The notes under the pieces are model-generated. The model saw nothing but the letters and a program-made list of their open reading frames with translations, did no database searches and was not told the DNA's origin. A program made the position numbers and the translations under genes. 64,000 nucleotides of DNA from Dehalococcoidia bacterium (GTDB lineage Bacteria; Chloroflexota; Dehalococcoidia; Lucifugimonadales; Lucifugimonadaceae): assembly GCA_034423055.1 (NCBI GenBank), contig DAOUJE010000044.1:6328-70327 (forward strand). Reading direction: 5' to 3'. Shown here piece by piece: positions 1 to 64,000 of this stretch (positions are counted from its first letter, which is position 1; each line of letters starts with the position of its first letter).

Positions 1-330
1 GCGTCGCACTCACCTCGCCAAGTCCGCTACCGAACGCGATCCTCGGGTTTACTCCGACGCTGGACCAAAGCGCGGTTAAAGCACAATCGAATGCGTAGCT
101 GGCGGATGCTATCGTAGCCGGACTTTTGCCTGCATCGGACGATTCGGCTTGACCTCTCAGCACCTCTATCAAGGAATCTCCATGGACTTCCTGATGCACG
201 ACCTCGCACCGATCGAAAATCGAACGCACTGCTGGTTCAGTTTCGTAAAGCGCTTTGGCGATGTCGAGACGCGGTAATCCATCGCCGAGGTAGATGGATG
301 CCACTCTCCTAGCCACGCGTTCGGTGCCAT
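1..330 (-). other. PKS module 2 AT-like region with degenerate active-site motifs (truncated by window edge)
   Basis: Where an AT begins, the sequence reads IYLGDGLP instead of F-x-G-Q-G-x-Q. The nucleophile elbow reads AFGSGLGEVSA (GSGLGE at 15-32) instead of GHSxGE. Confidence 0.55.
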
Positions 331-3300
331 CGTCATCGTCGATGCTGTTGTCTACCACATGGTTCAAACCGCGCACTAAAGATTCGACATCGTTGAAGAC
401 GACACCAGCGCGGTGTTCGAAATGACTCCTACCGATACTCGCAGTCCACGCCAAATCGGACAGCCAATTGTCGGATGCTGCGTCTTCTTGCGCTTCCAAA
501 AGATCGACGTAGCGGATCGCAATGTCGCGAAGCGCTCCGACCGATCTGCCCGACAGCGGTAGTAGTCGAACCGGGCGCGGCAAGGTCTCCTGTCCGTTGT
601 TGGTTTCGGAATCTTGAGGCACTCCGTTCGATGAAATCGAAATGTTGCGAGGGCTTCCAACTGGCAATTTCGCCAAGCCATTCGAAGTATCAACGGCAGA
701 CGCCTCACGGTAGCCTTCGACCAATACGTGCGCGTTGGTTCCAGACATGCCAAAGGCGTTGACACCGGCGATCGGTGCACGATCAGTTCCGTTGGGCCAT
801 TCCGTTTTGTCTTCTGTCACTTTTACGGGCAACTGGTCCCATTCGACGTGCGGGTTCGGGTCTTCGAAGTGCAGATGCTTGGGAATGACTCCCTCGTTCA
901 TTGAGAGCACTGTCTTCATTAATGCCGTGACCCCTGCGGCCCATTCAGTATGGCCAAGATTCGATTTGACGGATCCGACAAGCAACGGGCGATTCGGTTC
1001 CCTTCCTTCGCTGTATACAGAAGCTGCCGCGTTCAACTCGATCGGATCTCCCAGTTGCGATCCCGTCGCGTGAGCCTCCAGATAGTCGACTTCAGACGGG
1101 GCAATCCCAGCCTGCGCGAGCGTTTCCCGCATCACACGTTCTTGGGCCTGCCCATTGGGTACTGTAAGACCTGCACTGGCACCGTTCTGATTGACTCCGG
1201 AGCCGCGAATTATCGCCCAGATGCGGTCGCCGTCGGCTTCGGCGTCGCTCAATCGTTTCAGTACAACCATTCCGCAAGCTTCGCCTCGCACATAACCATC
1301 TGCGCCAGCGTCGAACGGACTACAAACGCCAGTAGGTGACAGCATCCCGACATCCATCATGAATCTCGATACCGGACGTGATAAAGCCAGGTTGACGCCG
1401 CCCGCGAGGGCCATATCTACCTCGCCGTGTTGCAGGCTGACCACGGCTTGATGAATAGATGCGAGGGATGACGCACAGGCCGCGTCGACTGGCAACGCCG
1501 GACCTTCCAAACCCAATGCGAATGCCACTCGGCCAACAGTCACGCTTCCCGTTGTTCCGAGATAGCTGTCCGTCCTTCCGCTCGCCTCGATTAAATCTCG
1601 ATATTCGCTACCACCCACGCCAGCGTAGACGCCGGTTCGACTGCCGCGCAAACTTCCTGGGTCTATCCCCGCATCTTCGAGCGCCTGCCAGCTCGTCTCG
1701 AGTAACATCCGCTGACGGGGATCCATCAACCGCGCCTCTATGGGTGATATCCGGAAGAACCGCGAGTCGAAGAGATCGATATCGGATAGGAATGCGCCTC
1801 TTCGATAGGCAAGGTCATCAGCGTTTGGATCTCCAACCGCGCCTTCCCAAGATCCGGTATCTCGACGTCCATCGGTAACCGCGTCCGTTCCAGATTCCAG
1901 CATCTCCCAGAACTGCGATAGATTATCAGCGCCCGGGAAGCGTCCAGCCATGCCAACGATGGCGATTCCGTCTTCGTTGCGCCGCAAATCTACGCTAGGC
2001 TCCGGCGTCGATGCAACGGCGATTGAGAATACCTGTTTCTCTTCGCCGATTTCCCCTAATTCCTCGGCAAGGTGACGAGCCATCTCAGATACGTTGGGGT
2101 AGTCGAAAACAATCGTGTTCGAAGCGACGTATTCGCCATCAAATGCCCGATTCAGACGGTTCCGCAATTCGACTGCCATCAGGGAATCCATTCCCAAGTC
2201 GAAAAATCCGACCGTCGGCGATGGCGACGATGTCAACCTCAAAACGGCTTGCAACTCTTGCTGCACGAACGATACCAACACGTCTTCACGTTCGCTCGCT
2301 TGAGCGCCTCTCAACTGCGAGATCAGGTCTTCAGACGACACATCGTCTGCCTTACCGTCTGACGAAGTCGAGGACAGCAGTTCGTCCACCAACGAAGACG
2401 GCTCTGCTACGGCCTCTTCGAACACAGACCAGTCCATCGACATCACGACTGATGTCGTGGTATCTTCCTTCACGAGCTGTTCGAGTGCTCGGATACCTTG
2501 TTGTGGGGTGAACCAGCGACCACCTAGGGCCGCGCGTCGACTCTCGATTCGCTCGCGCTGTTCCGCGGCCTCGCCGATCTCTGACCAAGCGCCCCACGCG
2601 ATGCTCTGGCCCGGGAGACCAAGTGCGCGACGATGCCCTGCGAGCTGATCCAGAAACGCGTTTGCGGCCGCATGGTTGGACTGACCCGGATTCCCCATCA
2701 CTCCAACCCGGCTGGAGAACAGTATGAACAGGTCCAGATCGCGGTCCAATGTCGCTTTATGCAGGTGCCAAGCCCCTATGATCTTTGGCCATAGCACCTG
2801 CTCGAAGCTGGCCCAGGTTTGATTTGTCAGCGCGGCGTCTGACAGCACGCCGACGCTATGGATGACACCGCCGAGGGGCGGCATATTGGCATCGATTCGC
2901 TCCAACATCGCATCGATCGCCGACGTGTCGGTCACGTCGGCCAGCTCAACTTCTACATTCACGCCGCGGTTCCGCAACTGTTGGATGGCCTCTTCCGCTT
3001 CTGATCCGGGTTTTCTGCGACCGTTCAGCACGATCGTTCCAGCACCGTGTTCAGCCAACCAATCGGCGACCGCAAGCCCGATGCCTCCCAAACCGCCAGT
3101 CACTAAGTAGGCGCGGTCTTGACGCAAACCGCCTTTCGCGAGTGGTTGCGGTGTCAACACGATCTTGCCGATGTGTCGGGCTGACCGCATGAAGCCTAAC
3201 GCCGTGCCCGCCTCCGAGAGCGGCCATCTGCTGTGAACTAAAGGCGCGACCTCGCCGTTCGTTATTTGCTCCATTACCTCGCGCAGTACTTCACCGACGA

Positions 3301-6300
3301 AATCCGGTTCGGTTTTCTTGAGCACGTCGAGTTCTAAGATGGCGTAGTCCACGTCCGGACGGAGGGCTGCCATCTCGGCTTCGGTTAGGATGTCTCTCCG
3401 CGCCAACTCGACGAATCTGCCGCCGTGCGCAAGGCAAGAAAGGCTGGCGTCAATAAATCCCTCGCTTGTCAAGCTGTTGAGAACGACATCGATCCCCGCC
3501 CCGCCAGTCACTTCGAGGATTTCGTTCCCGAAGTCAGTTGTGCGACTGTCGAAGATATGTGTCACGCCCATCGAGCGCAGGTAATCGCGTTTCGGCGCGC
3601 TCGCGGTGGCAAACACCTCCGCTCCTGCGGCTTGTGCTAACTGGATAGCTGCTAGGCCTACTCCACCGGCACCTGCATGTATAAGTACGCGATCGCCCTT
3701 TTCAAGGCCCGAATATCGATATGACAGAGCAGCTGAAACGTAAGCGCTAGGTATAGTGGCGAGTGCGGAAACTGACATCCCATTTGGAGCGGGGGCCACC
3801 AACTCCTCGTGGGTGATCATCTCTGGGGCAAAGGCGCCGAATCCGAGTCCCACCACGCGGTCTCCAACCGCCATGCTGGAAACGTCGGAACCTACATCGA
3901 CAACATGGCCGCACAGCTCCCTGCCCAGATCGCCCTCTTCAATAAATCCCATCGAACGGAACACGTCCCAGAAGTTGAGGCCTGTCGCCTCGACAGCGAC
4001 GCGGACCTCTCTGGGTTCAAGCGGACGCGGTGGCAACCGTTTAATCGCGGGGCGGTAAAAATCACCGTCGGGGTCTGGGGCCAATACCCAGTCGGCACCC
4101 TCCGGCAGGTTAAGGTGCGCGTCTCCTTCTTCGTGCCTTACTAGACGCGCCGCATAGCGTTGTCTTGAACGGTACGCGATGTGGTTTTCCCCGTCTGGAA
4201 ACAGTAGTTCATCCACGATTTCAGTCGACTCGCCAGTGGCGTTGGGGTCCAAGTCGACCATCCGAGGCCGCAGGTGAGATGCTTCCAGCGCCAAAACCTT
4301 GCCTAGCCCCCAAAGAATCGAACCGGCAAGCTCTCCTGAACTCTCGCGTTCCAAAACCTGCGCGCCGCGCGTTATAAACCACATGCCTTTGGCCGGGGTC
4401 GAATTGGACTCAACCAATGCCTGTGCCAGCGCAAGCGCGCTCTCACCTGCATGTTTCATGTCTTGGATAATCTCTTCGGTACCCGCATGATTGCCATGAC
4501 CATCGAGGGCATGCAGGTGCACCACACCGCACAACGGAATGTCTTGCGGCAGATCATCGATAAGTGATCGCCAACTTTCGCGACTGCCCACATCTAACAC
4601 AGTTTCGGTGGCCGTCGGGTTGGCTGGCATCTGCCTGCCGTTTTGATGTTCTTCATTCCTCGCAATCACCACCGTCTGGTTTTGCTCAGACAATTTGTCT
4701 GCTAGCTGTTCTGCCACACCACCGTGGTCGGCTACCAATATCCACACCCCAGTAGATTCCGTTACTCGCTCCGGCCCCTGGGCCACGATCACACCCTTGT
4801 CCAACATCTCGCGTGTAAATGAATCGTCAACGCCTAACACTTCGGAGTCCGCGAACCCAGCATCTTTCAGTGCGCGTCGCCATACCGAAGGACCGGCAAG
4901 TGCGTGGTGCGGGCGGTAGTCGTCGGCGAAACGCCACCAGCCATCGAGCTGACCAAACGTAAGATCCATCCAACCTAGCCCTCTCAGGTTTTCGAGTGCC
5001 ACTAGATGTCCCGACGGAGCCATGAGAGCTAGACAGTGACCCAACGTTTCCTCAAGATAGCGGGTGGCATGCAAAACGTTTGAGGCGATCAGAAGGTCGT
5101 AGCCGTGTGAATCAAATCCGTGTGCGATCGGATCTTTTTCGATGTCGAGCGGCCGGTATGCGATGCTGTCGTTGCCGAAACGGGCTTCGGCTTCGGCGAA
5201 GAATCCCGCCGAGATGTCGGTGTATGTGTAGTCGAACTGTTCGGCTGGAAGTTCCGGCAATACGGACGCCGTTGCCGAACCCGTTCCGGCACCTACCTCC
5301 AGCACACGGAGTCGTCGTCCCTCTGGCAACTCGGCTACCAGCTTGCGAACTGCATCCGCGAGCATTTGGTTCGCAGCCTTTGCCACAGGTGCTTTCAGAT
5401 AAAGATCGGCCGCAGTGGGTTCTCCGCTGCTGAACAAAAGCGTTAGCGGATCCGCTTGTCCGCGTAGCACATCGGCAAGCGCCGCGCCGGATCTTCTAAA
5501 GAGTCCTACCTCTGTCAAACCGTGCGAATACGTCTCCGACATCTGTATGTGGAAAGCTTCTGGATTCGCCGGCAACTCCCCAGGCAACGTGTCCTCAGGG
5601 CTCAAAAGGACCACAAAACCGTCATCCCTCTCATCCAACACTCCAGATGCCGCCAACATTTCGAGCAATCTGCGGAAGAGGCGTTTATGCTCCTCCAGAA
5701 CGCCCAAACTCTTCCTCAGCTCTTCGGCGTCGAGCACATCGCCCGAACGACGCTGCCATCCTAGCTTCTCAAGCGTGTGCAAGGCGTATGACCGCGACCA
5801 ATGCTCCAAATCTGTCAAGAGCGCGTTCCTGCTGATCGGATCGACATCTGCCTCTGTGAGATAGTCTGCGAACAACCCGGAGCCAGCGGCGACATCCGAC
5901 GGGCTTGGGAAGAAATCTGCAGGGACTATCCCCGGCTCGAGTGAGCGATCACGCCATACCACTTGGTAGAGGAGATCATCTACTTCTTTGACAGCCGACA
6001 GCAGTGCTTCGGGGGTGGCTCGTTTAACCGTGTATCCACTAAATCCACCGATCAACCCACCATTGATGTCGTAGATGTGCAATTCACCGCTAAGGACTTC
6101 GGGATGCTCAACGGACTGGGTAGATTCGCTCATCCGGACGTGACACATCAATCGATCCGGAAGTCGGTTTGACAACCACATTCGCTCCCAGCCGAAGGGG
6201 AGATACGTCGGTTCATCAGCCGCACTGGACATGTTACGTGCAAGCCCAACGACCTGGAAACAGCCATCAAGTAATAAAGGATGAACGTCCAACTCGTTTC

Positions 6301-9300
6301 GTCCCAAGAGTTCCGGCAACGTTACTTCACCCAACGCTTCACCCTCACCGACCCACGCGTTAACTACCGTGCGGAACAACGGACCGAGATCGATCCCGGT
6401 GTCCAACTTGGCCCGGTAGTAATCCGAAACATCCGCAGGTGACAGCCGAGTTTTCAGCTTCTCAAGGTCGATCCGTTCCCCGATTTCCAGCGGCGGTGCG
6501 GCGGTGGACGCACAACCTTCGACGTGCATCGTCCAACTGCCATCACTGCCTTTGCTGAAGACCTGTACGCCGCGTGCGGATGCCTGTCCGGAGTCGTCAA
6601 GCACAACCTGAACAGCCCGCCCCTCTTGGTCGGAATCATTGGCGGAGGCCTTTTCAGAAAAGACTAGTGGGTTGTGTAGTTGCATATCCTCAAGCACAAA
6701 GCAACCACCCTCTTCGGATGATGCCGTGACCGCCATCGCACCATACAAAGCGCCAGGTGCGACGATACGCCCGAAGACCCGGTGGTCGTTCAACCAAACG
6801 GGATCGAGAGGCAACACTTCGGTCTCATAGGAGATCTCGCCGCGGGCTCCTTCATGCCGGACTCCGAGCAATGGGTGGCCTGAAACCGCTCTCCGTTGTT
6901 TGCCTTGCTCAACCCAATGACGCTCCCGTTGGAACGGGTACATCGGAAGGGAAATCTTACGACGACTCTCTCCTGCGAATAGACCTTCAAATGAGATATC
7001 TAGACCGGCTTTGTAGGCGTCTGCAACGGCATCAACGAAACTGGTCTCAGCATCGGACGACGACTCGTCCCTCGGTGGCCTGCGCAGGCTGGCTATCGAT
7101 TCCGGTGCTTCGGACACGTTGGAACCTGCGACCGACTCTGGCCAGCAAAGGGTAGCCATCGGACCGAGCACCGAGTGCGGGCCTATCTCCACCACCAGAT
7201 CCACTCCGAGTTCCGCCATCGTTTTGACGCCGCTCGCGAACGCAACCGCTTCGCGTGCATGTCGCCTCCAGTACGCGCCGTCTAGGTTCATACCAGATTC
7301 AACCGCTTTACCCGTAAGATTGCTGACAAATGTCACCGACGGTGACCCGATCGATACACCCTCCAAAAACGATTCCAACGCGTCGAGCGATGGTTCAACG
7401 AGAGCGCTGTGGAACGCCTTGCTCGTGTTTAGCCTGCGTGCCCTGATGCCTTGGGATTCAGAGTGTTCGACGATCCGTTCGATGTCTGCGACTGGGCCGC
7501 TGACCACTTGGTGCGCGCCGTTATACCCTGCAATGCTCAACCCAACGCCAGCCGAGTCGGCGTTCAGTTGTTCAACTGTCGATTCGACTTCTGCCGCTGG
7601 CGCGAAAACGGCAGCCATCGTTCCGGTTTCTGTTGCCGATAAGAGCGTGCCCCGCACTGCCGCGAATCGCATTCCGTCTTCAAGACTGAAAACACCGGCA
7701 GTGTGTGCCGCTGCGATCTCTCCTACGCTGTGGCCCAAGACAACGCTCGGGCGGATGCCGACGCTCTCCCACAAATCCGTCAACGCGCAACCCAGCGCGT
7801 ACAACGCTGGCTGCTCCCACGCCGTATCGCTCAGATCCCCTTTCGCATCGTTCCTACCCCACATCACATCCAGGAGCGATTCGCCTCGTTCCTCCCTGAA
7901 CACCTTCTCACAACGGTCCATGACGGCACGGAATACCGGTTCGCTGTCATATAGGGCTTGCCCCATCCCTAACCATTGACTTCCTTGGCCCGTGTACAAA
8001 AACGCTATCCGGGTTGGTGACCCGGGTTCCGAAATCGGCGAATCTGCAGCCAACTCGCCGAGACGATCCTTCAATGAATCTGCATCGCTGAATACCACGC
8101 CCGATCGGCATTCGAAATGGGCCCTGCCCACTGCCGCCGTCCACGCCATGTCTGATAGCAATGCGTCGGCAGCGTCATCAGAGAGGTGGTCTCCCGCCAA
8201 CTTTTCGTCGAGCCAGGCAGTGTAACGCTTCGCTAGGTCCCGCACAGCACCTTCTGACTTGCCTGACAACGGTAGGAAACGATCTTGACGGCCACGGGTT
8301 GCGTTTTCCGACTTGGTGACCTGACCGTTCGGACTGGAATAGCTTTCCAACACGATATGGGCGTTCGTGCCGGAAATCCCGAACGAGTTGACTCCCGCTA
8401 TTCGTGGACTCCCGTCTCGTCGCGGCCAGTCCATATTCTCCGTCGTTACCTGCAACGGCAGGTTGTCCCAATCGAGTCTCGGATTAGGGTCGTTGAAATG
8501 TAAGTGTTTGGGAATGAAGCCTCGTTCGACCGCCATCACCGCTTTGATCAACCCCGCAATCCCGGCTGCTGATTCCAAATGCCCGACGTTGGTCTTGACC
8601 GATCCGATGAGGAGCGGCCGATCTGATTCCCGCCCTTCTCCGTAGACATTCGCCACCGCTTCAACCTCGATCGGGTCGCCAACCGCCGTACCTGTTCCGT
8701 GTGCTTCTAGATAATCGACCTCTGACGGCGGAATACCAGCATCAGCATGAGCAGTTTGGATCAACTTCTCCATCGCTGGAGCGTACGGCACGGTCAAACC
8801 TGCGCTCGCTCCGCCATGGTTGACGGCCGAGCCTCGAATCACCGCCCATATGCGATCACCGTCCGCTTCGGCGTCGCTCAATCGCTTCAAGACGACAACC
8901 CCGCAGCCTTCACCCCGCACGTAGCCGTCGGCAGAAGCATCAAATGTCTTGCACTGCCCTTCCGGGGACAACATCATGGCTTCGGCACGCAGCTCGTATA
9001 TGCGACCGTTGAGTATCGCTTGGACACCGCCGGCTAGCGCGAGATCGGCTTTCCCGTGCTGGAGATCGCTTACTGCGTCGTGAACCGCGACAAGTGCCGA
9101 CGCGCATGCGGCGTCGACTGCTTTGGCGGGACCGTTCAGACCAAGGACGAACGATACGCGACCCGCTGTCCCATTGAGGTTGGTGCCGCTAAGCGCATAG
9201 AGGCTACCCGCGGCTTCGGAGGGTCTGGTTGAATCCAGGACCAACATTCGGTATTCGTCATTGCTGATGCCGGAATAGACGCCGGTTCGGCTCTCTTTGA

Positions 9301-9712
9301 GCCGCGTCGGGTCAATACCTGCGTCCTCAAGCGCGAGCCAACAGGATTCCAGCATCATGCGCTGCTGAGGGTCGAGCAAATCAGCTTCCACCGGCGAGAT
9401 GCGGAAGAATCCAGCGTCGAACATGTCGATGTCATCGACGAACGCGCCGTAGCGACATGCATCGTTATCGACCGGAGCATCGCGGAAAATCTCCCCCATC
9501 CGCCCGTTTCCCGGACCCGCGAAACCCTCAGTCACGGCGTTCCCACCATCCATCAAGAGCCGCCAGAATGAATCTAGATCTTCCGCCCCGGGAAACTTGC
9601 ACGCCATCCCGACCACAGCAATAGATTCCCTCGATACATCTTCGAGCATCGCTTTACCGTTATATCCCGTTTCAGTCGACACAACAGCGCCTCGAGTATT
9701 GCCAGTTTCCAT
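1..9712 (-). CDS. Type I modular polyketide synthase, 5' part (about 3237 codons); 3' end lies beyond window start
   Basis: Minus-strand frame starts at ATG 9710-9712 (GGAG 4 nt upstream) and has no stop down to position 1, so the closed-ORF track omits it. My translation shows KS (DAACAS, EAHGTGT, KTNVGHLE), AT (FLYTGQGSQ, GHSVGE, KAFHS), DH (HRVFGRIVAPG), cMT (VLEVGAGTGS), ER (HAGAGGVGLAA), KR (VTGGLGGIG), ACP (LGMDSL), a second KS (DAACASS, EAHATGS, KSNLGHTE), then an AT-like region. Confidence 0.9.
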   Translation of the reverse strand, partial: METGNTRGAVVSTETGYNGKAMLEDVSRESIAVVGMACKFPGAEDLDSFWRLLMDGGNAVTEGFAGPGNGRMGEIFRDAPVDNDACRYGAFVDDIDMFDAGFFRISPVEADLLDPQQRMMLESCWLALEDAGIDPTRLKESRTGVYSGISNDEYRMLVLDSTRPSEAAGSLYALSGTNLNGTAGRVSFVLGLNGPAKAVDAACASALVAVHDAVSDLQHGKADLALAGGVQAILNGRIYELRAEAMMLSPEGQCKTFDASADGYVRGEGCGVVVLKRLSDAEADGDRIWAVIRGSAVNHGGASAGLTVPYAPAMEKLIQTAHADAGIPPSEVDYLEAHGTGTAVGDPIEVEAVANVYGEGRESDRPLLIGSVKTNVGHLESAAGIAGLIKAVMAVERGFIPKHLHFNDPNPRLDWDNLPLQVTTENMDWPRRDGSPRIAGVNSFGISGTNAHIVLESYSSPNGQVTKSENATRGRQDRFLPLSGKSEGAVRDLAKRYTAWLDEKLAGDHLSDDAADALLSDMAWTAAVGRAHFECRSGVVFSDADSLKDRLGELAADSPISEPGSPTRIAFLYTGQGSQWLGMGQALYDSEPVFRAVMDRCEKVFREERGESLLDVMWGRNDAKGDLSDTAWEQPALYALGCALTDLWESVGIRPSVVLGHSVGEIAAAHTAGVFSLEDGMRFAAVRGTLLSATETGTMAAVFAPAAEVESTVEQLNADSAGVGLSIAGYNGAHQVVSGPVADIERIVEHSESQGIRARRLNTSKAFHSALVEPSLDALESFLEGVSIGSPSVTFVSNLTGKAVESGMNLDGAYWRRHAREAVAFASGVKTMAELGVDLVVEIGPHSVLGPMATLCWPESVAGSNVSEAPESIASLRRPPRDESSSDAETSFVDAVADAYKAGLDISFEGLFAGESRRKISLPMYPFQRERHWVEQGKQRRAVSGHPLLGVRHEGARGEISYETEVLPLDPVWLNDHRVFGRIVAPGALYGAMAVTASSEEGGCFVLEDMQLHNPLVFSEKASANDSDQEGRAVQVVLDDSGQASARGVQVFSKGSDGSWTMHVEGCASTAAPPLEIGERIDLEKLKTRLSPADVSDYYRAKLDTGIDLGPLFRTVVNAWVGEGEALGEVTLPELLGRNELDVHPLLLDGCFQVVGLARNMSSAADEPTYLPFGWERMWLSNRLPDRLMCHVRMSESTQSVEHPEVLSGELHIYDINGGLIGGFSGYTVKRATPEALLSAVKEVDDLLYQVVWRDRSLEPGIVPADFFPSPSDVAAGSGLFADYLTEADVDPISRNALLTDLEHWSRSYALHTLEKLGWQRRSGDVLDAEELRKSLGVLEEHKRLFRRLLEMLAASGVLDERDDGFVVLLSPEDTLPGELPANPEAFHIQMSETYSHGLTEVGLFRRSGAALADVLRGQADPLTLLFSSGEPTAADLYLKAPVAKAANQMLADAVRKLVAELPEGRRLRVLEVGAGTGSATASVLPELPAEQFDYTYTDISAGFFAEAEARFGNDSIAYRPLDIEKDPIAHGFDSHGYDLLIASNVLHATRYLEETLGHCLALMAPSGHLVALENLRGLGWMDLTFGQLDGWWRFADDYRPHHALAGPSVWRRALKDAGFADSEVLGVDDSFTREMLDKGVIVAQGPERVTESTGVWILVADHGGVAEQLADKLSEQNQTVVIARNEEHQNGRQMPANPTATETVLDVGSRESWRSLIDDLPQDIPLCGVVHLHALDGHGNHAGTEEIIQDMKHAGESALALAQALVESNSTPAKGMWFITRGAQVLERESSGELAGSILWGLGKVLALEASHLRPRMVDLDPNATGESTEIVDELLFPDGENHIAYRSRQRYAARLVRHEEGDAHLNLPEGADWVLAPDPDGDFYRPAIKRLPPRPLEPREVRVAVEATGLNFWDVFRSMGFIEEGDLGRELCGHVVDVGSDVSSMAVGDRVVGLGFGAFAPEMITHEELVAPAPNGMSVSALATIPSAYVSAALSYRYSGLEKGDRVLIHAGAGGVGLAAIQLAQAAGAEVFATASAPKRDYLRSMGVTHIFDSRTTDFGNEILEVTGGAGIDVVLNSLTSEGFIDASLSCLAHGGRFVELARRDILTEAEMAALRPDVDYAILELDVLKKTEPDFVGEVLREVMEQITNGEVAPLVHSRWPLSEAGTALGFMRSARHIGKIVLTPQPLAKGGLRQDRAYLVTGGLGGIGLAVADWLAEHGAGTIVLNGRRKPGSEAEEAIQQLRNRGVNVEVELADVTDTSAIDAMLERIDANMPPLGGVIHSVGVLSDAALTNQTWASFEQVLWPKIIGAWHLHKATLDRDLDLFILFSSRVGVMGNPGQSNHAAANAFLDQLAGHRRALGLPGQSIAWGAWSEIGEAAEQRERIESRRAALGGRWFTPQQGIRALEQLVKEDTTTSVVMSMDWSVFEEAVAEPSSLVDELLSSTSSDGKADDVSSEDLISQLRGAQASEREDVLVSFVQQELQAVLRLTSSPSPTVGFFDLGMDSLMAVELRNRLNRAFDGEYVASNTIVFDYPNVSEMARHLAEELGEIGEEKQVFSIAVASTPEPSVDLRRNEDGIAIVGMAGRFPGADNLSQFWEMLESGTDAVTDGRRDTGSWEGAVGDPNADDLAYRRGAFLSDIDLFDSRFFRISPIEARLMDPRQRMLLETSWQALEDAGIDPGSLRGSRTGVYAGVGGSEYRDLIEASGRTDSYLGTTGSVTVGRVAFALGLEGPALPVDAACASSLASIHQAVVSLQHGEVDMALAGGVNLALSRPVSRFMMDVGMLSPTGVCSPFDAGADGYVRGEACGMVVLKRLSDAEADGDRIWAIIRGSGVNQNGASAGLTVPNGQAQERVMRETLAQAGIAPSEVDYLEAHATGSQLGDPIELNAAASVYSEGREPNRPLLVGSVKSNLGHTEWAAGVTALMKTVLSMNEGVIPKHLHFEDPNPHVEWDQLPVKVTEDKTEWPNGTDRAPIAGVNAFGMSGTNAHVLVEGYREASAVDTSNGLAKLPVGSPRNISISSNGVPQDSETNNGQETLPRPVRLLPLSGRSVGALRDIAIRYVDLLEAQEDAASDNWLSDLAWTASIGRSHFEHRAGVVFNDVESLVRGLNHVVDNSIDDDDGTERVARRVASIYLGDGLPRLDIAKALYETEPAVRSIFDRCEVVHQEVHGDSLIEVLRGQAESSDAGKSPATIASASYAFDCALTALWSSVGVNPRIAFGSGLGEVSAT
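715..1975 (-). other. PKS module 2 ketosynthase domain (approximate bounds)
   Basis: IAIVGMAGRFPGA ... VDAACASS (Cys codon 1475-1477) ... EAHATGSQLGDPIE ... KSNLGHTEWAAG ... GTNAHVLVEGY. Confidence 0.85.
2080..2290 (-). other. PKS acyl carrier protein domain (approximate bounds)
   Basis: FFDLGMDSLMAVELRNRL; phosphopantetheine Ser codon at 2183-2185. Confidence 0.8.
2560..3115 (-). other. PKS ketoreductase catalytic subdomain (approximate bounds)
   Basis: AYLVTGGLGGIGLAVADWL (Rossmann motif about 3079-3100) ... LFSSRVGVMGNPGQSNHAAANAFLD. Confidence 0.75.
3165..4060 (-). other. PKS enoylreductase domain (approximate bounds)
   Basis: MDR-type sequence GLNFWDV ... GDRVLIHAGAGGVGLAAIQLAQAAGAEVFATAS (about 3600-3680) ... 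HIGKIVL. Confidence 0.75.
4900..5560 (-). other. PKS C-methyltransferase domain (approximate bounds)
   Basis: SAM-binding motif VLEVGAGTGS at about 5275-5305, followed by DISAGF...YDLLIASNVLHAT, typical of PKS cMT domains. Confidence 0.7.
6050..6900 (-). other. PKS dehydratase domain (approximate bounds)
   Basis: GHPLLG ... LNDHRVFGRIVAPGALY, i.e. the HxxxGxxxxP motif (His codon 6782-6784). Confidence 0.7.
7100..8010 (-). other. PKS module 1 acyltransferase domain, malonyl-type (approximate bounds)
   Basis: FLYTGQGSQWLGMG at about 7960-8000. GHSVGE at 7718-7735 (Ser codon 7727-7729). KAFHS near 7406-7420, resembling the HAFH malonyl-specificity motif. Confidence 0.8.
8342..9619 (-). other. 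PKS module 1 ketosynthase domain (approximate bounds)
   Basis: IAVVGMACKFPG ... VDAACAS (Cys codon 9104-9106) ... EAHGTGT ... KTNVGHLE ... GTNAHIVLE. Confidence 0.85.
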
Positions 9713-9881
9713 AACGCTCCGTTTCACACGAAAAGGGGTTTCAGTAAACCTGTCTATCAAAGATTAGCATTCACATGTTCGAACCGTTCGGCTAGGCGAT
9801 CTCCTCTTGATGATCAGAGCGTGCGGAGATGTAAGCCTCTCATCACTTGTAAACTGTCTTGATAAGTAAGGGAGTTAATCC

Positions 9882-11993
9882 ATGAACTTGTCGCTATCGG
9901 TGCGGTTATCGCTACTAACATTGGTAGTCCTCGTAACGTTATTGTTTGTTGCTTGCCAAGATGACCCGGATCCCGTCACCATAATCAAAGAGGTCCCGGT
10001 GGAAGTCATCAAAGAGGTCGAGGTGGAGAAGGAGGTCATCAAGGAAGTTCCTGTCGAGAAAGAGGTGATTAAAGAGGTCGAGGTTGAAAAGGTGGTGGAG
10101 AAGATCGTCGAGGTAGAGAAGATTGTTGAACCCACCCCGGAACCAGAAGTTTCAGCAGGGCCGCCGATTTATCAGATGGGGATTTTCGAGGAGCCCATCT
10201 CAAGGAACTTCTGGAACTACTACGGCGGGCCGGCGGGTTCGGTATGGACGCAATACGTCCTCGATGGTCACTCGGGTGCGTTGTACGGCTACTCGGACCA
10301 GCGGTTCGATTGGGTGCCGGGTCTGGCGGCCGACTTCCCAACCGATCTGGTGAAGGAGACCGTCGGCGACGGCGAGTTCTGGACGGCAGAAGTACCGATC
10401 AGGAACGACGTTACTTGGAGCGATGGACAACAGCTGGATGCCAACGATTTCGTCTTCACCGTCAACACGGTCATGGACTTGAATCTCTCGTCGAGCTGGG
10501 CATCAGTGGTCGACCAGGCTTTCCTTGACCGCGTCGAAGCACTTGACAGTCACACTCTTAAGGTCTATTTCAAGACCGCAGATGAAGAAGGTAATCCACA
10601 GACACCAGGGTTGAGCGTGTGGCAGTTCGGATTGGGGTTCATGCCGGTACTCGCCGAACACTACTGGGCGCCAGTCGTTGAAGAGGTCAAGAAAGCCGGA
10701 GAGATCGAGCAGCAGCAGGAAGCCCTGTTCGCGCACATCCCGGACGGAGAGCCGTCCCTTGGCGGATTCACTTTCAACAAGTGGGAACCCGGCGCATTCT
10801 TCGAGAACAACACCGATCCCAATTACTTCGACAGCGGAACCGTGGTCAGCTTATACGAGAACGGTGCCTACTCGGTATCCAACGAGCGGACCGGACACTC
10901 AGCTACCTACTTCGGAGAGGCCAGCGGTGAGAAGGTGCTGGAGTACACGGTCGGGCCGCACGTCGAGTCGGAGTTGTTCAGCATCTACGGAAACCAAGAC
11001 GCGGCGATCCTAGCTCTCACAAAGGGCGACATCGACTACGTCTTCAACCCGCTTGGGCTGGAAAAAGGTTTCCTCGACCGTGTAAGAAATACGCCAGACC
11101 TACAGATAGCCACCAACGCCAACAACGGTGTCCGTTACATGGGTTTCAACGTTCGGAAGCCACCGATGGACATCACGGAGTTCAGGCAGGCGATCGCCAC
11201 GGTGATCGACAAGGAGTTCGTGGCAAGGACCGTGCTTCAAGACGCGGCTATCCCCGTCTACGCGATGGTGCCGGAGGGCAACGAGTTTTGGCACAACGCA
11301 GACGTTCCGACCTACGGCAAAGACTTGAGCCGCGGCGAGCGGATATCACAAGCCGTCGAGCTTCTCAAGAGCGCGGGTTTCACATACGAGGAAGAGCCCG
11401 AGATCAGCGAGGACGGCAACTTCATCGCGAAGCAAGGCAAAGGGCTTAAGATGCCAGACGGTACGCCAGTCCCCGAGATGACACTTTTGGCACCAAGCGC
11501 GGGTTACGATCCGATGCGGTCTACGTTCGCCATCTGGGTAGATCGGTGGCTGAACGACATCGGGATACCCGTGCGCGCCCAGTTGACTGGTTTCAACGTG
11601 ATCGTGGATGCGCTTTTCAGCGACACCGTCGCGGAAGACCTCGACATGTGGATCCTCGGTTGGGGACTCTCGATCTTCCCGGACTACTTGGAGAACTTCT
11701 TCCACAGCAGGCACTCGCCTGAGATCGGCGGCGGCTACAACTGGGGCGGATACGCCAACAGCGAGTTCGACGAACTCGCGCTCGGGTTGCTGTCGGAGAC
11801 GACGATCGATGGAGCGCGCGACAAGGTCTTCCAACTCCAAGAGTTCCTAGCCGAAGAGCTACCATACGTGCCGCTGTTCACCACCCCGAAGTTGGACGCG
11901 TACCGCCCGTCGCGGATCGAGTTCCCCTACACGTCGGTGCTCGGCGGACTAGAACAGCAGAATGGAATGCAGCAGGAAGTGGTGATCAAGTAG
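9882..11993 (+). CDS. ABC transporter substrate-binding lipoprotein, family 5 (peptide/nickel, OppA/DppA-like)
   Basis: 703-aa ORF with AAGGGAG SD. Signal peptide with lipobox LFVAC. SBP-5-like body; followed by OppBCDF-like genes. Confidence 0.8.
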   Translation: MNLSLSVRLSLLTLVVLVTLLFVACQDDPDPVTIIKEVPVEVIKEVEVEKEVIKEVPVEKEVIKEVEVEKVVEKIVEVEKIVEPTPEPEVSAGPPIYQMGIFEEPISRNFWNYYGGPAGSVWTQYVLDGHSGALYGYSDQRFDWVPGLAADFPTDLVKETVGDGEFWTAEVPIRNDVTWSDGQQLDANDFVFTVNTVMDLNLSSSWASVVDQAFLDRVEALDSHTLKVYFKTADEEGNPQTPGLSVWQFGLGFMPVLAEHYWAPVVEEVKKAGEIEQQQEALFAHIPDGEPSLGGFTFNKWEPGAFFENNTDPNYFDSGTVVSLYENGAYSVSNERTGHSATYFGEASGEKVLEYTVGPHVESELFSIYGNQDAAILALTKGDIDYVFNPLGLEKGFLDRVRNTPDLQIATNANNGVRYMGFNVRKPPMDITEFRQAIATVIDKEFVARTVLQDAAIPVYAMVPEGNEFWHNADVPTYGKDLSRGERISQAVELLKSAGFTYEEEPEISEDGNFIAKQGKGLKMPDGTPVPEMTLLAPSAGYDPMRSTFAIWVDRWLNDIGIPVRAQLTGFNVIVDALFSDTVAEDLDMWILGWGLSIFPDYLENFFHSRHSPEIGGGYNWGGYANSEFDELALGLLSETTIDGARDKVFQLQEFLAEELPYVPLFTTPKLDAYRPSRIEFPYTSVLGGLEQQNGMQQEVVIK
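9984..10130 (+). repeat. In-frame degenerate tandem repeat encoding an (I/V)KEV(P/E)VE(KEV) tether after the lipobox
   Basis: Protein residues 35-83: IKEVPVEV IKEVEVEKEV IKEVPVEKEV IKEVEVEKVVEK IVEVEK IVE. The DNA units atcaaagaggtc... visibly repeat. Confidence 0.85.
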
Positions 11994-11999
11994 TAAACT

Positions 12000-12090
12000 G
12001 CCCCTTTCGCGGAGCGAAGAGGGCGCGAACCTTTCCTCTCCCCTTGTCGAAGGGGAGATACAGAGGGGTTCTCGCCAGGGGATGCCCGCC
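12000..12090. repeat. REP-like GC-rich palindromic element block between the SBP and permease genes
   Basis: Hairpin gcccctttcgc-gga-gcgaagagggc at 12000-12024. Perfect hairpin CTCCCCTT-gtcg-AAGGGGAG at 12038-12057. Ends with ggggatgcccg. Related copies at 18401-18426 and 46654-46675. Confidence 0.7.
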
Positions 12091-12113
12091 GCTATGATTC
12101 CCAAAACCGGCTG

Positions 12114-13262
12114 ATGGCCAAGTACTTGCTGAAGAGGACGGCGCAGATTCTCGTCACGCTGTTCGTCTTTCTGTCGCTCGTTTTCTTCATCGTCAACGCC
12201 CAGCCGGGAGATGTCAGCAACTTCTACGCGCTGAACCCTGATGTACCGCCTGAGACGCGAGAGCGGCTGCGGGATCTGTTCGGCGTGAACGAACCGCTGT
12301 GGAAGCAGTACGTCGTACACATCAAAAACACGTTCACCGGGAACTTCGGCATATCCTTCAGTCACTACCCGAGGTCGGTGGCCGACGTCATCAAAGAGAG
12401 GCTGCCTAGGACGGTCGTACTTTTCATGACCGCGACCGCGCTCTCCTTCTATCTCGGGTTTGGTCTCGGAAAGGTCGTCGCGTGGCGGAGAGGGGGATGG
12501 TTCGAATACACGTCAACCGTAAGCGGAGTCACGCTCTACACGGTCTTCACTCCGTGGTTCGGACTGATGATGATCTGGCTCTTCGCATTCAAGGCGGGTT
12601 GGTTCCCGATCGGCAAATTCCTCGATCCCGTCTTGTGGCGAGATGCACCCGTCGACGCCAATTCGGTGTTTACCCAGATGATCTTGACAGCATTCGCGGT
12701 GTCTTTCGTCGTACTCACCGTGTTCGTCGTCACGGCACAAAGGCGGATGAGCAATGCGCGGATCATTCGTGTCGTTAGCATGGCTTTGGCTACTCTCGCC
12801 GTAGTTGCAGTTTGGATGGCGTCGGGAACAGTGGCCTACGCTTGGGACATTTTGCGGCACATGGTCCTGCCCGTCGTAACGCTGACGTTGATCAGCTTCG
12901 CCGGGACGATGCTACTAACCCGCAACAGCATGCTCGAGACGATGCGGGAGGACTTCGTGATGGCCGCGCGTGCGAAGGGATTACCCGAGCGCGCAGTCCG
13001 CGACAAGCACGTCGCACGTAATGCCCTGCTGCCAGTCGTTACGAGCTTCATTTTCAGCCTCGCGTTCGCCGTAGATGGCGGTGTCATCACAGAGCAGATA
13101 TTCTCGTGGCCCGGCATGGGGCAGACGCTCGTATCGGCGACGCTGACAGAAGACTTGCCGCTCGCGGTGGGCGCATTCGTCTTCGTCGGAATCTTCGTGT
13201 TAGTCGCCCACCTTGTCGCGGACATCCTGTACGCGTATCTCGACCCTAGGATCCGGTACTGA
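12114..13262 (+). CDS. ABC transporter permease (OppB/DppB-like)
   Basis: 382-aa multi-TM ORF; EAA-loop region REDFVMAARAKGLPERAVRDKHVARNALLPVVT. Confidence 0.85.
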   Translation: MAKYLLKRTAQILVTLFVFLSLVFFIVNAQPGDVSNFYALNPDVPPETRERLRDLFGVNEPLWKQYVVHIKNTFTGNFGISFSHYPRSVADVIKERLPRTVVLFMTATALSFYLGFGLGKVVAWRRGGWFEYTSTVSGVTLYTVFTPWFGLMMIWLFAFKAGWFPIGKFLDPVLWRDAPVDANSVFTQMILTAFAVSFVVLTVFVVTAQRRMSNARIIRVVSMALATLAVVAVWMASGTVAYAWDILRHMVLPVVTLTLISFAGTMLLTRNSMLETMREDFVMAARAKGLPERAVRDKHVARNALLPVVTSFIFSLAFAVDGGVITEQIFSWPGMGQTLVSATLTEDLPLAVGAFVFVGIFVLVAHLVADILYAYLDPRIRY

Positions 13263-14212
13263 TGGCGACCGTTAACGCTCAACCTGCCGTACCGAGTTCT
13301 GTTTGGCGTGCCCGACTGAGGCTGGCATCTCGATCCGTTCGCGAAAACTGGGGGCTTTTCGTCCGAACCCGCATCGGCCTGTTAGGTCTGGCGATAATCG
13401 CAATGTACGCGCTGCTGGCCGCGGCGCACCCCATCCTGATGAACACCGTCTGGGAACCGCGCATCTACGGTCCCGTCAACGGTTACGCGTTCGACGAAAC
13501 TAAGCAACCCGCGCCGCCAAGCCTAAAGCACCCATTGGGCACCGATCCGCTAGGTAGGGACATCCTCAGCCAGCTCATGTTCAGCGCGAGGTCAGAGTTC
13601 CTGCTCGGACTGCTTGCCGCGACAGTAACTGTCGTGATCGGGACTTCGGTAGGCGCAATCGCTGCATACTTCGGTGGCTGGGTCGACACGATCCTGATGA
13701 GGCTCGCCGACATCATGATCATGATGCCGGCCATCAGCGTCCTGATCGTCCTCAGCGCGCTAATCGGCGTCGAACACTTCGAACTGGCACTGTTGATCGG
13801 TATTCTGTCAGGCTTTGGCGCGACTGGCGTGGTACTGAAATCGCAGGCGCTGTCCGTAGTCGTCAAGCCATACATCGATGCCGCAAGGAGCGCAGGGGGA
13901 GGACACTTCCACATCATCTTGGTACACATAGTGCCTAATCTTCTCCCGCTTTCTTTCCTCTACATGATGTTCACCGTCACCAGCGCGATCTTCTCCGAAG
14001 CGGTGTTGAGCTTCCTCGGTCTCCTCAACGTGCGGATGAGTTGGGGGCTGATGATACACACCACCGAGTCGACCGGATACCTGCTGCAGGTTGCTGAGTT
14101 CTGGTGGCTAATATTCCCGGCCAGCTTGTCTATAACGCTGCTATGTTCCGCCTTCTATCTCGTCGGCCGTTCGCTCGACGAGGTGGTGAATCCAAGGCTG
14201 AGGAGCCGATGA
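13262..14212 (+). CDS. ABC transporter permease (OppC/DppC-like)
   Basis: The ATG overlaps the upstream TGA by 1 nt. PLGTDPLGRDILSQLMFSAR motif; multi-TM. Confidence 0.85.
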   Translation: MATVNAQPAVPSSVWRARLRLASRSVRENWGLFVRTRIGLLGLAIIAMYALLAAAHPILMNTVWEPRIYGPVNGYAFDETKQPAPPSLKHPLGTDPLGRDILSQLMFSARSEFLLGLLAATVTVVIGTSVGAIAAYFGGWVDTILMRLADIMIMMPAISVLIVLSALIGVEHFELALLIGILSGFGATGVVLKSQALSVVVKPYIDAARSAGGGHFHIILVHIVPNLLPLSFLYMMFTVTSAIFSEAVLSFLGLLNVRMSWGLMIHTTESTGYLLQVAEFWWLIFPASLSITLLCSAFYLVGRSLDEVVNPRLRSR

Positions 14213-15174
14213 CAACCGATCCAGTCCTAACCGTCGACGACCTGAGGATGCACTACGTGACCCAAGCGGGAGTAGTGCGTGCGGTTGATGGTGTCTCGTT
14301 CTCGGTGGAACGTGGACAGTCGCTCGGACTCGTTGGCGAATCCGGCTGCGGCAAGTCGTCGATCGCCATGACCCTGCTAAAGCTGCTGCCGGACAACGCG
14401 AGGCTCGTTTCAGGCAGCATCTCGTTGAACGGCGTCGATCTCGTGCCTCTCAGTGAAGACGAGATGCGAGTCCACCGATGGGATCGAATTTCGATGGTGT
14501 TTCAAGCTGCGATGAACTCACTCGATCCGGTGTATCGCGTCGGTGACCAGATCGTAGAGGCGTTGGAAGCGCACTACCCGTCGGCAGGTCGAGACGCGAT
14601 GGAGCGAGTACGCGAGCTTTTCGATCTGGTGAGCCTAGACCCGAGCTACATATTGCGCTACCCGCACGAATACAGCGGAGGCATGAGGCAGCGCGCCATC
14701 ATCGCCATGGCGTTGGCGTGCGAACCAGACATCATCATCGCCGACGAACCGACGACTGCGTTAGACGTTATCGTCCAGGACCACATACTCCGGGAGATGC
14801 AGACGATCCAGCGTTCACTTGACATGAGTATGATCTACATCTCGCACGACATGGCAGTGATCGCCGAGGTCTGCGACGTTGTGGGCGTGATGTATGCCGG
14901 GAAACTCGTCGAGTTCGGACCTACTGCCGACGTATACGCAAGCCCCATCCATCCCTATACGCGCGCACTCATGTCTGCCTTTCCCAGCGTGCGCGGCGAG
15001 AAGCACGAACTGGTCTCCTTGCCGGGAGAACCTCCGAACCTACTCGATCCGCCGAGCGGATGCGCCTTCAATCCGCGATGCGCGTACGCGACTGACGAAT
15101 GCCGAACATCCGTCCCGCCGATCGTAAAGCGCGGAGACCAATGGGCAACTTGCTGGAATCCATCGGAAGAGTGA
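14209..15174 (+). CDS. Oligopeptide/dipeptide ABC transporter ATP-binding protein (OppD-like)
   Basis: ATGA overlap with the upstream stop. The track ORF starts earlier at 14104 but overlaps the permease. Walker A GESGCGKS, signature YSGGMRQR, Walker B IIIADEPT. Confidence 0.85.
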   Translation: MTTDPVLTVDDLRMHYVTQAGVVRAVDGVSFSVERGQSLGLVGESGCGKSSIAMTLLKLLPDNARLVSGSISLNGVDLVPLSEDEMRVHRWDRISMVFQAAMNSLDPVYRVGDQIVEALEAHYPSAGRDAMERVRELFDLVSLDPSYILRYPHEYSGGMRQRAIIAMALACEPDIIIADEPTTALDVIVQDHILREMQTIQRSLDMSMIYISHDMAVIAEVCDVVGVMYAGKLVEFGPTADVYASPIHPYTRALMSAFPSVRGEKHELVSLPGEPPNLLDPPSGCAFNPRCAYATDECRTSVPPIVKRGDQWATCWNPSEE

Positions 15175-15178
15175 AGCC

Positions 15179-16198
15179 ATGATCGACACTCAACCCGCAC
15201 ACACGACTTCATCTCGCCTGCTGTTGAGGGCGGTGGATGTTTCCAAGCTGTATCCACTGTCCTCTGGATGGTGGAATCGAAATCCTAGTTTTGTCCACGC
15301 GGTGGACGGCGTGTCGTTTGATCTGATGGCGGGCGAAACCCTCGGTCTCGTCGGCGAATCGGGTTGCGGAAAGACGACCACGGGCAGGATGCTGGTGCGA
15401 CTTGCCGAACCGACCGATGGCCAGGTACTTTTCGAGAACGAGTCTGGCGATCTTGAGGACATCGCTCACCTCAAAGGGCAGCCTCTAAAGGATTTCAGGC
15501 GCAGAGCGCAGATGGTGTTCCAGGACCCGTACGAGTCGATGAATCCTAGGCGGACGATTTTCGATACGGTCGCAGAGCCTTTGCAGGTCCAGAAGATAGG
15601 CGATCACACGGAAAGGTTCGAACGTGTTTCCGAAACTCTCGGCTTGGTCGGGCTCACGCCACCGTCTTCATTTCTGTTCAGATTCCCACATGAGTTGTCA
15701 GGCGGTCAAAGACAACGGGTGGCGATAGCAAGAGCGCTGGTGATGAATCCATCGTTCGTAGTCGCCGACGAGCCGACGTCGATGCTGGACATCTCCATCA
15801 GAACCGGCATCATGCAACTCATGGGCGAGTTGGCAGATCGCCTAGGCATCAGCTACCTCTACATCACACACGACCTCGCCGTCGCGAGGTACATGTGCAG
15901 CCGAATCGCGGTCATGTATCTCGGCAAAATCGTCGAAATGGGCGAGACCGAAGAAGTCCTCCAGAATCCCGTTCACCCCTACACCAAGGCGCTCCTGTCG
16001 GCAGTCCCAATTCCGGACCCAGAAGCAACCAGAGATCCAATCGACATCAAAGGCTCCGTCTCAGTGCCAGTGGATCCCTTCCCACGATGTAGGTTCTACG
16101 ACCGCTGCCCAATCGCCGATAACCACTGTCAAAACAACGACCACCCGCCGCTCGAGGACAAAGGAAGCGGACGCCTAGCTGCGTGCTACAAAGCGTGA
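15179..16198 (+). CDS. Oligopeptide/dipeptide ABC transporter ATP-binding protein (OppF-like)
   Basis: [36 protein letters not shown]. Confidence 0.85.
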
Positions 16199-16261
16199 GC
16201 GGCTCGGGGTGCGACAGATCGACGCCGAATGTGCGCTGCCGGGCGTGAAACGACGAACTGA

Positions 16262-16354
16262 TGGCGGAGGGTGCGGGATTCGAACCCGCGAGGGGGCTCA
16301 ACACCCCCAACCCGCTTAGCAGGCGGGCGCACTAGGCCACTATGCGAACCCTCC
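16262..16354 (-). tRNA. tRNA-Ser (anticodon GCU)
   Basis: 93-nt cloverleaf read by eye: GGAGGGT acceptor pairing with ACCCTCC; anticodon stem CCCGC/GCGGG with loop CTGCTAA (anticodon at 16318-16320); long variable arm GGGGG-tgttgag-CCCCC; T arm GCGGG-TTCGAAT-CCCGC; encoded CCA. Confidence 0.9.
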
Positions 16355-16428
16355 GTGCCTGATACTCTCCATTCTATCCCCCAACATCATTCCCATCCTT
16401 TCTTATCCTTACGCATCCTAGTTCAAAT

Positions 16429-17250
16429 TCAAGAAATCAACTTCCTGCGTAGCAGAACGTAAGACAACGGCAGCACTACCGCGATCATTACCACCAAAAA
16501 CGCCAAGTCCCACACCAGCGAGGCATCAATAGTGTTCGTCGAGAATGCGCGGCTCAGATTCACCGCCGGCGCCAAGGGTATGAAGTTCGAGATCGTCTGC
16601 GCCCACGATGGCAACACCTCGAACGGGTAGAAGATGCCGCTGAACATGAACATCGGCGTACCGACTACTGTGAACACCAGCGTCACAAAATTCACATGCG
16701 GCGCTGCCGACGAAAATAGGAACCCGACACTGGCAAAAAGCACCGACACCAGAAACACGGGAAGTACGACGAACACCACTGTCCACTCGTTGATCCAACC
16801 GAAAGCCACCGCGATCACAGCTATCGACGCCATGCTGATAAACGCACGAGTCACACCGAACGAAATATCCGCGATCAACACCTCGACCACCGACAACGGT
16901 GCGGTCAACTGCGTGTCGTAAAGCTGGTTCTCCATCCGGTTGTACGCCCCCATCGAACACTCCACCATCGGCACGAACATCGCACTACCAACGATGATTC
17001 CCGGTGCCACGAACTCTGGATACGGAATCTCGGTTCCAGGTACCGTCGGCACTAACCTTCCGATGCCGACACCGACACCGATCATCATCACGACCGGCTC
17101 GACGAACATGAACGCCACCGCGTACTTCCAGAACCGAATGAACGCGAACCAGTGTCGAAGCCACAACGCCGCAATGCTTCGATAGCGGATTCCCGCGATC
17201 GTCTTCAGCTCGGTCCGTGTCTCGTTCAAAAATATGACTTCGGTACTCAT
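16429..17250 (-). CDS. ABC-2 type transporter permease
   Basis: 273-aa, 6-TM-like ORF overlapping the upstream ATPase gene by 4 nt. Confidence 0.75.
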   Translation of the reverse strand: MSTEVIFLNETRTELKTIAGIRYRSIAALWLRHWFAFIRFWKYAVAFMFVEPVVMMIGVGVGIGRLVPTVPGTEIPYPEFVAPGIIVGSAMFVPMVECSMGAYNRMENQLYDTQLTAPLSVVEVLIADISFGVTRAFISMASIAVIAVAFGWINEWTVVFVVLPVFLVSVLFASVGFLFSSAAPHVNFVTLVFTVVGTPMFMFSGIFYPFEVLPSWAQTISNFIPLAPAVNLSRAFSTNTIDASLVWDLAFLVVMIAVVLPLSYVLLRRKLIS

Positions 17251-18203
17251 TCGTCTCTCAACTCTCTACCGGTCAGGACCAAGAACACGTCTTCTAAGTG
17301 CGCTGGACGATACGTGACCCGCATATCAACTATGCCCGTCAGCGTCGAGACATCCGGTTTCGTGCCTCGCGGCGCCGTAACCAGTATCCTCGGCCCGACC
17401 TCGCTGTAATCGCGCCCTTCTTCATTTAATTGACGTCTGAGCGCGGCTCGCCCCTCACGCGTGGCAGAATCGCTGATCTGCAACATCGCGACCTCCGCAC
17501 CCACGTGATGTCTGACGACCTCATCCGGTTCGCCGATGTCGAGGATGTTGCCGTGATCCATGATCGCCAAGCGATCGCACAGCGTCTCCGCCTCGATCAT
17601 GTAGTGGGTTGACATGATGATCGTCACGCCCGATTCTTTCAGGGCTCCCAGCTGCTCCCAAACCCGATTGCGGCTCTGGGGATCCAGACCCGTCGTCGGT
17701 TCATCCATCACCAGCAGCCGCGGACTCGCCATCATCGCCCGCGCAATCGCCAACCTCCGCTTCATACCGCCCGACAACGCATGAATGCTCGCATTAGCCC
17801 GGCTCTCGAGGTTGAAGAAACCCAACACCTCTTTGGTCCGCTTGATCGCATTCCGATACGATAGCCCTGCTAAATAGCCGTGCATCTCCAAGTTCCGATG
17901 CACCACCAACGAGTTGTCTAGACCGTCGTGCTGCGTCACAACACCAATCACATTCCGCACGTCCCGCCCTGACTTTCCGACATCCATGCCAGCAACCGTG
18001 ATCGAACCATCGGTTGCCGGAGAAAGGCCAGCCAGCATCCGCATCGTCGTCGTCTTGCCCGCGCCGTTTGGTCCGAGCAACCCAAACGTCTCCCCAAGCT
18101 TCACCTCGAACTCGATGCCGTCAACCGCGCGCAACTCATCGTAGTCCTTAACCAAATTGGACACGTGAACCAAGTTTTCTGTTGCGACCTGAGTTTGAGA
18201 CAT
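17247..18203 (-). CDS. ABC transporter ATP-binding protein (DrrA-like exporter ATPase)
   Basis: GPNGAGKTT, LSGGMKRRLAIARAM, LLVMDEPTTGLD. Confidence 0.85.
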   Translation of the reverse strand: MSQTQVATENLVHVSNLVKDYDELRAVDGIEFEVKLGETFGLLGPNGAGKTTTMRMLAGLSPATDGSITVAGMDVGKSGRDVRNVIGVVTQHDGLDNSLVVHRNLEMHGYLAGLSYRNAIKRTKEVLGFFNLESRANASIHALSGGMKRRLAIARAMMASPRLLVMDEPTTGLDPQSRNRVWEQLGALKESGVTIIMSTHYMIEAETLCDRLAIMDHGNILDIGEPDEVVRHHVGAEVAMLQISDSATREGRAALRRQLNEEGRDYSEVGPRILVTAPRGTKPDVSTLTGIVDMRVTYRPAHLEDVFLVLTGRELRDE

Positions 18204-18397
18204 GATCGAGTCGTGAAGCGCGCATCGCGATTGTCGCGCAACGATGCGGTCTAGTTGGGCAGGATGGCGAGGCTGGAAGATACGCCCCGTTACGAGCCAG
18301 AAATTTTCACCAAACCATGATTTCCACTATAAATCCACCACACCACGTTCTCAACCAGTCCCTCTCCTTGTAACGATGACTGGGATGACGCGCAACT

Positions 18398-18486
18398 TCG
18401 CCCCTTTACGCGAAGCGAAGGGGGCGCGAGCAAACGAAGTGATGCGAGCGGGGGATGCCCGGGAGAAGGGGAAGGACATCCTTCAA
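18398..18486. repeat. REP-like palindromic element copy
   Basis: cccctttacgcgaagcgaagggggcg at 18401-18426, plus gggggatgcccggg. Both ends match the block at 12000-12090. Confidence 0.6.
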
Positions 18487-18502
18487 ATCCGCGGTTCAGA
18501 CG

Positions 18503-19252
18503 CTACCCCGGCGTCTCCCCGATCCAAACCTCACCGTCCTCGAAATACTCCTTCTTCCAGATGGGCACGACCTCTTTCAACCGATCAATAAAATACAGCG
18601 CAGACTCAAACGCCGGACGCCGATGCGCCGCGCTCACCGCCAACACCATGCTCGTCTGACCGATGTCAACGCGACCAGTCCGGTGGCACACCGCGACATC
18701 ACCGATCCCCCACTTGTCTCGCATCTCGCCGATGATCTGCGTCATCATGTCCTCTGCCATCGGTGAATACGCCTCGTACTCCAACCACAACACACGTCGA
18801 CCATCATTGTGATCCCGCGTGATCCCGTGAAAAACAACGACCGCGCCATCCCGATCCGAACCCACCCTAGAGACCACCTCGTCAGCGTCGATTTCGTCGC
18901 CCGTAACCCACACATCCGAGACGCCGACCGCGCCACCGCTGACCGGAGGAATAACCGCTATCTCGTCGCCATCGCTCAAAACCGTCGACCGATCAGCATA
19001 CGCACCATTCCGCGCCAGCATCACGCTCTCAGGCAACGCATACTGGACGCCAGCCGACGCAATCGCTTCATCCACAGTTCCACCCAAAGTCGCACCGTAT
19101 GACATATTCAACTCCACACGACCAGTACCGACCCGTTCGCGGGCTCCGGCAAAAAACAGAACTGTCACGCGCACTCCGGGACCACCGTCTCGTCTAAGTT
19201 GAAGACCAAGTGAATCCAAGCGTAGCAAATCGAGTTTCGATGCCGACATCAT
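18503..19252 (-). CDS. Molybdopterin synthase MoaD-MoaE fusion protein
   Basis: N-terminal MoaD/ThiS-like part VTVLFFAGARERVG...IAVIPPVSGG, continuing without a stop into a MoaE-like part (GAVVVFHGITRD ... MVLAVSAAHRRPAFE ... PIWKKE). Start uncertain: a GTG at 19168 preceded by GGAG is plausible. Confidence 0.75.
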   Translation of the reverse strand: MMSASKLDLLRLDSLGLQLRRDGGPGVRVTVLFFAGARERVGTGRVELNMSYGATLGGTVDEAIASAGVQYALPESVMLARNGAYADRSTVLSDGDEIAVIPPVSGGAVGVSDVWVTGDEIDADEVVSRVGSDRDGAVVVFHGITRDHNDGRRVLWLEYEAYSPMAEDMMTQIIGEMRDKWGIGDVAVCHRTGRVDIGQTSMVLAVSAAHRRPAFESALYFIDRLKEVVPIWKKEYFEDGEVWIGETPG

Positions 19253-19295
19253 CGCCGCATTCAGTAAACAGAAACGGATCCAGATTCACTCCCTT

Positions 19296-19324
19296 TTGTC
19301 CCTGCCACCATCGTGCGATAAAAT
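19296..19324 (+). promoter_or_regulatory. Candidate sigma70-type promoter for rpsP
   Basis: TTGTCC (19296-19301), 17-nt spacer, TAAAAT (19319-19324), about 75 nt upstream of the rpsP ATG. Pattern match only. Confidence 0.35.
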
Positions 19325-19399
19325 CGAGACTCAGCATTCGCGCCGAAGCTATTCGGTGCACACAAGCAGATATCCGATCCCAGCATCGCTTGGAGATAC

Positions 19400-19660
19400 A
19401 TGGTTCGAATCAGACTAAAGAGAATCGGTGCCCGCGGCCGACCATACTACCGCATCGTCATCGCCGATCAGCGTAACTCAGCAGCCGGAAGGTACATTGA
19501 GCAAGTCGGTTTCTACGACCCCTTCCCCGACCCGCCGCAGATAGATTTCGACGAAGAAAAAACGCTCGAATGGCTCCGCAAAGGTGCCCAGCCGTCCGAG
19601 CCGGTTGAGCGCATGCTCAAATCAAAAGGCATTCTCAACAAGGTCAAGGCCAATGCTTGA
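19400..19660 (+). CDS. rpsP: 30S ribosomal protein S16
   Basis: MVRIRLKRIGARGRPYYRIVIADQRNSAAGRYIEQVGFYDPF; GGAGATAC SD. Confidence 0.95.
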   Translation: MVRIRLKRIGARGRPYYRIVIADQRNSAAGRYIEQVGFYDPFPDPPQIDFDEEKTLEWLRKGAQPSEPVERMLKSKGILNKVKANA

Positions 19661-20051
19661 ACAAGAACGCCAACCCGAGGTTGAACAACCCGCTGACGAA
19701 GAAACCGTCGAGGTAGAAACGGTATCCGAAGCAGTTGTAACTGAAGATACTGAAGTCGAAGATATCCCCGACGAAGAGCCGTCCTCGGACGACGACATCG
19801 GCGAAGTCGAGGGCGAATCTGAAATGCGCGATATGATCGGCTATATCGCAAGGGTTTTAGTTGACGACGTGGACGCAGTCCAAGTTCGATCCCAATGGAG
19901 CGACGGGCGCCTCAACATCAACCTCAAGGTAGCCGATGCCGACAAAGGCAAAGTCATCGGGCGACGAGGCAGAGTCGTCCATGCGATGCAGTCGCTGCTC
20001 CGGGTCGCCGCAACTAAATCAAACATGCGAGCTGGCATCGACGTCGAGTAG
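19653..20051 (+). CDS. KH domain RNA-binding protein (UPF0109/YlqC-like) with acidic N-terminal extension
   Basis: The ATG at 19653 overlaps the rpsP stop (the track ORF starts at 19584 inside rpsP). C-terminal part: VADADKGKVIGRRGRVVHAMQSLL. Confidence 0.75.
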   Translation: MLEQERQPEVEQPADEETVEVETVSEAVVTEDTEVEDIPDEEPSSDDDIGEVEGESEMRDMIGYIARVLVDDVDAVQVRSQWSDGRLNINLKVADADKGKVIGRRGRVVHAMQSLLRVAATKSNMRAGIDVE

Positions 20052-20100
20052 ACCGCGTTTCGCCGTGGTCGAAACGGCTTCATCGGAAAGGAGGGCTTAA

Positions 20101-20865
20101 ATGTCAGGCCATTCTAAGTGGAGCACCATCAAGCACAAGAAGGGTGCCGCCGACGCTAAACGCGGGCAACTCTTCACCAAACTCACGCGCGAAATCACCG
20201 TCGCCGCTAGAGAGGGTTCCGACGACCCTGACATGAATTTCCGCCTGAGACTGGCAATAGACAACGCCAAGTCTCAGAACATGCCTAAAGATACCATCGA
20301 ACGCGCCGTAGCCAAAGGTGCCGGCAAAGGTGCTGACGGCAACGCTCTTGAGGAACTCACCTACGAAGCCTACGGTCCCGGCGGCACCGGCTTCATCATA
20401 CAGACGCTCACCGACAACCGCAACCGTGCCGCTTCCGGCATCCGCTCAAAGGTCACCCGCAGCGGCGGCAACCTCGCCGCCAACGGTGCCGTGTCGTGGA
20501 ACTTCGAGCAAAAAGGGCTCGTCACACTAGAGGTCGAAGGTGCCGATCCTGAAGAGGTCGCTCTCGAAGTCATGGACATCGGCGCTGAGGATGTTGACAT
20601 CGAGGAAGACCTCGTCAGCATCACATTCCCGTTCAACGAATTCGCGAGAGCGAAAACCGAACTGGAATCGCTCAGCGACGTCCGGGTTGAAAACGCCGAG
20701 TTGGCCATGATCCCCAACAACACCGTACCTCTCGAAAAATCGCAAGCGCTCCAGACCCTTCGCCTCCTCGACGAACTCGAAGAACTCGACGACGTGTCCA
20801 AGGTCTTCACCAACGCCGACTTTCCTGAGGAAGTGCTCGAGGAGTTCCTCGCCCAGCAAGGCTGA
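20101..20865 (+). CDS. YebC/PmpR family DNA-binding transcriptional regulator
   Basis: MSGHSKWSTIKHKKGAADAKRGQLFTKLTREI... Confidence 0.9.
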   Translation: MSGHSKWSTIKHKKGAADAKRGQLFTKLTREITVAAREGSDDPDMNFRLRLAIDNAKSQNMPKDTIERAVAKGAGKGADGNALEELTYEAYGPGGTGFIIQTLTDNRNRAASGIRSKVTRSGGNLAANGAVSWNFEQKGLVTLEVEGADPEEVALEVMDIGAEDVDIEEDLVSITFPFNEFARAKTELESLSDVRVENAELAMIPNNTVPLEKSQALQTLRLLDELEELDDVSKVFTNADFPEEVLEEFLAQQG

Positions 20866-20893
20866 GGCCAAGGGAAGTTTGAGGCACTGGGGC

Positions 20894-21751
20894 ATGCCCC
20901 TCTCACGCCATCACGTCCACAGCGTCGTCCAATCCGCGCTTGAAGAAGACTGCGCCTTCAACGATGCCACCACATCAGCGACGATCAGCGAATCCGATAT
21001 CCGCGCCTGTGCGCATCTAATCGCCAAACAGTCCGGAATGATCGCCGGCATACCAGTCGCTGAAGAGGCCTTCAACGTCCTCGATCCGCAATCCGAATTC
21101 GTAGCCTATCTCGATGACGGCCAACCAGTCGAAGCAGGAATGAGGATCGCGACCGTATCGGGCAAAGCCGCCGCGATCCTGAGCGCCGAACGCACCGCTC
21201 TCAACCTGCTCCAACGCATGAGCGGCATCGCAACATTGACCGCACAATACGTCGATGCCGTCCGAAACACCAACGCGTCAATCGTCGATACCCGCAAAAC
21301 CGTCCCCGGTCTCCGAGTCCTAGACAAATACAGCGTCTTGATGGGTGGCGGCGGCAATCACCGGATGTCCCTCGCTGATTGCATCCTCATCAAAGACAAT
21401 CACATCGCTGCCATGAAATCCCAAGGAATGTCGATCGCAGATGTGATCCGACACGCGAGATCCAACGCCCCGTTCTCCATCAAGATCGAAATCGAAGTAG
21501 AAAACGTCGACGATGCAATTGATGCGATGAACGCGGGAGCGGATATCGTCATGCTCGACAACATGTCGTCCGATGCCATGCGTGAAGCCGTAGCCCGTCG
21601 CGTCGGTCAATCGCTGTTGGAAGCATCCGGCAACGTAACTCTCGCCAACGTGCGGCAAGTCGCCGAAACGGGGGTGGATATCATATCCGTCGGCGAACTG
21701 ACCCACTCCGTCTCAGCTTTAGACATTTCCCTCGACTTCAAAGTCGATTGA
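20894..21751 (+). CDS. nadC: Nicotinate-nucleotide pyrophosphorylase (carboxylating)
   Basis: ERTALNLLQRMSGIAT, DTRKTVPGLR, KYSVLMGGGGNHR, MLDNM. The start could also be 20879. Confidence 0.85.
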   Translation: MPLSRHHVHSVVQSALEEDCAFNDATTSATISESDIRACAHLIAKQSGMIAGIPVAEEAFNVLDPQSEFVAYLDDGQPVEAGMRIATVSGKAAAILSAERTALNLLQRMSGIATLTAQYVDAVRNTNASIVDTRKTVPGLRVLDKYSVLMGGGGNHRMSLADCILIKDNHIAAMKSQGMSIADVIRHARSNAPFSIKIEIEVENVDDAIDAMNAGADIVMLDNMSSDAMREAVARRVGQSLLEASGNVTLANVRQVAETGVDIISVGELTHSVSALDISLDFKVD

Positions 21752-21757
21752 GAACGC

Positions 21758-22231
21758 CTAACCTCGTCGTCTACCCCGGTGGCGATCAGTTGAATCGAGG
21801 ATGAAGGTCGCCGGTCCCTCATTCACTAATTCGACATCCATCATCGCCCCGAACACACCGAGTTGAACGTCGATGCCAGCTAGTTCGAACGCTTCAGCCA
21901 CCTTGTCGAACATCGGGCTTGCAACATCGCCTGGCGCTGAAGCTGTGAATCCTGGACGACGTCCCTTGCGAGTATCCGCATAGAGTGTGAACTGGCTGAT
22001 CAACAGCACTGCACCGCCAACGTCGAGGAGGGAAAGATCGAAGCCGGATGTACCTTCAACCGCTTTGAATATCCGAAGATTGACCGTCTTGTTCACCAGA
22101 TAATCGATGTCGGGCTCTTCATCGTCGTGCGTGACTCCAACTAGAATCACTAAGCCCTTTCCGATCTCGCCCGTCGTCTCACCATCGACGGTTACTTTGG
22201 CTCTGGTCGAGCGTTGGATTACAAAGCGCAA
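21758..22231 (-). CDS. dtd: D-aminoacyl-tRNA deacylase
   Basis: MRFVIQRSTRAKVTVDGE...GKGLVILVGVTHDD...SQFTLYADTRKGRRP. Confidence 0.9.
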   Translation of the reverse strand: MRFVIQRSTRAKVTVDGETTGEIGKGLVILVGVTHDDEEPDIDYLVNKTVNLRIFKAVEGTSGFDLSLLDVGGAVLLISQFTLYADTRKGRRPGFTASAPGDVASPMFDKVAEAFELAGIDVQLGVFGAMMDVELVNEGPATFILDSTDRHRGRRRG

Positions 22232-22246
22232 CAGTTGTCACTCGTA

Positions 22247-22525
22247 TCAGTCGGAAGATGAAGACTTGCTCTTCGACTTCTCTTTGCTCTTGGAGCCGGA
22301 ATCAGACGATTCGCTATTCGATTCGGTCTTTGACCTAGATGCGGACCCGTTCCGACCATAGTCGGTGGTGTAGAAACCAGATCCTTTGTAAACCACCATC
22401 GGTATCGAGAGTTGGCGCTTCGCCAATTCTCCGCAACAGCTGCACATAGCTACCGGTTCCGACGAAAAGCTTTGCATCACCTCGAATACGTGGCCTTTTT
22501 CACACTTGTAGTCGTAGAAGGGCAT
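22247..22525 (-). CDS. FmdB-family zinc-ribbon protein with Ser/Lys-rich tail
   Basis: MPFYDYKCEKGHVFEVMQSFSSEP...CSCCG, then SASRSKTESNSESSDSGSKSKEKSKSKSSSSD. Confidence 0.7.
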   Translation of the reverse strand: MPFYDYKCEKGHVFEVMQSFSSEPVAMCSCCGELAKRQLSIPMVVYKGSGFYTTDYGRNGSASRSKTESNSESSDSGSKSKEKSKSKSSSSD

Positions 22526-22627
22526 CGGGAACTCGCGATTGTTGGCTGATTCGCAAAGATTGCGGCGATTTCAACCAATCTTGGTCGCGGACATCAGTTT
22601 GCGAAGGACTTCGTTTCTCATGCGATT

Positions 22628-24703
22628 TTAACAGTTAACGCCTCTCAACTGGACTGCGAGCGAATCAACATCGGTGACCGGCAATTCGCACGCGTAGTTC
22701 CGACAAACGTACGCGGTTGGCAACCCATCGATCATCTTGCGACCTTCGAAAAGCGGCATCGAGGCATTGGCTTCGTCGCCGCCCGCCGGATCCAGATGGG
22801 CAATGATGCGGTCAGGATTAAAACCGGTTCTTGCTTCGCGTAGCATCGCGGTCGTTGACGAATGCTCTTTTTCGCCGACAATCACCACCTGTTTTACGGG
22901 GTTGGCGTAAAACTCCGCCGCCTGCAGCCACCATGAAAACGCGGATGGCGCGCGTTCCATCAATTCGCGGACCGTCCTCAGGTTGGCTGCCCCGACCCTT
23001 TCCAGATCCACGTTTCCGGTGAATTCGGCACAACGGAGCAACGCCATCGATGCCGCCGATCCTCCACTCGGTTGTGCGTTGTCGAACGTGTCGCGAGGCC
23101 TTACGATCAACGCCTCCTGATCGGATCCGGTGTCGTAAAACACTGAATCCGCAGGATGCCAGAAAAGTTCTATCATCGCATCGCACAACTCTTCTGCCTG
23201 TTCCAACCACCTCAGATCGAATGTCGCTTCGTAGAGATGTGTCAAAGCATCCGCGAGATACGCGTAATCCTCCAAGAAACCTGGAATCGTTGCGACCGAA
23301 TCCGATTCAGCCTTACAACTACGCATCAAACGACCGTCTTCACGAACCAACCGGTCGAAAACGAACTCCGCGTTCTTGACCGCGACATCGATCCAGTCAT
23401 CGCGGCCAAACACCGCTCCGGCCTCTGTAAACGCGCGCATCGCCAGTGCGTTCCATGATGTGATGACCTTATCGTCGGTCATCGGGGGGACGCGATTGAG
23501 CCGTTCAGCGTAGAGCAACCGTTTCGCCTCGCCGATCTTAGACATCAACTCCTCAACCGACAAACCGAGTTCGGTTGCGACCGATTCGTCAGATCGATGC
23601 ATGTTGAGGATGTTGTGCCCCTCGAAGTTGCCGAAACGCGTCACATCCCAATACATCGTCGCTACGCGTCCGAGCTCGCTACCCAACACCTTCTCGATCT
23701 CTGTTGGTTGCCAAACGAAAAACTTGCCTTCCTCGCCCTCTGAGTCAGCATCGGTCGCGGAGTAAAACGCGCCTGTCTGACGGTGCCGCATCTCGCGATC
23801 CAAGTAGTTGAGCGTCTCTTCCACCACCTTTGCAAAGTCAGGATTCATACTCCGCTGCCAAGCGTGGAGATACAGGCTAGCCAACTGGGCGTTGTCATAC
23901 AGCATCTTCTCGAAGTGCGGTACTAACCAGACGGAGTCGACTGAGTATCTGTGGAACCCGCCTCCAATCTGATCGTAGATTCCGCCACGCGCCATCTTGG
24001 TCAGCGTCAGATCGACGAATTCCTGCACCAGATCATTGCCCTGCAATTTGGAGTGTGTCAGCAGAAACTCGTACAGCATCGGCTGTGGGAATTTCGGCTG
24101 CAGGCCGATACCGCCATTCTGCGAATCGAATTCCGGCGCCAAATGACGATAAGCCGAGTGGAACATCGATTGTGCGATCGGCTCGATGCTCATCCGGGCC
24201 CGAGATTGGGACGAAATCGCATTCACCACGCGCGACGCGCTCGCTGCAATTTCTCCCCGTCGATCCCGATACGCCTCCGCAACCGCAGTCAACACACGCG
24301 GAAACGACGGCATTCCGCCCCGATCCTCGCTCGGAAAGTATGTCCCTCCGTAAAACGGCGCCCCGTCTGGCGACAAAAACACCGACATCGGCCATCCGCC
24401 ATGGCCTGTCATCGACTGCACTGCCGACATATAGATCGAGTCGATGTCTGGTCGTTCCTCGCGATCGACCTTGATGTTGACGAATAGCTCGTTCATCAAC
24501 GCCGCGATCTCCTCGTTTTCGAACGACTCTCGCTCCATGACGTGGCACCAGTGGCACGCGGAGTAACCGACGCTGAGGAAAATGGGCTTGTCGAGTTCTT
24601 TGGCGAGCGTGAGTGCTTCATCGCCCCAGGGGTACCAATCGACCGGATTGTCCTTGTGTTGAAGTAGATACGGGGATGTCTCTTGCGCTAATCGATTCGC
24701 CAC
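22628..24703 (-). CDS. Thioredoxin domain-containing protein (DUF255/YyaL-like, N-acylglucosamine 2-epimerase-fold C-terminus)
   Basis: [22 protein letters not shown]...[21 protein letters not shown]. Confidence 0.8.
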
Positions 24704-24713
24704 ATCAGTCCTT

Positions 24714-26264
24714 TCAAGCGCCTACGAGTTCGATGGTGCCGACGGTTCCAGTATCGACATCGAGTCTGCGAACACTGTGGTTGTTAGTGTCGGCGACATA
24801 AACAGTTCCGTCGCGATACGAAATACCGGCCGGTTCATCGAAGCTCGCGTTGAGAGCATCTCCATCCGCAGTGCCCTGAGTTCCGTCACCAGCGACCGTG
24901 GTTACCCGAAGCGTGCTCAAATCCATGCGTTTGATCTTGTGGTTGTAGGAATCGGCGATATAGACCGCGCCGGGCGCCCACGTCACATCCTGCGGATGCT
25001 GCAACACCGCGTCTTTTCCGATGCCGTCGTGGTCACCGAAATCGAACAGCCCAGTACCAGTCAGCGTCACGACCCGTCCACCCGAGCCGATCTTTGCCAC
25101 CCTGATCGCGCTGGTTTCGGAATCGGCGAAAAAGAGGTTGTTGCCGTCGAGCGCCAACCCATACGGTTGGGCAAGCAATGCCTCCAAACGTTCACCGTCA
25201 ACGATATTTTCGGCACCGGTACCAGCGAACGGCTCGATCATCCCAGCGCTGACATCCATCTGCCAAAGCTGGTGTGCACCCGCCATTGCGATGTAGAGGA
25301 TTCCGTCGGCATATTCAAGGTCGTACGGAGAGTTGAGAGGAAAAGCTATAGCTTCGCCGCCAGCGTGACGGATGAGAGATTGCTCTCCCGTACCCGCGAT
25401 TACTGACACCATCCCGGATGCCATGTCCACGCGTTGGATTGTGTGGGTTCCAGCATCAGCCACAAAAAGCACTTCGCCATCGAGAGCCATGCCTTGAGGG
25501 TTGTCGAACAAAGGCGCATTGAAACTCCATTCGCTTCCGATGGGGTTCAACACACCGGGCGGAGGGTCGAACGACTCGAGTGCTAACGGGCTTTCGCCGT
25601 TACCGATGATGTTGCTGACTTTGCCGTCTTCGGTTGCGACGATGACGCGGTGGTGGTTGGAATCTGCGATGTAAAGGTTGCCGTCGTCCGCCGCGAGTAT
25701 CTTGCCCGGAAACGATAGCGCACCATGGCTTCCCGCTTCAGAACCGTATTCGAACGGAACAGGATCGCGGTTCAGCAGTCCAGAGCCGTCGAACTCATCG
25801 ACCATCGCGGTAAGCACGCGGTCCATCGCATCTAGCTGGAATTCGCCCTCGTGCCTCCCAATCACCTTGCCTTCCGGATCGATAAACATCAGCGTGGGCC
25901 ATGCCCGTGCGGCAAATGCGGACATCACGCGCAACTCGACATCGTTCACGACGGGATGGTTGACGTTATAACGGCTTGCCGCGGCGCGGACATTTTCGGT
26001 TGCTCGTTCGGTATCGAACTTTGCCGAGTGAATCCCGATCACGAACAGTTCGCCCGTATACTTCTTCTCCAGCTTCCGCAACTGCGGAAGTATATGCATG
26101 CAGTTAATTCAACAGTAGGTCCAAAAATCGAGAATAACGATCTTGCCGCGCAGATCGGACAGCTTTATCGGTTTGCTCGAGTTGATCCATTCGAGACCAT
26201 CAGGGAACTCTGGGGCGCGCACCTTTCCGGCGTAAGAGGGTGCAGTGGGTTGCGATGCGGCCAT
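24714..26264 (-). CDS. Thioredoxin-like / NHL-repeat protein (NHLRC2-like), putative selenoprotein with in-frame UGA
   Basis: Track ORFs 26109..26318 and 24714..26099 are the same frame, joined by TGA ATT AAC TGC. The read-through gives [22 protein letters not shown]. The start ATG at 26262-26264 has GGAG 8 nt upstream. The C-terminal part has repeated NHL-like blocks ([65 protein letters not shown]). Confidence 0.7.
26073..26090 (-). promoter_or_regulatory. Candidate bacterial SECIS hairpin
   Basis: mRNA sequence CUUCCGC-AGUU-GCGGAAG: perfect 7-bp stem, 4-nt loop containing GU, starting 18 nt after the UGA. Confidence 0.5.
26109..26111 (-). other. In-frame UGA proposed to encode selenocysteine (codon 52)
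   Basis: It sits at the first position of the xINC redox motif (C-[TGA]-I-N-C). selB is in the window and a hairpin lies 18 nt downstream. Confidence 0.6.
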
Positions 26265-26349
26265 GAATAGCGCTCCGATACGGTTAGTGGTTCGATGGAT
26301 ATAGCGCAATTGTCGCACGATCCGCGTTTATGTTTCGCATAATTGACTT

Positions 26350-27276
26350 ATGCGCGATTCGACAAATCCAGACGAAGTGAACGAGCGAGACGGATCTGAA
26401 GGTCCGTCAGTCACTCCTCCGCACGAAGATGATCTGCGCTCGATCATGTTTGGGCGTTCGATCCAACGTCCACAACTAATCGAGCCCGGTCAGTACTCTG
26501 AGGAAGCGAAATCCGATGCTGAACCTGCATGGTCAGACACGGCATCTGATACCAACGTTACCGATGATCCGCCTTGGCAAGGACGCGACATTGATTCGGC
26601 CGACGAGCCCATGGAGCACACTTACGAGCGGCCTCCGTTTTACACGTCTTCAGAAGACGCTATGGGCCCTCTACATCCCGAAGAAGTGGCGAGGTTCGGA
26701 CCTCCTGCCGGATTCGGTCGAAGGTTCGTGTCGTACCTCATCGACCTCGCGGTCACGTTATTCATACTCGGTTTACTGTTTCCTTTGCTGTTAGGCATGC
26801 CATTGTTCGATTTTGATGCGACAGCGGTAGACAATGAGTTGGATACAACCGGCGAAACGAATGTCCCGTCTGTGACTCTCGCACCGGCGGAAGGGGACGA
26901 AGCTACACAACTTAACCAAGATGAGATCGCTTTAACCGATCTTTTGCCGTGGTACGGCACACTCTCAGGCACGATATTGTTTTTGGTGCTTCCGATCATC
27001 TACAACACCTTGCTGATCGGGATTTGGGGAACAACATTTGGAAAACGACTTCTGAACGTTTACGTACTGGACAAAGGTGGTAACGTGCCAGGAATACCGA
27101 TTGCGTTTATGAGAGCGGTTACGAGCGTGGTCTCTGCCAACGTTCTCTACATTGGTCACCTTTTCATCTTCCGAACGGACCACCGCGCACTTCATGACCT
27201 GCTGGTCGGGACCTACCCGATAACTCGATCATCCGCGGAAGACCCCGCCGCGCGGGGCGAAGAGTTGGTCGATTGA
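26350..27276 (+). CDS. RDD family membrane protein with acidic disordered N-terminus
   Basis: The C-terminal half has FGRRFVSYLIDLAVTLFILG and further TM segments typical of RDD domains. Confidence 0.6.
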   Translation: MRDSTNPDEVNERDGSEGPSVTPPHEDDLRSIMFGRSIQRPQLIEPGQYSEEAKSDAEPAWSDTASDTNVTDDPPWQGRDIDSADEPMEHTYERPPFYTSSEDAMGPLHPEEVARFGPPAGFGRRFVSYLIDLAVTLFILGLLFPLLLGMPLFDFDATAVDNELDTTGETNVPSVTLAPAEGDEATQLNQDEIALTDLLPWYGTLSGTILFLVLPIIYNTLLIGIWGTTFGKRLLNVYVLDKGGNVPGIPIAFMRAVTSVVSANVLYIGHLFIFRTDHRALHDLLVGTYPITRSSAEDPAARGEELVD

Positions 27277-27319
27277 ACCCAAAGCAACCCATCACGTCGT
27301 AGATCTGGAGCGAATCGAC

Positions 27320-28234
27320 ATGTCAGACAAACTGAAGGTATTGATCACAGGAGCAAGTGGCTACATAGCGTCGCAGATGCTCGCGGAGTATCGGGATCGT
27401 TACGATTTGACGCTGATCGATGCGATTGACACCGACCGCGATGGGAACCCAGTCGACGGCGTCCAAATCGTCGACCTGATTGACCCTGATCGCTCCGCAT
27501 ACGAAAAGCACTTTGCCGGACAGAATGCGGTCATACATCTCGCGTACAAGAGGTCGAGCCCGGGAGGTGTTTACGGCAGCGACGTTCCCCACATCGATCG
27601 CTTTGCCACCGAGCACGAAAACGTTCAGATGGCCAACAACGTCTACCGGTGCGCCTACGACGCGGATGTAAGGCGTGTTGTGGTCGCAAGTTCCAACCAC
27701 GCTGCCGATTGGTACGAACACGCGCTGATTCACAACCGCAAAAAAGAGATGGTCTTCGAAGACGAAGTACCGCTGTCGGACAATTTCTACGGTTGGGCGA
27801 AGGCGGCGTATGAGCTTCTTGCTTATCCGTACGCTTGCGGCGGATTTGGACGCAAACTGGAAGTCGTGCAGGTCCGCATCGGCAATCCGCGTGAGACCGA
27901 TGCCGACGAATTGCTCGCACACGCTGACGAGTTACACGGCGGCACGGGTCAATCGACGTATAAGCGTGGGTTAGGTGCTCACTTCAGCGAACGCGACCTC
28001 CGGCAGCTCTTCATCAAAGCGATCGAAACTCCCGATATCGAGAATGAGCACGGCGTTCCATGGTTAGTCGTCTATGGCATCAGTGCCAACACCCGCGCGT
28101 TCTGGTCGCTGGAGAATGCTCGTCGTGTGCTTGGTTACGAGCCGCAGGACGATTCCGAACTGAAGTTTACGAATCGGATCATCCAGCATTTGACCGTCGA
28201 TGATCCTGCGGGACCGGGCAAGGTCGGTGATTAA
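27320..28234 (+). CDS. NAD-dependent epimerase/dehydratase family (extended SDR) protein
   Basis: KVLITGASGYIASQM Rossmann motif; YGWAKAAYE (YxxxK). Confidence 0.75.
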   Translation: MSDKLKVLITGASGYIASQMLAEYRDRYDLTLIDAIDTDRDGNPVDGVQIVDLIDPDRSAYEKHFAGQNAVIHLAYKRSSPGGVYGSDVPHIDRFATEHENVQMANNVYRCAYDADVRRVVVASSNHAADWYEHALIHNRKKEMVFEDEVPLSDNFYGWAKAAYELLAYPYACGGFGRKLEVVQVRIGNPRETDADELLAHADELHGGTGQSTYKRGLGAHFSERDLRQLFIKAIETPDIENEHGVPWLVVYGISANTRAFWSLENARRVLGYEPQDDSELKFTNRIIQHLTVDDPAGPGKVGD

Positions 28235-28400
28235 GAGTTCGGCGGGAAGGGTAGAAGTTGGTGCGATTGCGGCACCGATTGGGTAAAGAGGCTACAAACC
28301 CTTGGTGCTAGCGCGATCTTAAGTTCTGACTCCAACGCCCTTCCCTGCCGTTCCATTGGTGGCTCACAGATTGCCGAACGTGAGCACACAACATGGCTTG

Positions 28401-29543
28401 CTAGAGCAGTGCTGGCACACGCGATTTTTCTCTCGGTCGATCGACCAGCCATTCGGGTGCACCGAACAGATCGTCAATGACATCATCTGCCGGTTCAGCG
28501 ACAAGGGGTACAGATGACGCGGTACCGACTAGATTGAAACTCTGTTCCGCATCTGTCCGAGTCGGCGATTCGGCATTGACCTTCTCCGCTCTTGGGCGCA
28601 TCCCGGCGAGGATGCTGATACGGAGTCGATTTGCTTTGCTTGAATCGCCGTTGGGGATGAAGGATGTCGACAACACCGCCTTTTGAGACAACTCATTCTG
28701 CACGACAGCAATTGCAGAATTGAGAGCTTTGATCGACATGTCGCGCGGCCCAGCGACGATCACGCTAACAAAATCTGCGTCGTTCAGATCCAGCCCTGAA
28801 GTGATCGGATGCTTGATAGCCTCGCGCGTTACCTTGCGGTATTCGGAAACATCCTCGCTAACCGCGTATGAGATCAGCGTCTCACCGCCGCATTTGATCG
28901 CATCCAGCAGCTCATGAGCGGTATTCAGTGTCCCGAACGATTCGGCATTCGACGCTGAGAGCACATTCATCACCACGCGAGCCTTCGCAGCCGAGAGTTC
29001 GGATGCCAAGTCACCAGCGATCGACGCGTTAGACAATGCGTTGTCGGCCTCAATCAGTGCAAGAGAGCAACCGGTGTTTCGAACGCGCTGCAACGCTGTG
29101 CGAGCGGTGTTCGATCGCGTACGACCTTCAAACGCGAATGGCATCGTCAAAATTGCCAGAACCGACGCACCTGTCGACATCGCGGTCCGAAGCACCGCGG
29201 GCAAGATTTCCACGGTTGTCGTCCCGCCTAAGCCAGCCATGACGAACACGATCGGCGCTTTGCCGATCAACGTCTTAAGTCGGAACAGGTCGTTTTTGTC
29301 GACATATTCGTAGTCCTCGATCCCTTCGCCCTCGCGAGTGAACATCGGATAACCGATCGAAATCCGTCGGCCGGTGTTGACTGCGCGTAGATCGTCCATC
29401 TCGCGATCCACAGCGATGACGTCGTCAGGATTTCCCAAAACTTTCGACAGTTCGGACGCAGTTCTGGCTCCCGCGCCGCCAACTCCAATAATCGCGAAAT
29501 CCTTGGATGCGGTGGCGTTTCGTCCATCTCGTATGATCGTCAT
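28401..29543 (-). CDS. Divergent FtsZ/tubulin-family paralogue
   Basis: FAIIGVGGAGARTA (G-box 1), IVFVMAGLGGTTTVEILP in place of [30 protein letters not shown] in place of NLDFAD. ATG at 29543 preceded by GGAGAG; the track ORF extends to a TTG at 29597. Confidence 0.7.
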   Translation of the reverse strand: MTIIRDGRNATASKDFAIIGVGGAGARTASELSKVLGNPDDVIAVDREMDDLRAVNTGRRISIGYPMFTREGEGIEDYEYVDKNDLFRLKTLIGKAPIVFVMAGLGGTTTVEILPAVLRTAMSTGASVLAILTMPFAFEGRTRSNTARTALQRVRNTGCSLALIEADNALSNASIAGDLASELSAAKARVVMNVLSASNAESFGTLNTAHELLDAIKCGGETLISYAVSEDVSEYRKVTREAIKHPITSGLDLNDADFVSVIVAGPRDMSIKALNSAIAVVQNELSQKAVLSTSFIPNGDSSKANRLRISILAGMRPRAEKVNAESPTRTDAEQSFNLVGTASSVPLVAEPADDVIDDLFGAPEWLVDRPREKSRVPALL

Positions 29544-29668
29544 GTTGCTCTCCAAGTAATGGGCATCGGGGGAATGCCTGTTGAAACTTCTGTTCAATTA
29601 TTAGGATAGCACACTGGTTCTAGTAAAATGCAAGCGCGAACACGATATTTTTCAGACATTTGTGAAAG

Positions 29669-30442
29669 GTGAATACATTGGCGGACGAAATCTCACACGA
29701 CAAACCAGCCAGTGATGCCGATCTGAGCGATCCGAGTCCGTCGCGAATTCTCAAATCGGCTGGCGAAACAGATCTAACCTACCAACTCAAGTGGGCTGCT
29801 TGGCGCTGGCTCTACTCGATAGCCGAATGTCGCGCGATCGGAATGGAAGTCAGGCTTGAAGGACCTTTCGGTCGCGTCGTAGATCTCGTTGGCATCGGCA
29901 AAAGCAACTTCGTGTATATCGTGGAAGTGAAGTCGTCAAGAGGCGATCTGAAACGCGATGACAAATCGGAAAGCGATCGTAAGCGTGCTGCGGCACAGCT
30001 CACGATGCTCCAAGACGCTGCGAGTTTGACCGCCACAGTCCTCAACGACGCGCGCCAGCATGCTGTGGAGACCACCAGATCGGGCACTGATTGGCGAGAA
30101 AACCCGGCTTATCTCTCAGCGCGGAGAGATCACGAAGACATCGAGAGACGGCTCGCCGCCAAGGAACGCACATTGGTACATTTCTCAACCAAATTCCATG
30201 ACCCCTCGTTCTTGGCGTGTGCGGACTTTCACTACGTAATGGCGCCAAGAGGCCTGATCAGTCGTTCTGAGCTACCACCGTTTTGGGGGCTTTTGAACGA
30301 AAGTTCCGAGATCGTTGTCTCAGCCGTTCAAAAACAGATTCGCAAAAACACAACACACGTGTTGCGTGCTATTGCCAAAGCCAACACGCGAGATTTGATG
30401 AAAGCGTGCGACATCAGGATCGCTAAGCCGCCCCCGGAATAG
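29669..30442 (+). CDS. PD-(D/E)XK nuclease-fold protein, MmcB-like
   Basis: GRVVDLVGIGKSNFVYIVEVKSSRGDL (D...E-x-K core) and C-terminal CADFHYVMAP...LPPFWGLL resemble the MmcB family as I remember it. GTG start. Confidence 0.45.
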   Translation: MNTLADEISHDKPASDADLSDPSPSRILKSAGETDLTYQLKWAAWRWLYSIAECRAIGMEVRLEGPFGRVVDLVGIGKSNFVYIVEVKSSRGDLKRDDKSESDRKRAAAQLTMLQDAASLTATVLNDARQHAVETTRSGTDWRENPAYLSARRDHEDIERRLAAKERTLVHFSTKFHDPSFLACADFHYVMAPRGLISRSELPPFWGLLNESSEIVVSAVQKQIRKNTTHVLRAIAKANTRDLMKACDIRIAKPPPE

Positions 30443-30480
30443 TGTCCGTGCTGCTGACTACTTGAACGGCGACTCGCAGG

Positions 30481-31644
30481 CTATGAAAGCATCTCGCCGA
30501 GGCGATCGATTGCCAATCGCAGGTTGTCTTGCGAGTTGGCGAAAGAGATGCGGATGTAGCCATTGCCGTACTCTCCAAAAGCGGTGCCAGAGAGCAACGC
30601 GACACCTGCCTCATCCATCGCCCGGTCGGCGAAGGTTCGGCTATCGAGCCCAGTTCCGCTGATGTTCGGGAATGCGTAGAACGCGCCGCCGGGGTTTCGG
30701 CAGGAAACGCCAGGAAGGTTGTTCAAACCATCGACGACCAGGTCGCGGCGAATGCGGAACTCGTCCATCATTTCGGAGACAGAATCCTGGGGGCCTTGCA
30801 GTGCGGCGATCCCCGCCATCTGAACCGCCACCGATGTGCACGAAACGCTGTTAGTCATTAGTTTCGTGACCGCATCGAGCATGAACTCTGGGAACACTCC
30901 GTAACCTAACCGCCAACCCGTCATGGCGTAACTCTTGGAGAAGCCATCCAAGATGATCGTACGGTCGACCATATCGTCGAATTTCGTGATCGATGTGTGC
31001 GAGCCTTCGTAGTACATGTCTTTGTAGATTTCATCGGAAAGGACGACGAGGTCGTTCTCGACGGCGATTTTCGCGATGCGCTCCAAGTCTTCGTCGGAAA
31101 TCACGCTGCCGCAGGGGTTGTTGGGCGAGTTGACGATGATGAGCTTTGTGTTTTCGGTGACCAGTGCCTCTAACCGATCAACGTCAAGTGAAAAATCGAA
31201 TCGCTCTTCTAACGGAATCGGGACTGCGATGCCGCCCGCATAGTTGATCATCGACTCGTAGATGGGGAAACCCGGGTTCGGGTAGACGACCTCGTCGCCC
31301 TCTTCAATGAGTGCGAGGATCGAGAAGAACATCACTGGCTTGCCTCCCGGCGTCACGATTATGCGTTCTGCCGGAATCTCGTAGCCTTGCCTCTCCGTCT
31401 GATGGGCAGATACCGCTTCGCGTACCGGCATTTCTCCGGGGGATGGACCGTAGTGCGTGTAACCATTATCTAGAGCGTTCTTGGCGGCGTCGATTATGTG
31501 GCCCGGTGTATCGAAATCGGGTTCACCGATCTCTAGGTGAACTATGTGCCGTCCTTGGGCTTCTAATTCTCTGGCACGAGCCAGCGTCAGGAATGCAGTT
31601 TCCGTGCCTAGGCGGTCTTGTCGCGATGCTAGTGACTTGGGCAA
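30481..31644 (-). CDS. Pyridoxal phosphate-dependent aminotransferase (class I, aspartate aminotransferase-like)
   Basis: LEIGEPDFDTP, NPNNPCG, GFSKSYAMTGWRLGY (PLP lysine). TTG start in the track. Confidence 0.85.
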   Translation of the reverse strand: MPKSLASRQDRLGTETAFLTLARARELEAQGRHIVHLEIGEPDFDTPGHIIDAAKNALDNGYTHYGPSPGEMPVREAVSAHQTERQGYEIPAERIIVTPGGKPVMFFSILALIEEGDEVVYPNPGFPIYESMINYAGGIAVPIPLEERFDFSLDVDRLEALVTENTKLIIVNSPNNPCGSVISDEDLERIAKIAVENDLVVLSDEIYKDMYYEGSHTSITKFDDMVDRTIILDGFSKSYAMTGWRLGYGVFPEFMLDAVTKLMTNSVSCTSVAVQMAGIAALQGPQDSVSEMMDEFRIRRDLVVDGLNNLPGVSCRNPGGAFYAFPNISGTGLDSRTFADRAMDEAGVALLSGTAFGEYGNGYIRISFANSQDNLRLAIDRLGEMLS

Positions 31645-31769
31645 TCTCTCACAACCCGTGTTTTACTAGGAATTTGGTGCCGATGCGTTCGCGTCAATCA
31701 TGGTTCCGAACCAATCGAGATGCAATTCTCAAGGATACCCGAAACACCGTGAGCCGAAACGAAGAAACG

Positions 31770-32537
31770 ATGGACTACGTCCGGTGGGCAGAGCGTTACG
31801 ACATCTTCTACGAAGCTGCACCGGAAGGCGAGTTGGAGTTTTACCTGAACGCTATTGACCGATGCGGGGGATCGGTTTTGGAGCTAGGTGTTGGCACTGG
31901 CAGAATCGCAATCCCGGCTGCGGTTATGGGACACGATGTAACAGGCATTGACATCAACCGTCCGATGCTCGATCGTGCGCGGCTAAAATCCGCTGCCGCT
32001 CCTCTGTCTGGCAAACTGCAACTGGTCGAAGCAGACATGACGAAGATCGACCTCCCGCGTAAAGGGTTTGACCTTGTAATAATCCCAGCACACACGCTCG
32101 CGCTGGTAACCGATGAGCGCGATCAATCCGAAACTTTGATGCGCTGCGCCGAACACATGGCTCCGAACGCCGCCCTCATCTTCAATCTCTTCAACCCTTC
32201 GGATGATTTGATCCACGGAGATCTAGATGAGACATTTCTGCTAGGCGTAGTTGAAGACGAGGAATACGGTGTTCGGCATGTCTTAACGGGAACTAACGAA
32301 TTCGACACGACTCGTCAGGTCAATCGATGCACTCAAGCAATTGAAACTCTCAACGCCAAAGGCGAAACGATCGACTGTGAAGAGTTGCAAGTGCTGTTCC
32401 GTTATCTGCACCACCACCAAGTCAATGACATGCTCGAACGAGCGGGTCTCCAGGCGATAGAGGTGTTCGGCGACTTCGACGGATCGCCGTTAACCGATGA
32501 CAGCGAAGAGATGATCTACATCTGTCGGTTGAAGTGA
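31770..32537 (+). CDS. Class I SAM-dependent methyltransferase
   Basis: VLELGVGTGRIAIPAA. The track ORF (31311) was trimmed to the first ATG that does not overlap the convergent aminotransferase. Confidence 0.75.
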   Translation: MDYVRWAERYDIFYEAAPEGELEFYLNAIDRCGGSVLELGVGTGRIAIPAAVMGHDVTGIDINRPMLDRARLKSAAAPLSGKLQLVEADMTKIDLPRKGFDLVIIPAHTLALVTDERDQSETLMRCAEHMAPNAALIFNLFNPSDDLIHGDLDETFLLGVVEDEEYGVRHVLTGTNEFDTTRQVNRCTQAIETLNAKGETIDCEELQVLFRYLHHHQVNDMLERAGLQAIEVFGDFDGSPLTDDSEEMIYICRLK

Positions 32538-32555
32538 ACGCTGACGTCCACTGAA

Positions 32556-33572
32556 TCAGTTGACGGGCGGGGGTGCGGGTGGAGGTTCGACTGGTTCGAT
32601 GCCGGGTGCCCGTTCTTCGACATTGGCTAGCCACTCCTCGGCGCGCTCGATGATCGTCGGCAGTTTCGGGTCTTGCGAGAGTGATATCGCTTCTTCTAGA
32701 TCCCACTTGGCTTCCGCGTATTGTCCAGCTCGAGCCAATAAAATCCCGCGATCCAAGAAGTAAGAGGCCTGCGCTGGCTGAAGCTCAATGGCGTAACTAA
32801 AGTCAGCGTATGCTGCGCTTCCGTCGAGCAACACGTCGCGATGGTATCGCCCGCGCCACCAATAAACTCCACCATCTTCAGGAGCCAGCCTGATCGCGGT
32901 CCGGAAATGCTCCGATGCGGCGTCGTAGTCGTTTTCAGCTGCTCGCACACGCCCCAGCACCAGATGTGCGTTGATCTGTTCGTCATCTAATTCGAGCGCG
33001 CGCAACGAATCGTTTTTCGCTCCCTCGAAATCGCCCATTGAGACTCGAACCATCGCCCGTTGCCCGTAGATCGATCCCACATTGGGGCGAAGCGACACGG
33101 CGCGGTCGTAATCGACCATTGCATCCTCAAGTTCGCCCTGCATCATGCGCGCTTGCCCACGTCCCGCCCACGCGCGGGCGAACTGCGGCTCGATCTCGAC
33201 TATCGTCGCAAAACGACGCTCGGCATCTTTGAACTCGCCACGATCAAGCGTTCGATGCGCGGCTGAATACATGCTGACCGTTTCACGCGTCGCCGGCGTC
33301 GGTACTGGTGATGGTGTCGCCGTGGGCGTCGATGTCGGAGTCAATTCCGGTTGCGGCGTCGCAGTGTTTACCGGTGCCAACACCACTACTTCCGTCGGTG
33401 TTGGTGGCACCTGCGTAGGAGTTGGCATCGGTTCGGGTTGCTGGCAAGCAGACATCAACATCGCCGCGGTCAACGACACGACAAGGAGCGTAGCCAGCAT
33501 CAAGCGGATTTTGGTTCTGAAAATCATCACTGAATCAAGGATACGAATTTGATCAGAAGAAAGTTTCTTCAA
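32556..33572 (-). CDS. TPR-repeat lipoprotein with Pro/Thr-rich linker
   Basis: Lipobox LMSAC, a PTPTQVPPTPTE... linker, then repeated TPR-like A/Y/F patterns. Confidence 0.7.
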   Translation of the reverse strand: MKKLSSDQIRILDSVMIFRTKIRLMLATLLVVSLTAAMLMSACQQPEPMPTPTQVPPTPTEVVVLAPVNTATPQPELTPTSTPTATPSPVPTPATRETVSMYSAAHRTLDRGEFKDAERRFATIVEIEPQFARAWAGRGQARMMQGELEDAMVDYDRAVSLRPNVGSIYGQRAMVRVSMGDFEGAKNDSLRALELDDEQINAHLVLGRVRAAENDYDAASEHFRTAIRLAPEDGGVYWWRGRYHRDVLLDGSAAYADFSYAIELQPAQASYFLDRGILLARAGQYAEAKWDLEEAISLSQDPKLPTIIERAEEWLANVEERAPGIEPVEPPPAPPPVN

Positions 33573-33573
33573 G

Positions 33574-34566
33574 TTATCTGCCGATCAAACCTGACACCAA
33601 CATTTCAACTGCCAACCGACGGTCTACGCGCCCGGTTTTAGCACCGACATCGATATCCAACATGTGCAGATGCATCGCCCTCAGGCGTGCCGATCCGATT
33701 CGTGATGCTTGCTTGCACGTCTTGTCCAACAGCCAAGACATGTTTCTCATCCAAGGCATGTTTGTGTATAACCGCGGCCCGATTTCAGAGGTCGGCGCAC
33801 GGCGTTCTAGCATGTGGGCAGCGATTATCAGTGTACGAACATGACGTGTCAATGAGCTGAAAATGCGTTCTATAGTGTCTCCGTTGGCTATGAGATTCTG
33901 TACTCCGCTGATTGCTAGGTTGTGTCGCCCTTCGATAATGGCATCCATCACGTTGAAGATACGGTCTTGGCTCGTGTCAGCGACCATCAGATCGATGTCT
34001 TTCGGTTGGAGTGTCCGTCCGTCGGCGTATAGAGCGAGTTTTTGAATCTCACTGTCTAGTCGCCTGACATCGTCGCCGCCGATCTCGTTAAAGCGACTAA
34101 TCGCGCTCCCTGATGCGGCGACGCTATGAAAGTCGAAACGGTTGCGGATCCAACCTATACGATCGCGTCTGTCAGGAACCAGATGCGTTTCTACTTCAGC
34201 GAACGAGGTCAAAGCCTTCAACGGGCGAGAAGTCAGGTTGAGTCGCACATTCTCGACGAATATCAGGTCGTTGGTTATCTGCATCGCCTCTCTGGATACT
34301 CGTTCGCCGAAAGACTCCCAATCTGCGCGGACTCTTTCGCCTCGTGTGTCCATCGGTTTCAACATCCCTTTCACGACGACCGCGCGTCGATCAGTTAAAA
34401 ACGGGGATATCATCGCTGCTGCGAACACTTCTGCCATGCGTGCGTTGGGAGCGTCGAACACGGTCACGTTCGGAGCGCGAAGTTCCGGCGGACCTAGAGC
34501 GGCTAGGTGCGCTTCAAGCGAGTTGGAGATGGAGAATTCATCATCACCGTGGATCAGTCTGATCAT
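33574..34566 (-). CDS. holA: DNA polymerase III subunit delta
   Basis: MIRLIHGDDEFSI... and 330-aa length typical of HolA. Family call from overall pattern only. Confidence 0.6.
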   Translation of the reverse strand: MIRLIHGDDEFSISNSLEAHLAALGPPELRAPNVTVFDAPNARMAEVFAAAMISPFLTDRRAVVVKGMLKPMDTRGERVRADWESFGERVSREAMQITNDLIFVENVRLNLTSRPLKALTSFAEVETHLVPDRRDRIGWIRNRFDFHSVAASGSAISRFNEIGGDDVRRLDSEIQKLALYADGRTLQPKDIDLMVADTSQDRIFNVMDAIIEGRHNLAISGVQNLIANGDTIERIFSSLTRHVRTLIIAAHMLERRAPTSEIGPRLYTNMPWMRNMSWLLDKTCKQASRIGSARLRAMHLHMLDIDVGAKTGRVDRRLAVEMLVSGLIGR

Positions 34567-34675
34567 GTCGAATCCAGATTAATTGATTCCCCAGCCATCA
34601 AGAACGCATTGGTAGAAAACTTCGATTTCTATAATCGAATCTTGGTCGTTTCACAATTTCGACGGTAGAAAACAG

Positions 34676-35779
34676 ATGTCCACAACCATAATCGGTCTAG
34701 CCGCCGCGGGTAAGACGACAGTGTTCAATGCGCTGACGCGCGGCTCCGTCGATAAAGGTCTCTACGGCGCAGCGAAGTCGGCTAATATCGGCATCGGCGC
34801 AAAGCCAGACGCTCGACTCGACTTCATCCACCACGCGTTCGAGAGTCGCCGTAAGGTGCGCGCTGAGATGACGTTTTGGGATATGCCGGTCGACTACTCT
34901 TCGGGCACCGTGCTGAGTCGTGAGACGGTTAACTCGCTTCAGAAAGCGAAAGCCCTTCTGCTGGTTATTCGCAAGTTTGCAGACCCTTCAACGCCACATC
35001 CTGATGGCTCTGTCGATTGGCTACGCGATCTCGAGAAACTCACTTTCGAAATCCTGTTCGCCGACATTGAATTGCTCGACAGGCGTGTTGAACGAGTCGA
35101 GTCTGGCATGAAGGCGCTGAAGTCGTCGGAACGCGTTCAAGCCGTTGCGAATATCGAAGCGCTCAAGGAAATACAGACGTTGCTTGAAGATGGCTCGCCA
35201 TTGCGGTCATTGTCTCTCGACGAATCGGCATCGCGCGCAATCTCTGGTTCATTCGCACTCAGCGGATTACCGTTCGTAGTCGCGGTAAACGTCGGCGAAG
35301 ACGACATCGGTATCGATCCCGAGGTACTCCGTTCTCAAGCGGTTGACAGCCTGGGTTCAAACATCATTGATGACCAAACCGCGATCGTCCCGATATGCGG
35401 TTCCTTGGAAGAGGAGTTGAGAAGCATGGACGACGCGGAGGGGGCTGAGTTGCGCTCCGAGTTGGGAATTGCCACTGACGACAGCGAAGCGCTAATGGAT
35501 GCATGCCTCAAGTGCCTGAAGACGCAGACCTTTTACACCGCCTCCGACCGCGAGGTGCGCGCTTGGCACTTCCGAGCTGGGGCTAGCGCGCCAGAGGCAG
35601 CCGGCGTAGTCCACTCCGATATGGAGCGCGGCTTCATCCGTGCCGAGGTCGTCGCTTACGATGATTTCGTGCGCTGCGGTAGCATGGTGGAAGCAAGAAA
35701 ACAGGGTGTGTTACGGCAAGAAGGGAAAAACTACACTTTCGTGGATGGCGACATGGCCAACTTCCTGTTCTCAGTCTGA
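34676..35779 (+). CDS. ychF: YchF/OLA1-family ribosome-binding ATPase (divergent P-loop)
   Basis: IIGLAAAGKTTVFNALT; C-terminal FYTASDREVRAWHFRAGASAPEAAGVVHSDMERGFIRAEV (YchF C-terminal domain). Confidence 0.7.
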   Translation: MSTTIIGLAAAGKTTVFNALTRGSVDKGLYGAAKSANIGIGAKPDARLDFIHHAFESRRKVRAEMTFWDMPVDYSSGTVLSRETVNSLQKAKALLLVIRKFADPSTPHPDGSVDWLRDLEKLTFEILFADIELLDRRVERVESGMKALKSSERVQAVANIEALKEIQTLLEDGSPLRSLSLDESASRAISGSFALSGLPFVVAVNVGEDDIGIDPEVLRSQAVDSLGSNIIDDQTAIVPICGSLEEELRSMDDAEGAELRSELGIATDDSEALMDACLKCLKTQTFYTASDREVRAWHFRAGASAPEAAGVVHSDMERGFIRAEVVAYDDFVRCGSMVEARKQGVLRQEGKNYTFVDGDMANFLFSV

Positions 35780-35839
35780 TGTAGGCACCGAAACCTGTTC
35801 TTCCAACCCGACCTAACCTAACCGATAGAACAAGCGACC

Positions 35840-36499
35840 ATGACTCGATCCCTATTCATCGTGCGACTAGTGCAACCATTCCCCGGTCTCGATGGCTACG
35901 ACGCGATGCTGTCGAACTACTGGTCGGCTGTCAAAGCGCAACTCGACCGTCAAGCGATCACTTCCGGCGCTATCAAGCGCATATTCGTCGAAACAGTCAC
36001 GGGTCGCGGTGAAGACGCACTGGTTCAGTTGCAACAGATCAATCCGTCGGCGAGCCAACTCGTGCGTAGCTTGATCGCAAGCGGCGCGGTCATCGAAGAG
36101 TTTGAGGACACCGAACTTTTGACCGAGCTGATCGATTGGGGGCAATGCGCTACGCAGAATCTGATGTCCGAAAAGGTGAGAAGCGTCGTGCAATCAGGCC
36201 AAGTAGAAACTGCCGGCGCTCGCGACGAGCATTTGCAGAAACGACTCAACGACGCTATCGGCGATGACGAGTCTGCCGTTGTCTTCGCAGTATCAGGTCA
36301 ACTGCCGGTACCTGACCCCATTGAGCGGTTCATTGTTTCGCCGCCAGAATTGGATCAACTCGAACGTTGGTTGCGAGGGAAGATGGAAGAGGCACGGCGT
36401 GAGATGATGGAACAGGCCCAACGTCAATCCGGCCAGCAACCCGGAGCAGCAGGGGGATCGAGCGAAACATCGTCGGGCGGGCTATGGACCCCGCCTTAG
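35840..36499 (+). CDS. Hypothetical protein
   Basis: 219-aa ORF filling the gap between ychF and hemW; no motif recognised. Its longest listed antisense competitor is a 108-aa ORF. Confidence 0.5.
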   Translation: MTRSLFIVRLVQPFPGLDGYDAMLSNYWSAVKAQLDRQAITSGAIKRIFVETVTGRGEDALVQLQQINPSASQLVRSLIASGAVIEEFEDTELLTELIDWGQCATQNLMSEKVRSVVQSGQVETAGARDEHLQKRLNDAIGDDESAVVFAVSGQLPVPDPIERFIVSPPELDQLERWLRGKMEEARREMMEQAQRQSGQQPGAAGGSSETSSGGLWTPP

Positions 36500-36545
36500 G
36501 CACGTCATCTGCCTCCGGACGCGTTGGGAGGCGCGCTTCAGCAAA

Positions 36546-37796
36546 TTGCCACACCCTCCCCTCAAATTTTCCGATACCAACGTTGTCGCCCGCGCTGGCA
36601 ACGATTTAAGCGAGCCCATCGCTGTCTACGTACACATCCCATTTTGCCTTTCAAAATGCAACTATTGCGACTTCAACACATATGAAGGCATCGAATCTCT
36701 GATGCCGTCGTTCGTTGATGCGTTGTCGTCTGAGATTGGCATTTGGGGCAAACGGCTCGATCGTCCTAACGTATCAACCGTTTTCTTCGGTGGCGGAACA
36801 CCTTCTTACCTGCCTGTCGAATCGATTTTCTTGCTTTCAGAACGTCTTCGCGAAGCAACTAACATCGCACCTGGTGCAGAAATGACCTTGGAAGCCAACC
36901 CCGATGACGTAGACGCTGAAAAGGCGGAAGCGTGGTTGGAGGCAGGCTTCAACCGCATCAGTATCGGGGTTCAATCATTTGACGACCAGATTCTTCACGC
37001 TCTTTCACGTCGACATGATGCGGGTCAAGCAACATCGGCGGTCGAGACTGCACGATCCGCCGGGTTAGAAAACATCAGCATCGACTTGATGTTCGGTTTG
37101 CCAAATCAATCACTAGCTGCCTGGAAACGCTCACTGAAACGCGCGATCGAACTTGAGACAGATCATCTCTCATTGTACGGTCTGCAAATCGAACTGGGGA
37201 CACCGTTGCAAAGAGATGTCCTCCGTGGCATCGTGCCAACACCGGACGACGACTTGGCGGCTGACATGTATGAGATGGCGATGGACGAATTGAGACAAGC
37301 CGGATATGGACACTACGAGATATCCAACTGGGCAAAACCTGGGTTCCGATCGCGCCATAATCTCGCGTACTGGTTGAACCAGCCGTATCTCGGCGTAGGG
37401 CCGGGAGCACATTCTTCGATGATGGGCCGACGCTTCTCAAATATGAAGTCGCCACGTAGATACATCTCTGCCGTTGGATCCGCCGAATACCTAGACGAAA
37501 CGGATTCCATGCCGATCGAAGAAGGTGTAATCGCCGTCGATTTCGTCGAAGTTACATCCTTTGAGATGGCGATGTCGGAAACGATGATGCTCGGTATGAG
37601 GTTGTCCGACGGAATGACGAAGTCAGGGTTCGAGCGTCGCTTCGGAATTTCGATGGACGATGTCTACGGGCGGGAGATATCCACGCTTGTCTCAACAGGG
37701 TTGATCGAGGACGATGGTGACCGCATTGTCCTCACACGGCAAGGAAAGCTGCTCGGTAATAACGTATTCGAATCTTTCATCCTTGCAGACGATTGA
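36546..37796 (+). CDS. hemW: Radical SAM family heme chaperone HemW / oxygen-independent coproporphyrinogen oxidase-like
   Basis: VYVHIPFCLSKCNYCDFNTY (CxxxCxxC), FFGGGTPS. TTG start. Confidence 0.8.
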   Translation: MPHPPLKFSDTNVVARAGNDLSEPIAVYVHIPFCLSKCNYCDFNTYEGIESLMPSFVDALSSEIGIWGKRLDRPNVSTVFFGGGTPSYLPVESIFLLSERLREATNIAPGAEMTLEANPDDVDAEKAEAWLEAGFNRISIGVQSFDDQILHALSRRHDAGQATSAVETARSAGLENISIDLMFGLPNQSLAAWKRSLKRAIELETDHLSLYGLQIELGTPLQRDVLRGIVPTPDDDLAADMYEMAMDELRQAGYGHYEISNWAKPGFRSRHNLAYWLNQPYLGVGPGAHSSMMGRRFSNMKSPRRYISAVGSAEYLDETDSMPIEEGVIAVDFVEVTSFEMAMSETMMLGMRLSDGMTKSGFERRFGISMDDVYGREISTLVSTGLIEDDGDRIVLTRQGKLLGNNVFESFILADD

Positions 37797-37800
37797 AACG

Positions 37801-38652
37801 ATGACAGACTTGGACAAACAGAGCACATACCAAACCTCACGCGACGGCGTCGACTTCCCGGAGCATCTCGATGAAGCGGTCGAAATCTGGGACGAAATCT
37901 CCAGTTGGTGGGACGACAAGATCGGTGATGGAAACACTGCTCAGGATTATCTGATCGAGCCGACACAGGAACGCCTACTCGCACTGGAGCGTGGCTCCAA
38001 GGTGCTTGACATCGCTTGTGGTGCTGGTCGTTTCACGCGACGCATGGCCGATCGTGGTGCGAAAATCACTGCCATCGACCATTCAAGCGTGTTCATCGAG
38101 AGGGCGCGGCAACGTTCGAAAGGCTACGAAGATCGGATCGAATTCTTGATCGCCAATGCTGCCGACCGCGACGCATTGATGGCGTTGCTCAGCGCACCAT
38201 TCGATGCCGCTGTCTGCACGATGGGGATCATGGACATGGCCGTCATCACGCCGCTGGCGGAGACGCTTCCGCGGTTGTTGAAACCAGGCGGAAGATTCGT
38301 CTTCAGCATTTTGCATCCGGTATTCAACTCGGACGGCACGCGCAACACGTTAGAGCGTGAATTCACGGCCTACGGCGTCGAAGAAAGATTCGCCGTATGG
38401 GTGCCAGACTACCTGAAAACACGAGCTTATCGCGGTATCGGAATCGAAGGTCAGTCGCGACCACATTGGTACTTTCATCGACCAATCAGCGAGTTGTTGC
38501 GAGTGTTCTTGAACCAAGGGTTCGCTCTAACGGGATTCGAGGAACCGCGCTTTCCTATCGAAGCTTATTCAGAAGCCAAATCGCCACTATCGAGCGTGTT
38601 CTGGCGCGAATTTCCACTCGTGATGGTCGTCCGTCTCGATTTGCTTAACTAA
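37801..38652 (+). CDS. Class I SAM-dependent methyltransferase
   Basis: VLDIACGAGRFTRRMA. The ATG at 37801 lies just after the hemW stop; the track ORF start at 37714 overlaps hemW. Confidence 0.75.
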   Translation: MTDLDKQSTYQTSRDGVDFPEHLDEAVEIWDEISSWWDDKIGDGNTAQDYLIEPTQERLLALERGSKVLDIACGAGRFTRRMADRGAKITAIDHSSVFIERARQRSKGYEDRIEFLIANAADRDALMALLSAPFDAAVCTMGIMDMAVITPLAETLPRLLKPGGRFVFSILHPVFNSDGTRNTLEREFTAYGVEERFAVWVPDYLKTRAYRGIGIEGQSRPHWYFHRPISELLRVFLNQGFALTGFEEPRFPIEAYSEAKSPLSSVFWREFPLVMVVRLDLLN

Positions 38653-38763
38653 AACCCGAAAGCGCCACCAAATCCGCGACGACGTCTATTCGGTGAACGA
38701 ATTGCCGATTCGTTCGATAATCCATACTTATCGGCATGTCTGAGAAGGTCTAACACCACCGCA

Positions 38764-40617
38764 ATGTTCGTCGCAGGAACCGCAGGACACGTAGATCACG
38801 GCAAGTCTACCCTCATCGAGAAGCTGACCGGAATCGACCCGGATCGCCTGCGCGCCGAAAAAGCTCGAGGGATGACCATCGAACTCGGGTTTGCATGGCT
38901 CGAACTCGACGACGGAAGTGAAGTCAGCATTGTTGATGTGCCCGGGCATGAGCGCTTCGTCAAAACGATGCTCATGGGCGCGGGAGGTTTCGATCTCGCG
39001 CTCTTGGTCGTAGCCGGTGACGAAGGCCCGATGCCGCAGACACGCGAGCATTTGGCGATATTGGATCTGCTTGAAGTTAGCGATGGGATCGTGGTAATTA
39101 CAAAATCTGATCTCGCCGACGCCGAGTTGATCGAGCTGATCGAGATCGAAATATCGGAAATTCTGGAAGGCACGTCGCTCGAAGGCTCGCCAATGGTTGC
39201 GGTGTCAGCTGAGACTGGTGTCGGCTTGGATGATCTGCGCGGCATGATTACTGACTTTGCTCGAAACAAACCGGCGCGGCCCATTAACGAACGTCCAAGG
39301 CTCTTCATCGACCGAGCATTCAGCGTAGCCGGTTTTGGTGCGGTTGTGACTGGAACTCTTGATGGCGGGCAACTGAAGGTCGGCGACGAAGTCGCACTGC
39401 TTCCGTCTGGCGAAACCTGCCGCATCCGTGGATTGCAGAGCCACAAATCTCAGATCGATATCGCGGTTCCGCGCACACGAGTAGCGGTCAGCATCAGCGG
39501 TATTTCGCACACCGAGATTGAGCGCGGCGAAGCTCTAGTCAAGCGCGGCCAGTTTGATACCACGACGGTTTTCGACGCTTCGCTGAGGACGATTTCTGAT
39601 GCCAAACGTCCTGTAAAACACAATCATCACGTCACCCTATACGGCGGCACATGGGAAGAACCCGCGACAGTCCGATTGCTCTCTCACGACGAGTTGAAGG
39701 CTGGCGAAACGGGCTGGGCTCAGATCAAACTGAGCAACCCTCGCCCGATAATCAAAGGCGACCGTTTCGTTATCCGTGACAGCAACGACACGCTAGGCGG
39801 CGGTGTTGCACTGATCACCAGCGCTCCTCGCCACCGACGCAATGATCCATCGGTCATCGAGCATTTGCACGTTTTGTCCGAAGGCCGCCCAAAGGATGTC
39901 ATCGTCCACGCGCTAGACCAACTCGTAGTTGCCAACTGCATTCAAATTGCCGAAGCCGCGCACATGCTGACCAGCGATGTAGAAGCGGAGTTGTCCGAAT
40001 TAACCGGTATGGAAGCCTTGATCCGTCTAACGGCAGGCGTGACACCTCTGTACATAACAAAATCAAACCAAGATTCGTTGCGGGCCCAAACGAGAGATGC
40101 GCTAACCGATTACCACAACAGATATCCCTTACGCCGCGGGATGCCGCGGCAAGAACTGCGGAATCGGCTACGGCTCGATTCGAGCGGGTTCGACGCTGTA
40201 GTCGATAACATCGTGAATGATGGTTTGATGTCGCAAGACGGCACCACTGTCAGGATGGCGGACCATGAAGTCACGTTCACTCCCACTCAGACGCAGGAAT
40301 CGGATCGTTTTTTGGCTGTTCTGCGTGAGCATCGCTATTCTCCTCCCGCTTGGAACAAGATCGATGCCGAGTTGCTAAGCGCCCTTATCGACCGTCGCGA
40401 GGTTGTCAGCGCCGGGCCGGAGGTTGTCTTCGCCGCCGAGGTTTTCGACGAGATGCGAGACAAGATCATTGACTACTGCCAGATTAACGACGAGGTCTCT
40501 ATCAACGACGTTCGGGAGTTGCTCGGGACCAGTAGGAAATACTCGCTCGCGCTCTTGGAGCAGTTGGATCGCGACAACGTGACCATGCGCGTCGGCGACA
40601 TGAGGGTGTTGAGGTGA
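38764..40617 (+). CDS. selB: Selenocysteine-specific translation elongation factor
   Basis: MFVAGTAGHVDHGKSTLIEKLTGIDPDRLRAEKARGMTIELGF, DVPGHERF, ITKSD. The 617-aa length includes the C-terminal winged-helix extension typical of bacterial SelB. Confidence 0.85.
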   Translation: MFVAGTAGHVDHGKSTLIEKLTGIDPDRLRAEKARGMTIELGFAWLELDDGSEVSIVDVPGHERFVKTMLMGAGGFDLALLVVAGDEGPMPQTREHLAILDLLEVSDGIVVITKSDLADAELIELIEIEISEILEGTSLEGSPMVAVSAETGVGLDDLRGMITDFARNKPARPINERPRLFIDRAFSVAGFGAVVTGTLDGGQLKVGDEVALLPSGETCRIRGLQSHKSQIDIAVPRTRVAVSISGISHTEIERGEALVKRGQFDTTTVFDASLRTISDAKRPVKHNHHVTLYGGTWEEPATVRLLSHDELKAGETGWAQIKLSNPRPIIKGDRFVIRDSNDTLGGGVALITSAPRHRRNDPSVIEHLHVLSEGRPKDVIVHALDQLVVANCIQIAEAAHMLTSDVEAELSELTGMEALIRLTAGVTPLYITKSNQDSLRAQTRDALTDYHNRYPLRRGMPRQELRNRLRLDSSGFDAVVDNIVNDGLMSQDGTTVRMADHEVTFTPTQTQESDRFLAVLREHRYSPPAWNKIDAELLSALIDRREVVSAGPEVVFAAEVFDEMRDKIIDYCQINDEVSINDVRELLGTSRKYSLALLEQLDRDNVTMRVGDMRVLR

Positions 40618-41093
40618 TGGCATCGTCCGAAAAACTCACGTTGACCTTGCACGATCCGCCGTTCAAGGTTTCTAACCTCTCATCGCTGTTCCGGTCACTG
40701 CAAGCCGCGGTACGTGAAACCGCAGCCGCGGGCGAGCCAGTCGAGAGTTTGTTTTCGAACCAGCAAGGGCCTTTTCTGGTAGCGGATGTCGCTAACGGTG
40801 CCGATGGGAGGCTGACGATGTCGCTCTGGTTCGTCGACCGCGATAACCAACCTCTGGCGGATCGATCAGAGGAGACCTTCGTCAGCGCGATCACAGAGTT
40901 TGAACGCACGATACTGCGCGGTTCGCAACACACGTTTTGGGGTGCGCCAGCTTACCAATCAGAAATCCACGAAGATGATTCCCGCATGTTGCGGTTCATC
41001 GCGGTTTTGCGCGCCTTCCGCTCGGCGACGATTTCTTATGGTGACCGCAGCGTTGTTTTACGCGATGGCCTGTTCGCTTCCGAACGAGTCTGA
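40617..41093 (+). CDS. Hypothetical protein, translationally coupled to selB
   Basis: The ATG overlaps the selB TGA (TGATG). 158 aa; no recognisable motif. Confidence 0.5.
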   Translation: MASSEKLTLTLHDPPFKVSNLSSLFRSLQAAVRETAAAGEPVESLFSNQQGPFLVADVANGADGRLTMSLWFVDRDNQPLADRSEETFVSAITEFERTILRGSQHTFWGAPAYQSEIHEDDSRMLRFIAVLRAFRSATISYGDRSVVLRDGLFASERV

Positions 41094-41101
41094 GCGGCGG
41101 A

Positions 41102-41485
41102 TCAACCGAGACCCATATCGGCGACTTCGTCTTCGTCGAATCCCCAAAAGTGTCCCACTTCGTGCCATACGGTTTTCAACACTTCTTCGTCCAAATCCTC
41201 GCGCGTGTTCACAGCCTCTTCGATCGGCTTTTGGAAAATCGTTATCTTCGAAGGGAATGTGGATACGTGCGACCCTCCATCTGCCAGCGAAACGCCCTCT
41301 GATAGCCCGAATAACGTCTCATCCCGGTGCAAACCGAGTTCGGCGAGTTGGTTGAGTGAAGGCTCGAGTTCGACAACGATATCGACGTTTTCGCTTTGCA
41401 GACGCTCGTAAAACTCAGGCGCCAACTGCTCAAGTGCGTCTAGAACGATACCGTCGAACTCCTCCGGCGAGACTCGATACGTCAT
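41102..41485 (-). CDS. Zincin-like metallopeptidase family protein (DUF1025-like)
   Basis: Acidic 127-aa protein ending in WHEVGHFWGFDEDEV (HExxH). Confidence 0.65.
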   Translation of the reverse strand: MTYRVSPEEFDGIVLDALEQLAPEFYERLQSENVDIVVELEPSLNQLAELGLHRDETLFGLSEGVSLADGGSHVSTFPSKITIFQKPIEEAVNTREDLDEEVLKTVWHEVGHFWGFDEDEVADMGLG

Positions 41486-41504
41486 CGTTGCCGTCAGTCG
41501 CGCG

Positions 41505-42356
41505 TCATGAAGACGCCTTTTCCCGGATCGCCTTTAATGCATCGACGTTAGGTTTATCCGGCCCGCTTTTTTCGTAGCCGGGGACTTCCAGATAGAACGG
41601 CACATCGGCGAACACAGGATGCGACATGATGTTCAGGAAGCCTTCCTCGCCGATAAGTCCTTCGCCGATGTTGTCGTGGCGGTCAACTGATGAGCCGCGC
41701 TCGCGCTTCGAGTCATTGGCATGAACTGAACGTAGCAGGTCGAGTCCGATCTCCCGGTCGAACTCTTCCATCGTTTCGTCAATCCCACCCTTGGTGGCGA
41801 CGTCGTAGCCTGATGCCCAGACGTGCTGCGTGTCAAAGCAAGTAGCAACCCGAGGATTGTCGATGGCTTTGATGAGACTACCTAACTCCTCGAATTTCGA
41901 TCCTATGTGGTCGCCGGAACCGGCGGATGTCTCGAGCATGAGCAAGGCTTTGCCCGGGGAGTTTTCGATGACTTGATTGACACCCTCAACAAAATGATCA
42001 AATACGGCTTCCAGGCCGGCGCCGCGGTGGCTTGCAGGATGGAACACCAACCGGAGTGCCCCCAAGCGCTGGGTCTCTGTCAACTCGGCAGTCAAGGATG
42101 CCCGGCTCTTTTCTACGAGTTCGGGATTAGGTGATCCGAGAGCCGTCAGGTATTTGGCGTGGACAATCGTGGGACCTAGTCCGGATTCCGCCATCTTGGC
42201 TCGGTAGCCCTGCAATGGCTTGTCTTTGATCGGTGGCACTCGCCACATCCTGGGTGATGCGGCAAAGATCTGCATGCACTCCGCGCCGATATCCTCAGCT
42301 CGCCTTATCGCCTTATCTACTCCACCACTGGTTGATACATGTGCGCCAATAAGCAT
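41505..42356 (-). CDS. nfo: Deoxyribonuclease IV (endonuclease IV, AP endonuclease family 2)
   Basis: MLIGAHVSTSGGVDKAI...CMQIFAASPRMW...CFDTQHVWASGYD...HANDSK. The track ORF extends to 42413. Confidence 0.85.
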   Translation of the reverse strand: MLIGAHVSTSGGVDKAIRRAEDIGAECMQIFAASPRMWRVPPIKDKPLQGYRAKMAESGLGPTIVHAKYLTALGSPNPELVEKSRASLTAELTETQRLGALRLVFHPASHRGAGLEAVFDHFVEGVNQVIENSPGKALLMLETSAGSGDHIGSKFEELGSLIKAIDNPRVATCFDTQHVWASGYDVATKGGIDETMEEFDREIGLDLLRSVHANDSKRERGSSVDRHDNIGEGLIGEEGFLNIMSHPVFADVPFYLEVPGYEKSGPDKPNVDALKAIREKASS

Positions 42357-42459
42357 CGGAAAACCGTCCGTTCCTCCAAATGACATGCGTCGATGGCTGA
42401 ACACTCTCGACAATGAAAGTGTAACCCGCGAGAAGAAATTCGCAACGGGGTCTCAAAGG

Positions 42460-43383
42460 TTAACTAGTGCGGCGGCGCAGCCTCGGCAATCGGCGAGTGA
42501 TGCGTTGCAAGGCACCTTCGTCCCAAGAGACCAGTACTTGAGCAGCGATGAAGATCGACGAATAAGTTCCTACGATGACACCGAGGAGCAGCACGATCAG
42601 GAAGTCGCGCAAACTCTGTCCGCCAAACAACAGCATTGCCATGATAACCGTGGCCGTCGTGATGCTAGTGCCCAATGAGCGGATGATCGATTCTCGGATC
42701 GAGGCGTTCACTGTCATTCGAAAATCTCGCGACGGAACCAGAAGGACGTTTTCTCGCACTCGGTCAAAAATGACGATGGTGTCGTTCACCGAATAGCCGA
42801 TCACGGTCAGTATGCCAACGATGAAGATCGCGTTGACCTGCGCGTTGAACACCACTCCGAGAACTGCAAAGATACCTAACACAATCAGGACATCATGCAC
42901 GAGTGCGATGACCGCCGAGATCGCATAGCGATACGATCCTGGCACGGTCCGGAACGCGTACATGATGTAGAGCATTACGAACAATGCCGCGACGGTAACA
43001 GCGATTATAGCGTTGCGAACCGTCCCTTCCGCAACCGACGAACCCACCGTGGCAGTCTCGAGCGTTATGGGTGTATCGCCCGTGATCTTCGTCAACTCGG
43101 CATCTACGACATTCTTGCCTTCGTTGCCTAAATCGTTGGTTCGCACGAAGTATTGGCCCTCGCCGAGGTCTTGTACGATCGCCTCGGGATGACCGCTTGC
43201 TACGAGGGCGTCGTTAACCGCGTCCGTACCGGGATCATTGGTGCCGAAGTCGTACGTCGAACTTGTGCCGGAGACAAAGTCGATACCGAGATTGAGTCCG
43301 GGCACGAACAGTAACACGACAGATACCACCGCTATCGTCGCCGATATCGGCAGGAATATCTTGCGTAGTGCTACAAAATCCAT
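42460..43383 (-). CDS. secF: Protein translocase subunit SecF
   Basis: GIDFVSGT, YSVNDTIVIFDRVREN. The ATG at 43383 avoids overlap with secD; the track ORF extends to 43473. Confidence 0.85.
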   Translation of the reverse strand: MDFVALRKIFLPISATIAVVSVVLLFVPGLNLGIDFVSGTSSTYDFGTNDPGTDAVNDALVASGHPEAIVQDLGEGQYFVRTNDLGNEGKNVVDAELTKITGDTPITLETATVGSSVAEGTVRNAIIAVTVAALFVMLYIMYAFRTVPGSYRYAISAVIALVHDVLIVLGIFAVLGVVFNAQVNAIFIVGILTVIGYSVNDTIVIFDRVRENVLLVPSRDFRMTVNASIRESIIRSLGTSITTATVIMAMLLFGGQSLRDFLIVLLLGVIVGTYSSIFIAAQVLVSWDEGALQRITRRLPRLRRRTS

Positions 43384-43402
43384 CGTTCTGTTTCCGAGCC
43401 GA

Positions 43403-45517
43403 TTAGGACTGCGCTCCTGGGTCCGCCACCGGGACGAACACGCCGGAAGCCTTGCCAACGCCCGTGCGGGCAATGAGTCTCAACATCAACCGGCTGGCGA
43501 AGAACGCCGTGAACATGCTCAACAGCACGCCGATGCCGAGTGTCAACGCAAAGCCTTGCATAATGCTGGTGCTGAAGCGATCACCGAACCAGAACAGCAC
43601 TACTGCGGTGATCACTGTAGAAATGTTGCCGTCTCTGATCGAGGGCCAGGCGCGATCGAATCCAGTGTTGAGCGCGGCGAGAAGGTCTCGACCCGCTCGT
43701 AACTCTTCCTTGGTCCTCTCGGCGATAAGGACGTTAGCGTCAACCGCAAAACCGAGAGACAAGATAATCGCTGCTGTGCCGGATAGCGTCATAGTGACCG
43801 GAACCAACTTGAAGATGCCTAGCAGCATCACGGTATAGGCTGCTAGCGACAGACTCGCTACAATACCGGGCACCTTGTAGTACGAGATCATGAAGATGAC
43901 GAGGAGCACTAAGCCGATGCCGCCGGCAACTAGGCTACGCCGCAACGAATCGGCACCGAGGATCGCGTCTACACTGCGCTCCTCCGACAACTCCAACTCA
44001 GCCGGCAGGGCACCGGAGCGAAGTTGAATGGCTAGAGTGCGAACGCGCTCGGTTGTGAAGTCGCCGCCTGAGATGATCGCGCGGCCGTCGGCAATGCCTT
44101 GTCCGCCCTGCGTGTTGACGGTCGGGGCGACCAGTTCGACGTTGTCGAGATAAATCGCTAGGACGTCGCGGTTTCTTGCGACTCTCCCGGTTACCTCGAA
44201 GAACGCGTCTCTTCCGGATTCATTGAAGACGATTGTCACTACTGGCTCAGGCGGTGTGCCCTCGATTGACGGGAAGGCATCGTCGAGGTCTTCGGCGGAG
44301 ATGTTAGTCGCTTGCTCAGTGAAGTACAGGGGCGATGCGCAACGCAGCAACAACCACTCGGTTTCGGACAATCCGTCGGGTGGCCATTCCTCTGCGGGTA
44401 CATCGGCGGGGGGTACGATGGGGCCGCATTTACGTTCTCGGAACTCTAACTGCGCTGTCGATCCGATGAGTGCCTTAGCTTCTTGAACACCGCCTGATAC
44501 GGTCCACTGCACAACATATCCAGGCGATCGGATCGATGCGAAGTTGCCGATGTCGGCGAGTTGGCGTGTCAAGTTTTCCACGTCCGATGGCAATATGTTG
44601 CCTTCGTCGTCAAAGGTGCGTTCCATCAACACGCCTTTGAATTCGGCCTCGAAATAGACGGCATCAACTTGCTGGAACCCGCCTGCTGCGTCGGTTGTGA
44701 AGAGGAGTGTGTCAGTTCCGTCGCTGACCACGACATCATCGAAGCCGGCGGCTTCAAACGCGGCTTGGACTTCCTCGGTTGTGGGTGCGACTCGTATTGG
44801 ATCAGGCAGCTGAATCTGCTCATCTTCGGTTTCTGAATCTGGCGCGGCGTTCTCGCTGTCCGTTGCTGCATCGCCTTCGGATGCGGATGCATCGGCTTGG
44901 TCATCGGTTGCGATAGAGGTGGTTGGATCAATTTCGGGAACTGTGATCTCATATTCGAACGTGGCCCTGAGGGTAGCCGGATGCTTCTCTCGGAACTGCG
45001 TCAGCCAATCATCGGCATCGCGCCCCTCGAAGTCATCGAAAGTGACGATCATCGACGCGTCTTCGTTAACAAACACTTCAACGCCCGACTTGCCCAAGTC
45101 GGTTTCGAAGAATGCTTCCACATCTTCGGGTGTGTAGTCTGCGCCATCGATAGCGACGTTCAATGAAGATTCACTCTGGCCGGGTAGTTGGATCAGGATG
45201 CGATCTGGCGGATTGCCGAGGACCTGAACGGTCGGTTCGCTTACACCGAAGGCGTTGACGCGTCGTTCGATGATGGTGCGGATAGCTTCCACGTCTTCCG
45301 CTGTTGGAACTTCGCCTTCTGCGGGGATGATGTCGTAGATGAGGTGCGTTCCGCCTTGCAGGTCAAGACCGAGGCTCAATCCCAGGAAGGAGTCATCGTT
45401 GCCACGATCGAACTCGAAGTTGACGAGGGTGAAGTTGATGCGGGGAATAGAGATAACGACAGCGGCGATGATGACGAGCGCCGCTACGAAAATCAGACCT
45501 CTTAAGTCACGAGCCAC
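43403..45517 (-). CDS. secD: Protein translocase subunit SecD (enlarged periplasmic domain)
   Basis: LGLDLQGGTHLIY, GFAVDANVLIAERTKEE. GTG start. 704 aa with an acidic insertion. Confidence 0.85.
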   Translation of the reverse strand: MARDLRGLIFVAALVIIAAVVISIPRINFTLVNFEFDRGNDDSFLGLSLGLDLQGGTHLIYDIIPAEGEVPTAEDVEAIRTIIERRVNAFGVSEPTVQVLGNPPDRILIQLPGQSESSLNVAIDGADYTPEDVEAFFETDLGKSGVEVFVNEDASMIVTFDDFEGRDADDWLTQFREKHPATLRATFEYEITVPEIDPTTSIATDDQADASASEGDAATDSENAAPDSETEDEQIQLPDPIRVAPTTEEVQAAFEAAGFDDVVVSDGTDTLLFTTDAAGGFQQVDAVYFEAEFKGVLMERTFDDEGNILPSDVENLTRQLADIGNFASIRSPGYVVQWTVSGGVQEAKALIGSTAQLEFRERKCGPIVPPADVPAEEWPPDGLSETEWLLLRCASPLYFTEQATNISAEDLDDAFPSIEGTPPEPVVTIVFNESGRDAFFEVTGRVARNRDVLAIYLDNVELVAPTVNTQGGQGIADGRAIISGGDFTTERVRTLAIQLRSGALPAELELSEERSVDAILGADSLRRSLVAGGIGLVLLVIFMISYYKVPGIVASLSLAAYTVMLLGIFKLVPVTMTLSGTAAIILSLGFAVDANVLIAERTKEELRAGRDLLAALNTGFDRAWPSIRDGNISTVITAVVLFWFGDRFSTSIMQGFALTLGIGVLLSMFTAFFASRLMLRLIARTGVGKASGVFVPVADPGAQS

Positions 45518-45742
45518 GTGTAGTTAACCGATGTCGCGCAGGTGCCGCCGCAAACGCGCGCAACCTGGCGCGATGGGGTCTTTTTGCGGTTCGCTGTCCA
45601 CTTTGAATCAGGTCTTGCCGAGCGGGTTTTCTGCAACTGCGCTATTGACAAAAATGACTTCGATACAACCCTCTGGATCGAAGCCTCAAACATCAAAGTA
45701 TAGCACCGAGTGAATTCTCCTCCGCTCCTTGACGTGGGTCGA

Positions 45743-46435
45743 TCAGCGGCTCTCAGCATCACGGTCTTGAGATTTGGTGCGGGTCTCAAGGTCGTATGCA
45801 AGTTCCGAGATGGAATGTCCCGGCGTGACCTCGCTCAACTTAGCCTTTGCGACAAGCAACTCCGGCGCAGAAGTTTCGGTATGAGGATGATCGTGATTTC
45901 CCTCGTCGTGATGCGCTTCGATGTTGTAATTGACATCGTGCAGATGCGTTTCGCCGGGTTCCGTCTCTTCGCCAACCTTTCTGAGACGCTCGTGTTCGAG
46001 GAGGTGATCCATGAACATGATGCCATTCAGGTGGTCGATTTCGTGCTCGATCGCTTGGGCGAGAAGCTCTTCGGTTGAAATCCGCCACTTCGATCCGTTT
46101 TCGTCGAGTGCCCGGGCAGTAATGCTCACTGATCTGCTCACGATCCCGACGTAACCGGGCATGGATAGACATCCCTCTTCAACCTCCCGCTGACCTTCGG
46201 TCTTTGTGATCTCTGGGTTTACCAACCAGTACGGCTCTTCTTCAGGAAGATGGAGAGCGATCACTCGTTTCAAGACGCCAACCTGGTTGGCTGCCAATCC
46301 AACTCCTTCCGCGTCGATCAGCGTTTCGACCATGTCCGCCGCCAATTTACGCACATCGTCGTCAATACGCCTGACCTTACGACATTTGCGCCGAAGTATC
46401 GGATCGGGAAAGATGCGTATTTCTCGAATAGCCAT
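45743..46435 (-). CDS. def: Peptide deformylase with about 65-aa His-rich C-terminal extension
   Basis: GVGLAANQVG, EGCLSMPG, QAIEHEIDHLNG, then ...THLHDVNYNIEAHHDEGNHDHPHTE... Confidence 0.9.
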   Translation of the reverse strand: MAIREIRIFPDPILRRKCRKVRRIDDDVRKLAADMVETLIDAEGVGLAANQVGVLKRVIALHLPEEEPYWLVNPEITKTEGQREVEEGCLSMPGYVGIVSRSVSITARALDENGSKWRISTEELLAQAIEHEIDHLNGIMFMDHLLEHERLRKVGEETEPGETHLHDVNYNIEAHHDEGNHDHPHTETSAPELLVAKAKLSEVTPGHSISELAYDLETRTKSQDRDAESR

Positions 46436-46614
46436 AGCGTTCTGGTTATGAGATTTTACTGCCAGAGGGGCAGGACGTCTGGAGATTTATGTCATCGCAA
46501 GTGGAGCTGGTGGCAGTCATTTCGTGTGTGTAGCAGGCGCGTGGAATTGCCGGTCGGGAGGTGTTTTGAACTAGGATGGGCAGGATGAGGTCTGATGGTT
46601 GGTGTTGGGTGTTT

Positions 46615-46770
46615 GGGGTGGGCATCCCCCTGCGTTCGCTTCGCTATGCGTCCCCCCTTCGCGGAGCGAAAGGGGAGAGATTCCTCGGCTTCGCTCGGAA
46701 TGACAGCGCGGGGATCGGAATGACAGCGCGAGGGGATCGGAATTACAGGGCGAAGGGATCGGGATGGCGA
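46615..46770. repeat. Intergenic repeat cluster (REP-like hairpin plus degenerate GGAATGACAGCGCG tandem units)
   Basis: ccccttcgcggagcgaaagggg at 46654-46675. gagattcctcggcttcgctcggaatgacagcgcg at 46676-46710 nearly matches 53909-53942. Units tcggaatgacagcgcgggga / tcggaatgacagcgcgagggga / tcggaattacagggcgaaggga at 46695-46759. Confidence 0.75.
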
Positions 46771-46800
46771 TAGTGCGTATATCGCGATTGCTGAGGCGTG

Positions 46801-49335
46801 CTAGTTCATCTCGATGGGATCTACGTCTACGGTCCAGCCGGGGCCGAGTGGGACTTGGTCTAGGATGGCGGCGGGCTGATCGGCTTTCAGTAGGATTTGC
46901 CAGCGGTATCGGCCGGCGCGGCGCGCGGGAAACGCCGGGGACGGGCCGGCTACATCGACGTTCATGTCGGTTTCACTTTCGAGGAAATCATCGAAACGAG
47001 TTCGAACGCTTCGGGCTTCCATCTCTGCATCGTTGCTGTCGAATGCACTGTATGACAGGCGAACGTATGACGAAAACGGTGGCAGGTCGAAGTAGTGTCG
47101 AGTCGCTATTTCCTGTTCGTAAAATCCGACGTAATCCTGTGCGGCGGCGGCGGTGATGGCGAAATGGTCGGGTTGAAAAGTCTGAATGATCGATAGGCCA
47201 GGCTTGTCAGCGCGTCCGGCTCGACCTGTGACTTGGGAGAGTATCTGAAACGTCCGCTCTGCCGACCTGAAGCTCGGGACCGCCAATCCGATGTCTGCGG
47301 CGATCACTCCGACGAGGGAAACGGTGGGGATATCCAATCCCTTGGCGACCATTTGGGTTCCGATGAGGATGTGATTGCCGTCGCTCTGAAACTCGTCGAG
47401 CAATCTCGTGTGCTCGGACGAATTGCGAGCGGTGTCAGAATCCCAGCGCAATATGGGCGTGTTGGGGAAAAATCCGCGCACTGCTTCTTCTACGCCCTCG
47501 GTGCCAGCCGCACGACGCGCGATGCCGGCACCGTCACAGTTTCGGCACTGCCTAGCCGCGCCGACGGAGTATCTGCAGTAGTGACACTGCAATCGGCTAC
47601 CCCTTCCCTGACGCGGATTTCGATGCAACGTCAGTGGTGTTTGGCAGTTTGGACAGGTGCGGATCGTGCCGCACGATAGACACTGGACGAAGGACGCGCT
47701 GCCGCGTCGATTGATGAAGAGGATCGACTTCTCACCGCGTTCAACGTTCTCGCTGAGAGCCTCGAGCAATTGACGACTGAGCATCTCACGATGACCATCT
47801 TGAATCTCGATCCGCATGTCTACGATCCGCGACTCGGCGTATCCGGAAGTTTGGCGGAGTAAACCCCCTTTAATTCCCCCTTGAGCATCAAGGGGGAGGG
47901 ACGGTCGCGACATGCCCAGCGCCTCGTTGATGCGGCGCGGAAGTTGCAGGAGAGTGATCGGAACGGAAGTATTTGGGGCGGTTGCTCGCTGATATGTGCC
48001 GATATCTGGCGTCGCACTACCGAGCACCAACGCCGCTCCGGAAAGTTCGCAAAGCTTATCAGCTACGTCACGGGCGTGGTACCTGGGTGCGCGGTCGCTT
48101 TGTTTGAACGTCCATTCGTGCTCTTCGTCAATGACCACCAACCCGAGGTTTTCGACCGGTGCGAAGATGCTTGAGCGAGAACCGATAACGACGTTGTACC
48201 TGCCGTTTCTGATTTGATGCCACTGATCGAACCGTTGACCCATCGTGAGTCCGGAGTGCTGGAGCGCTATTTGACCGGGGAATCTACTGGCAAAACGTTG
48301 CAGCGTCTGCGGTGTCATGGCGATCTCTGGCACCATGATTATTGCGCGCCTGCCTTCCGCGACGCACTTCTCGACGGCGCGCAGGTAAACCTCTGTTTTG
48401 CCGCTACCTGTGACGCCAAACAGTAAGAAAATATCGCGCTTACCTGATGCTTCAGACTGATCGATGCTGGCAGATATCGCGTCTATTGCATCTCTCTGTT
48501 CCGGCGTCAATTCATGACTGATCGCGTCCTGCACCGCGTAGTCTGCTAGCGGGTCCCGTTCAACTCGGACCTGCATCACTTCGGCCACGCCATCGTCGAT
48601 TATTGCCCTAACTATGTGATTGCCGAAGCGTTTCGAAAGATCGGCGCGGACGACAGGGTTCGGGGTTGAAGCGAGATACCGGGCAAGCTCCACCCGTCGA
48701 TGAGCGCGACGTTCCAGGTATCGCTCTACCGCTTTTCCCACATCAACATCATCGGACATCTTGATGTGCGCTTTGAAGACTGCGCTGGCACGCGGGCGTT
48801 CCCAAATCGATTCCTCGATCACGATCCCGTTCCGCACCAATGCATCAAGGTGTCTTTCCTTATACCTGCCGATCTGCCTTACAAGTCGGTCGCGGCGGAC
48901 TCGGCCGGTATCCGGAATCTCGTGCAGAACTTCGCGTTGTTCGCTGGTAATCGCGAAGCCAGTCAGGATGTCATCAACTCGTTCCGCCAGTTCGCCGCGT
49001 GAAACCCAGATGTGAAGTTGCTGGTTGGCACCAGGCGGCAACATCGCCACGCAAGCGCGAAAGATGTTCGTCCGATAGTAGTCGGCTATCCAAATCGCAG
49101 TTTCGAGGAGATGTTGCGAGATGAACGGACCGTCATCGACAACGCTGTCGATTTCACGGACGTTATCGGTGTCGCAGGTCTCGGATACTGAAATAACTAT
49201 CCCTTGGATGGGGCGATAGCCGAACGGCACCCAAAGCAGATCTCCCGGTTGAACGGTTGTGCCTTCGGGAACTGCGTATGTGTACGTGCGAAGTCGATCC
49301 CTATCGGAGAAGTCAACTGCTACCTCGACGAACAT
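46801..49335 (-). CDS. priA: Primosomal protein N' (replication restart helicase PriA)
   Basis: MFVEVAVDF...YTYAVPEG, LLFGVTGSGKTEVY, VVIDEEHE, LGSATP, Cys-rich CLSCGTIRTCPNCQ...CHYCRY. The track ORF extends to 49377. Confidence 0.9.
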   Translation of the reverse strand: MFVEVAVDFSDRDRLRTYTYAVPEGTTVQPGDLLWVPFGYRPIQGIVISVSETCDTDNVREIDSVVDDGPFISQHLLETAIWIADYYRTNIFRACVAMLPPGANQQLHIWVSRGELAERVDDILTGFAITSEQREVLHEIPDTGRVRRDRLVRQIGRYKERHLDALVRNGIVIEESIWERPRASAVFKAHIKMSDDVDVGKAVERYLERRAHRRVELARYLASTPNPVVRADLSKRFGNHIVRAIIDDGVAEVMQVRVERDPLADYAVQDAISHELTPEQRDAIDAISASIDQSEASGKRDIFLLFGVTGSGKTEVYLRAVEKCVAEGRRAIIMVPEIAMTPQTLQRFASRFPGQIALQHSGLTMGQRFDQWHQIRNGRYNVVIGSRSSIFAPVENLGLVVIDEEHEWTFKQSDRAPRYHARDVADKLCELSGAALVLGSATPDIGTYQRATAPNTSVPITLLQLPRRINEALGMSRPSLPLDAQGGIKGGLLRQTSGYAESRIVDMRIEIQDGHREMLSRQLLEALSENVERGEKSILFINRRGSASFVQCLSCGTIRTCPNCQTPLTLHRNPRQGRGSRLQCHYCRYSVGAARQCRNCDGAGIARRAAGTEGVEEAVRGFFPNTPILRWDSDTARNSSEHTRLLDEFQSDGNHILIGTQMVAKGLDIPTVSLVGVIAADIGLAVPSFRSAERTFQILSQVTGRAGRADKPGLSIIQTFQPDHFAITAAAAQDYVGFYEQEIATRHYFDLPPFSSYVRLSYSAFDSNDAEMEARSVRTRFDDFLESETDMNVDVAGPSPAFPARRAGRYRWQILLKADQPAAILDQVPLGPGWTVDVDPIEMN
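47861..47902. repeat. Palindromic repeat element copy lying in frame inside priA
   Basis: aaaccccctttaattcccccttgagcatcaagggggagggac. Its arms match 53684-53708 and 53997-54009. It has a 7-bp palindrome CCCCCTT/AAGGGGG. Confidence 0.55.
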
Positions 49336-49439
49336 GTTTAATGCGCCCCTATCGACGCAGAAAGGATAGCGCGGCACGTTACGGGTGGTTCCCGCATGAA
49401 ACTAAGGTTAGTTGGCGAAGGTAAATGGTTACCAACGCC

Positions 49440-49495
49440 TGAGGATGGACGTTCCGTCCGCTGAAGCGCCGGCCTTCGCCGGAATGACGGGAGTG
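49440..49495. repeat. Short GC-rich palindromic repeat segment downstream of rplS
   Basis: ggacgttccgtcc hairpin and gcgccggccttcgccggaatgacggg, which shares the GGAATGAC motif with 46698, 53929, 53951 and 54044. Confidence 0.45.
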
Positions 49496-49496
49496 G

Positions 49497-49850
49497 TCAG
49501 CGTCGTTCCTTGATGCGAGCGTGACGGCCGGTAAGTCCGCGCAGGTAGTAGAGGCGCGAACGTCGAACCTTGCCGCGGCGGGTAACCTTGACAGATTCGA
49601 GCAGTGGGCTGTGGTACGGAACAATGCGCTCCACGCCGATGCCATACGAGACGCGTCGGACCTTGAAAGTCGAACCTGGGTTCGGGATCTTATCGTTGCG
49701 GTACCGACCGGCAATCACGTTCCCCTGGAAAGCCTGCACACGCGTACGGTCGCCTTCGCGAATGACCATGTTTACAGTGACGGTATCGCCCGGCTGAAAC
49801 TCGTCGATTTGCGCCTTCGGGCGGGTTTTGAGCATCTCAGTCGGATTCAT
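49497..49850 (-). CDS. rplS: 50S ribosomal protein L19
   Basis: FQPGDTVTVNMVIREGDRTRVQAFQGNVIA...RRGKVRRSRLYYLR. The ATG at 49850 was chosen; the track ORF extends to 49925. Confidence 0.9.
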   Translation of the reverse strand: MNPTEMLKTRPKAQIDEFQPGDTVTVNMVIREGDRTRVQAFQGNVIAGRYRNDKIPNPGSTFKVRRVSYGIGVERIVPYHSPLLESVKVTRRGKVRRSRLYYLRGLTGRHARIKERR

Positions 49851-50006
49851 GGCGTTACTATTCCTGCGACAACGGTTGTCTTGGCTGTTGTTGGTCGGCA
49901 CACCGTTCAAAGCGGATACGCGCATAGATGAATCTAGGTATGTGCGCCAAACATTTAAGTATATTTCACCGCTTCGGAGGTTCAGCGGGCGGTGTCGCGC
50001 AACCCA

Positions 50007-50819
50007 TCATCCGTCCGACAGCTGAGCCAGTTCTTCGCCGCGTTGAAACGCAGCTAATACTGCCTCAATCGATGCGTTGCGAAATCCGCTGGCTTCCAGT
50101 GCTTGCAGCGCAGCGGCTGTCGTTCCTCCGGGCGAAGTCACCATATTCCGCAGTTCTGCAGGATGCTTGCCGGTCTGTTTCGCCAACGCCGCGCTGCCCA
50201 ACACCATTTGGATCGCCAACTCACGAGCATCGGCGTTCGTCATTCCAAGCTGTACCGCCCCGTCGATCAGTGCTTCGATGAAGACGAAGACGTAGGCCGG
50301 CCCGCTCGCGCTCAGCGCGGTCGCGATGTCGACGAGTTTTTCGTCCTCGAAGTAGACCTGTACCCCGAATGATGAGAGCATTTTAGCTGCGAATTCTCGC
50401 ATCTCGAGCGAGACGGTTGGCGATGCGGTCCACGCGGTTGCGCCGACACCGACTTGGCTGGGCGTGTTTGCCATGATCCGGATCAGGCGGTCGCAACCGA
50501 TCTGGTCGATGATCGTTTTGGCTTGAACGCCAGCCATTATTGACATAAACGTGACGCGATCCGATTCTTTAGCCACGTTGGAGATTTCATCGGCAACTTC
50601 GGCAAGTTGCTGAGGTTTTACGGCAAGAACGGCAAGTTCAGCGGCAAGTACCGCGTTGACGTTGTTCGCCGCGACAGTGACGCCGTACGTGTTGGCGAGA
50701 TACAAAGCGCGTTCAGGTATCGGCTCGCTGACGACGATATTGACATCGAGTGCGGCCTCTCTCATGCCGGAGATGATCGCCTCCGCCATGACACCTCCGC
50801 CTATGAATGAAACGTTCAT
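50007..50819 (-). CDS. proC: Pyrroline-5-carboxylate reductase
   Basis: MNVSFIGGGVMAEAII...VTSPGGTTAAAL. Confidence 0.85.
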   Translation of the reverse strand: MNVSFIGGGVMAEAIISGMREAALDVNIVVSEPIPERALYLANTYGVTVAANNVNAVLAAELAVLAVKPQQLAEVADEISNVAKESDRVTFMSIMAGVQAKTIIDQIGCDRLIRIMANTPSQVGVGATAWTASPTVSLEMREFAAKMLSSFGVQVYFEDEKLVDIATALSASGPAYVFVFIEALIDGAVQLGMTNADARELAIQMVLGSAALAKQTGKHPAELRNMVTSPGGTTAAALQALEASGFRNASIEAVLAAFQRGEELAQLSDG

Positions 50820-51086
50820 TGCTGATGTACTCGCAGGGATTCGCTGCCCAAAAGTAAAAGACGCACCCGCTATCGAGGGTTTGGCACCGTGTTGTCGATT
50901 ATATGGTTCGCAACTCTCGCCCCATTCCGATTCGCTGCATGATTCAGTTCATCGCCAGTCTCAGTTCGCGCGTTGTATGATTGCGTACTCCATACTCGTT
51001 GGCTGACTGCCGACGCCGACCTAAGCCTGACACGCCATTTGAACCGGTTGTCGGGTGTTTTCGCGCGTTCAGGCTGTCTAACTCGC

Positions 51087-52085
51087 ATGGATCACAGTAT
51101 GCCGCAGATAATCGTCGAAGACCTAGTGAAACGCTTCCGTATCTCTGAACGTGATGCCGGGGTTTGGGGCGCTATACGTGGCATTGTCCGTCGTCGATAC
51201 CATACGGTGGACGCGCTGGACGGCGTGAGTTTTTCGATCGAACCGGGAGAGTTGGTCGGTTACATCGGCCCGAACGGCGCCGGAAAATCGACGACCGTCA
51301 AGGTGATGTCCGGCATCCTCGTTCCGGATGCTGGGCGTTGCGAAATCTTGGGGCGCGTGCCTTGGCGGAAGCGCACGGAACACGTGAGTCGGATCGGTGT
51401 CGTGTTCGGACAGCGCACCCAACTCTGGTGGGATTTACCAGTGATCGAATCGTTCGATCTTCTGCGAGACATCTATCGCATTCCGCGCACGGAATACGCG
51501 ACGAACCGCGACGCGTTCATCGACGTGTTGAATATCGAGTCCTGCTTGGATGTTCCGGTGCGTCAGCTGAGCTTGGGGCAAAGAATGCGTTGCGACCTAG
51601 CCGCGGCGTTGCTTCACTCTCCCGACATCCTTTTCCTCGATGAACCGACGATTGGCATGGACGCGGTATCGAAGCTCGCGTTCCGAGAATTCATCAAACA
51701 GTTCAATCAGGAACGCGGCACCACTGTCATATTGACGACCCACGACATGGATGATATCGAAGTCATCTGCGACCGAGTAATGATCATCAGCGATGGCAAG
51801 ATCGTTTCCGACGGAACCCTTGATGAATTACGACGGCGGGTGTCATTGGAACGTCGGTTGGTAGTCGAATTGGTCGATAACGTCAATGAGCCCACTATCC
51901 ATCCCCTTGCCAACCTCGCAAGTCGCGACGGTAAGCGAATTCACATCCAGTTCGACCCACACCAGATTTCCGCGGCGGATCTGATAGCACACGCTACATC
52001 TCAGAATCAGGTTCAGGACCTTTTCGTGGAGAATCCACAGATCGAGGAGACGATCGCCCGCATCTATGAGGATCAGGGGACTTGA
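51087..52085 (+). CDS. ABC transporter ATP-binding protein
   Basis: GPNGAGKSTT, LSLGQRMRCDLAAAL, ILFLDEPTIGMD. The start is 51087 or 51099; the track ORF starts at 50973. Confidence 0.8.
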   Translation: MDHSMPQIIVEDLVKRFRISERDAGVWGAIRGIVRRRYHTVDALDGVSFSIEPGELVGYIGPNGAGKSTTVKVMSGILVPDAGRCEILGRVPWRKRTEHVSRIGVVFGQRTQLWWDLPVIESFDLLRDIYRIPRTEYATNRDAFIDVLNIESCLDVPVRQLSLGQRMRCDLAAALLHSPDILFLDEPTIGMDAVSKLAFREFIKQFNQERGTTVILTTHDMDDIEVICDRVMIISDGKIVSDGTLDELRRRVSLERRLVVELVDNVNEPTIHPLANLASRDGKRIHIQFDPHQISAADLIAHATSQNQVQDLFVENPQIEETIARIYEDQGT

Positions 52086-52873
52086 TCAGCTACTGGGCAA
52101 TCGTCAGTGCTCGGTTCAGGAGCCTGCTGCAGTACCGGTCCGCCGCTTTGGCAGGACTCGTGACGCAGATCGTCTGGGGCATGATCCGAGTCATGATCTT
52201 CCAGGCTTTCTACAGTTCGACGAACGCTGAGCAGCCGATGAGCGGCAGCGATGTAGAGACCTACATCTGGCTTGGTCAGGCATTTCTCGCGGCATTGCCT
52301 TGGAACATAGATACAGATTTGCGCTCATTGATCAGGTCTGGCGGCATCGGTTATGAGTTGATACGGCCTGTCGATCTCTATTCGTACTGGCTCAGTCGCG
52401 CACTCTCTTGGCGAACCGCGCCGATGCTGATGCGTGCGATTCCGTTGCTGATATTCGCGTTTGTCGTCATGGGCATGTCGCCGCCGGTTTCTTGGGCCGC
52501 GGCTGCGGCATTCTTTGTCTCGATGTGTGCCGCGATCCTGTTGAGCAGCGCGATCACGACGTTTTTGAACGTGACTATGTTATGGACGATTACCGGGGAC
52601 GGTGTCACGCAGATGACGTTCGGCCTGGTTTTGATTTTTTCTGGCATGCTGGTACCGCTTCCGCTCTACCCTGATTGGTCGCAGCCGATCATCAACGCGA
52701 TGCCATTCAGAGGTCTTGTCGATACTCCCTATCGGCTCTACCTCGGACACATCCCGGTTTCGGAGTTTCCTCAACACCTCGCACATCAGCTGGCATGGAT
52801 CGTTGCGTTCGTGATTGCCGGGCGCATCGCGATGGCGAGAGCGTTACGTCGTGTCGTGGTGCAAGGGGGTTGA
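52082..52873 (+). CDS. ABC-2 family transporter permease
   Basis: 263-aa multi-TM ORF overlapping the ATPase stop by 4 nt. Confidence 0.65.
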   Translation: MISYWAIVSARFRSLLQYRSAALAGLVTQIVWGMIRVMIFQAFYSSTNAEQPMSGSDVETYIWLGQAFLAALPWNIDTDLRSLIRSGGIGYELIRPVDLYSYWLSRALSWRTAPMLMRAIPLLIFAFVVMGMSPPVSWAAAAAFFVSMCAAILLSSAITTFLNVTMLWTITGDGVTQMTFGLVLIFSGMLVPLPLYPDWSQPIINAMPFRGLVDTPYRLYLGHIPVSEFPQHLAHQLAWIVAFVIAGRIAMARALRRVVVQGG

Positions 52874-52875
52874 TA

Positions 52876-53679
52876 ATGCTGGACAGTCTTTTCGTTTACA
52901 GGCGGTTTCTCACCGTTTCCCTTCGGGCGCAGATGCAATACAAAGCGTCGTTCCTGATGCAGCTCGGTGGCCGCTTGATCATCACTGCTGGGGAGTTCAT
53001 GGCGATTCTTGTACTTTTCGATCGATTCGATTCGCTCATCGGATGGAACGTCTACCAAGTCGCATTCATCTACGGCATCGTCAACATCTCCTTCGCCGTG
53101 GCTGATGCAATGACTACGGGCTTCGATCTGTTCGGTGACATGGTCAAGACTGGCGATTTCGATCGCATCCTGATTCGTCCACGATCTACCGCGTTACAAC
53201 TAGCCGGGCAGGAACTGACTTTGCGACGCATCAGCCGGTTGACGCCGGGGCTGGTAGCGCTGACATGGGCAGCAATGAATCTCGACCTGAATTGGACCTT
53301 TGCCAACGCTTCGTTGTTGACGCTTTCGGTCGCGGGCGGAGCGTCGTTGTTCGCCGGGTTAATCGTGTTGCAGGCGACCATCGCATTCTGGACCACCGAA
53401 ACGTTGGAGATGATGAACACATTGACCTACGGCGGTGTCGAAACAACGCAGTATCCGATCAACATCTACCGTCCGTGGTTCCGCAACTTCTTCACTTTTG
53501 GGATACCGCTGGCGACCGTGAGTTACTTTCCCGCGCTGGCTATCATGGGTGTCTCAGACCCGCTGGGGACACCGATTTGGTTCCAATACTCGGCACCAGT
53601 CATTGGAATCGCATTCCTCATCGCCTCGCTCCAAGTCTGGAGGATTGGAGTGAGGCACTACCTTTCGACGGGGAGTTGA
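52876..53679 (+). CDS. ABC-2 family transporter permease
   Basis: The ATG at 52876 lies 2 nt after the upstream stop (the track ORF start at 52675 overlaps it). Multi-TM. Confidence 0.65.
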   Translation: MLDSLFVYRRFLTVSLRAQMQYKASFLMQLGGRLIITAGEFMAILVLFDRFDSLIGWNVYQVAFIYGIVNISFAVADAMTTGFDLFGDMVKTGDFDRILIRPRSTALQLAGQELTLRRISRLTPGLVALTWAAMNLDLNWTFANASLLTLSVAGGASLFAGLIVLQATIAFWTTETLEMMNTLTYGGVETTQYPINIYRPWFRNFFTFGIPLATVSYFPALAIMGVSDPLGTPIWFQYSAPVIGIAFLIASLQVWRIGVRHYLSTGS

Positions 53680-53683
53680 ATCT

Positions 53684-54057
53684 AAACCCCCTTGTATTCC
53701 CCTTCAGGCATACGCATGATGCAAAAATCAGGTTGTGTCGTCATGTCAACATTGGAGTGGATCCTGTTGCCTGGCAGGCCACCCTCGGTCATGTCATTCT
53801 GAACGGAACCTCCTGCCATGTCATTCTGAACGGAACCTCCTGCCATGTCATTCTGAACGGAGCGCAGCGGAGTGAAGAATCTCGTACGGCATCCCCAGGA
53901 CGACTTTATGAGATTCCTCGCTGCGCTCGGAATGACAGCGCGAGGCGCTCGGAATGACAGACTGCCGGTCGCGTAATTTCGCATCACGCGTGGCATTAAG
54001 GGGGAGGACATGGTGGTCACCCCTCTGGATTCCGGCTTTCGCTGGAATGACGCAGAT
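53684..54057. repeat. Composite intergenic repeat island
   Basis: Contains aaacccccttgtattccccttcagg (53684-53708), a 27-nt tandem repeat, gtcattctgaacggagcgcagcggagtgaagaatctc, two ctcggaatgacag units (53926-53960), ttaagggggaggac (53997-54009) and ctggaatgacgc (54041-54052). Confidence 0.75.
53790..53870. repeat. 27-nt direct tandem repeat, 2 perfect copies plus a partial third
   Basis: catgtcattctgaacggaacctcctgc at 53790-53816 and 53817-53843. The third copy, starting at 53844, diverges after catgtcattctgaacgga. Confidence 0.9.
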
Positions 54058-54058
54058 G

Positions 54059-55066
54059 CTAGGCGATGCCTCGCCGCGTTGCCAAGGCAACTGCGAGTTT
54101 GATGGCTTCAACCATGCTGGTGGATTGGGCCATATTCTTGCCGGCGATGTCGAAAGCTGTGCCGTGGTCAACCGACGTGCGAATGAACGGGATTCCGAGA
54201 TTCACCGATACCGACTCCTCGAATCCATGAACTTTGATGGGAATGTGTCCTTGATCGTGGTACATCACCACGACGACGTCATACATGCCGTCGATAGCTT
54301 GATTGAATACGGAATCCGCTGGGTGAGGGCCTGTAGCATCAATGCCTTCAGAGCGGGCTAACTCGATCGCTGGGTAAATCTCTTTGGCTTCGGTGTCGCC
54401 GATAAGACCGTTGTCGCTTGCGTGAGGGTTGAGTGCGGCGACTGCGATCCGCGGGTTTCGAAAGCCCCAACGTTTGAAGTGTTCGTCAGTTATCCGAACC
54501 GCCGTGACAACGTTCTCAGTTGTGACAAATGCACACGCTTCAGGTAACGACTTGTGCGTCGATAAGTGCATGCAGCGCAAGATACCGCTCACGAGCATCG
54601 TGTAAACGTTCGCGCTATGGGTGAGGCGCTTGAAGACCTCTTGGTGCCCGAGGTCGTCTGTGCCCGAAATCTGCCAAGATTCCTTGTTGACGGGAGCTGT
54701 GACCATGGCATCGATTTCGCCTGCCAAGCACATCTTCGCGGATGTCTCTACCCACTCGTGGGACGCTCGCCCCGAATCGGCGGAGTGCTTGCCCTGCGGA
54801 AATTCAACGCCCTCGTAGGCGCCGACACTCAACACCGACACGACCTCAGCGGAATCGGGCGTTTCTGCAGGTTCAGCGATGCGTTCTACCGGGATGTCTG
54901 TCCCTGTTTCAGCCACTGCTTGGCGCACAGATTTCTCGGTGCCAACGACGAACATACGCGCCGAATCGTTGATCTCGGGATCGGCAAGTGCTTTTACAAC
55001 CACTTCGGGGCCAATGCCCGAAGGGTCGCCCAAAGTAAGGGCCAAGAGCGGTTTGACGCTGTTCAT
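54059..55066 (-). CDS. pdxA: PdxA family dehydrogenase (4-hydroxythreonine-4-phosphate dehydrogenase-like)
   Basis: LALTLGDPSGIGPEVVVKAL, MYHDQGHIPIK, VDHGTAFDIAGK. Confidence 0.8.
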   Translation of the reverse strand: MNSVKPLLALTLGDPSGIGPEVVVKALADPEINDSARMFVVGTEKSVRQAVAETGTDIPVERIAEPAETPDSAEVVSVLSVGAYEGVEFPQGKHSADSGRASHEWVETSAKMCLAGEIDAMVTAPVNKESWQISGTDDLGHQEVFKRLTHSANVYTMLVSGILRCMHLSTHKSLPEACAFVTTENVVTAVRITDEHFKRWGFRNPRIAVAALNPHASDNGLIGDTEAKEIYPAIELARSEGIDATGPHPADSVFNQAIDGMYDVVVVMYHDQGHIPIKVHGFEESVSVNLGIPFIRTSVDHGTAFDIAGKNMAQSTSMVEAIKLAVALATRRGIA

Positions 55067-55120
55067 CTTCCGACCTCGGCTCTGTGAATCAATCTGCTCG
55101 TCGTTCGTCGGTACCTGTTA

Positions 55121-57616
55121 TCAGCACTTGCTGTAGCCGCAGGTGTAGCACTTCATGCAACCTTCTTCGTACGCTATTCTCGGATCGAAGCATTCGGGGC
55201 AGGTCTCCGACATGATGTGCGTGCTCTTGCCGACGTTGCTTTCGTGTTCGCCAGATTTTGGCATACCGATCTGGTTTGAACTCGGAGGCTGGAGCAATGC
55301 GGTTTGTGCCGGATCCGTACCAGGTGCCAAACTTCCTCTCGGCGGAGACGATGAGTGTTCGAGCATCACCTTAGCGATGGCGTCCGGTACCGACAGAATC
55401 TGCCGGCCGCGGTCCCATACCGGTGAGTCGACAATGTTGATCAGTTGGTCGATCACATCATCTGGAGACACGCCCGTTCTCAGTCCCAGCGAGATCATAC
55501 GAGAAAGAGCCTCAGCCATCGCGCTGTCGTTTCCACCTGCTTTGCCATGGTTGGTAAAGACCTCGAACGGGAGACCTTCGCTAGTGAATGACAACGTGAC
55601 GTAGATCTTGCCGCGGCCGGTTTCGACCTGCACTGTCTTCGACTCAAGCACTGGAGGGCGTGGCTGTCGGTGCACGTACGCTACCGCACCGTTTTCGGCT
55701 GGCTCGATGCTCGTATCTGCGCTGGCATCGGCATTCTCATTTGTGCCTTTGGTCAAAACCTCTTTTTCGCGACTGCCTGCGCGGTATACGGTGATGCCTT
55801 TGCATCGCGTCTCCCACGCCAACTTGTATGCCTCCTCGACATCCGCTTTGGTAGCTTCGTTCGGGAAGTTGATGGTTTTGGAGATGCCCGCATCGACGCT
55901 CTCTTGGAAAGCCGCTTGCATCAGAACGTGATCGCTCGGGGCGATGTCGGCGGCAACGTGGAACAACTCCTTGATGTCCGCGTCCACATCGTCACGGTCT
56001 TGCAGCGAATCGCCGTTCGCTAGAGCGTCCAAAAGATCCTTGCTGTAGCAGTCGCGCTCTCTCACAACCCTCTCGAAGTTCGAGTCGGCGTAGATCAGCG
56101 TGGTTCCGCCGCCGAGGATGTTTTGCTTTCTGAACGCGAGCGAGAAGATCGGCTCGATGCCGCTTGAGCATCCGGCGATCATCGAAATCGTGCCGGTAGG
56201 AGCTACTGTCAACCTGCAAGCGTTCCTCATGCGCGGATATGATTCGCCGTTCTCGTGCCAAGAACCGTACGGGCCGCGAATCTCAGCCAAGTTCGCAGAC
56301 GCCGTGTCTGACTGTTCCTTGATATAGCGCATGACGTCGCGTCCGATGACAACCGCTTCGGGACTGTCGTATGGGATACCAAGAGCAACAAGCATGTCGG
56401 CAAAACCCATGACGCCCAGTCCGATCTTGCGCGTCTGGAGGTTCATTTCCCTGATTTCAGGGATCGCGTACTCGTTGACATCGATCGTGTTGTCCAAGAA
56501 ATGAACAGCCAACCGAATCGTCTCACCCATGCGGTCCCAGTCGATGCCTGGGAGCTTGTTCAGGGTGTGTGCCTGCATTCCGGCGTACTCGGGTCGAAGC
56601 AGATCAAGCTGCGCCGGACTGCGTTCTATGATGCCGGTGGCTACCTTGCCGACAACGAAATTCGATAGATTTATCGAACCTAGATTGCAGGACTCATACG
56701 GCAGCAACGGCTGTTCTCCGCACGGGTTGGTAGCGGTAATCAATCCGAGATCCAGAACCGGGCTGTTTCGATTCACCTCATCGAGGAAGATCATGCCAGG
56801 CTCACCGTTGAGCCATGCGCCATCAATGATCTTGTCGAACACTTCTCGAGCGTCCTGGCGACCGACTTCGACCTTATTGCTACCGGGATCGGCAGGGTTC
56901 TCGCGGAAGTAAAGCGGGTAGTCTCTACCCCCCACAACGGCGCGCATAAATTCATCCGATACCCCGACCGAGATGTTGAAGTTGTGAATCTCTCCCTCAA
57001 CGCTTTTGCAGGCTATGAACTCGAGAATGTCGGGATGATGAACATCCATGACGGCCATGTTGGCACCGTCGCGTTTTCCGCCTTGTGTCACCAGCCTGGA
57101 AGTAGCAGACAAGTAGCGCAGCGTCTCGACTGGGCCACAAGCTTTGCCATGCGTCGTGGAGATCGACGATCCTTTAGGCCTTAGATCGGAGAGCGCAAAC
57201 CCGGTGCCACCGCCGAACTTCTGCACCATAGCCTGATCGTGCGACGCACGCGTTATACCTTCCATCGTGTCCGTTAAAGGTAGAACGAAGCACGCCGAGA
57301 GTGTGCCCTGACCAGTGCCCGCGTTCATAAGCGTCGGTGAGTTGGGCAGGAAGTCCAGACTCGCCATCATCTGATAGAAACGGTCTGCGATCTGATCGAC
57401 TCGGTCCGGTGTCGCTCCGTAGAGCGTGTCTCCTTTGGCGATAGCGTGCGCGACCCGCTGAAACATGCCCTGCGCGTCTTCCGTGACTCTGTCGTTACGG
57501 TCCCGCACGAAGTAGCGCTTCTCCAATATCACCTCGGCGTTTTCAGAAATCTCCGCCGGCATGAACCCATCATCAGGAATGTCAAGAGTCCGTGTCTCGA
57601 TCGTCGCCTTAGCCAT
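55121..57616 (-). CDS. nrdJ: Adenosylcobalamin-dependent (class II) ribonucleotide reductase with C-terminal Cys-rich zinc ribbon
   Basis: FLPNSPTLMNAG, ATNPCGEQPLLPYESCNLGSINL, C-terminal CPECFDP...CMKCYTCGYSKC. No separate beta-subunit gene is nearby. Confidence 0.85.
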   Translation of the reverse strand: MAKATIETRTLDIPDDGFMPAEISENAEVILEKRYFVRDRNDRVTEDAQGMFQRVAHAIAKGDTLYGATPDRVDQIADRFYQMMASLDFLPNSPTLMNAGTGQGTLSACFVLPLTDTMEGITRASHDQAMVQKFGGGTGFALSDLRPKGSSISTTHGKACGPVETLRYLSATSRLVTQGGKRDGANMAVMDVHHPDILEFIACKSVEGEIHNFNISVGVSDEFMRAVVGGRDYPLYFRENPADPGSNKVEVGRQDAREVFDKIIDGAWLNGEPGMIFLDEVNRNSPVLDLGLITATNPCGEQPLLPYESCNLGSINLSNFVVGKVATGIIERSPAQLDLLRPEYAGMQAHTLNKLPGIDWDRMGETIRLAVHFLDNTIDVNEYAIPEIREMNLQTRKIGLGVMGFADMLVALGIPYDSPEAVVIGRDVMRYIKEQSDTASANLAEIRGPYGSWHENGESYPRMRNACRLTVAPTGTISMIAGCSSGIEPIFSLAFRKQNILGGGTTLIYADSNFERVVRERDCYSKDLLDALANGDSLQDRDDVDADIKELFHVAADIAPSDHVLMQAAFQESVDAGISKTINFPNEATKADVEEAYKLAWETRCKGITVYRAGSREKEVLTKGTNENADASADTSIEPAENGAVAYVHRQPRPPVLESKTVQVETGRGKIYVTLSFTSEGLPFEVFTNHGKAGGNDSAMAEALSRMISLGLRTGVSPDDVIDQLINIVDSPVWDRGRQILSVPDAIAKVMLEHSSSPPRGSLAPGTDPAQTALLQPPSSNQIGMPKSGEHESNVGKSTHIMSETCPECFDPRIAYEEGCMKCYTCGYSKC

Positions 57617-57634
57617 GTATGTCTCCCATTTTGG

Positions 57635-57662
57635 TCACTGATTGATTGGGATCAATCAGTGA
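57635..57662. promoter_or_regulatory. Perfect 12-bp inverted repeat between nrdR and nrdJ
   Basis: tcactgattgat-tggg-atcaatcagtga; 15 nt after the nrdR stop and 18 nt before the nrdJ ATG. Confidence 0.6.
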
Positions 57663-57676
57663 CGGGTAATTGATAG

Positions 57677-58228
57677 TTACGAAGCCGCCGTCGCCTTTGA
57701 GCGATTTCGACGGTTTGAGTGCCGGATCGCTGGCCTTAATGGACTGGGCAACAAGGTGCCTTGCAGATCGGATGCTTCCGAAGCGGCACGGCCTAGCATG
57801 TCAACCTCAGCAGCGAATCGTTCCGGGTCTTCGAAGTCGTTGTAAACCGACGCAAACCGCAGATATGCAACATCGTCAAGCATTTTCAAATGGTTAAGAA
57901 CCATCTCGCCTATGATCCCGGATTCGATTCGGTCGCGTCCTTCGTTGACAGCTCGTTGTTGGATCTCTTCCACAATCTCTTCGATCGCGCCTACTGGCAG
58001 ATACCTTTTGGCACACGCTATCCGAATGCTTCTCGTCAGTTTCTCTGTCGAAAATGCCTCTAATTTGCCGCTCCGCTTTGCAACCATCAACCGTGTATTG
58101 TACACACGTTCTAACGTTGTGAAGCGAACCGAACAGTCGGCGCACTCGCGGCGACGGCGAACCAAGTCGTCTCTGACACGCGTGTCGAGGACGCGAGTTT
58201 CCGGATGTCTACAGTCTGGACAGTGCAT
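57677..58228 (-). CDS. nrdR: Transcriptional repressor NrdR
   Basis: MHCPDCRHPETRVLDTRV...CADCSVRFTTLE (zinc ribbon), then an ATP-cone. Confidence 0.9.
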   Translation of the reverse strand: MHCPDCRHPETRVLDTRVRDDLVRRRRECADCSVRFTTLERVYNTRLMVAKRSGKLEAFSTEKLTRSIRIACAKRYLPVGAIEEIVEEIQQRAVNEGRDRIESGIIGEMVLNHLKMLDDVAYLRFASVYNDFEDPERFAAEVDMLGRAASEASDLQGTLLPSPLRPAIRHSNRRNRSKATAAS

Positions 58229-58493
58229 CACGATCTGGCTCCTGGCTCTCGCAGGATGCCGATCCTAGTTCCCATTCCTATCGTCGAAGCACCACATCTA
58301 GTGCTCGTAGCGAAAAATATACTACATGCCCGATGTCACGCGCACAGATTTTTATCTGCAATTTACAAGGAATTGCGACAATCACGCGTTCGATCTTCAA
58401 CGATGATTCGAGCCGCTGGTATGAGCGTCAACTACGATTCCGATTGCTGAAACTGAAACAGAGTGCGTGAATCGTAAGACTTAGCGTACGGGA

Positions 58494-59690
58494 TTACCGG
58501 TCCTTGATAAAACGCTGATACTCGCGTTCTATCGACCGATGCGAAGGCGGGACATTCAAATTGCTACTGTCTTCAAGGGCGGCTCTGGCTTTTTGCGCCC
58601 GTTCTTCACCGTACGCGTCAACACCCGAAATATCTTCGAATCCGGTTGCGATGATGGTGATCTTCAACTCGTTCTCCATCCGGAGGTCTTGAGTCGTGCC
58701 AAAAATGATCTCCGCGTCAGGATGGACCTGCTCTTTCACGGTCTCCGAGATCTTTCGAACTTCCGCCATCATCAAATCGGGACCGCTAGTGATGTTGAAC
58801 AGTACTCCCGTAGCACCGTCGATCTTGACTTCCAGCAAGGGTGAACTGAGGGCCGACGTTATCGCGGCGTTCGTGCGATCAATTCCGTTTCCCTTGCCGA
58901 TCGCCATCCACGCGGGACCAGCGTCCCGCATCACCGTCCTAAGGTCCGCGAAATCTAAATTGATCTCGCCAGGAAGCAACAGCAAGTCGGTGATCGACTG
59001 GATGCCCTGCCGCAAAACCTCGTCCGCCATCCGAAACGCTACCTCAACCGATGTGTCAGGCGCCGATACTAGAAGCAACCGTTCGTTCGGAATCACGATC
59101 ATCGTATCGACTTCTTCGGCCAGGCGGTTCAAACCCTCAGCAGCTTGTTGGTCCCGCTGATACCCCTCGAAGGGAAACGGTTTAGTGACCACGCCGATCG
59201 TCAAGCAACCAAGTTCACGCTTAGCGATGTTCGCCACTACCGGCGCACCGCCGGTGCCAGTGCCACCACCCATCCCGGCAGCTATGAAAACCAGATCCGC
59301 GCCACTTAAAACATCGCGTATCTCTTCGCGGCTATCAAAGAAACACTCTCGTCCGATCTGAGGATTCCCGCCGACACCGAGTCCGCCGGCGATACGATCG
59401 CCGACGCGCAACCGTATCGACGCTTCAGTGTACGCGAGCGCTTGTGCATCAGTGTTCGCTGCGATGTACTCGACGCTCGGTATCCGACTTCGGTACATGC
59501 GTGTAAGCGCGTTTGAGCCGCCGCCGCCAACGCCTACAACCTTGATGTTGACCGACGGATTGCGCCTGCGCCTGATTGACGTTGATAACGTGGTTGTCAA
59601 CTTGAACTGATGCGCCCTTCGACACGCGAGCAACCACTCAATAAGCCTACGTGCTAATAGCGTAGCGACACGCGCTTCGTAGCCGCTCAA
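58494..59690 (-). CDS. ftsZ: Cell division protein FtsZ (canonical)
   Basis: [57 protein letters not shown]. Start uncertain: the longest ORF uses TTG at 59690, and a TTG at 59600 would give a more typical N-terminus. Confidence 0.9.
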
Positions 59691-59794
59691 CTTAACTTTA
59701 CACTTACAGCGCTTGCTGTTGAAGGGCGTGAAATTCAGTCACGCCTGCACTCACGCGTCAGACTCGCCTGTTGATCCGCGCTTATCGCGGATGC

Positions 59795-61126
59795 CTATCG
59801 ACCGAGCAGAGAGCGTATCTTGGCACCAACACCAGCCGGCTCGCGATCGCCCCGCGCAGGTTCCTCATCATCTTCTGAAATAGTAGTGTGCAGTATCGTT
59901 ATCGGTTTGCGTTCGACATGGTTGTCGCGGTCGATACGGTCCAAAGCCCTCAGGCCCATACAGATGGCGCCTGACATCGACGGGTCGCTGACATCATCAG
60001 GCAGACTCTTGATGCCCATCGGTTTGCGAACTTCAACGCGGCCCCGCAGCCCCATGGTGACCTTCGCAAATGTGGTGAGCCCCGTCAATTTGGCACCGCC
60101 GCCAGTGAATACCACTGTGAGGAAATCGGTGTCGGGAAGATTCGGGACTTGCGATATCCGCGACTTGTACATCGTCATCGTCTCGGCGGCTCGTTCCTTG
60201 AGCAAGTTGGATACCGATACTCGTGTAAGTGAACGTTCAACGTCGATGAGTGAGCGCTCAACATCGATTACCCGTTCCGAACCCGTAAGCGCCGTCGGGT
60301 CGATCTCATCATCGAAGCCGATCGCATCACCGACGAGAGTGCCGGCGGCAAGCTTCACCGCTTCTGCGTTCTCGAAGGGTAGCTCGTATGCGTACGAGAT
60401 GTCGTTGGTGAAATGGAATCCGCCGATCGGCAAAGAGCTGAACACCGCGGCCCTGCCGTGGTTGTAAATCGCGATCTCAGTATCGCTCCCTCCGATGTCG
60501 ATCAGCACCACGCCCGCGTCGCGCTCGTACGCGCTCAACAAGTACTCGGATTCCGCTACTAGTGTCGAACCACCATGGATCGGTGTCACCCCTGCACTTT
60601 CAACCGCGCCGAACACGGTACGGTAATGCTCCATATCAGAGACAACCAACAATGCTTGGACTTCCAAGCTCTCTGGATGCATACCCACTGGCGGCTTGCG
60701 GAACTCGGTGCCGTCGTCGACGCGATAAGCTGTTGGCGTCGCGTAGAGGAGATGGTCCGTTGCCTCGATCCGTTCGTTGGCAGCCAAACGAACCGCCTGC
60801 ACAATATCCTCCTCGGTCACTCCGGCTGCGAAATCGAAACCGCTGACTCGACCCCATCCCGAATATGAATCGACGTGTTTCCCGCCAAAGCCGACGTACG
60901 CCTTGTTGAACTTCAGGGAGCACTGATTCGACACCTCTTCCACTGACGTTCGGACCGCCGCGGTCGCCTCGTTCCGATTCATGACATCGCCATCGTGTAT
61001 CGATTCGCTCGGTAAAACGTCGATCGCCAAAATCTCCGGCTCGTTGTAGTTGTCCCGGCGGATAACTACACTGCAAACCTTACTGCTACCGACGTCGATT
61101 GCTAGTCGAATATCTTCGTTGTACAT
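59795..61126 (-). CDS. ftsA: Cell division protein FtsA
   Basis: LAIDVGSSKVCSVV, VLIDIGGSDTEIAIY, VVFTGGGAKLTGL (actin-fold phosphate motifs). Confidence 0.85.
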   Translation of the reverse strand: MYNEDIRLAIDVGSSKVCSVVIRRDNYNEPEILAIDVLPSESIHDGDVMNRNEATAAVRTSVEEVSNQCSLKFNKAYVGFGGKHVDSYSGWGRVSGFDFAAGVTEEDIVQAVRLAANERIEATDHLLYATPTAYRVDDGTEFRKPPVGMHPESLEVQALLVVSDMEHYRTVFGAVESAGVTPIHGGSTLVAESEYLLSAYERDAGVVLIDIGGSDTEIAIYNHGRAAVFSSLPIGGFHFTNDISYAYELPFENAEAVKLAAGTLVGDAIGFDDEIDPTALTGSERVIDVERSLIDVERSLTRVSVSNLLKERAAETMTMYKSRISQVPNLPDTDFLTVVFTGGGAKLTGLTTFAKVTMGLRGRVEVRKPMGIKSLPDDVSDPSMSGAICMGLRALDRIDRDNHVERKPITILHTTISEDDEEPARGDREPAGVGAKIRSLLGR

Positions 61127-61175
61127 CTGGCTCGATGCTCCTTCAATCTATGAATCCTTGCAACGTAGTTGCTTT

Positions 61176-62162
61176 TCAGATACGGCTCGCTACTCGAAGT
61201 TTGGCACTACGGCTGCGTGGGTTGGCATTAACCTCCGACACCGTCGGTGTCAGCACCCCTCTTATCACCGGCTTAAGCGTGGGAGTGTGGTTGCAAGTGC
61301 AGAGGGGCGATTGCCTCCCCTCCGAATCGCAGATGCAATCCGACGCCGCGGCGCGAAAGAAGTTTTTCACTATCCGGTCTTCTAATGAATGGTACGAAAT
61401 CACAACTATCCTTCCACCCGTTCCTGTTACATTTACTGCCTGTTCCAAGCCTGCCTTCAGCGCAACCATCTCATCGTTGACCGCGATCCTCAGCGCTTGA
61501 AATGTCTGAGTGGCTGAGTGGATCCCTCGGCGACCGCGCCGCTTGACCGATGAGACGATATCCGCAAGTTGCAATGCATTCTGGACTGGCCGGTTCTTGA
61601 CGATCGCCGATGCGATGCGACGTGAAGCACGTTCATCCCCGTAGCGATAGATGATGTCTCCGAGCTCGCGTTCTGGATATTGATTCACTATCTTGTTGGC
61701 ATCCAGACCGCCGTCATTTGAAAACCTCATGTCGAGTGGATCGGAACGGCGGAACGAAAAACCGCGCGACTCGCGGTCCAACTGCAACGATGACACGCCG
61801 AGGTCCATCAACACTCCGTGAACTGGAGCGAAATCGTAACGCGTTGCAATCGCCTGCATCTCTGCAAAGTTTTCGTTCACGATCCGCACCAATGAGCCGA
61901 ATTCTTCGAGACGTTTTTGAGCCGAAGCTACAGCTTCTGGGTCCGCATCGATGCCGATCAGCTGCCCGCCTGGCGATGAGATATGCAATATCGCTCTGGC
62001 GTGTCCCCCTTCACCCAACGTCGCATCGATATAGCGTCCGCCAGGAATTACTTGCAAGGCATCCAAAACCTCGGATAGCATCACAGGTTCATGGAAATCC
62101 GGATGATTTCCTGACTGGTTCCCGCTCATTTCAGTCACGGTCAATTGGTGATTTACAACCAT
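61176..62162 (-). CDS. rsmH: 16S rRNA (cytosine1402-N4)-methyltransferase
   Basis: HEPVMLSEVLDAL, YIDATLGEGGHA, DLGVSSLQLD, ISYHSLEDRIVK. Confidence 0.9.
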   Translation of the reverse strand: MVVNHQLTVTEMSGNQSGNHPDFHEPVMLSEVLDALQVIPGGRYIDATLGEGGHARAILHISSPGGQLIGIDADPEAVASAQKRLEEFGSLVRIVNENFAEMQAIATRYDFAPVHGVLMDLGVSSLQLDRESRGFSFRRSDPLDMRFSNDGGLDANKIVNQYPERELGDIIYRYGDERASRRIASAIVKNRPVQNALQLADIVSSVKRRGRRGIHSATQTFQALRIAVNDEMVALKAGLEQAVNVTGTGGRIVVISYHSLEDRIVKNFFRAAASDCICDSEGRQSPLCTCNHTPTLKPVIRGVLTPTVSEVNANPRSRSAKLRVASRI

Positions 62163-62368
62163 TCGGCTGTATCAAGATCGATCAAAGGCGGCGCAGATTT
62201 GACCTCAGCACCCAATCCGGCACTACGATTTGGAGCGCGCAAACCGATTGGGGTATTGTTTCCCTTCGAGATTCTAGGATTCGGCTTTTAGGTGATTCCA
62301 CACGCGTCGCCGCGTTTACGTCGCAATATCATGGTGTGTAAAGCGCAAACCAAACATCAAGGCAATCC

Positions 62369-62890
62369 ATGGCTAGAGGTATAAGATACGCAGTCCTCAC
62401 CAGCAGCGATTCCGGGCACGCTGGCGAACGGCAAGACATCGGCGGTGATGCCATCGTAGATGTAATGGACAGCAAAGGCCACGTGCTAGCGCAAAGGTCC
62501 TTGTTGCCTGACGACCTCGACAGCTTGACGGGGCAACTTCAAGAATGGTCCGACGACGTAGATGTCGATCTGATTTTGACTACTGGGGGAACCGGCTTGG
62601 CACCACGCGACATCATGCCCGAAGCCACTTTATCTGTAATCGACTACCAAGTTCCGGGCATGGCTGAAGCTATGCGCGCGGCATCTTTGCAGATAACGAA
62701 TATGGCCATGCTGTCTCGCGCTGTAGTCGGAGTCGCGAACCGAACGTTGATCGTAAACCTTCCGGGCAACCCTAAAGGTGCCATCGAGACTCTCCACATC
62801 GTGCTTCCCGTACTGCCACACGCGATTGAAATCATGTGCGACACCCGCCGCGGCGACCATCCGATCCATCCAGATACTCATTCCCACTAA
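62369..62890 (+). CDS. MogA/MoaB family molybdenum cofactor biosynthesis protein
   Basis: DLILTTGGTGLAPRDIMPEAT, NLPGNPKGA. Confidence 0.8.
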   Translation: MARGIRYAVLTSSDSGHAGERQDIGGDAIVDVMDSKGHVLAQRSLLPDDLDSLTGQLQEWSDDVDVDLILTTGGTGLAPRDIMPEATLSVIDYQVPGMAEAMRAASLQITNMAMLSRAVVGVANRTLIVNLPGNPKGAIETLHIVLPVLPHAIEIMCDTRRGDHPIHPDTHSH

Positions 62891-62908
62891 CTCGTCCGCT
62901 GAACCGTC

Positions 62909-63622
62909 GTGAAGTTTCACGTAGTAACACTCTTTCCCGAGATGTTTGAAGGTCCGCTGACGTCAAGCATCATCGGACGGGCAATCGCAAACAACACCAT
63001 CGAATTTGACTTTGTCAACCCGCGCGACTTCGCCACGGACAGACATCGCTCAGTTGACGCCCCACCGTACGGCGGCGGTCCCGGGATGGTGATGATGCCA
63101 GCGCCGCTCGCAAAAGCCGTCGATTCCATCAACCGCGAATACTCACCAAATGCACATCCGACGACGATGTTGATGTCGCCACAGGGCAGCCCGATGACGC
63201 ATCAACTGGCGCAACACTTCTCGAAGATCGATGCCTTGACGCTGGTCTGTGGACACTACGAAGGCGTCGACGAGCGCTTCATTGAAGAGTGCATCGACAT
63301 CGAAGTTAGTGTCGGCGATTTCGTGATGACTGGAGGCGAGATTCCGGCGATGGCCGTCATCGACGCGGTTGCGCGACTAGTCCCTGCCGTGTTGGGCGAT
63401 TCGGAATCTACGGAAGAAGAATCGTTTTCGAATCAGATCGGCGGGATATTGGAAGGCCCCGTCTACACGCGTCCTGCGGTGTTCCGAGGACGTCGGGTTC
63501 CTGATGTGCTGCTGAACGGCAACCGACACGAGGTCGAACGTTATCGCAAGAGAATCGCTGCTGAACGCACAATGGCTCGGAGACCCGATTTGATGCAAGG
63601 TTGGGGACCTGAGACCGAATAA
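62909..63622 (+). CDS. trmD: tRNA (guanine37-N1)-methyltransferase
   Basis: FHVVTLFPEMFEGPL, VDAPPYGGGPGMVM, CGHYEGVDERF. GTG start. Confidence 0.9.
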   Translation: MKFHVVTLFPEMFEGPLTSSIIGRAIANNTIEFDFVNPRDFATDRHRSVDAPPYGGGPGMVMMPAPLAKAVDSINREYSPNAHPTTMLMSPQGSPMTHQLAQHFSKIDALTLVCGHYEGVDERFIEECIDIEVSVGDFVMTGGEIPAMAVIDAVARLVPAVLGDSESTEEESFSNQIGGILEGPVYTRPAVFRGRRVPDVLLNGNRHEVERYRKRIAAERTMARRPDLMQGWGPETE

Positions 63623-63634
63623 ACTACGAAGATT

Positions 63635-63907
63635 TCAATCCTTCAAGTTCCGCGGCAAATCCAACGGATCAGCATCAATTTCCACGATTTTGTCGCGCGA
63701 TTTAGTCCCTATCATAATTCGAATCTTCGATTTCGGCACTTTGAACGCCTCGGATATCAGCTTGATCATCGCTTCATTCGCGGCATTGCTCACTGGTGCC
63801 GCTTTGACTCTTACCTCCAACGCACCGCTCTCCCGGTCTCGAGCAACGATTCGAGATTCCGACGAGCGCGGCTTTAGCTGGGCGGCAATCCTAAAGCTAC
63901 CGGTCAT
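63635..63907 (-). CDS. DUF167 (YggU-like) family protein
   Basis: LEVRVKAAPVSNAANEAMIKLISEAFKVPKSKIRIMIGTKSRDKIVEI. Confidence 0.7.
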   Translation of the reverse strand: MTGSFRIAAQLKPRSSESRIVARDRESGALEVRVKAAPVSNAANEAMIKLISEAFKVPKSKIRIMIGTKSRDKIVEIDADPLDLPRNLKD

Positions 63908-64000
63908 CGCCTTCCGTTCTCGTCGTCACTTCGCCGCTCGCAACTGCTCTCAGCATCCCGCTCGATTCCCGGATCAATAATCGACCAAATTCATCAACGT

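What the first reader, a model, noticed from the sequence alone, without database searches (positions are those of the whole stretch)
24714..26264. NHLRC2-like thioredoxin/NHL-repeat gene with TGA in its redox motif: probable selenoprotein
Seen: two track ORFs (26109..26318 and 24714..26099) share one minus-strand frame and are separated only by TGA-ATT-AAC-TGC. Read through, the junction is ...[14 protein letters not shown]-[TGA][17 protein letters not shown].... The TGA therefore falls exactly where the N-terminal redox Cys of an xINC (CxxC-type) motif belongs. From memory, NHLRC2-type thioredoxin-like domains carry C-C-I-N-C at this spot. The rest of the protein is a run of NHL-like propeller blades. 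Supporting context: selB lies at 38764-40617, and a perfect hairpin sits 18 nt downstream of the TGA. The next gene, 10 nt downstream, is a DUF255 thioredoxin-domain protein with CHWC, which suggests a two-gene redox operon. Sec-for-Cys at the attacking position of a CxxC motif is the classic selenoprotein pattern. I do not know of a Sec form of this Trx+NHL architecture, so it may be a new or rarely seen selenoprotein family.
Basis: partly seen in the sequence, partly recalled or inferred. Interest (0 to 1): 0.8.

Follow-up and report, generated by a model that had tools for sequence, protein, structure and literature searches.

The report
Selenocysteine form of bacterial NHLRC2/SOQ1 protein
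This is one gene, wrongly split in two by gene callers, that most likely encodes a selenium-containing bacterial relative of human NHLRC2 and plant SOQ1, which suggests that the cysteine at this position in those poorly understood proteins is a working redox catalyst.

Summary
Window 24714-26264 (minus strand) is a single 516-codon gene with an in-frame TGA at 26109-26111 (codon 52). The TGA sits in the motif C-U-I-N-C, on the second Cys of the CCINC motif of Arabidopsis SOQ1 and human NHLRC2 (PDB E-values 8e-105 and 6e-95).

The TGA is present in 80 of 80 related species-level genomes (49-92% identity). It is also present in more than 118 metagenome contigs, always with open, conserved frames on both sides.

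A 7-bp hairpin with an AGUU loop lies 18 nt downstream. Its synonymous codons are frozen, it shows compensatory base changes, and it is missing from 6 of 7 Cys-type homologues. Other lineages carry different hairpins at the same distance.

A genuine selB lies 12.6 kb away, and selB shares a contig with the TGA-type gene in at least 22 cases. I could not find selA, selD or tRNA-Sec in the sequence available.

Recoding itself is ordinary bacterial Sec insertion. The family appears in neither selenoprotein review I checked, has no NCBIfam model, and is truncated in every public record I saw. I rate it a new member of a known kind, of moderate interest.

The parts
24714..26264 (-). Complete selenoprotein gene: 516 codons plus a TGA stop, encoding a thioredoxin-like domain followed by an NHL beta-propeller (SOQ1/NHLRC2 orthologue without the C-terminal domain)
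   Evidence: Joined translation. Pfam Thioredoxin_8, AhpC-TSA, Redoxin and NHL. Full-length alignment to PDB 7djj (E=8e-105) and 6gc1 (E=6e-95).
26273..26276 (-). Shine-Dalgarno-like GGAG, 8 nt upstream of the ATG at 26264-26262
   Evidence: Read directly from the sequence. Gene callers in the source contig also start the 51-aa ORF at this ATG.
26109..26111 (-). UGA codon 52, the predicted selenocysteine, at the N-terminal position of the CxxC motif (C51-U52-I53-N54-C55)
   Evidence: TGA in 81 of 81 related genes and in 118 of 118 usable metagenome copies. Cys in full-length homologues and in SOQ1/NHLRC2.
26073..26090 (-). Predicted bacterial SECIS: 7-bp stem CUUCCGC/GCGGAAG with apical loop AGUU, starting 18 nt after the UGA and encoding L-P-Q-L-R-K
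   Evidence: RNAalifold finds exactly this helix. 99.2% of cells paired, with compensatory changes. Frozen synonymous codons. Absent in 6 of 7 Cys-type genes.
25833..26183 (-). Thioredoxin-like (Trx_8/TlpA/DipZ-like) domain, residues about 28-144, including the cis-Pro motif WPT
   Evidence: Pfam coordinates. Alignment to SOQ1, DipZ and ResA.
24729..25751 (-). NHL-repeat beta-propeller, residues about 172-512
   Evidence: Pfam NHL E=7e-27. Residues 182-511 align to the isolated propeller structures 6g7w and 7djm.
22628..24703 (-). Downstream DUF255/Thioredox_DsbH (YyaL/SPATA20-like) gene with CHWC, starting 10 nt after the stop. Probably co-transcribed, and a lineage-specific neighbour.
   Evidence: Pfam E=2e-77. 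Downstream on the same strand in 52 of 85 loci, but in 0 of 9 informative loci of another Sec-type group.
38764..40617 (+). selB, the selenocysteine-specific elongation factor that would read the SECIS
   Evidence: TIGR00475 330 bits against a cutoff of 242. SelB winged-helix domains 2 and 3. On the same contig as the TGA-type gene in at least 22 cases.

Best explanation
The two called ORFs are one gene. During translation the UGA at codon 52 is read as selenocysteine. SelB, loaded with Sec-tRNA(Sec), binds the 7-bp/AGUU hairpin that starts 18 nt downstream and delivers Sec to the ribosome.

The product is a 516-residue protein with no signal peptide. It has a thioredoxin-like domain with active site C51-U52-I53-N54-C55, followed by an NHL beta-propeller. 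It is a bacterial orthologue of plant SOQ1 and human NHLRC2, and it lacks their C-terminal domain.

Sec occupies the position of SOQ1 Cys431, the N-terminal residue of the C431-C434 redox pair. From this I infer the following chemistry. The selenolate attacks an oxidised sulfur (a disulfide, sulfenic acid or similar) on a substrate held in the cleft between the Trx domain and the propeller. A selenenylsulfide with Cys55 then resolves the intermediate.

What is shown: the single gene, the conserved UGA aligned to Cys, the conserved and covarying hairpin, selB, and the orthology.

What is inferred: actual Sec insertion (about 0.9), reductase-type chemistry at U52/C55 (about 0.6), and the identity of substrates or partners (unknown; DUF255 is only a lineage-specific candidate).
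For: - **UGA aligned to Cys.** 109 of the 120 best protein hits are truncated just after the UGA. The 11 full-length hits read DFWT[YFS]CCINCMH.
- **UGA conserved in genomes.** 80 of 80 related species-level genomes have TGA with a conserved open frame upstream, at 49-92% identity. They include cultured Ca. Lucifugimonas marina JH545.
- **UGA is still a terminator.** The internal codon is always TGA, while the same genes terminate with TGA 42, TAG 27 and TAA 11 times, so UGA is not reassigned.
- **No restart codon.** Nine genes have no Met within 21-73 residues after the UGA.
- **Hairpin.**
  - RNAalifold recovers exactly this helix.
  - 99.2% of cells are paired, against 32-70% in slid controls, and 0 of 500 shuffles reach the observed value.
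  - Pooled over 135 unique sequences, there are C-G/U-A switches at pair 1 and U-A/C-G/G-C switches at pair 3.
  - Pro CCG, Leu UUG and Arg CGG are each 81/81, against background usage of 0.42, 0.22 and 0.24.
  - 6 of 7 Cys-type genes encoding nearly the same peptide lack the hairpin.
  - Other Sec-type groups have different hairpins at the same distance.
- **selB.** It passes the TIGR00475 cutoff and shares a contig with the TGA-type gene in at least 22 cases.
- **Lineage.** Dehalococcoidia genomes are reported with 46-49 selenoprotein genes (PMC13326102).
- **Orthology and residue.** 7djj E=8e-105 and 6gc1 E=6e-95, with U on the second Cys of CCINC. The SOQ1 redox pair is C431-C434 (bioRxiv 10.1101/2024.11.01.621559).
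Against: - No selA, selD or tRNA-Sec was found in the 64-kb window, in 10 kb beyond its right edge, around three other selB genes, or in 24 related loci. Only a small part of any genome could be searched.
- No Rfam family matches the hairpin, even at E<=10.
- The 81-nt region does not fold better than shuffled sequence (z=-0.07). Support for the hairpin is therefore comparative, not thermodynamic.
- Five related genes have an AUUU loop without the guanosine usual in bacterial SECIS loops.
- There is no experimental evidence of selenium incorporation.
- On function, human NHLRC2 and SOQ1 showed no activity in the insulin reduction assay (PMC6107167; bioRxiv 2024.11.01.621559). SOQ1's reported methionine sulfoxide reductase activity is assigned to a C-terminal domain that this protein lacks.
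Confidence: 0.9

Rival explanations
1. There are two real genes (or termination followed by re-initiation). A 51-residue peptide ends at the TGA, and a separate 461-residue protein starts at the ATG four codons later.
For: Every gene caller annotates it this way. An ATG follows the TGA closely in most members.
Against: - The stop is TGA in 81 of 81 genes, and never TAA or TAG, although those end 38 of 80 of the same genes.
- Nine members have no Met for 21-73 residues after the TGA.
- The break would cut the thioredoxin fold inside its active-site motif.
- Homologues, including two crystal structures, are continuous across it.
- Synonymous sites in the hairpin are frozen only when TGA is present.
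Confidence: 0.03
2. The UGA is read through as a standard amino acid (for example Trp, Cys or Gly) by near-cognate decoding or local recoding, without selenium.
For: selA, selD and tRNA-Sec were not found in the sequence I could reach.
Against: - UGA is the normal terminator of this very gene and of 42 of 80 orthologues.
- An intact selB with SECIS-binding winged-helix domains is present and shares contigs with the gene.
- The UGA replaces a redox Cys, and a conserved hairpin sits at the spacing used by bacterial SECIS elements.
- The lineage is reported as selenoprotein-rich.
Confidence: 0.04
3. The TGA is a sequencing or assembly error, or this copy is a pseudogene in this metagenome-assembled genome.
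For: The window comes from a metagenome scaffold.
Against: - The identical protein is found on three independent contigs.
- The same TGA is present in 80 other genomes, including complete long-read chromosomes and a cultured isolate, and in more than 118 metagenome contigs.
- There are no other frame disruptions.
Confidence: 0.01

Closest known systems
Arabidopsis SOQ1 lumenal Trx-like/NHL region (PDB 7djj) and human NHLRC2 (PDB 6gc1)
   Same: The thioredoxin-like domain plus NHL beta-propeller aligns end to end (query residues 16-508 and 15-511, E=8e-105 and 6e-95). The D-F-W-T-Y-C-x-I-N-C-M-H active-site context and the cis-Pro WPT motif are the same. In SOQ1 the 2nd and 3rd Cys of CCINC form the redox pair.
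   Different: - Sec replaces the 2nd Cys.
- There is no C-terminal beta-stranded domain, which is the domain carrying SOQ1's reported Msr activity and Cys pair.
- There is no HAD domain or membrane anchor.
- The protein is predicted to be cytoplasmic.
- I found no Sec form of this family in the literature I could search.
Prx-like thiol:disulfide oxidoreductase selenoproteins (PF00578, UxxC; Zhang/Gladyshev classification)
   Same: Thioredoxin-fold protein with a UxxC motif, Sec at the attacking position, widespread Cys homologues, and a hairpin just downstream of the UGA. The window protein passes the PF00578 threshold (46.5 bits).
   Different: - Published members read W-U-P-x-C and are small single-domain proteins.
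- A Sargasso Sea example shows no significant similarity (E=5.9).
- They have no NHL propeller.
Thiol-disulfide isomerase-like selenoprotein (PF13905, UxxC; Sargasso Sea)
   Same: It is listed under the same Pfam domain that scores best for the window protein's Trx domain (PF13905, 51.7 bits), and it has a UxxC motif.
   Different: - The Sargasso sequences read DW-U-TWC.
- They are AT-rich and have no NHL part.
- They give no alignment to the window protein at E<=100.
Escherichia coli fdhF-type bacterial SECIS/SelB recoding
   Same: In-frame UGA, a stem-loop immediately downstream within the coding sequence, a small apical loop containing G followed by U, and a dedicated SelB with C-terminal winged-helix domains (general features as stated in PMC1088965).
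   Different: The hairpin here is a minimal 7-bp perfect helix with a 4-nt loop and no bulged U. It starts 18 nt after the UGA. The comparison with the E. coli element rests on my own knowledge of that system.

Membership tests
Bacterial selenoprotein gene (SelB/SECIS-dependent UGA recoding) | In-frame UGA aligned with Cys in homologues | tested here: met
   The 11 full-length homologues, SOQ1 and NHLRC2 all have Cys at the UGA column.
Bacterial selenoprotein gene (SelB/SECIS-dependent UGA recoding) | Coding conservation on both sides of the UGA across species | tested here: met
   80 of 80 genome loci and 118 of 118 metagenome loci have open, conserved frames on both sides.
Bacterial selenoprotein gene (SelB/SECIS-dependent UGA recoding) | Stem-loop immediately downstream of the UGA with a small apical loop containing guanosine | tested here: met
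   7-bp stem with an AGUU loop, -10.4 kcal/mol, conserved and covarying. Five relatives have an AUUU loop. No Rfam model matches.
Bacterial selenoprotein gene (SelB/SECIS-dependent UGA recoding) | selB present in the genome | tested here: met
   TIGR00475 330 bits against a cutoff of 242, at 38764-40617. Shares a contig with the gene in at least 22 cases.
Bacterial selenoprotein gene (SelB/SECIS-dependent UGA recoding) | selA, selD and tRNA-Sec present in the genome | tested here: inconclusive
   Not found in the window, in 10 kb beyond it, in selB neighbourhoods or in 24 loci. Whole genomes could not be searched. The literature reports 46-49 selenoprotein genes in Dehalococcoidia genomes.
Bacterial selenoprotein gene (SelB/SECIS-dependent UGA recoding) | Selenium actually incorporated at the UGA | not testable with these tools
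   Needs 75Se labelling or mass spectrometry.
NHLRC2/SOQ1 family | N-terminal thioredoxin-like (Trx_8/DipZ-like) domain with a conserved cis-Pro | tested here: met
   Pfam PF13905 at residues 40-134. The WPT motif aligns with SOQ1.
NHLRC2/SOQ1 family | NHL-repeat beta-propeller directly following the Trx-like domain | tested here: met
   Residues 182-511 align to the isolated propeller structures 6g7w (E=2e-50) and 7djm (E=2e-55). I did not count the blades separately.
NHLRC2/SOQ1 family | CC(I/V)NC active-site motif | tested here: met
   The motif is present as C-U-I-N-C, with Sec in place of the second Cys. The flanking DFWTY...MH residues are identical to SOQ1.
NHLRC2/SOQ1 family | C-terminal beta-stranded domain with a Cys pair (present in plant and animal members) | tested here: not met
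   The protein ends at residue 516, and the alignment stops at SOQ1 construct residue 503 of 667. PMC6107167 states that only a small number of bacterial homologues show the mammalian architecture, so this domain is not defining for bacterial members.
Prx-like thiol:disulfide oxidoreductase selenoprotein family (PF00578, UxxC) | Sequence similarity to published members and their W-U-P-x-C context | tested here: not met
   E=5.9 against a Sargasso Prx-like selenoprotein, and a different motif context. Only the generic PF00578 hit and the UxxC motif are shared.
Thiol-disulfide isomerase-like selenoprotein family (PF13905, UxxC) | Sequence similarity to published members | tested here: not met
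   No alignment at E<=100. The motif is DW-U-TWC.

The most novel reading that the evidence does not exclude
Repeated Sec/Cys interchange at the C431-equivalent position marks this residue as the catalytic redox nucleophile for the whole NHLRC2/SOQ1 family, human NHLRC2 included. The interchange is seen in several bacterial lineages, each with its own SECIS hairpin. If so, the two-domain bacterial protein would be a stand-alone (seleno)thiol reductase working on substrates docked on the propeller. In SAR202 it would work together with the SPATA20-like DUF255 protein encoded 10 nt downstream. That would point to a functional link between two conserved redox proteins whose biochemistry is still poorly understood.
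Probability: 0.3. Interest if true: 0.7.

Novelty: new member of a known kind. Interest (0 to 1): 0.55.

Why it matters
- **Annotation.** A protein found in essentially every SAR202-type Dehalococcoidia genome I examined, and in several other environmental lineages, is truncated in public databases. The truncation removes its active site. The records are named alkyl hydroperoxide reductase, YvrE lactonase, thioredoxin-like or hypothetical.
- **Function of NHLRC2 and SOQ1.** The biochemical function of human NHLRC2 (FINCA disease) is undetermined. [quoted passage not shown] From my own knowledge, natural Sec/Cys pairs are an established signature of catalytic redox cysteines. A Sec form of this exact residue therefore argues for redox catalysis, in line with the newer SOQ1 work.
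- **Experimental handle.** It offers a tractable bacterial system for trapping substrates. Ca. Lucifugimonas marina is cultured.
- **SECIS evolution.** The family gives a clean natural data set: one hairpin conserved across a class, different hairpins in other lineages, and one apparent fossil SECIS left behind after a Sec-to-Cys change.

Tried and rejected
**Searches that found nothing**
- Rfam, at gathering thresholds over the whole window and at E<=10 over 25950-26200, gave no SECIS or other hit apart from one tRNA-Ser.
- Single-sequence folding of the 81-nt region was not better than shuffles.
- I looked for tRNA-Sec, selA and selD in the window, in 10 kb past its right edge, around three distant selB genes and in 24 related loci. 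None was found.
- A scan of the window for other TGA-interrupted frames, and of all held sequence for TGA plus a similar hairpin, found no convincing second selenoprotein.

**Candidate known families, rejected**
- The published 'thiol-disulfide isomerase-like' family (PF13905) has a different motif and no similarity.
- The published 'Prx-like' family gives E=5.9.
- The review entry 'Redoxin family protein' (MBA3499694.1 / HEU0032618.1) could not be resolved to a sequence.

**Ideas weakened or left unchecked**
- DUF255 as an obligate operon partner is weakened. It is absent from 33 of 85 loci and from all 9 informative loci of another Sec-type group.
- BSepDB supplements and Haft & Tolstoy 2025 are not held, so I could not check them.
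- The taxonomy of the non-SAR202 Sec-type clade could not be established, because no hit carried a name.
Full report
**1. The observation**

On the minus strand, an ATG at 26264 opens a frame that runs to a TGA stop at 24716-24714. A GGAG lies 8 nt upstream of the ATG. The frame has a single internal TGA at 26111-26109, which is codon 52.

Gene callers on the source contig split it into 51-aa and 461-aa ORFs. The source is a 142,844-bp ENA metagenome scaffold.

The other elements also check out.
- The downstream DUF255 gene (22628-24703) has a CHWC motif and starts 10 nt after the stop.
- selB lies at 38764-40617.
- The perfect hairpin lies 18 nt after the TGA.

**2. What the protein is**

With Cys in place of the TGA, the joined protein passes the Pfam thresholds for Thioredoxin_8, AhpC-TSA and Redoxin (residues 28-144) and for NHL repeats. 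No NCBIfam model reaches its cutoff.

Against solved structures, the best matches are:
- Arabidopsis SOQ1 lumenal region: 7djj, E=7.8e-105, query residues 16-508;
- human NHLRC2: 6gc1, E=6.4e-95, query residues 15-511.

The alignment runs straight across the TGA. It places the TGA on the second Cys of DFWTYC-C-INCMH, and the WPT cis-Pro motif is conserved.

The protein ends just after the propeller. It has no C-terminal domain, no HAD domain, no membrane anchor and no signal-peptide-like N-terminus.

**3. Is the TGA conserved?**

- *Protein hits.* Of the 120 best hits, 109 cover only about 89% of the query and begin at MH[IV]LPQL or at the next Met, that is, just after the TGA. The 11 full-length hits all read CCINC.
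- *Genomes.* A scan of one genome per species returned 80 loci. All are Dehalococcoidia, SAR202 or Chloroflexota, and they include cultured Ca. Lucifugimonas marina JH545. All 80 have TGA at the homologous codon, with an open and conserved upstream frame, at 49-92% identity.
- *UGA is not reassigned.* The same genes terminate with TGA 42, TAG 27 and TAA 11 times. UGA is therefore still a terminator in these genomes, and the internal stop is specifically UGA.
- *No restart codon.* Nine genes have Ala, Val or Leu instead of Met after the motif, with no Met for 21-73 residues. That argues against a separate downstream gene.
All 118 usable copies are open on both sides, and their GC content ranges from 43% to 73%.

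**4. The hairpin**

In the window the element is CUUCCGC-AGUU-GCGGAAG (26090-26073), with a fold energy of -10.4 kcal/mol.

- *Independent prediction.* On a 35-sequence alignment, RNAalifold predicts exactly this helix and nothing else.
- *Pair counts.* 99.2% of cells are paired, against 32-70% when the 3' arm is slid by 1-3 columns. There are 11 cells with a change on both sides, against 2.8±1.3 in shuffles, and 0 of 500 shuffles reach the observed value.
- *Pooled covariation.* Over 135 unique sequences, pair 1 is C-G 70, U-A 43 and U-G 11. Pair 3 is U-A 117, C-G 5 and G-C 4.
- *Frozen codons.* Pro CCG, Leu UUG and Arg CGG are each 81 of 81. Their usage elsewhere in the same genes is 0.42, 0.22 and 0.24, and neighbouring codons drift normally.
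- *Cys-type control.* The decisive control is the Cys-type genes, which encode nearly the same peptide. Six of seven lack the helix (0 to -6.1 kcal/mol, 1-5 of 7 pairs).
- *Fossil SECIS.* The seventh, L081, has TGC with a perfect hairpin and groups with a Sec clade on a rough NJ tree. I read it as a recent Sec-to-Cys change that left a fossil SECIS.
- *Other lineages.* 38 metagenome copies lack this hairpin at the homologous register. They carry other hairpins at the same distance, for example CCGGAGCU-GGA-GGCUCUGG and GCUCCC-CGUGCU-GGGAGC.

Weak points remain.
- The 81-nt region does not fold better than shuffles.
- Rfam has no matching model.
- Five relatives have an AUUU loop without G.

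**5. The Sec machinery**

selB is solid. It scores 330 bits on TIGR00475 against a cutoff of 242, and it has both SelB winged-helix domains. One Cys-type genome also has selB.

I could not find selA, selD or tRNA-Sec in the window, 10 kb beyond it, around three other selB genes or in 24 loci. Whole genomes were out of reach.

BSepDB reports 49 and 46 selenoprotein genes in two Dehalococcoidia genomes (PMC13326102). This supports working machinery in the lineage, but it is not a test on this genome.

**6. How it probably works**

Recoding is the ordinary bacterial route: SelB binds the hairpin and delivers Sec-tRNA(Sec) to the UGA.

For the protein itself, SOQ1 work identifies C431-C434, the 2nd and 3rd Cys of CCINC, as a redox pair with a midpoint potential of -274 mV. 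That pair passes electrons to a Cys pair in the C-terminal domain, where methionine sulfoxide reductase activity is placed (bioRxiv 10.1101/2024.11.01.621559). In NHLRC2 the motif lies in the cleft between the Trx domain and the propeller (PMC6107167).

Sec at the C431 position fits an attacking selenolate that is resolved by Cys55. This protein has no C-terminal domain, so the acceptor must be a separate molecule.

DUF255 is a candidate only in this lineage. It lies downstream in 52 of 85 loci, including 4 Cys-type loci, and in 15 of 42 informative SAR202-type metagenome loci. It lies downstream in 0 of 9 loci of another Sec-type group.

**7. Comparison with what is known, and novelty**

- *Reviews.* The 2022 table of 87 prokaryotic selenoprotein families and the 2026 review contain no NHL, propeller, SOQ1 or NHLRC2 entry.
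- *Nearest listed kinds.* These differ in motif and show no significant similarity.
- *Published sequence sets.* The strings FWTYC, INCMH and CUINC are absent from the Sargasso selenoprotein set and from the stored part of the GOS sets.
- *Literature searches.* The only paper in the library holding both NHLRC2 and selenocysteine is an unrelated study of glycoside hydrolases. None of the three holding SAR202 and selenocysteine has either term in its title or abstract.
- *Public records.* They are truncated and not flagged as selenoproteins.

Caveats: BSepDB was built by tblastn from known families and could hold this gene under a generic name. I could not read Haft & Tolstoy 2025 either.

**8. 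Verdict**

The mechanism is standard, and thioredoxin-fold UxxC proteins are the commonest kind of bacterial selenoprotein. I therefore rate this a new member of a known kind.

Its interest lies in three things: how widespread the Sec form is, the systematic misannotation, and what a natural Sec form implies for the catalytic role of the CCINC motif in SOQ1 and NHLRC2.

Noticed in passing
window 1-9763, minus strand: A single open frame of more than 3,254 codons runs off the left edge of the window. Its N-terminal part looks like a ketosynthase domain (type I polyketide synthase-like). This explains why the ORF list shows no long ORF here.
   Followed up: partly
window 40614-41093 (+): A 159-aa ORF whose start overlaps the selB stop codon has no Pfam hit. 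It is 47% identical (E=3e-45) to the equally placed ORF in L090, where SelB itself is only 56% identical. It looks like a conserved, uncharacterised protein translationally coupled to selB.
   Followed up: partly
window 36546-37796 (+); L088, L089, L090 just upstream of selB: A HemN-like radical SAM gene sits immediately upstream of selB in all four genomes examined. In the window a methyltransferase gene (37714-38652) lies between them.
   Followed up: no
L081:383-1876: A Cys-type homologue (TGC at the Sec position) keeps a perfect copy of the SAR202-type hairpin. It looks like a recent Sec-to-Cys replacement that left a fossil SECIS.
   Followed up: partly
L094-L213 (metagenome loci), e.g. 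L105, L129, L111, L116: Sec-type copies of the same protein occur in several other sequence groups with GC of 43-73%, each with a different hairpin at the same distance from the UGA. L111 has a signal-peptide-like N-terminus. The organisms are unknown. The nearest named Cys-type relatives of one group are Nitrospinae and Acidobacteria.
   Followed up: partly
window 28401-29597 (-), 58494-59690 (-); L091:16770-17888: Three FtsZ/tubulin-family genes lie within about 50 kb of one another, one of them just beyond the right edge of the window.
   Followed up: no
L089:845-3656: Two tandem DUF3179 genes lie 6-9 kb upstream of selB in a related genome. DUF3179 is listed as a selenoprotein family. I did not check whether these copies carry a TGA.
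   Followed up: no
P0103 and P0111 (L092:1078-3108): Some Cys-type relatives of about 675 aa have an N-terminal membrane anchor and a C-terminal extension with a Cys pair (YYCEAKKESLCYF). This resembles the SOQ1/NHLRC2 architecture that the window protein lacks.
   Followed up: no

Follow-up and report, generated by a model that had tools for sequence, protein, structure and literature searches.

A divergent FtsZ paralogue of SAR202 Chloroflexi with degenerate GTP-handling loops and a LexA-box-like operator

Within a 64,000-nucleotide stretch of DNA of a Dehalococcoidia bacterium (the whole stretch analysed, hereafter the window), we identified, besides the canonical ftsZ, a gene encoding a second, strongly divergent FtsZ-family protein, designated FtsZL. 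It is a lineage-specific (SAR202/Dehalococcoidia) FtsZ paralogue, encoded at a fixed locus in sponge- and coral-associated SAR202, and it is functional and kept by purifying selection. FtsZL is a genuine FtsZ-fold protein, but not a bona fide FtsZ. The best reading of its sequence and regulatory region, which we put forward tentatively, is that it may be a DNA-damage-regulated, catalytically dead FtsZ antagonising the Z ring. The features on which the analysis is based are collected in Table 1.

Table 1. Features of the FtsZL locus and of the resident division genes (positions in the window).
Feature	Position	Strand	Basis and remarks
FtsZL (FtsZ-like paralogue) CDS	28401..29543	-	380 aa plus stop; intact ORF
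Conserved C-terminal peptide IDDLFGAPEWLVD...RVPALL	28404..28478	-	G361, A362, P363, W365, L366 invariant
Variable linker, residues 316-355	28479..28598	-	probably disordered; dN/dS 0.3-0.77; pLDDT <50
'DLNDAD', residues 252-257	28773..28790	-	C-terminal domain; pairs with FtsZ '..IDGATGVL' in three alignments
True T7 equivalent GTLNTAHEL (FtsZ: G.iNlDFADv)	28908..28934	-	phmmer, MAFFT and hmmalign agree
T6 IEADN and H7 start AGDLASE	28998..29054	-	base-contact residues replaced
T5 PFAFEGRTR, kept	29115..29141	-	P135, F136, E139, G140, R143 invariant, FtsZ included
T4 signature GLGGTTTVE (FtsZ: GMGGGTGTG)	29208..29234	-	alignments
T3 equivalent YPMFTREGEGIEDYE, GLGxGGNP gone	29307..29351	-	alignments
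T2 position VDR (FtsZ: NTD)	29403..29411	-	hmmalign; V45, D46, R47 family-invariant
T1 loop GVGGAG, kept	29469..29486	-	G20, G22, G23, G25 invariant in family and aligned FtsZs
Operator box 1 TGAAAC-TTCT-GTTCAA	29582..29597		phylogenetic footprint over 31 loci; motif scans
Operator box 2 TAGCAC-ACTG-GTTCTA, 16-bp palindrome	29607..29622		motif scans
MmcB-like PD-(D/E)xK nuclease-fold gene, divergent neighbour	29669..30442	+	PF06319, 19 bits; PDB 3dnx
Canonical ftsZ	58494..59690	-	TIGR00065, 394 bits
ftsA	59795..61126	-	Pfam FtsA and SHS2_FTSA

The ORF of ftsZL is intact, and the gene is monocistronic, as stated in the initial annotation of this DNA; the downstream epimerase gene is convergent. 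Its ATG start is preceded by GGAGAG, and the N-terminus MTIIRDGRN is kept among the orthologues; an alternative TTG start at 29597, giving a longer ORF, would fall within the operator region. The profile searches placed the protein inside the FtsZ/tubulin superfamily, with 37.7 bits to Pfam Tubulin/FtsZ PF00091 (cut-off 33) and 25 bits to FtsZ_C PF12327, the latter slightly below the cut-off of 27. Against the NCBIfam equivalog TIGR00065 (cut-off 295.2) FtsZL reached only 68.4 bits, compared with 393.7 bits for the resident canonical FtsZ. The AlphaFold2 (AF2) model had a pLDDT of 73, with both domains mostly above 80, and when it was used as a Foldseek query the best 50 matches were all FtsZ (target-normalised TM 0.75-0.82). 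The earlier suggestion of a second, divergent FtsZ-family paralogue is thus borne out by the PF00091 match, by the AF2/Foldseek result and by the low TIGR00065 score.

No match to Tubulin_2 (FtsZl-1), TubZ, PhuZ or CetZ families was found in Pfam/NCBIfam at E ≤0.1, the comparison with CetZ being based on Pfam, NCBIfam and Foldseek. The search of PHROGs gave zero matches, and the defence-system and phage libraries returned nothing for FtsZL, a PADLOC Cmr5 match being at chance level. An 840-aa protein (P0127), considered as an intermediate form, was rejected, as it turned out to be a tandem canonical FtsZ. The canonical ftsZ itself, for which the initial annotation named no strand, was confirmed on the minus strand (the plus-strand reading of the same interval contains 10 stop codons), and ftsZL lies approximately 29 kb from the ftsA-ftsZ pair, outside the division cluster.

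The motifs of FtsZL were mapped by hmmalign to the canonical FtsZ profile, as well as by phmmer and MAFFT alignments. The retention of the first glycine box and of the PFxFEG region, and the replacement of the tubulin signature, all read from the sequence earlier, correspond to the T1, T5 and T4 loops, respectively, and were upheld by the alignments. The family consensus of T4 is GLGG-x-TT-x-E, with an invariant E112, and the superfamily signature GGGTG[ST]G is absent. Degeneracy of the GTP-handling motifs had likewise been claimed correctly, but its scope is much broader than T4, as T2, T3, T6 and H7 are also affected. The T3 equivalent is family-variable and shorter than the T3 of FtsZ in the alignments, and its residues 68-75 have pLDDT <50; in T6 the IPN of FtsZ is changed to EAD/DAD, and in H7 AFxxAD(E) is changed to AGxLASE.

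The DLNDAD segment, previously taken for the T7 synergy loop, had been misaligned, and in the phmmer, MAFFT and hmmalign alignments it belongs to the C-terminal domain. It is residues 204-212 that correspond to T7; there, N207 is invariant, the first Asp is replaced by Ala, and the second has a Glu counterpart only after a one-residue gap; hence, the NxDxxD signature with its catalytic Asp residues is not present in FtsZL. Residues 200-209 have pLDDT <50 in the AF2 model. Since T7 and most of the nucleotide-contact residues are lost, FtsZL is predicted to have no role as a normal GTP-hydrolysing filament subunit, and the window form would be a pseudo-GTPase that has lost GTP binding. Behind the relaxed linker, the tail has the pattern DLFGAPxWL...RVPALL, and its terminal P-A-L-L aligns with I-P-x-[FW]-L of FtsZ.

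FtsZL was found at a single syntenic locus in 32 species-level genomes, whose titles all name Dehalococcoidia, Chloroflexi or SAR202; the match was full-length at 30 of these 32 loci. Each of the 16 orthologous loci that were translated as far as the stop codon had an intact ORF, and dN/dS was approximately 0.1 for the core, compared with 0.3-0.77 for the linker. Among 1.84 billion representatives (clustered at 50% identity), only four full-length clusters, plus fragments, scored above 260 bits. A sponge metagenome was the source run; the sequencing runs carrying this sequence were exclusively sponge metagenome DNA, and no RNA runs with it were found. Moreover, the literature search gave no relevant report of a Chloroflexi/SAR202 FtsZ paralogue or of an FtsZ-derived SOS inhibitor.

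Positional orthologues occur also in pelagic SAR202. These proteins keep T1, T3, a T4-like loop, T5 and H7, and the T7 loop is deleted in all 22 that were aligned. A sister relationship of the sponge and pelagic forms was not supported by sequence, as the family HMM gave 46-52 bits for the pelagic proteins versus 47-90 bits for generic FtsZs, and neither form is closer to the other than to generic FtsZs. Their orthology therefore rests on synteny, on the operator and on the tail, the sponge-type tail matching the pelagic SIFDTP..RGPxLLPxG.

One or two copies of a palindrome of the general form TAGNAC-N4-GTNCTA lie over the likely FtsZL promoter, box 2 overlapping an extended -10-like element (TGnTAnnnT) on the FtsZL strand. 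In the footprint over 31 loci, the half-sites were invariant and the 4-bp spacer was free, across lineages in which synonymous sites are saturated; box 1 reads TAGCAC-TTCT-GTTCAA in many orthologues. Box 2 is the sole match to the strict pattern at ≤1 mismatch in the 64-kb window, and its type was matched at nearly all loci scanned. In the sponge-clade loci (574 kb), 46 of the 60 matches to a looser pattern fell into this single intergenic region. Within the pelagic loci, the palindrome was present upstream of FtsZL in 27 of 28, some of them without the MmcB-like gene, and the lone exception (L122) has only 54 bp of upstream DNA. In the same window, GAAC-N4-GTTC (Cheo-box) at ≤1 mismatch showed no enrichment (42 found vs. 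35 expected) and the GACA-N2-TGTC pattern was not special, while a scan of 28200-29800 for the generic sigma-70 consensus and for terminators gave no sites.

The same type of palindrome was found ≤100 bp upstream of imuB-dnaE2 at four loci (L086, L089, L090, and L091) and also upstream of a DUF559-imuB-dnaE2 cluster (L092), three of these five sites being from genomes that also carry FtsZL. It resembles LexA boxes of Gram-positive bacteria and cyanobacteria, fitting 13 of the 14 positions of the pattern RGTACNNNDGTWCB and showing likeness to CGAACN4GTTCG (PMC3091678). The operator type common to the FtsZL and imuB-dnaE2 promoters points to damage-inducible expression of FtsZL, and LexA would be the putative binder. 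The tblastn searches with RecA (E. coli) and LexA (E. coli and B. subtilis) as queries revealed no recA or lexA in the 1.56 Mb examined.

The divergent neighbour encodes an MmcB-like protein, which scored below the PF06319 cut-off of 22 bits in the window, although 30 of its 30 homologues matched this family at E ≤0.01 (best 1.5e-5). A profile matched PDB 3dnx (E 2e-4), and the sequence shows a D..EVK motif. MmcB of Caulobacter is SOS-regulated (PMC9578287). The pairing with FtsZL, pointed out in the initial annotation, is real and common: it was present at 30 of the 32 genome loci (the remaining two are cut short), at L081, L087, and L088, and at several pelagic loci. However, L082 and about half of the pelagic loci lack the MmcB-like gene but retain FtsZL and the operator, and an MmcB-like paralogue was also found without FtsZL. 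The conserved partner of FtsZL is the palindromic operator, not the MmcB-like gene.

FtsZL is probably a regulatory protein and not a divisome scaffold, in agreement with the earlier proposal. In the antagonist reading, a protein with the two-domain FtsZ fold, flexible linker and conserved tail, but without the catalytic T7 'bottom' loop and, in the sponge/coral clade that includes the window, also without most of the nucleotide-contact residues (T2, T3, T4, T6, and H7), would be repressed through the operator palindromes during normal growth. Upon DNA damage FtsZL would be induced and would antagonise the Z ring, so that division would be delayed during repair. It might act as a dead 'poison' subunit capping or sequestering FtsZ, and/or its tail might compete for the anchor that binds the FtsZ tail; both the interaction with FtsZ or FtsA and the inhibition of division are predictions from these features. 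Capping via the canonical GTP interface is less obvious for the sponge form, because its nucleotide-bearing 'top' face is heavily altered too. A wider evolutionary scenario, more speculative than the antagonist role as such, is that SAR202 duplicated FtsZ, deleted the T7 face and added an SOS-type operator, giving rise to a DNA-damage checkpoint protein by which the cell would poison its own Z ring, the sponge form having evolved further into a nucleotide-free pseudo-GTPase.

The FtsZ fold, linker and conserved tail, together with the purifying selection, would also suit a constitutive, non-catalytic partner of FtsZ with a structural or regulatory role in ordinary division or cell shape, the operator then belonging to a regulator that does not respond to damage; indeed, the regulator is only putative. 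We consider this unlikely, as FtsZL is encoded outside the ftsA-ftsZ cluster, operators of the imuB-dnaE2 type overlap its promoter, and the T7 loop was lost in every lineage. Alternatively, FtsZL may be an accessory of DNA repair, working with the MmcB-like nuclease and the translesion machinery (e.g., as a scaffold for damaged DNA or its tether to the membrane) without any action on the Z ring. The persistence of FtsZL and its operator where the MmcB-like gene is missing, the existence of an MmcB-like paralogue without FtsZL, and the lack of any DNA-binding feature seen in FtsZL make this rather doubtful, even though the frequent divergent pairing and the operator type in common with imuB-dnaE2 speak in its favour.

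An autonomous cytomotive filament of the TubZ/CetZ kind, with an unusual pocket still binding nucleotide, seems improbable. T1 and T5 are kept, the family-specific invariants D46, R47, and E112 are located in the former pocket, and the pelagic form retains most of the GTP loops; against this, the catalytic T7 loop is deleted or degenerate in every lineage, the window form has lost T3 and has a degenerate T4, no TubZ, PhuZ or Tubulin_2 model was matched, and the best 50 Foldseek matches are all FtsZ. The loss of many canonical motifs might also be expected of a functionless, decaying duplicate, but this explanation is effectively refuted by the intact ORFs (16 of 16 loci, full-length at 30 of 32 genome loci), by the dN/dS of approximately 0.1, and by the protein's own invariant residues and conserved tail.

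SAR202 is an abundant uncultured lineage of the ocean and of sponges, and its stress regulation is hardly known. If regulation by damage and antagonism of the Z ring were true, FtsZL would be the first SOS division inhibitor in bacteria to have arisen from FtsZ itself, and a disabled copy of the target would represent a new evolutionary route to such an inhibitor; to our knowledge, SOS-linked division inhibitors have been invented repeatedly, each time from proteins that are small and unrelated. FtsZL would also provide a natural parallel to the 'capper' mutants made in the laboratory, with which the polarity of the FtsZ filament was established. The series from the pelagic form (loss of T7 alone) to the sponge form (loss of T7 and of the GTP-pocket motifs) provides a natural set of variants with which the FtsZ surfaces required for poisoning the Z ring could be sought, and TAGNAC-N4-GTNCTA is a candidate SOS box for SAR202.

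In comparison with canonical FtsZ (TIGR00065; M. jannaschii 1FSZ and S. aureus 5MN5), FtsZL shares the two-domain fold, T1, T5, and a conserved C-terminal peptide behind a disordered linker, whereas its T2, T3, T4, T6, H7, and T7 residues are replaced and its gene is located away from the ftsA-ftsZ cluster, behind a palindromic operator. Like FtsZl-1/Tubulin_2, FtsZl-2, TubZ/PhuZ, CetZ, and FtsZm, it is a divergent superfamily member encoded outside the dcw cluster, but it has no Pfam, NCBIfam or PHROG match to them and is structurally nearest to FtsZ proper; as far as we know, all those families keep functional GTPase motifs. An FtsZ-like domain that is not known to have GTPase function is present in plant ARC3 of the chloroplast Min system, which directly inhibits Z-ring assembly, an activity shown for ARC3 and proposed for FtsZL. 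ARC3, however, is a eukaryotic, multi-domain (MORN) positional regulator of independent origin, which is not regulated by damage.

The proposed logic, a damage-regulated block of the Z ring or divisome, is that of the SOS inhibitors SulA, YneA, SidA/DidA, ChiZ, and DivS, and a similar block is exerted by the developmentally regulated MciZ; SulA and MciZ bind the bottom face of FtsZ. Those proteins are small and unrelated in sequence and fold, while FtsZL is derived from FtsZ, its control by LexA being putative. Finally, mutants of the FtsZ bottom interface or T7 loop block division sub-stoichiometrically by capping the growing filament end (Redick 2005; Du 2018, summarised in bioRxiv 10.1101/2020.02.25.965095). 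The pelagic SAR202 form, which keeps its GTP loops but lacks the T7 loop, has a defect of the same type as these engineered proteins, but, unlike them, FtsZL is natural, separately encoded and separately regulated, and in the window form the nucleotide-pocket motifs are also lost.

The initial annotation of FtsZL, the FtsZ-like paralogue, as a monocistronic gene of the FtsZ family was upheld in its coordinates and affiliation. The frame is intact, GGAGAG precedes its ATG codon, and the N-terminus MTIIRDGRN is common to the orthologues; a TTG codon at 29597, which would give a longer ORF, was rejected, as it would sit within the conserved operator region. As the downstream epimerase gene is convergent and the upstream gene divergent, FtsZL is monocistronic. 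The protein scored 37.7 bits with the Pfam Tubulin/FtsZ model (cut-off 33) and 25 bits with FtsZ_C (cut-off 27), and its closest solved relatives are FtsZ proteins (M. jannaschii 1FSZ, E = 6e-16). An AlphaFold2 model (input alignment of 62 sequences; mean pLDDT 73, pTM 0.72) was confident in both domains, with pLDDT <50 in the T3-equivalent (68-75) and T7-equivalent (200-209) loops, the linker (320-359) and part of the tail, and its top 50 Foldseek hits in the PDB were all FtsZ (target-normalised TM 0.75-0.82). By fold, FtsZL is a member of the FtsZ/tubulin superfamily. It nevertheless fails the tests for a bona fide FtsZ, i.e., signature, T7, gene context and NCBIfam TIGR00065 (68 bits vs a cut-off of 295, the ftsA-adjacent ftsZ reaching 394 bits), and no match to FtsZl-1, TubZ/PhuZ or other family models was found in Pfam, NCBIfam, PHROGs or the Foldseek top 50.

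Features of the window and their coordinates
Feature	Position	Strand	Remarks
Giant stop-free frame	1 to ~9763	-	>3254 aa, runs off left window end
Trx/NHL gene	24714-26318	-	69-aa and 461-aa ORFs
In-frame TGA of Trx/NHL gene	26109-26111	-	F-W-T-Y-C-(TGA)-I-N-C
FtsZL	28401-29543	-	380 aa
Operator box 1	29582-29597		TAGCAC/TGAAAC-N4-GTTCAA (31-locus footprint)
Operator box 2	29607-29622		TAGCAC-N4-GTTCTA (31-locus footprint)
Third conserved element	29645-29660		GACA-N2-TGTC
MmcB-like gene	29669-30442	+	putative PD-(D/E)xK nuclease fold
SelB gene	38764-40617	+	GTP_EFTU and SelB winged-helix domains
Class II ribonucleotide reductase gene	55121-57616		
Operator-like site in nrdR	58098-58113		TTGTAC-ACAC-GTTCTA
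FtsZ C-terminus	58494-58560	-	L-N-V-P-P-S-H-R for usual D-I-P-x-F-L-R
Canonical ftsZ	58494-59690	-	beside ftsA
ftsA	59795-61126	-	443 aa

In the anchor peptide of the canonical FtsZ, Phe is replaced by Ser and 13 extra residues follow; the translation of ftsA contains a direct heptapeptide repeat (..ERVIDVERSLIDVERSLTRV..).

When 5.8 billion proteins were searched with a word index, a tight FtsZL family of ~64 clusters (55-100% identity) emerged, below which the hits dropped directly to ordinary FtsZs (E ~1e-15); among 1.84 billion representatives at 50% identity, a profile search put no more than 4 full-length clusters, together with fragments, above 260 bits. Within one-genome-per-species GTDB contigs the family was found in 32 genomes, all with Dehalococcoidia, Chloroflexi or SAR202 in their titles; many originate from sponge or coral MAG projects, and a sponge metagenome run contains the window's own DNA. 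All copies occupy one syntenic locus: Trx/NHL - RDD - epimerase - FtsZL - MmcB-like - aminotransferase - methyltransferase - TPR.

The first gene of this locus is a single thioredoxin-fold/NHL-repeat gene split by a TGA codon, which stands in place of the first Cys of the CxxC redox motif and recurs in each of the 32 orthologous loci where that motif was found. The gene very likely encodes a selenocysteine (UxxC) protein, a reading supported by the gene for SelB, the selenocysteine-specific elongation factor, in the window. The frame at the left window end begins ketosynthase-like (..VAVVGMACKFPGA..DAACASALVA..); it is therefore a giant polyketide synthase, which explains why no ORFs are listed in 2500-9900.

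The substitution pattern shows that FtsZL is a working gene, dN/dS against eight orthologues being 0.08-0.15 overall, 0.06-0.12 for residues 1-315 and 0.3-0.77 in the linker (316-355), with low dN in the last 25 residues. Invariant in the tail are G361, A362, P363, W365 and L366; its terminus is PALL. When 23 family members were aligned to an HMM from 39 ordinary FtsZs (with a MAFFT cross-check), T1 (GVGGAG) and T5 (PFxFEG..R) were found to be kept. T2 is replaced (NTD by the family-invariant VDR), T3 (GLGxGGNP) is lost to a shorter, variable acidic stretch, T4 (GGGTGTG) is degenerate (GG-x-TT-x-E, E112 invariant), and T6 (IPN) is replaced by DAD (EAD in the window); H7 (AFxxAD) reads AG-x-L-A-S-E, the base-contact Phe and Asp being gone, and T7 (G.iNlDFAD) reads GTLNTA-(gap)-[PH]E, its Asn kept and its first Asp changed to Ala. 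The degeneration of GTP motifs noticed initially is therefore real and wider than claimed, as T2, T3, T6 and H7 are also altered; the DLNDAD stretch (residues 252-257) proposed as T7, one of the two diagnostic motifs named there, proved to be misassigned, since it pairs with ..IDGATGVL of the FtsZ C-terminal domain in three of three alignment methods. By analogy with the E. coli mutants ftsZ84 and ftsZ3, altered in the signature Gly/Thr, and with T7 Asp mutants, in which GTP binding or hydrolysis is lost, FtsZL is probably a pseudo-GTPase.

MmcB-like homologues (~50% identity) were also found in free-living pelagic SAR202, divergent from a 353-aa Tubulin-family gene at the same epimerase...aminotransferase-methyltransferase locus, and a scan of JGI metagenomes yielded 29 more pelagic loci. 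These FtsZ-like proteins (340-359 aa; loci L083:4724-5785, L084:4713-5777 and L094-L124) retain T1, T3 (GFGSGG), T5, the T6 Asn, H7 AFxxAD and a near-canonical T4 (GLGRGTGSG); all those aligned carry a deletion of the T7 loop, and the subgroup L120-L124 has separately lost T2, T3 and T4 too. Their tail, SIFDTP..R.RGPxLLPxG, is highly conserved, two motifs matching the sponge-type tail DLFGAP..RVPALL. Because HMM scores show no greater similarity between the pelagic and sponge-clade proteins than either has to generic FtsZs, their orthology is based on locus, operator and tail.

The divergent FtsZL/MmcB-like pairing pointed out initially recurs in sponge-clade and pelagic loci; it is absent at L082, another of the compared loci, and at roughly half of the pelagic ones, where the MmcB-like gene is missing and the aminotransferase directly precedes FtsZL. 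The MmcB-like gene is thus not obligatory at this locus. Locus L086 (5000-12765) carries an MmcB-like paralogue (60% identity) without any FtsZ-like gene, among neighbours of DNA-damage type (SRAP, a PIN toxin-antitoxin pair, GmrSD, imuB and dnaE2), with TAGCAT-CTCC-GTTCTG upstream of the paralogue itself.

Footprinting of the FtsZL/MmcB-like intergenic region in 31 loci, in many of which synonymous sites are saturated, revealed two conserved 16-mers, 25 bp apart, with fixed half-sites and a freely varying spacer. In the orientation of FtsZL, box 2 terminates with TGCTATCCT, which resembles an extended -10 element (TGnTAnnnT), and box 1 follows just downstream, so that occupied boxes would block the putative FtsZL promoter; a generic promoter consensus scan of 28200-29800 found nothing. 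The third element, located shortly before the MmcB-like start codon, reads GACAATTGTC in many orthologous loci and GACATTTGTG in the window.

At <=1 mismatch, a strict degenerate pattern matches nowhere in the 64-kb window except at box 2 (0.76 matches expected), and of the 60 matches to a looser pattern in sponge-clade loci (574 kb), 46 fell in the FtsZL intergenic region alone. TAGAAC-N4-GTGCTA (<=1 mismatch to the loose pattern) was present in 27 of 28 pelagic loci, roughly 70-170 nt upstream of FtsZL, whether the MmcB-like gene is present or not; for the sole exception (L122) just 54 bp of upstream sequence is available. The site inside the 5' part of nrdR, upstream of the ribonucleotide reductase gene, also differs from the loose pattern at one position and may be chance.

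The same palindrome type occurs <100 bp upstream of imuB-dnaE2 in four compared loci (TAGCAC-TGAT-ATGCTA in L086, TAGAAC-AAAT-ATACTA in L089, TAGTAT-TTTT-ATGCTA in L090 and TAGCAA-ATTT-GTGCTA in L091) and upstream of a DUF559-imuB-dnaE2 cluster in a fifth, L092 (TCGTAC-ATTC-GTTCTA). Erill et al. in 2006 reportedly described such cassettes as damage-inducible and typically LexA-controlled. These palindromes adjoin AT-rich -10-like hexamers, and the genomes of L089, L090 and L091 also carry FtsZL. Since the background is ~one site per 15-50 kb, a chance origin of four independent matches in ~120-bp regions is very unlikely. We infer that the regulator may be LexA: the FtsZL operator fits 13 of 14 positions of the cyanobacterial LexA box RGTACNNNDGTWCB and resembles the B. 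subtilis CGAACN4GTTCG (PMC3091678). Damage-inducibility and typical LexA control are documented for imuB-dnaE2 cassettes, and Caulobacter mmcB is SOS-regulated (PMC9578287). Neither lexA nor recA was found in any of the compared locus sequences.

All lineages share an FtsZ-fold protein whose bottom (T7) face is dead, a linker followed by a conserved tail, and a putative promoter with an imuB-type operator. FtsZL is rated as a regulated pseudo-enzyme paralogue of FtsZ. No description of the family or of an FtsZ-derived SOS inhibitor was found in the searchable literature; that FtsZL represents a new type of SOS checkpoint effector is a tentative proposal, which we consider rather less probable than its converse.

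The best-supported reading is that FtsZL would be a damage-inducible Z-ring antagonist: DNA damage would induce its expression, and the protein would then antagonise the Z ring by capping or sequestering FtsZ, by competition of its tail for an anchor, or by both. The weakest point of this reading, as far as the protein encoded in the window is concerned, is that the sponge clade has lost the top-face GTP loops too; if that protein still binds FtsZ, it would need a remodelled interface. The antagonist reading draws on the dead T7 face, the imuB-type operator and several precedents. According to a preprint (bioRxiv 10.1101/2020.02.25.965095), FtsZ mutants blocked at the bottom interface, to whose defect the dead face of FtsZL may be likened, stop division, some sub-stoichiometrically, via capping of growing filament ends, and SulA and MciZ target the same face. 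Plant ARC3, which contains an FtsZ-like domain, directly inhibits Z-ring assembly.
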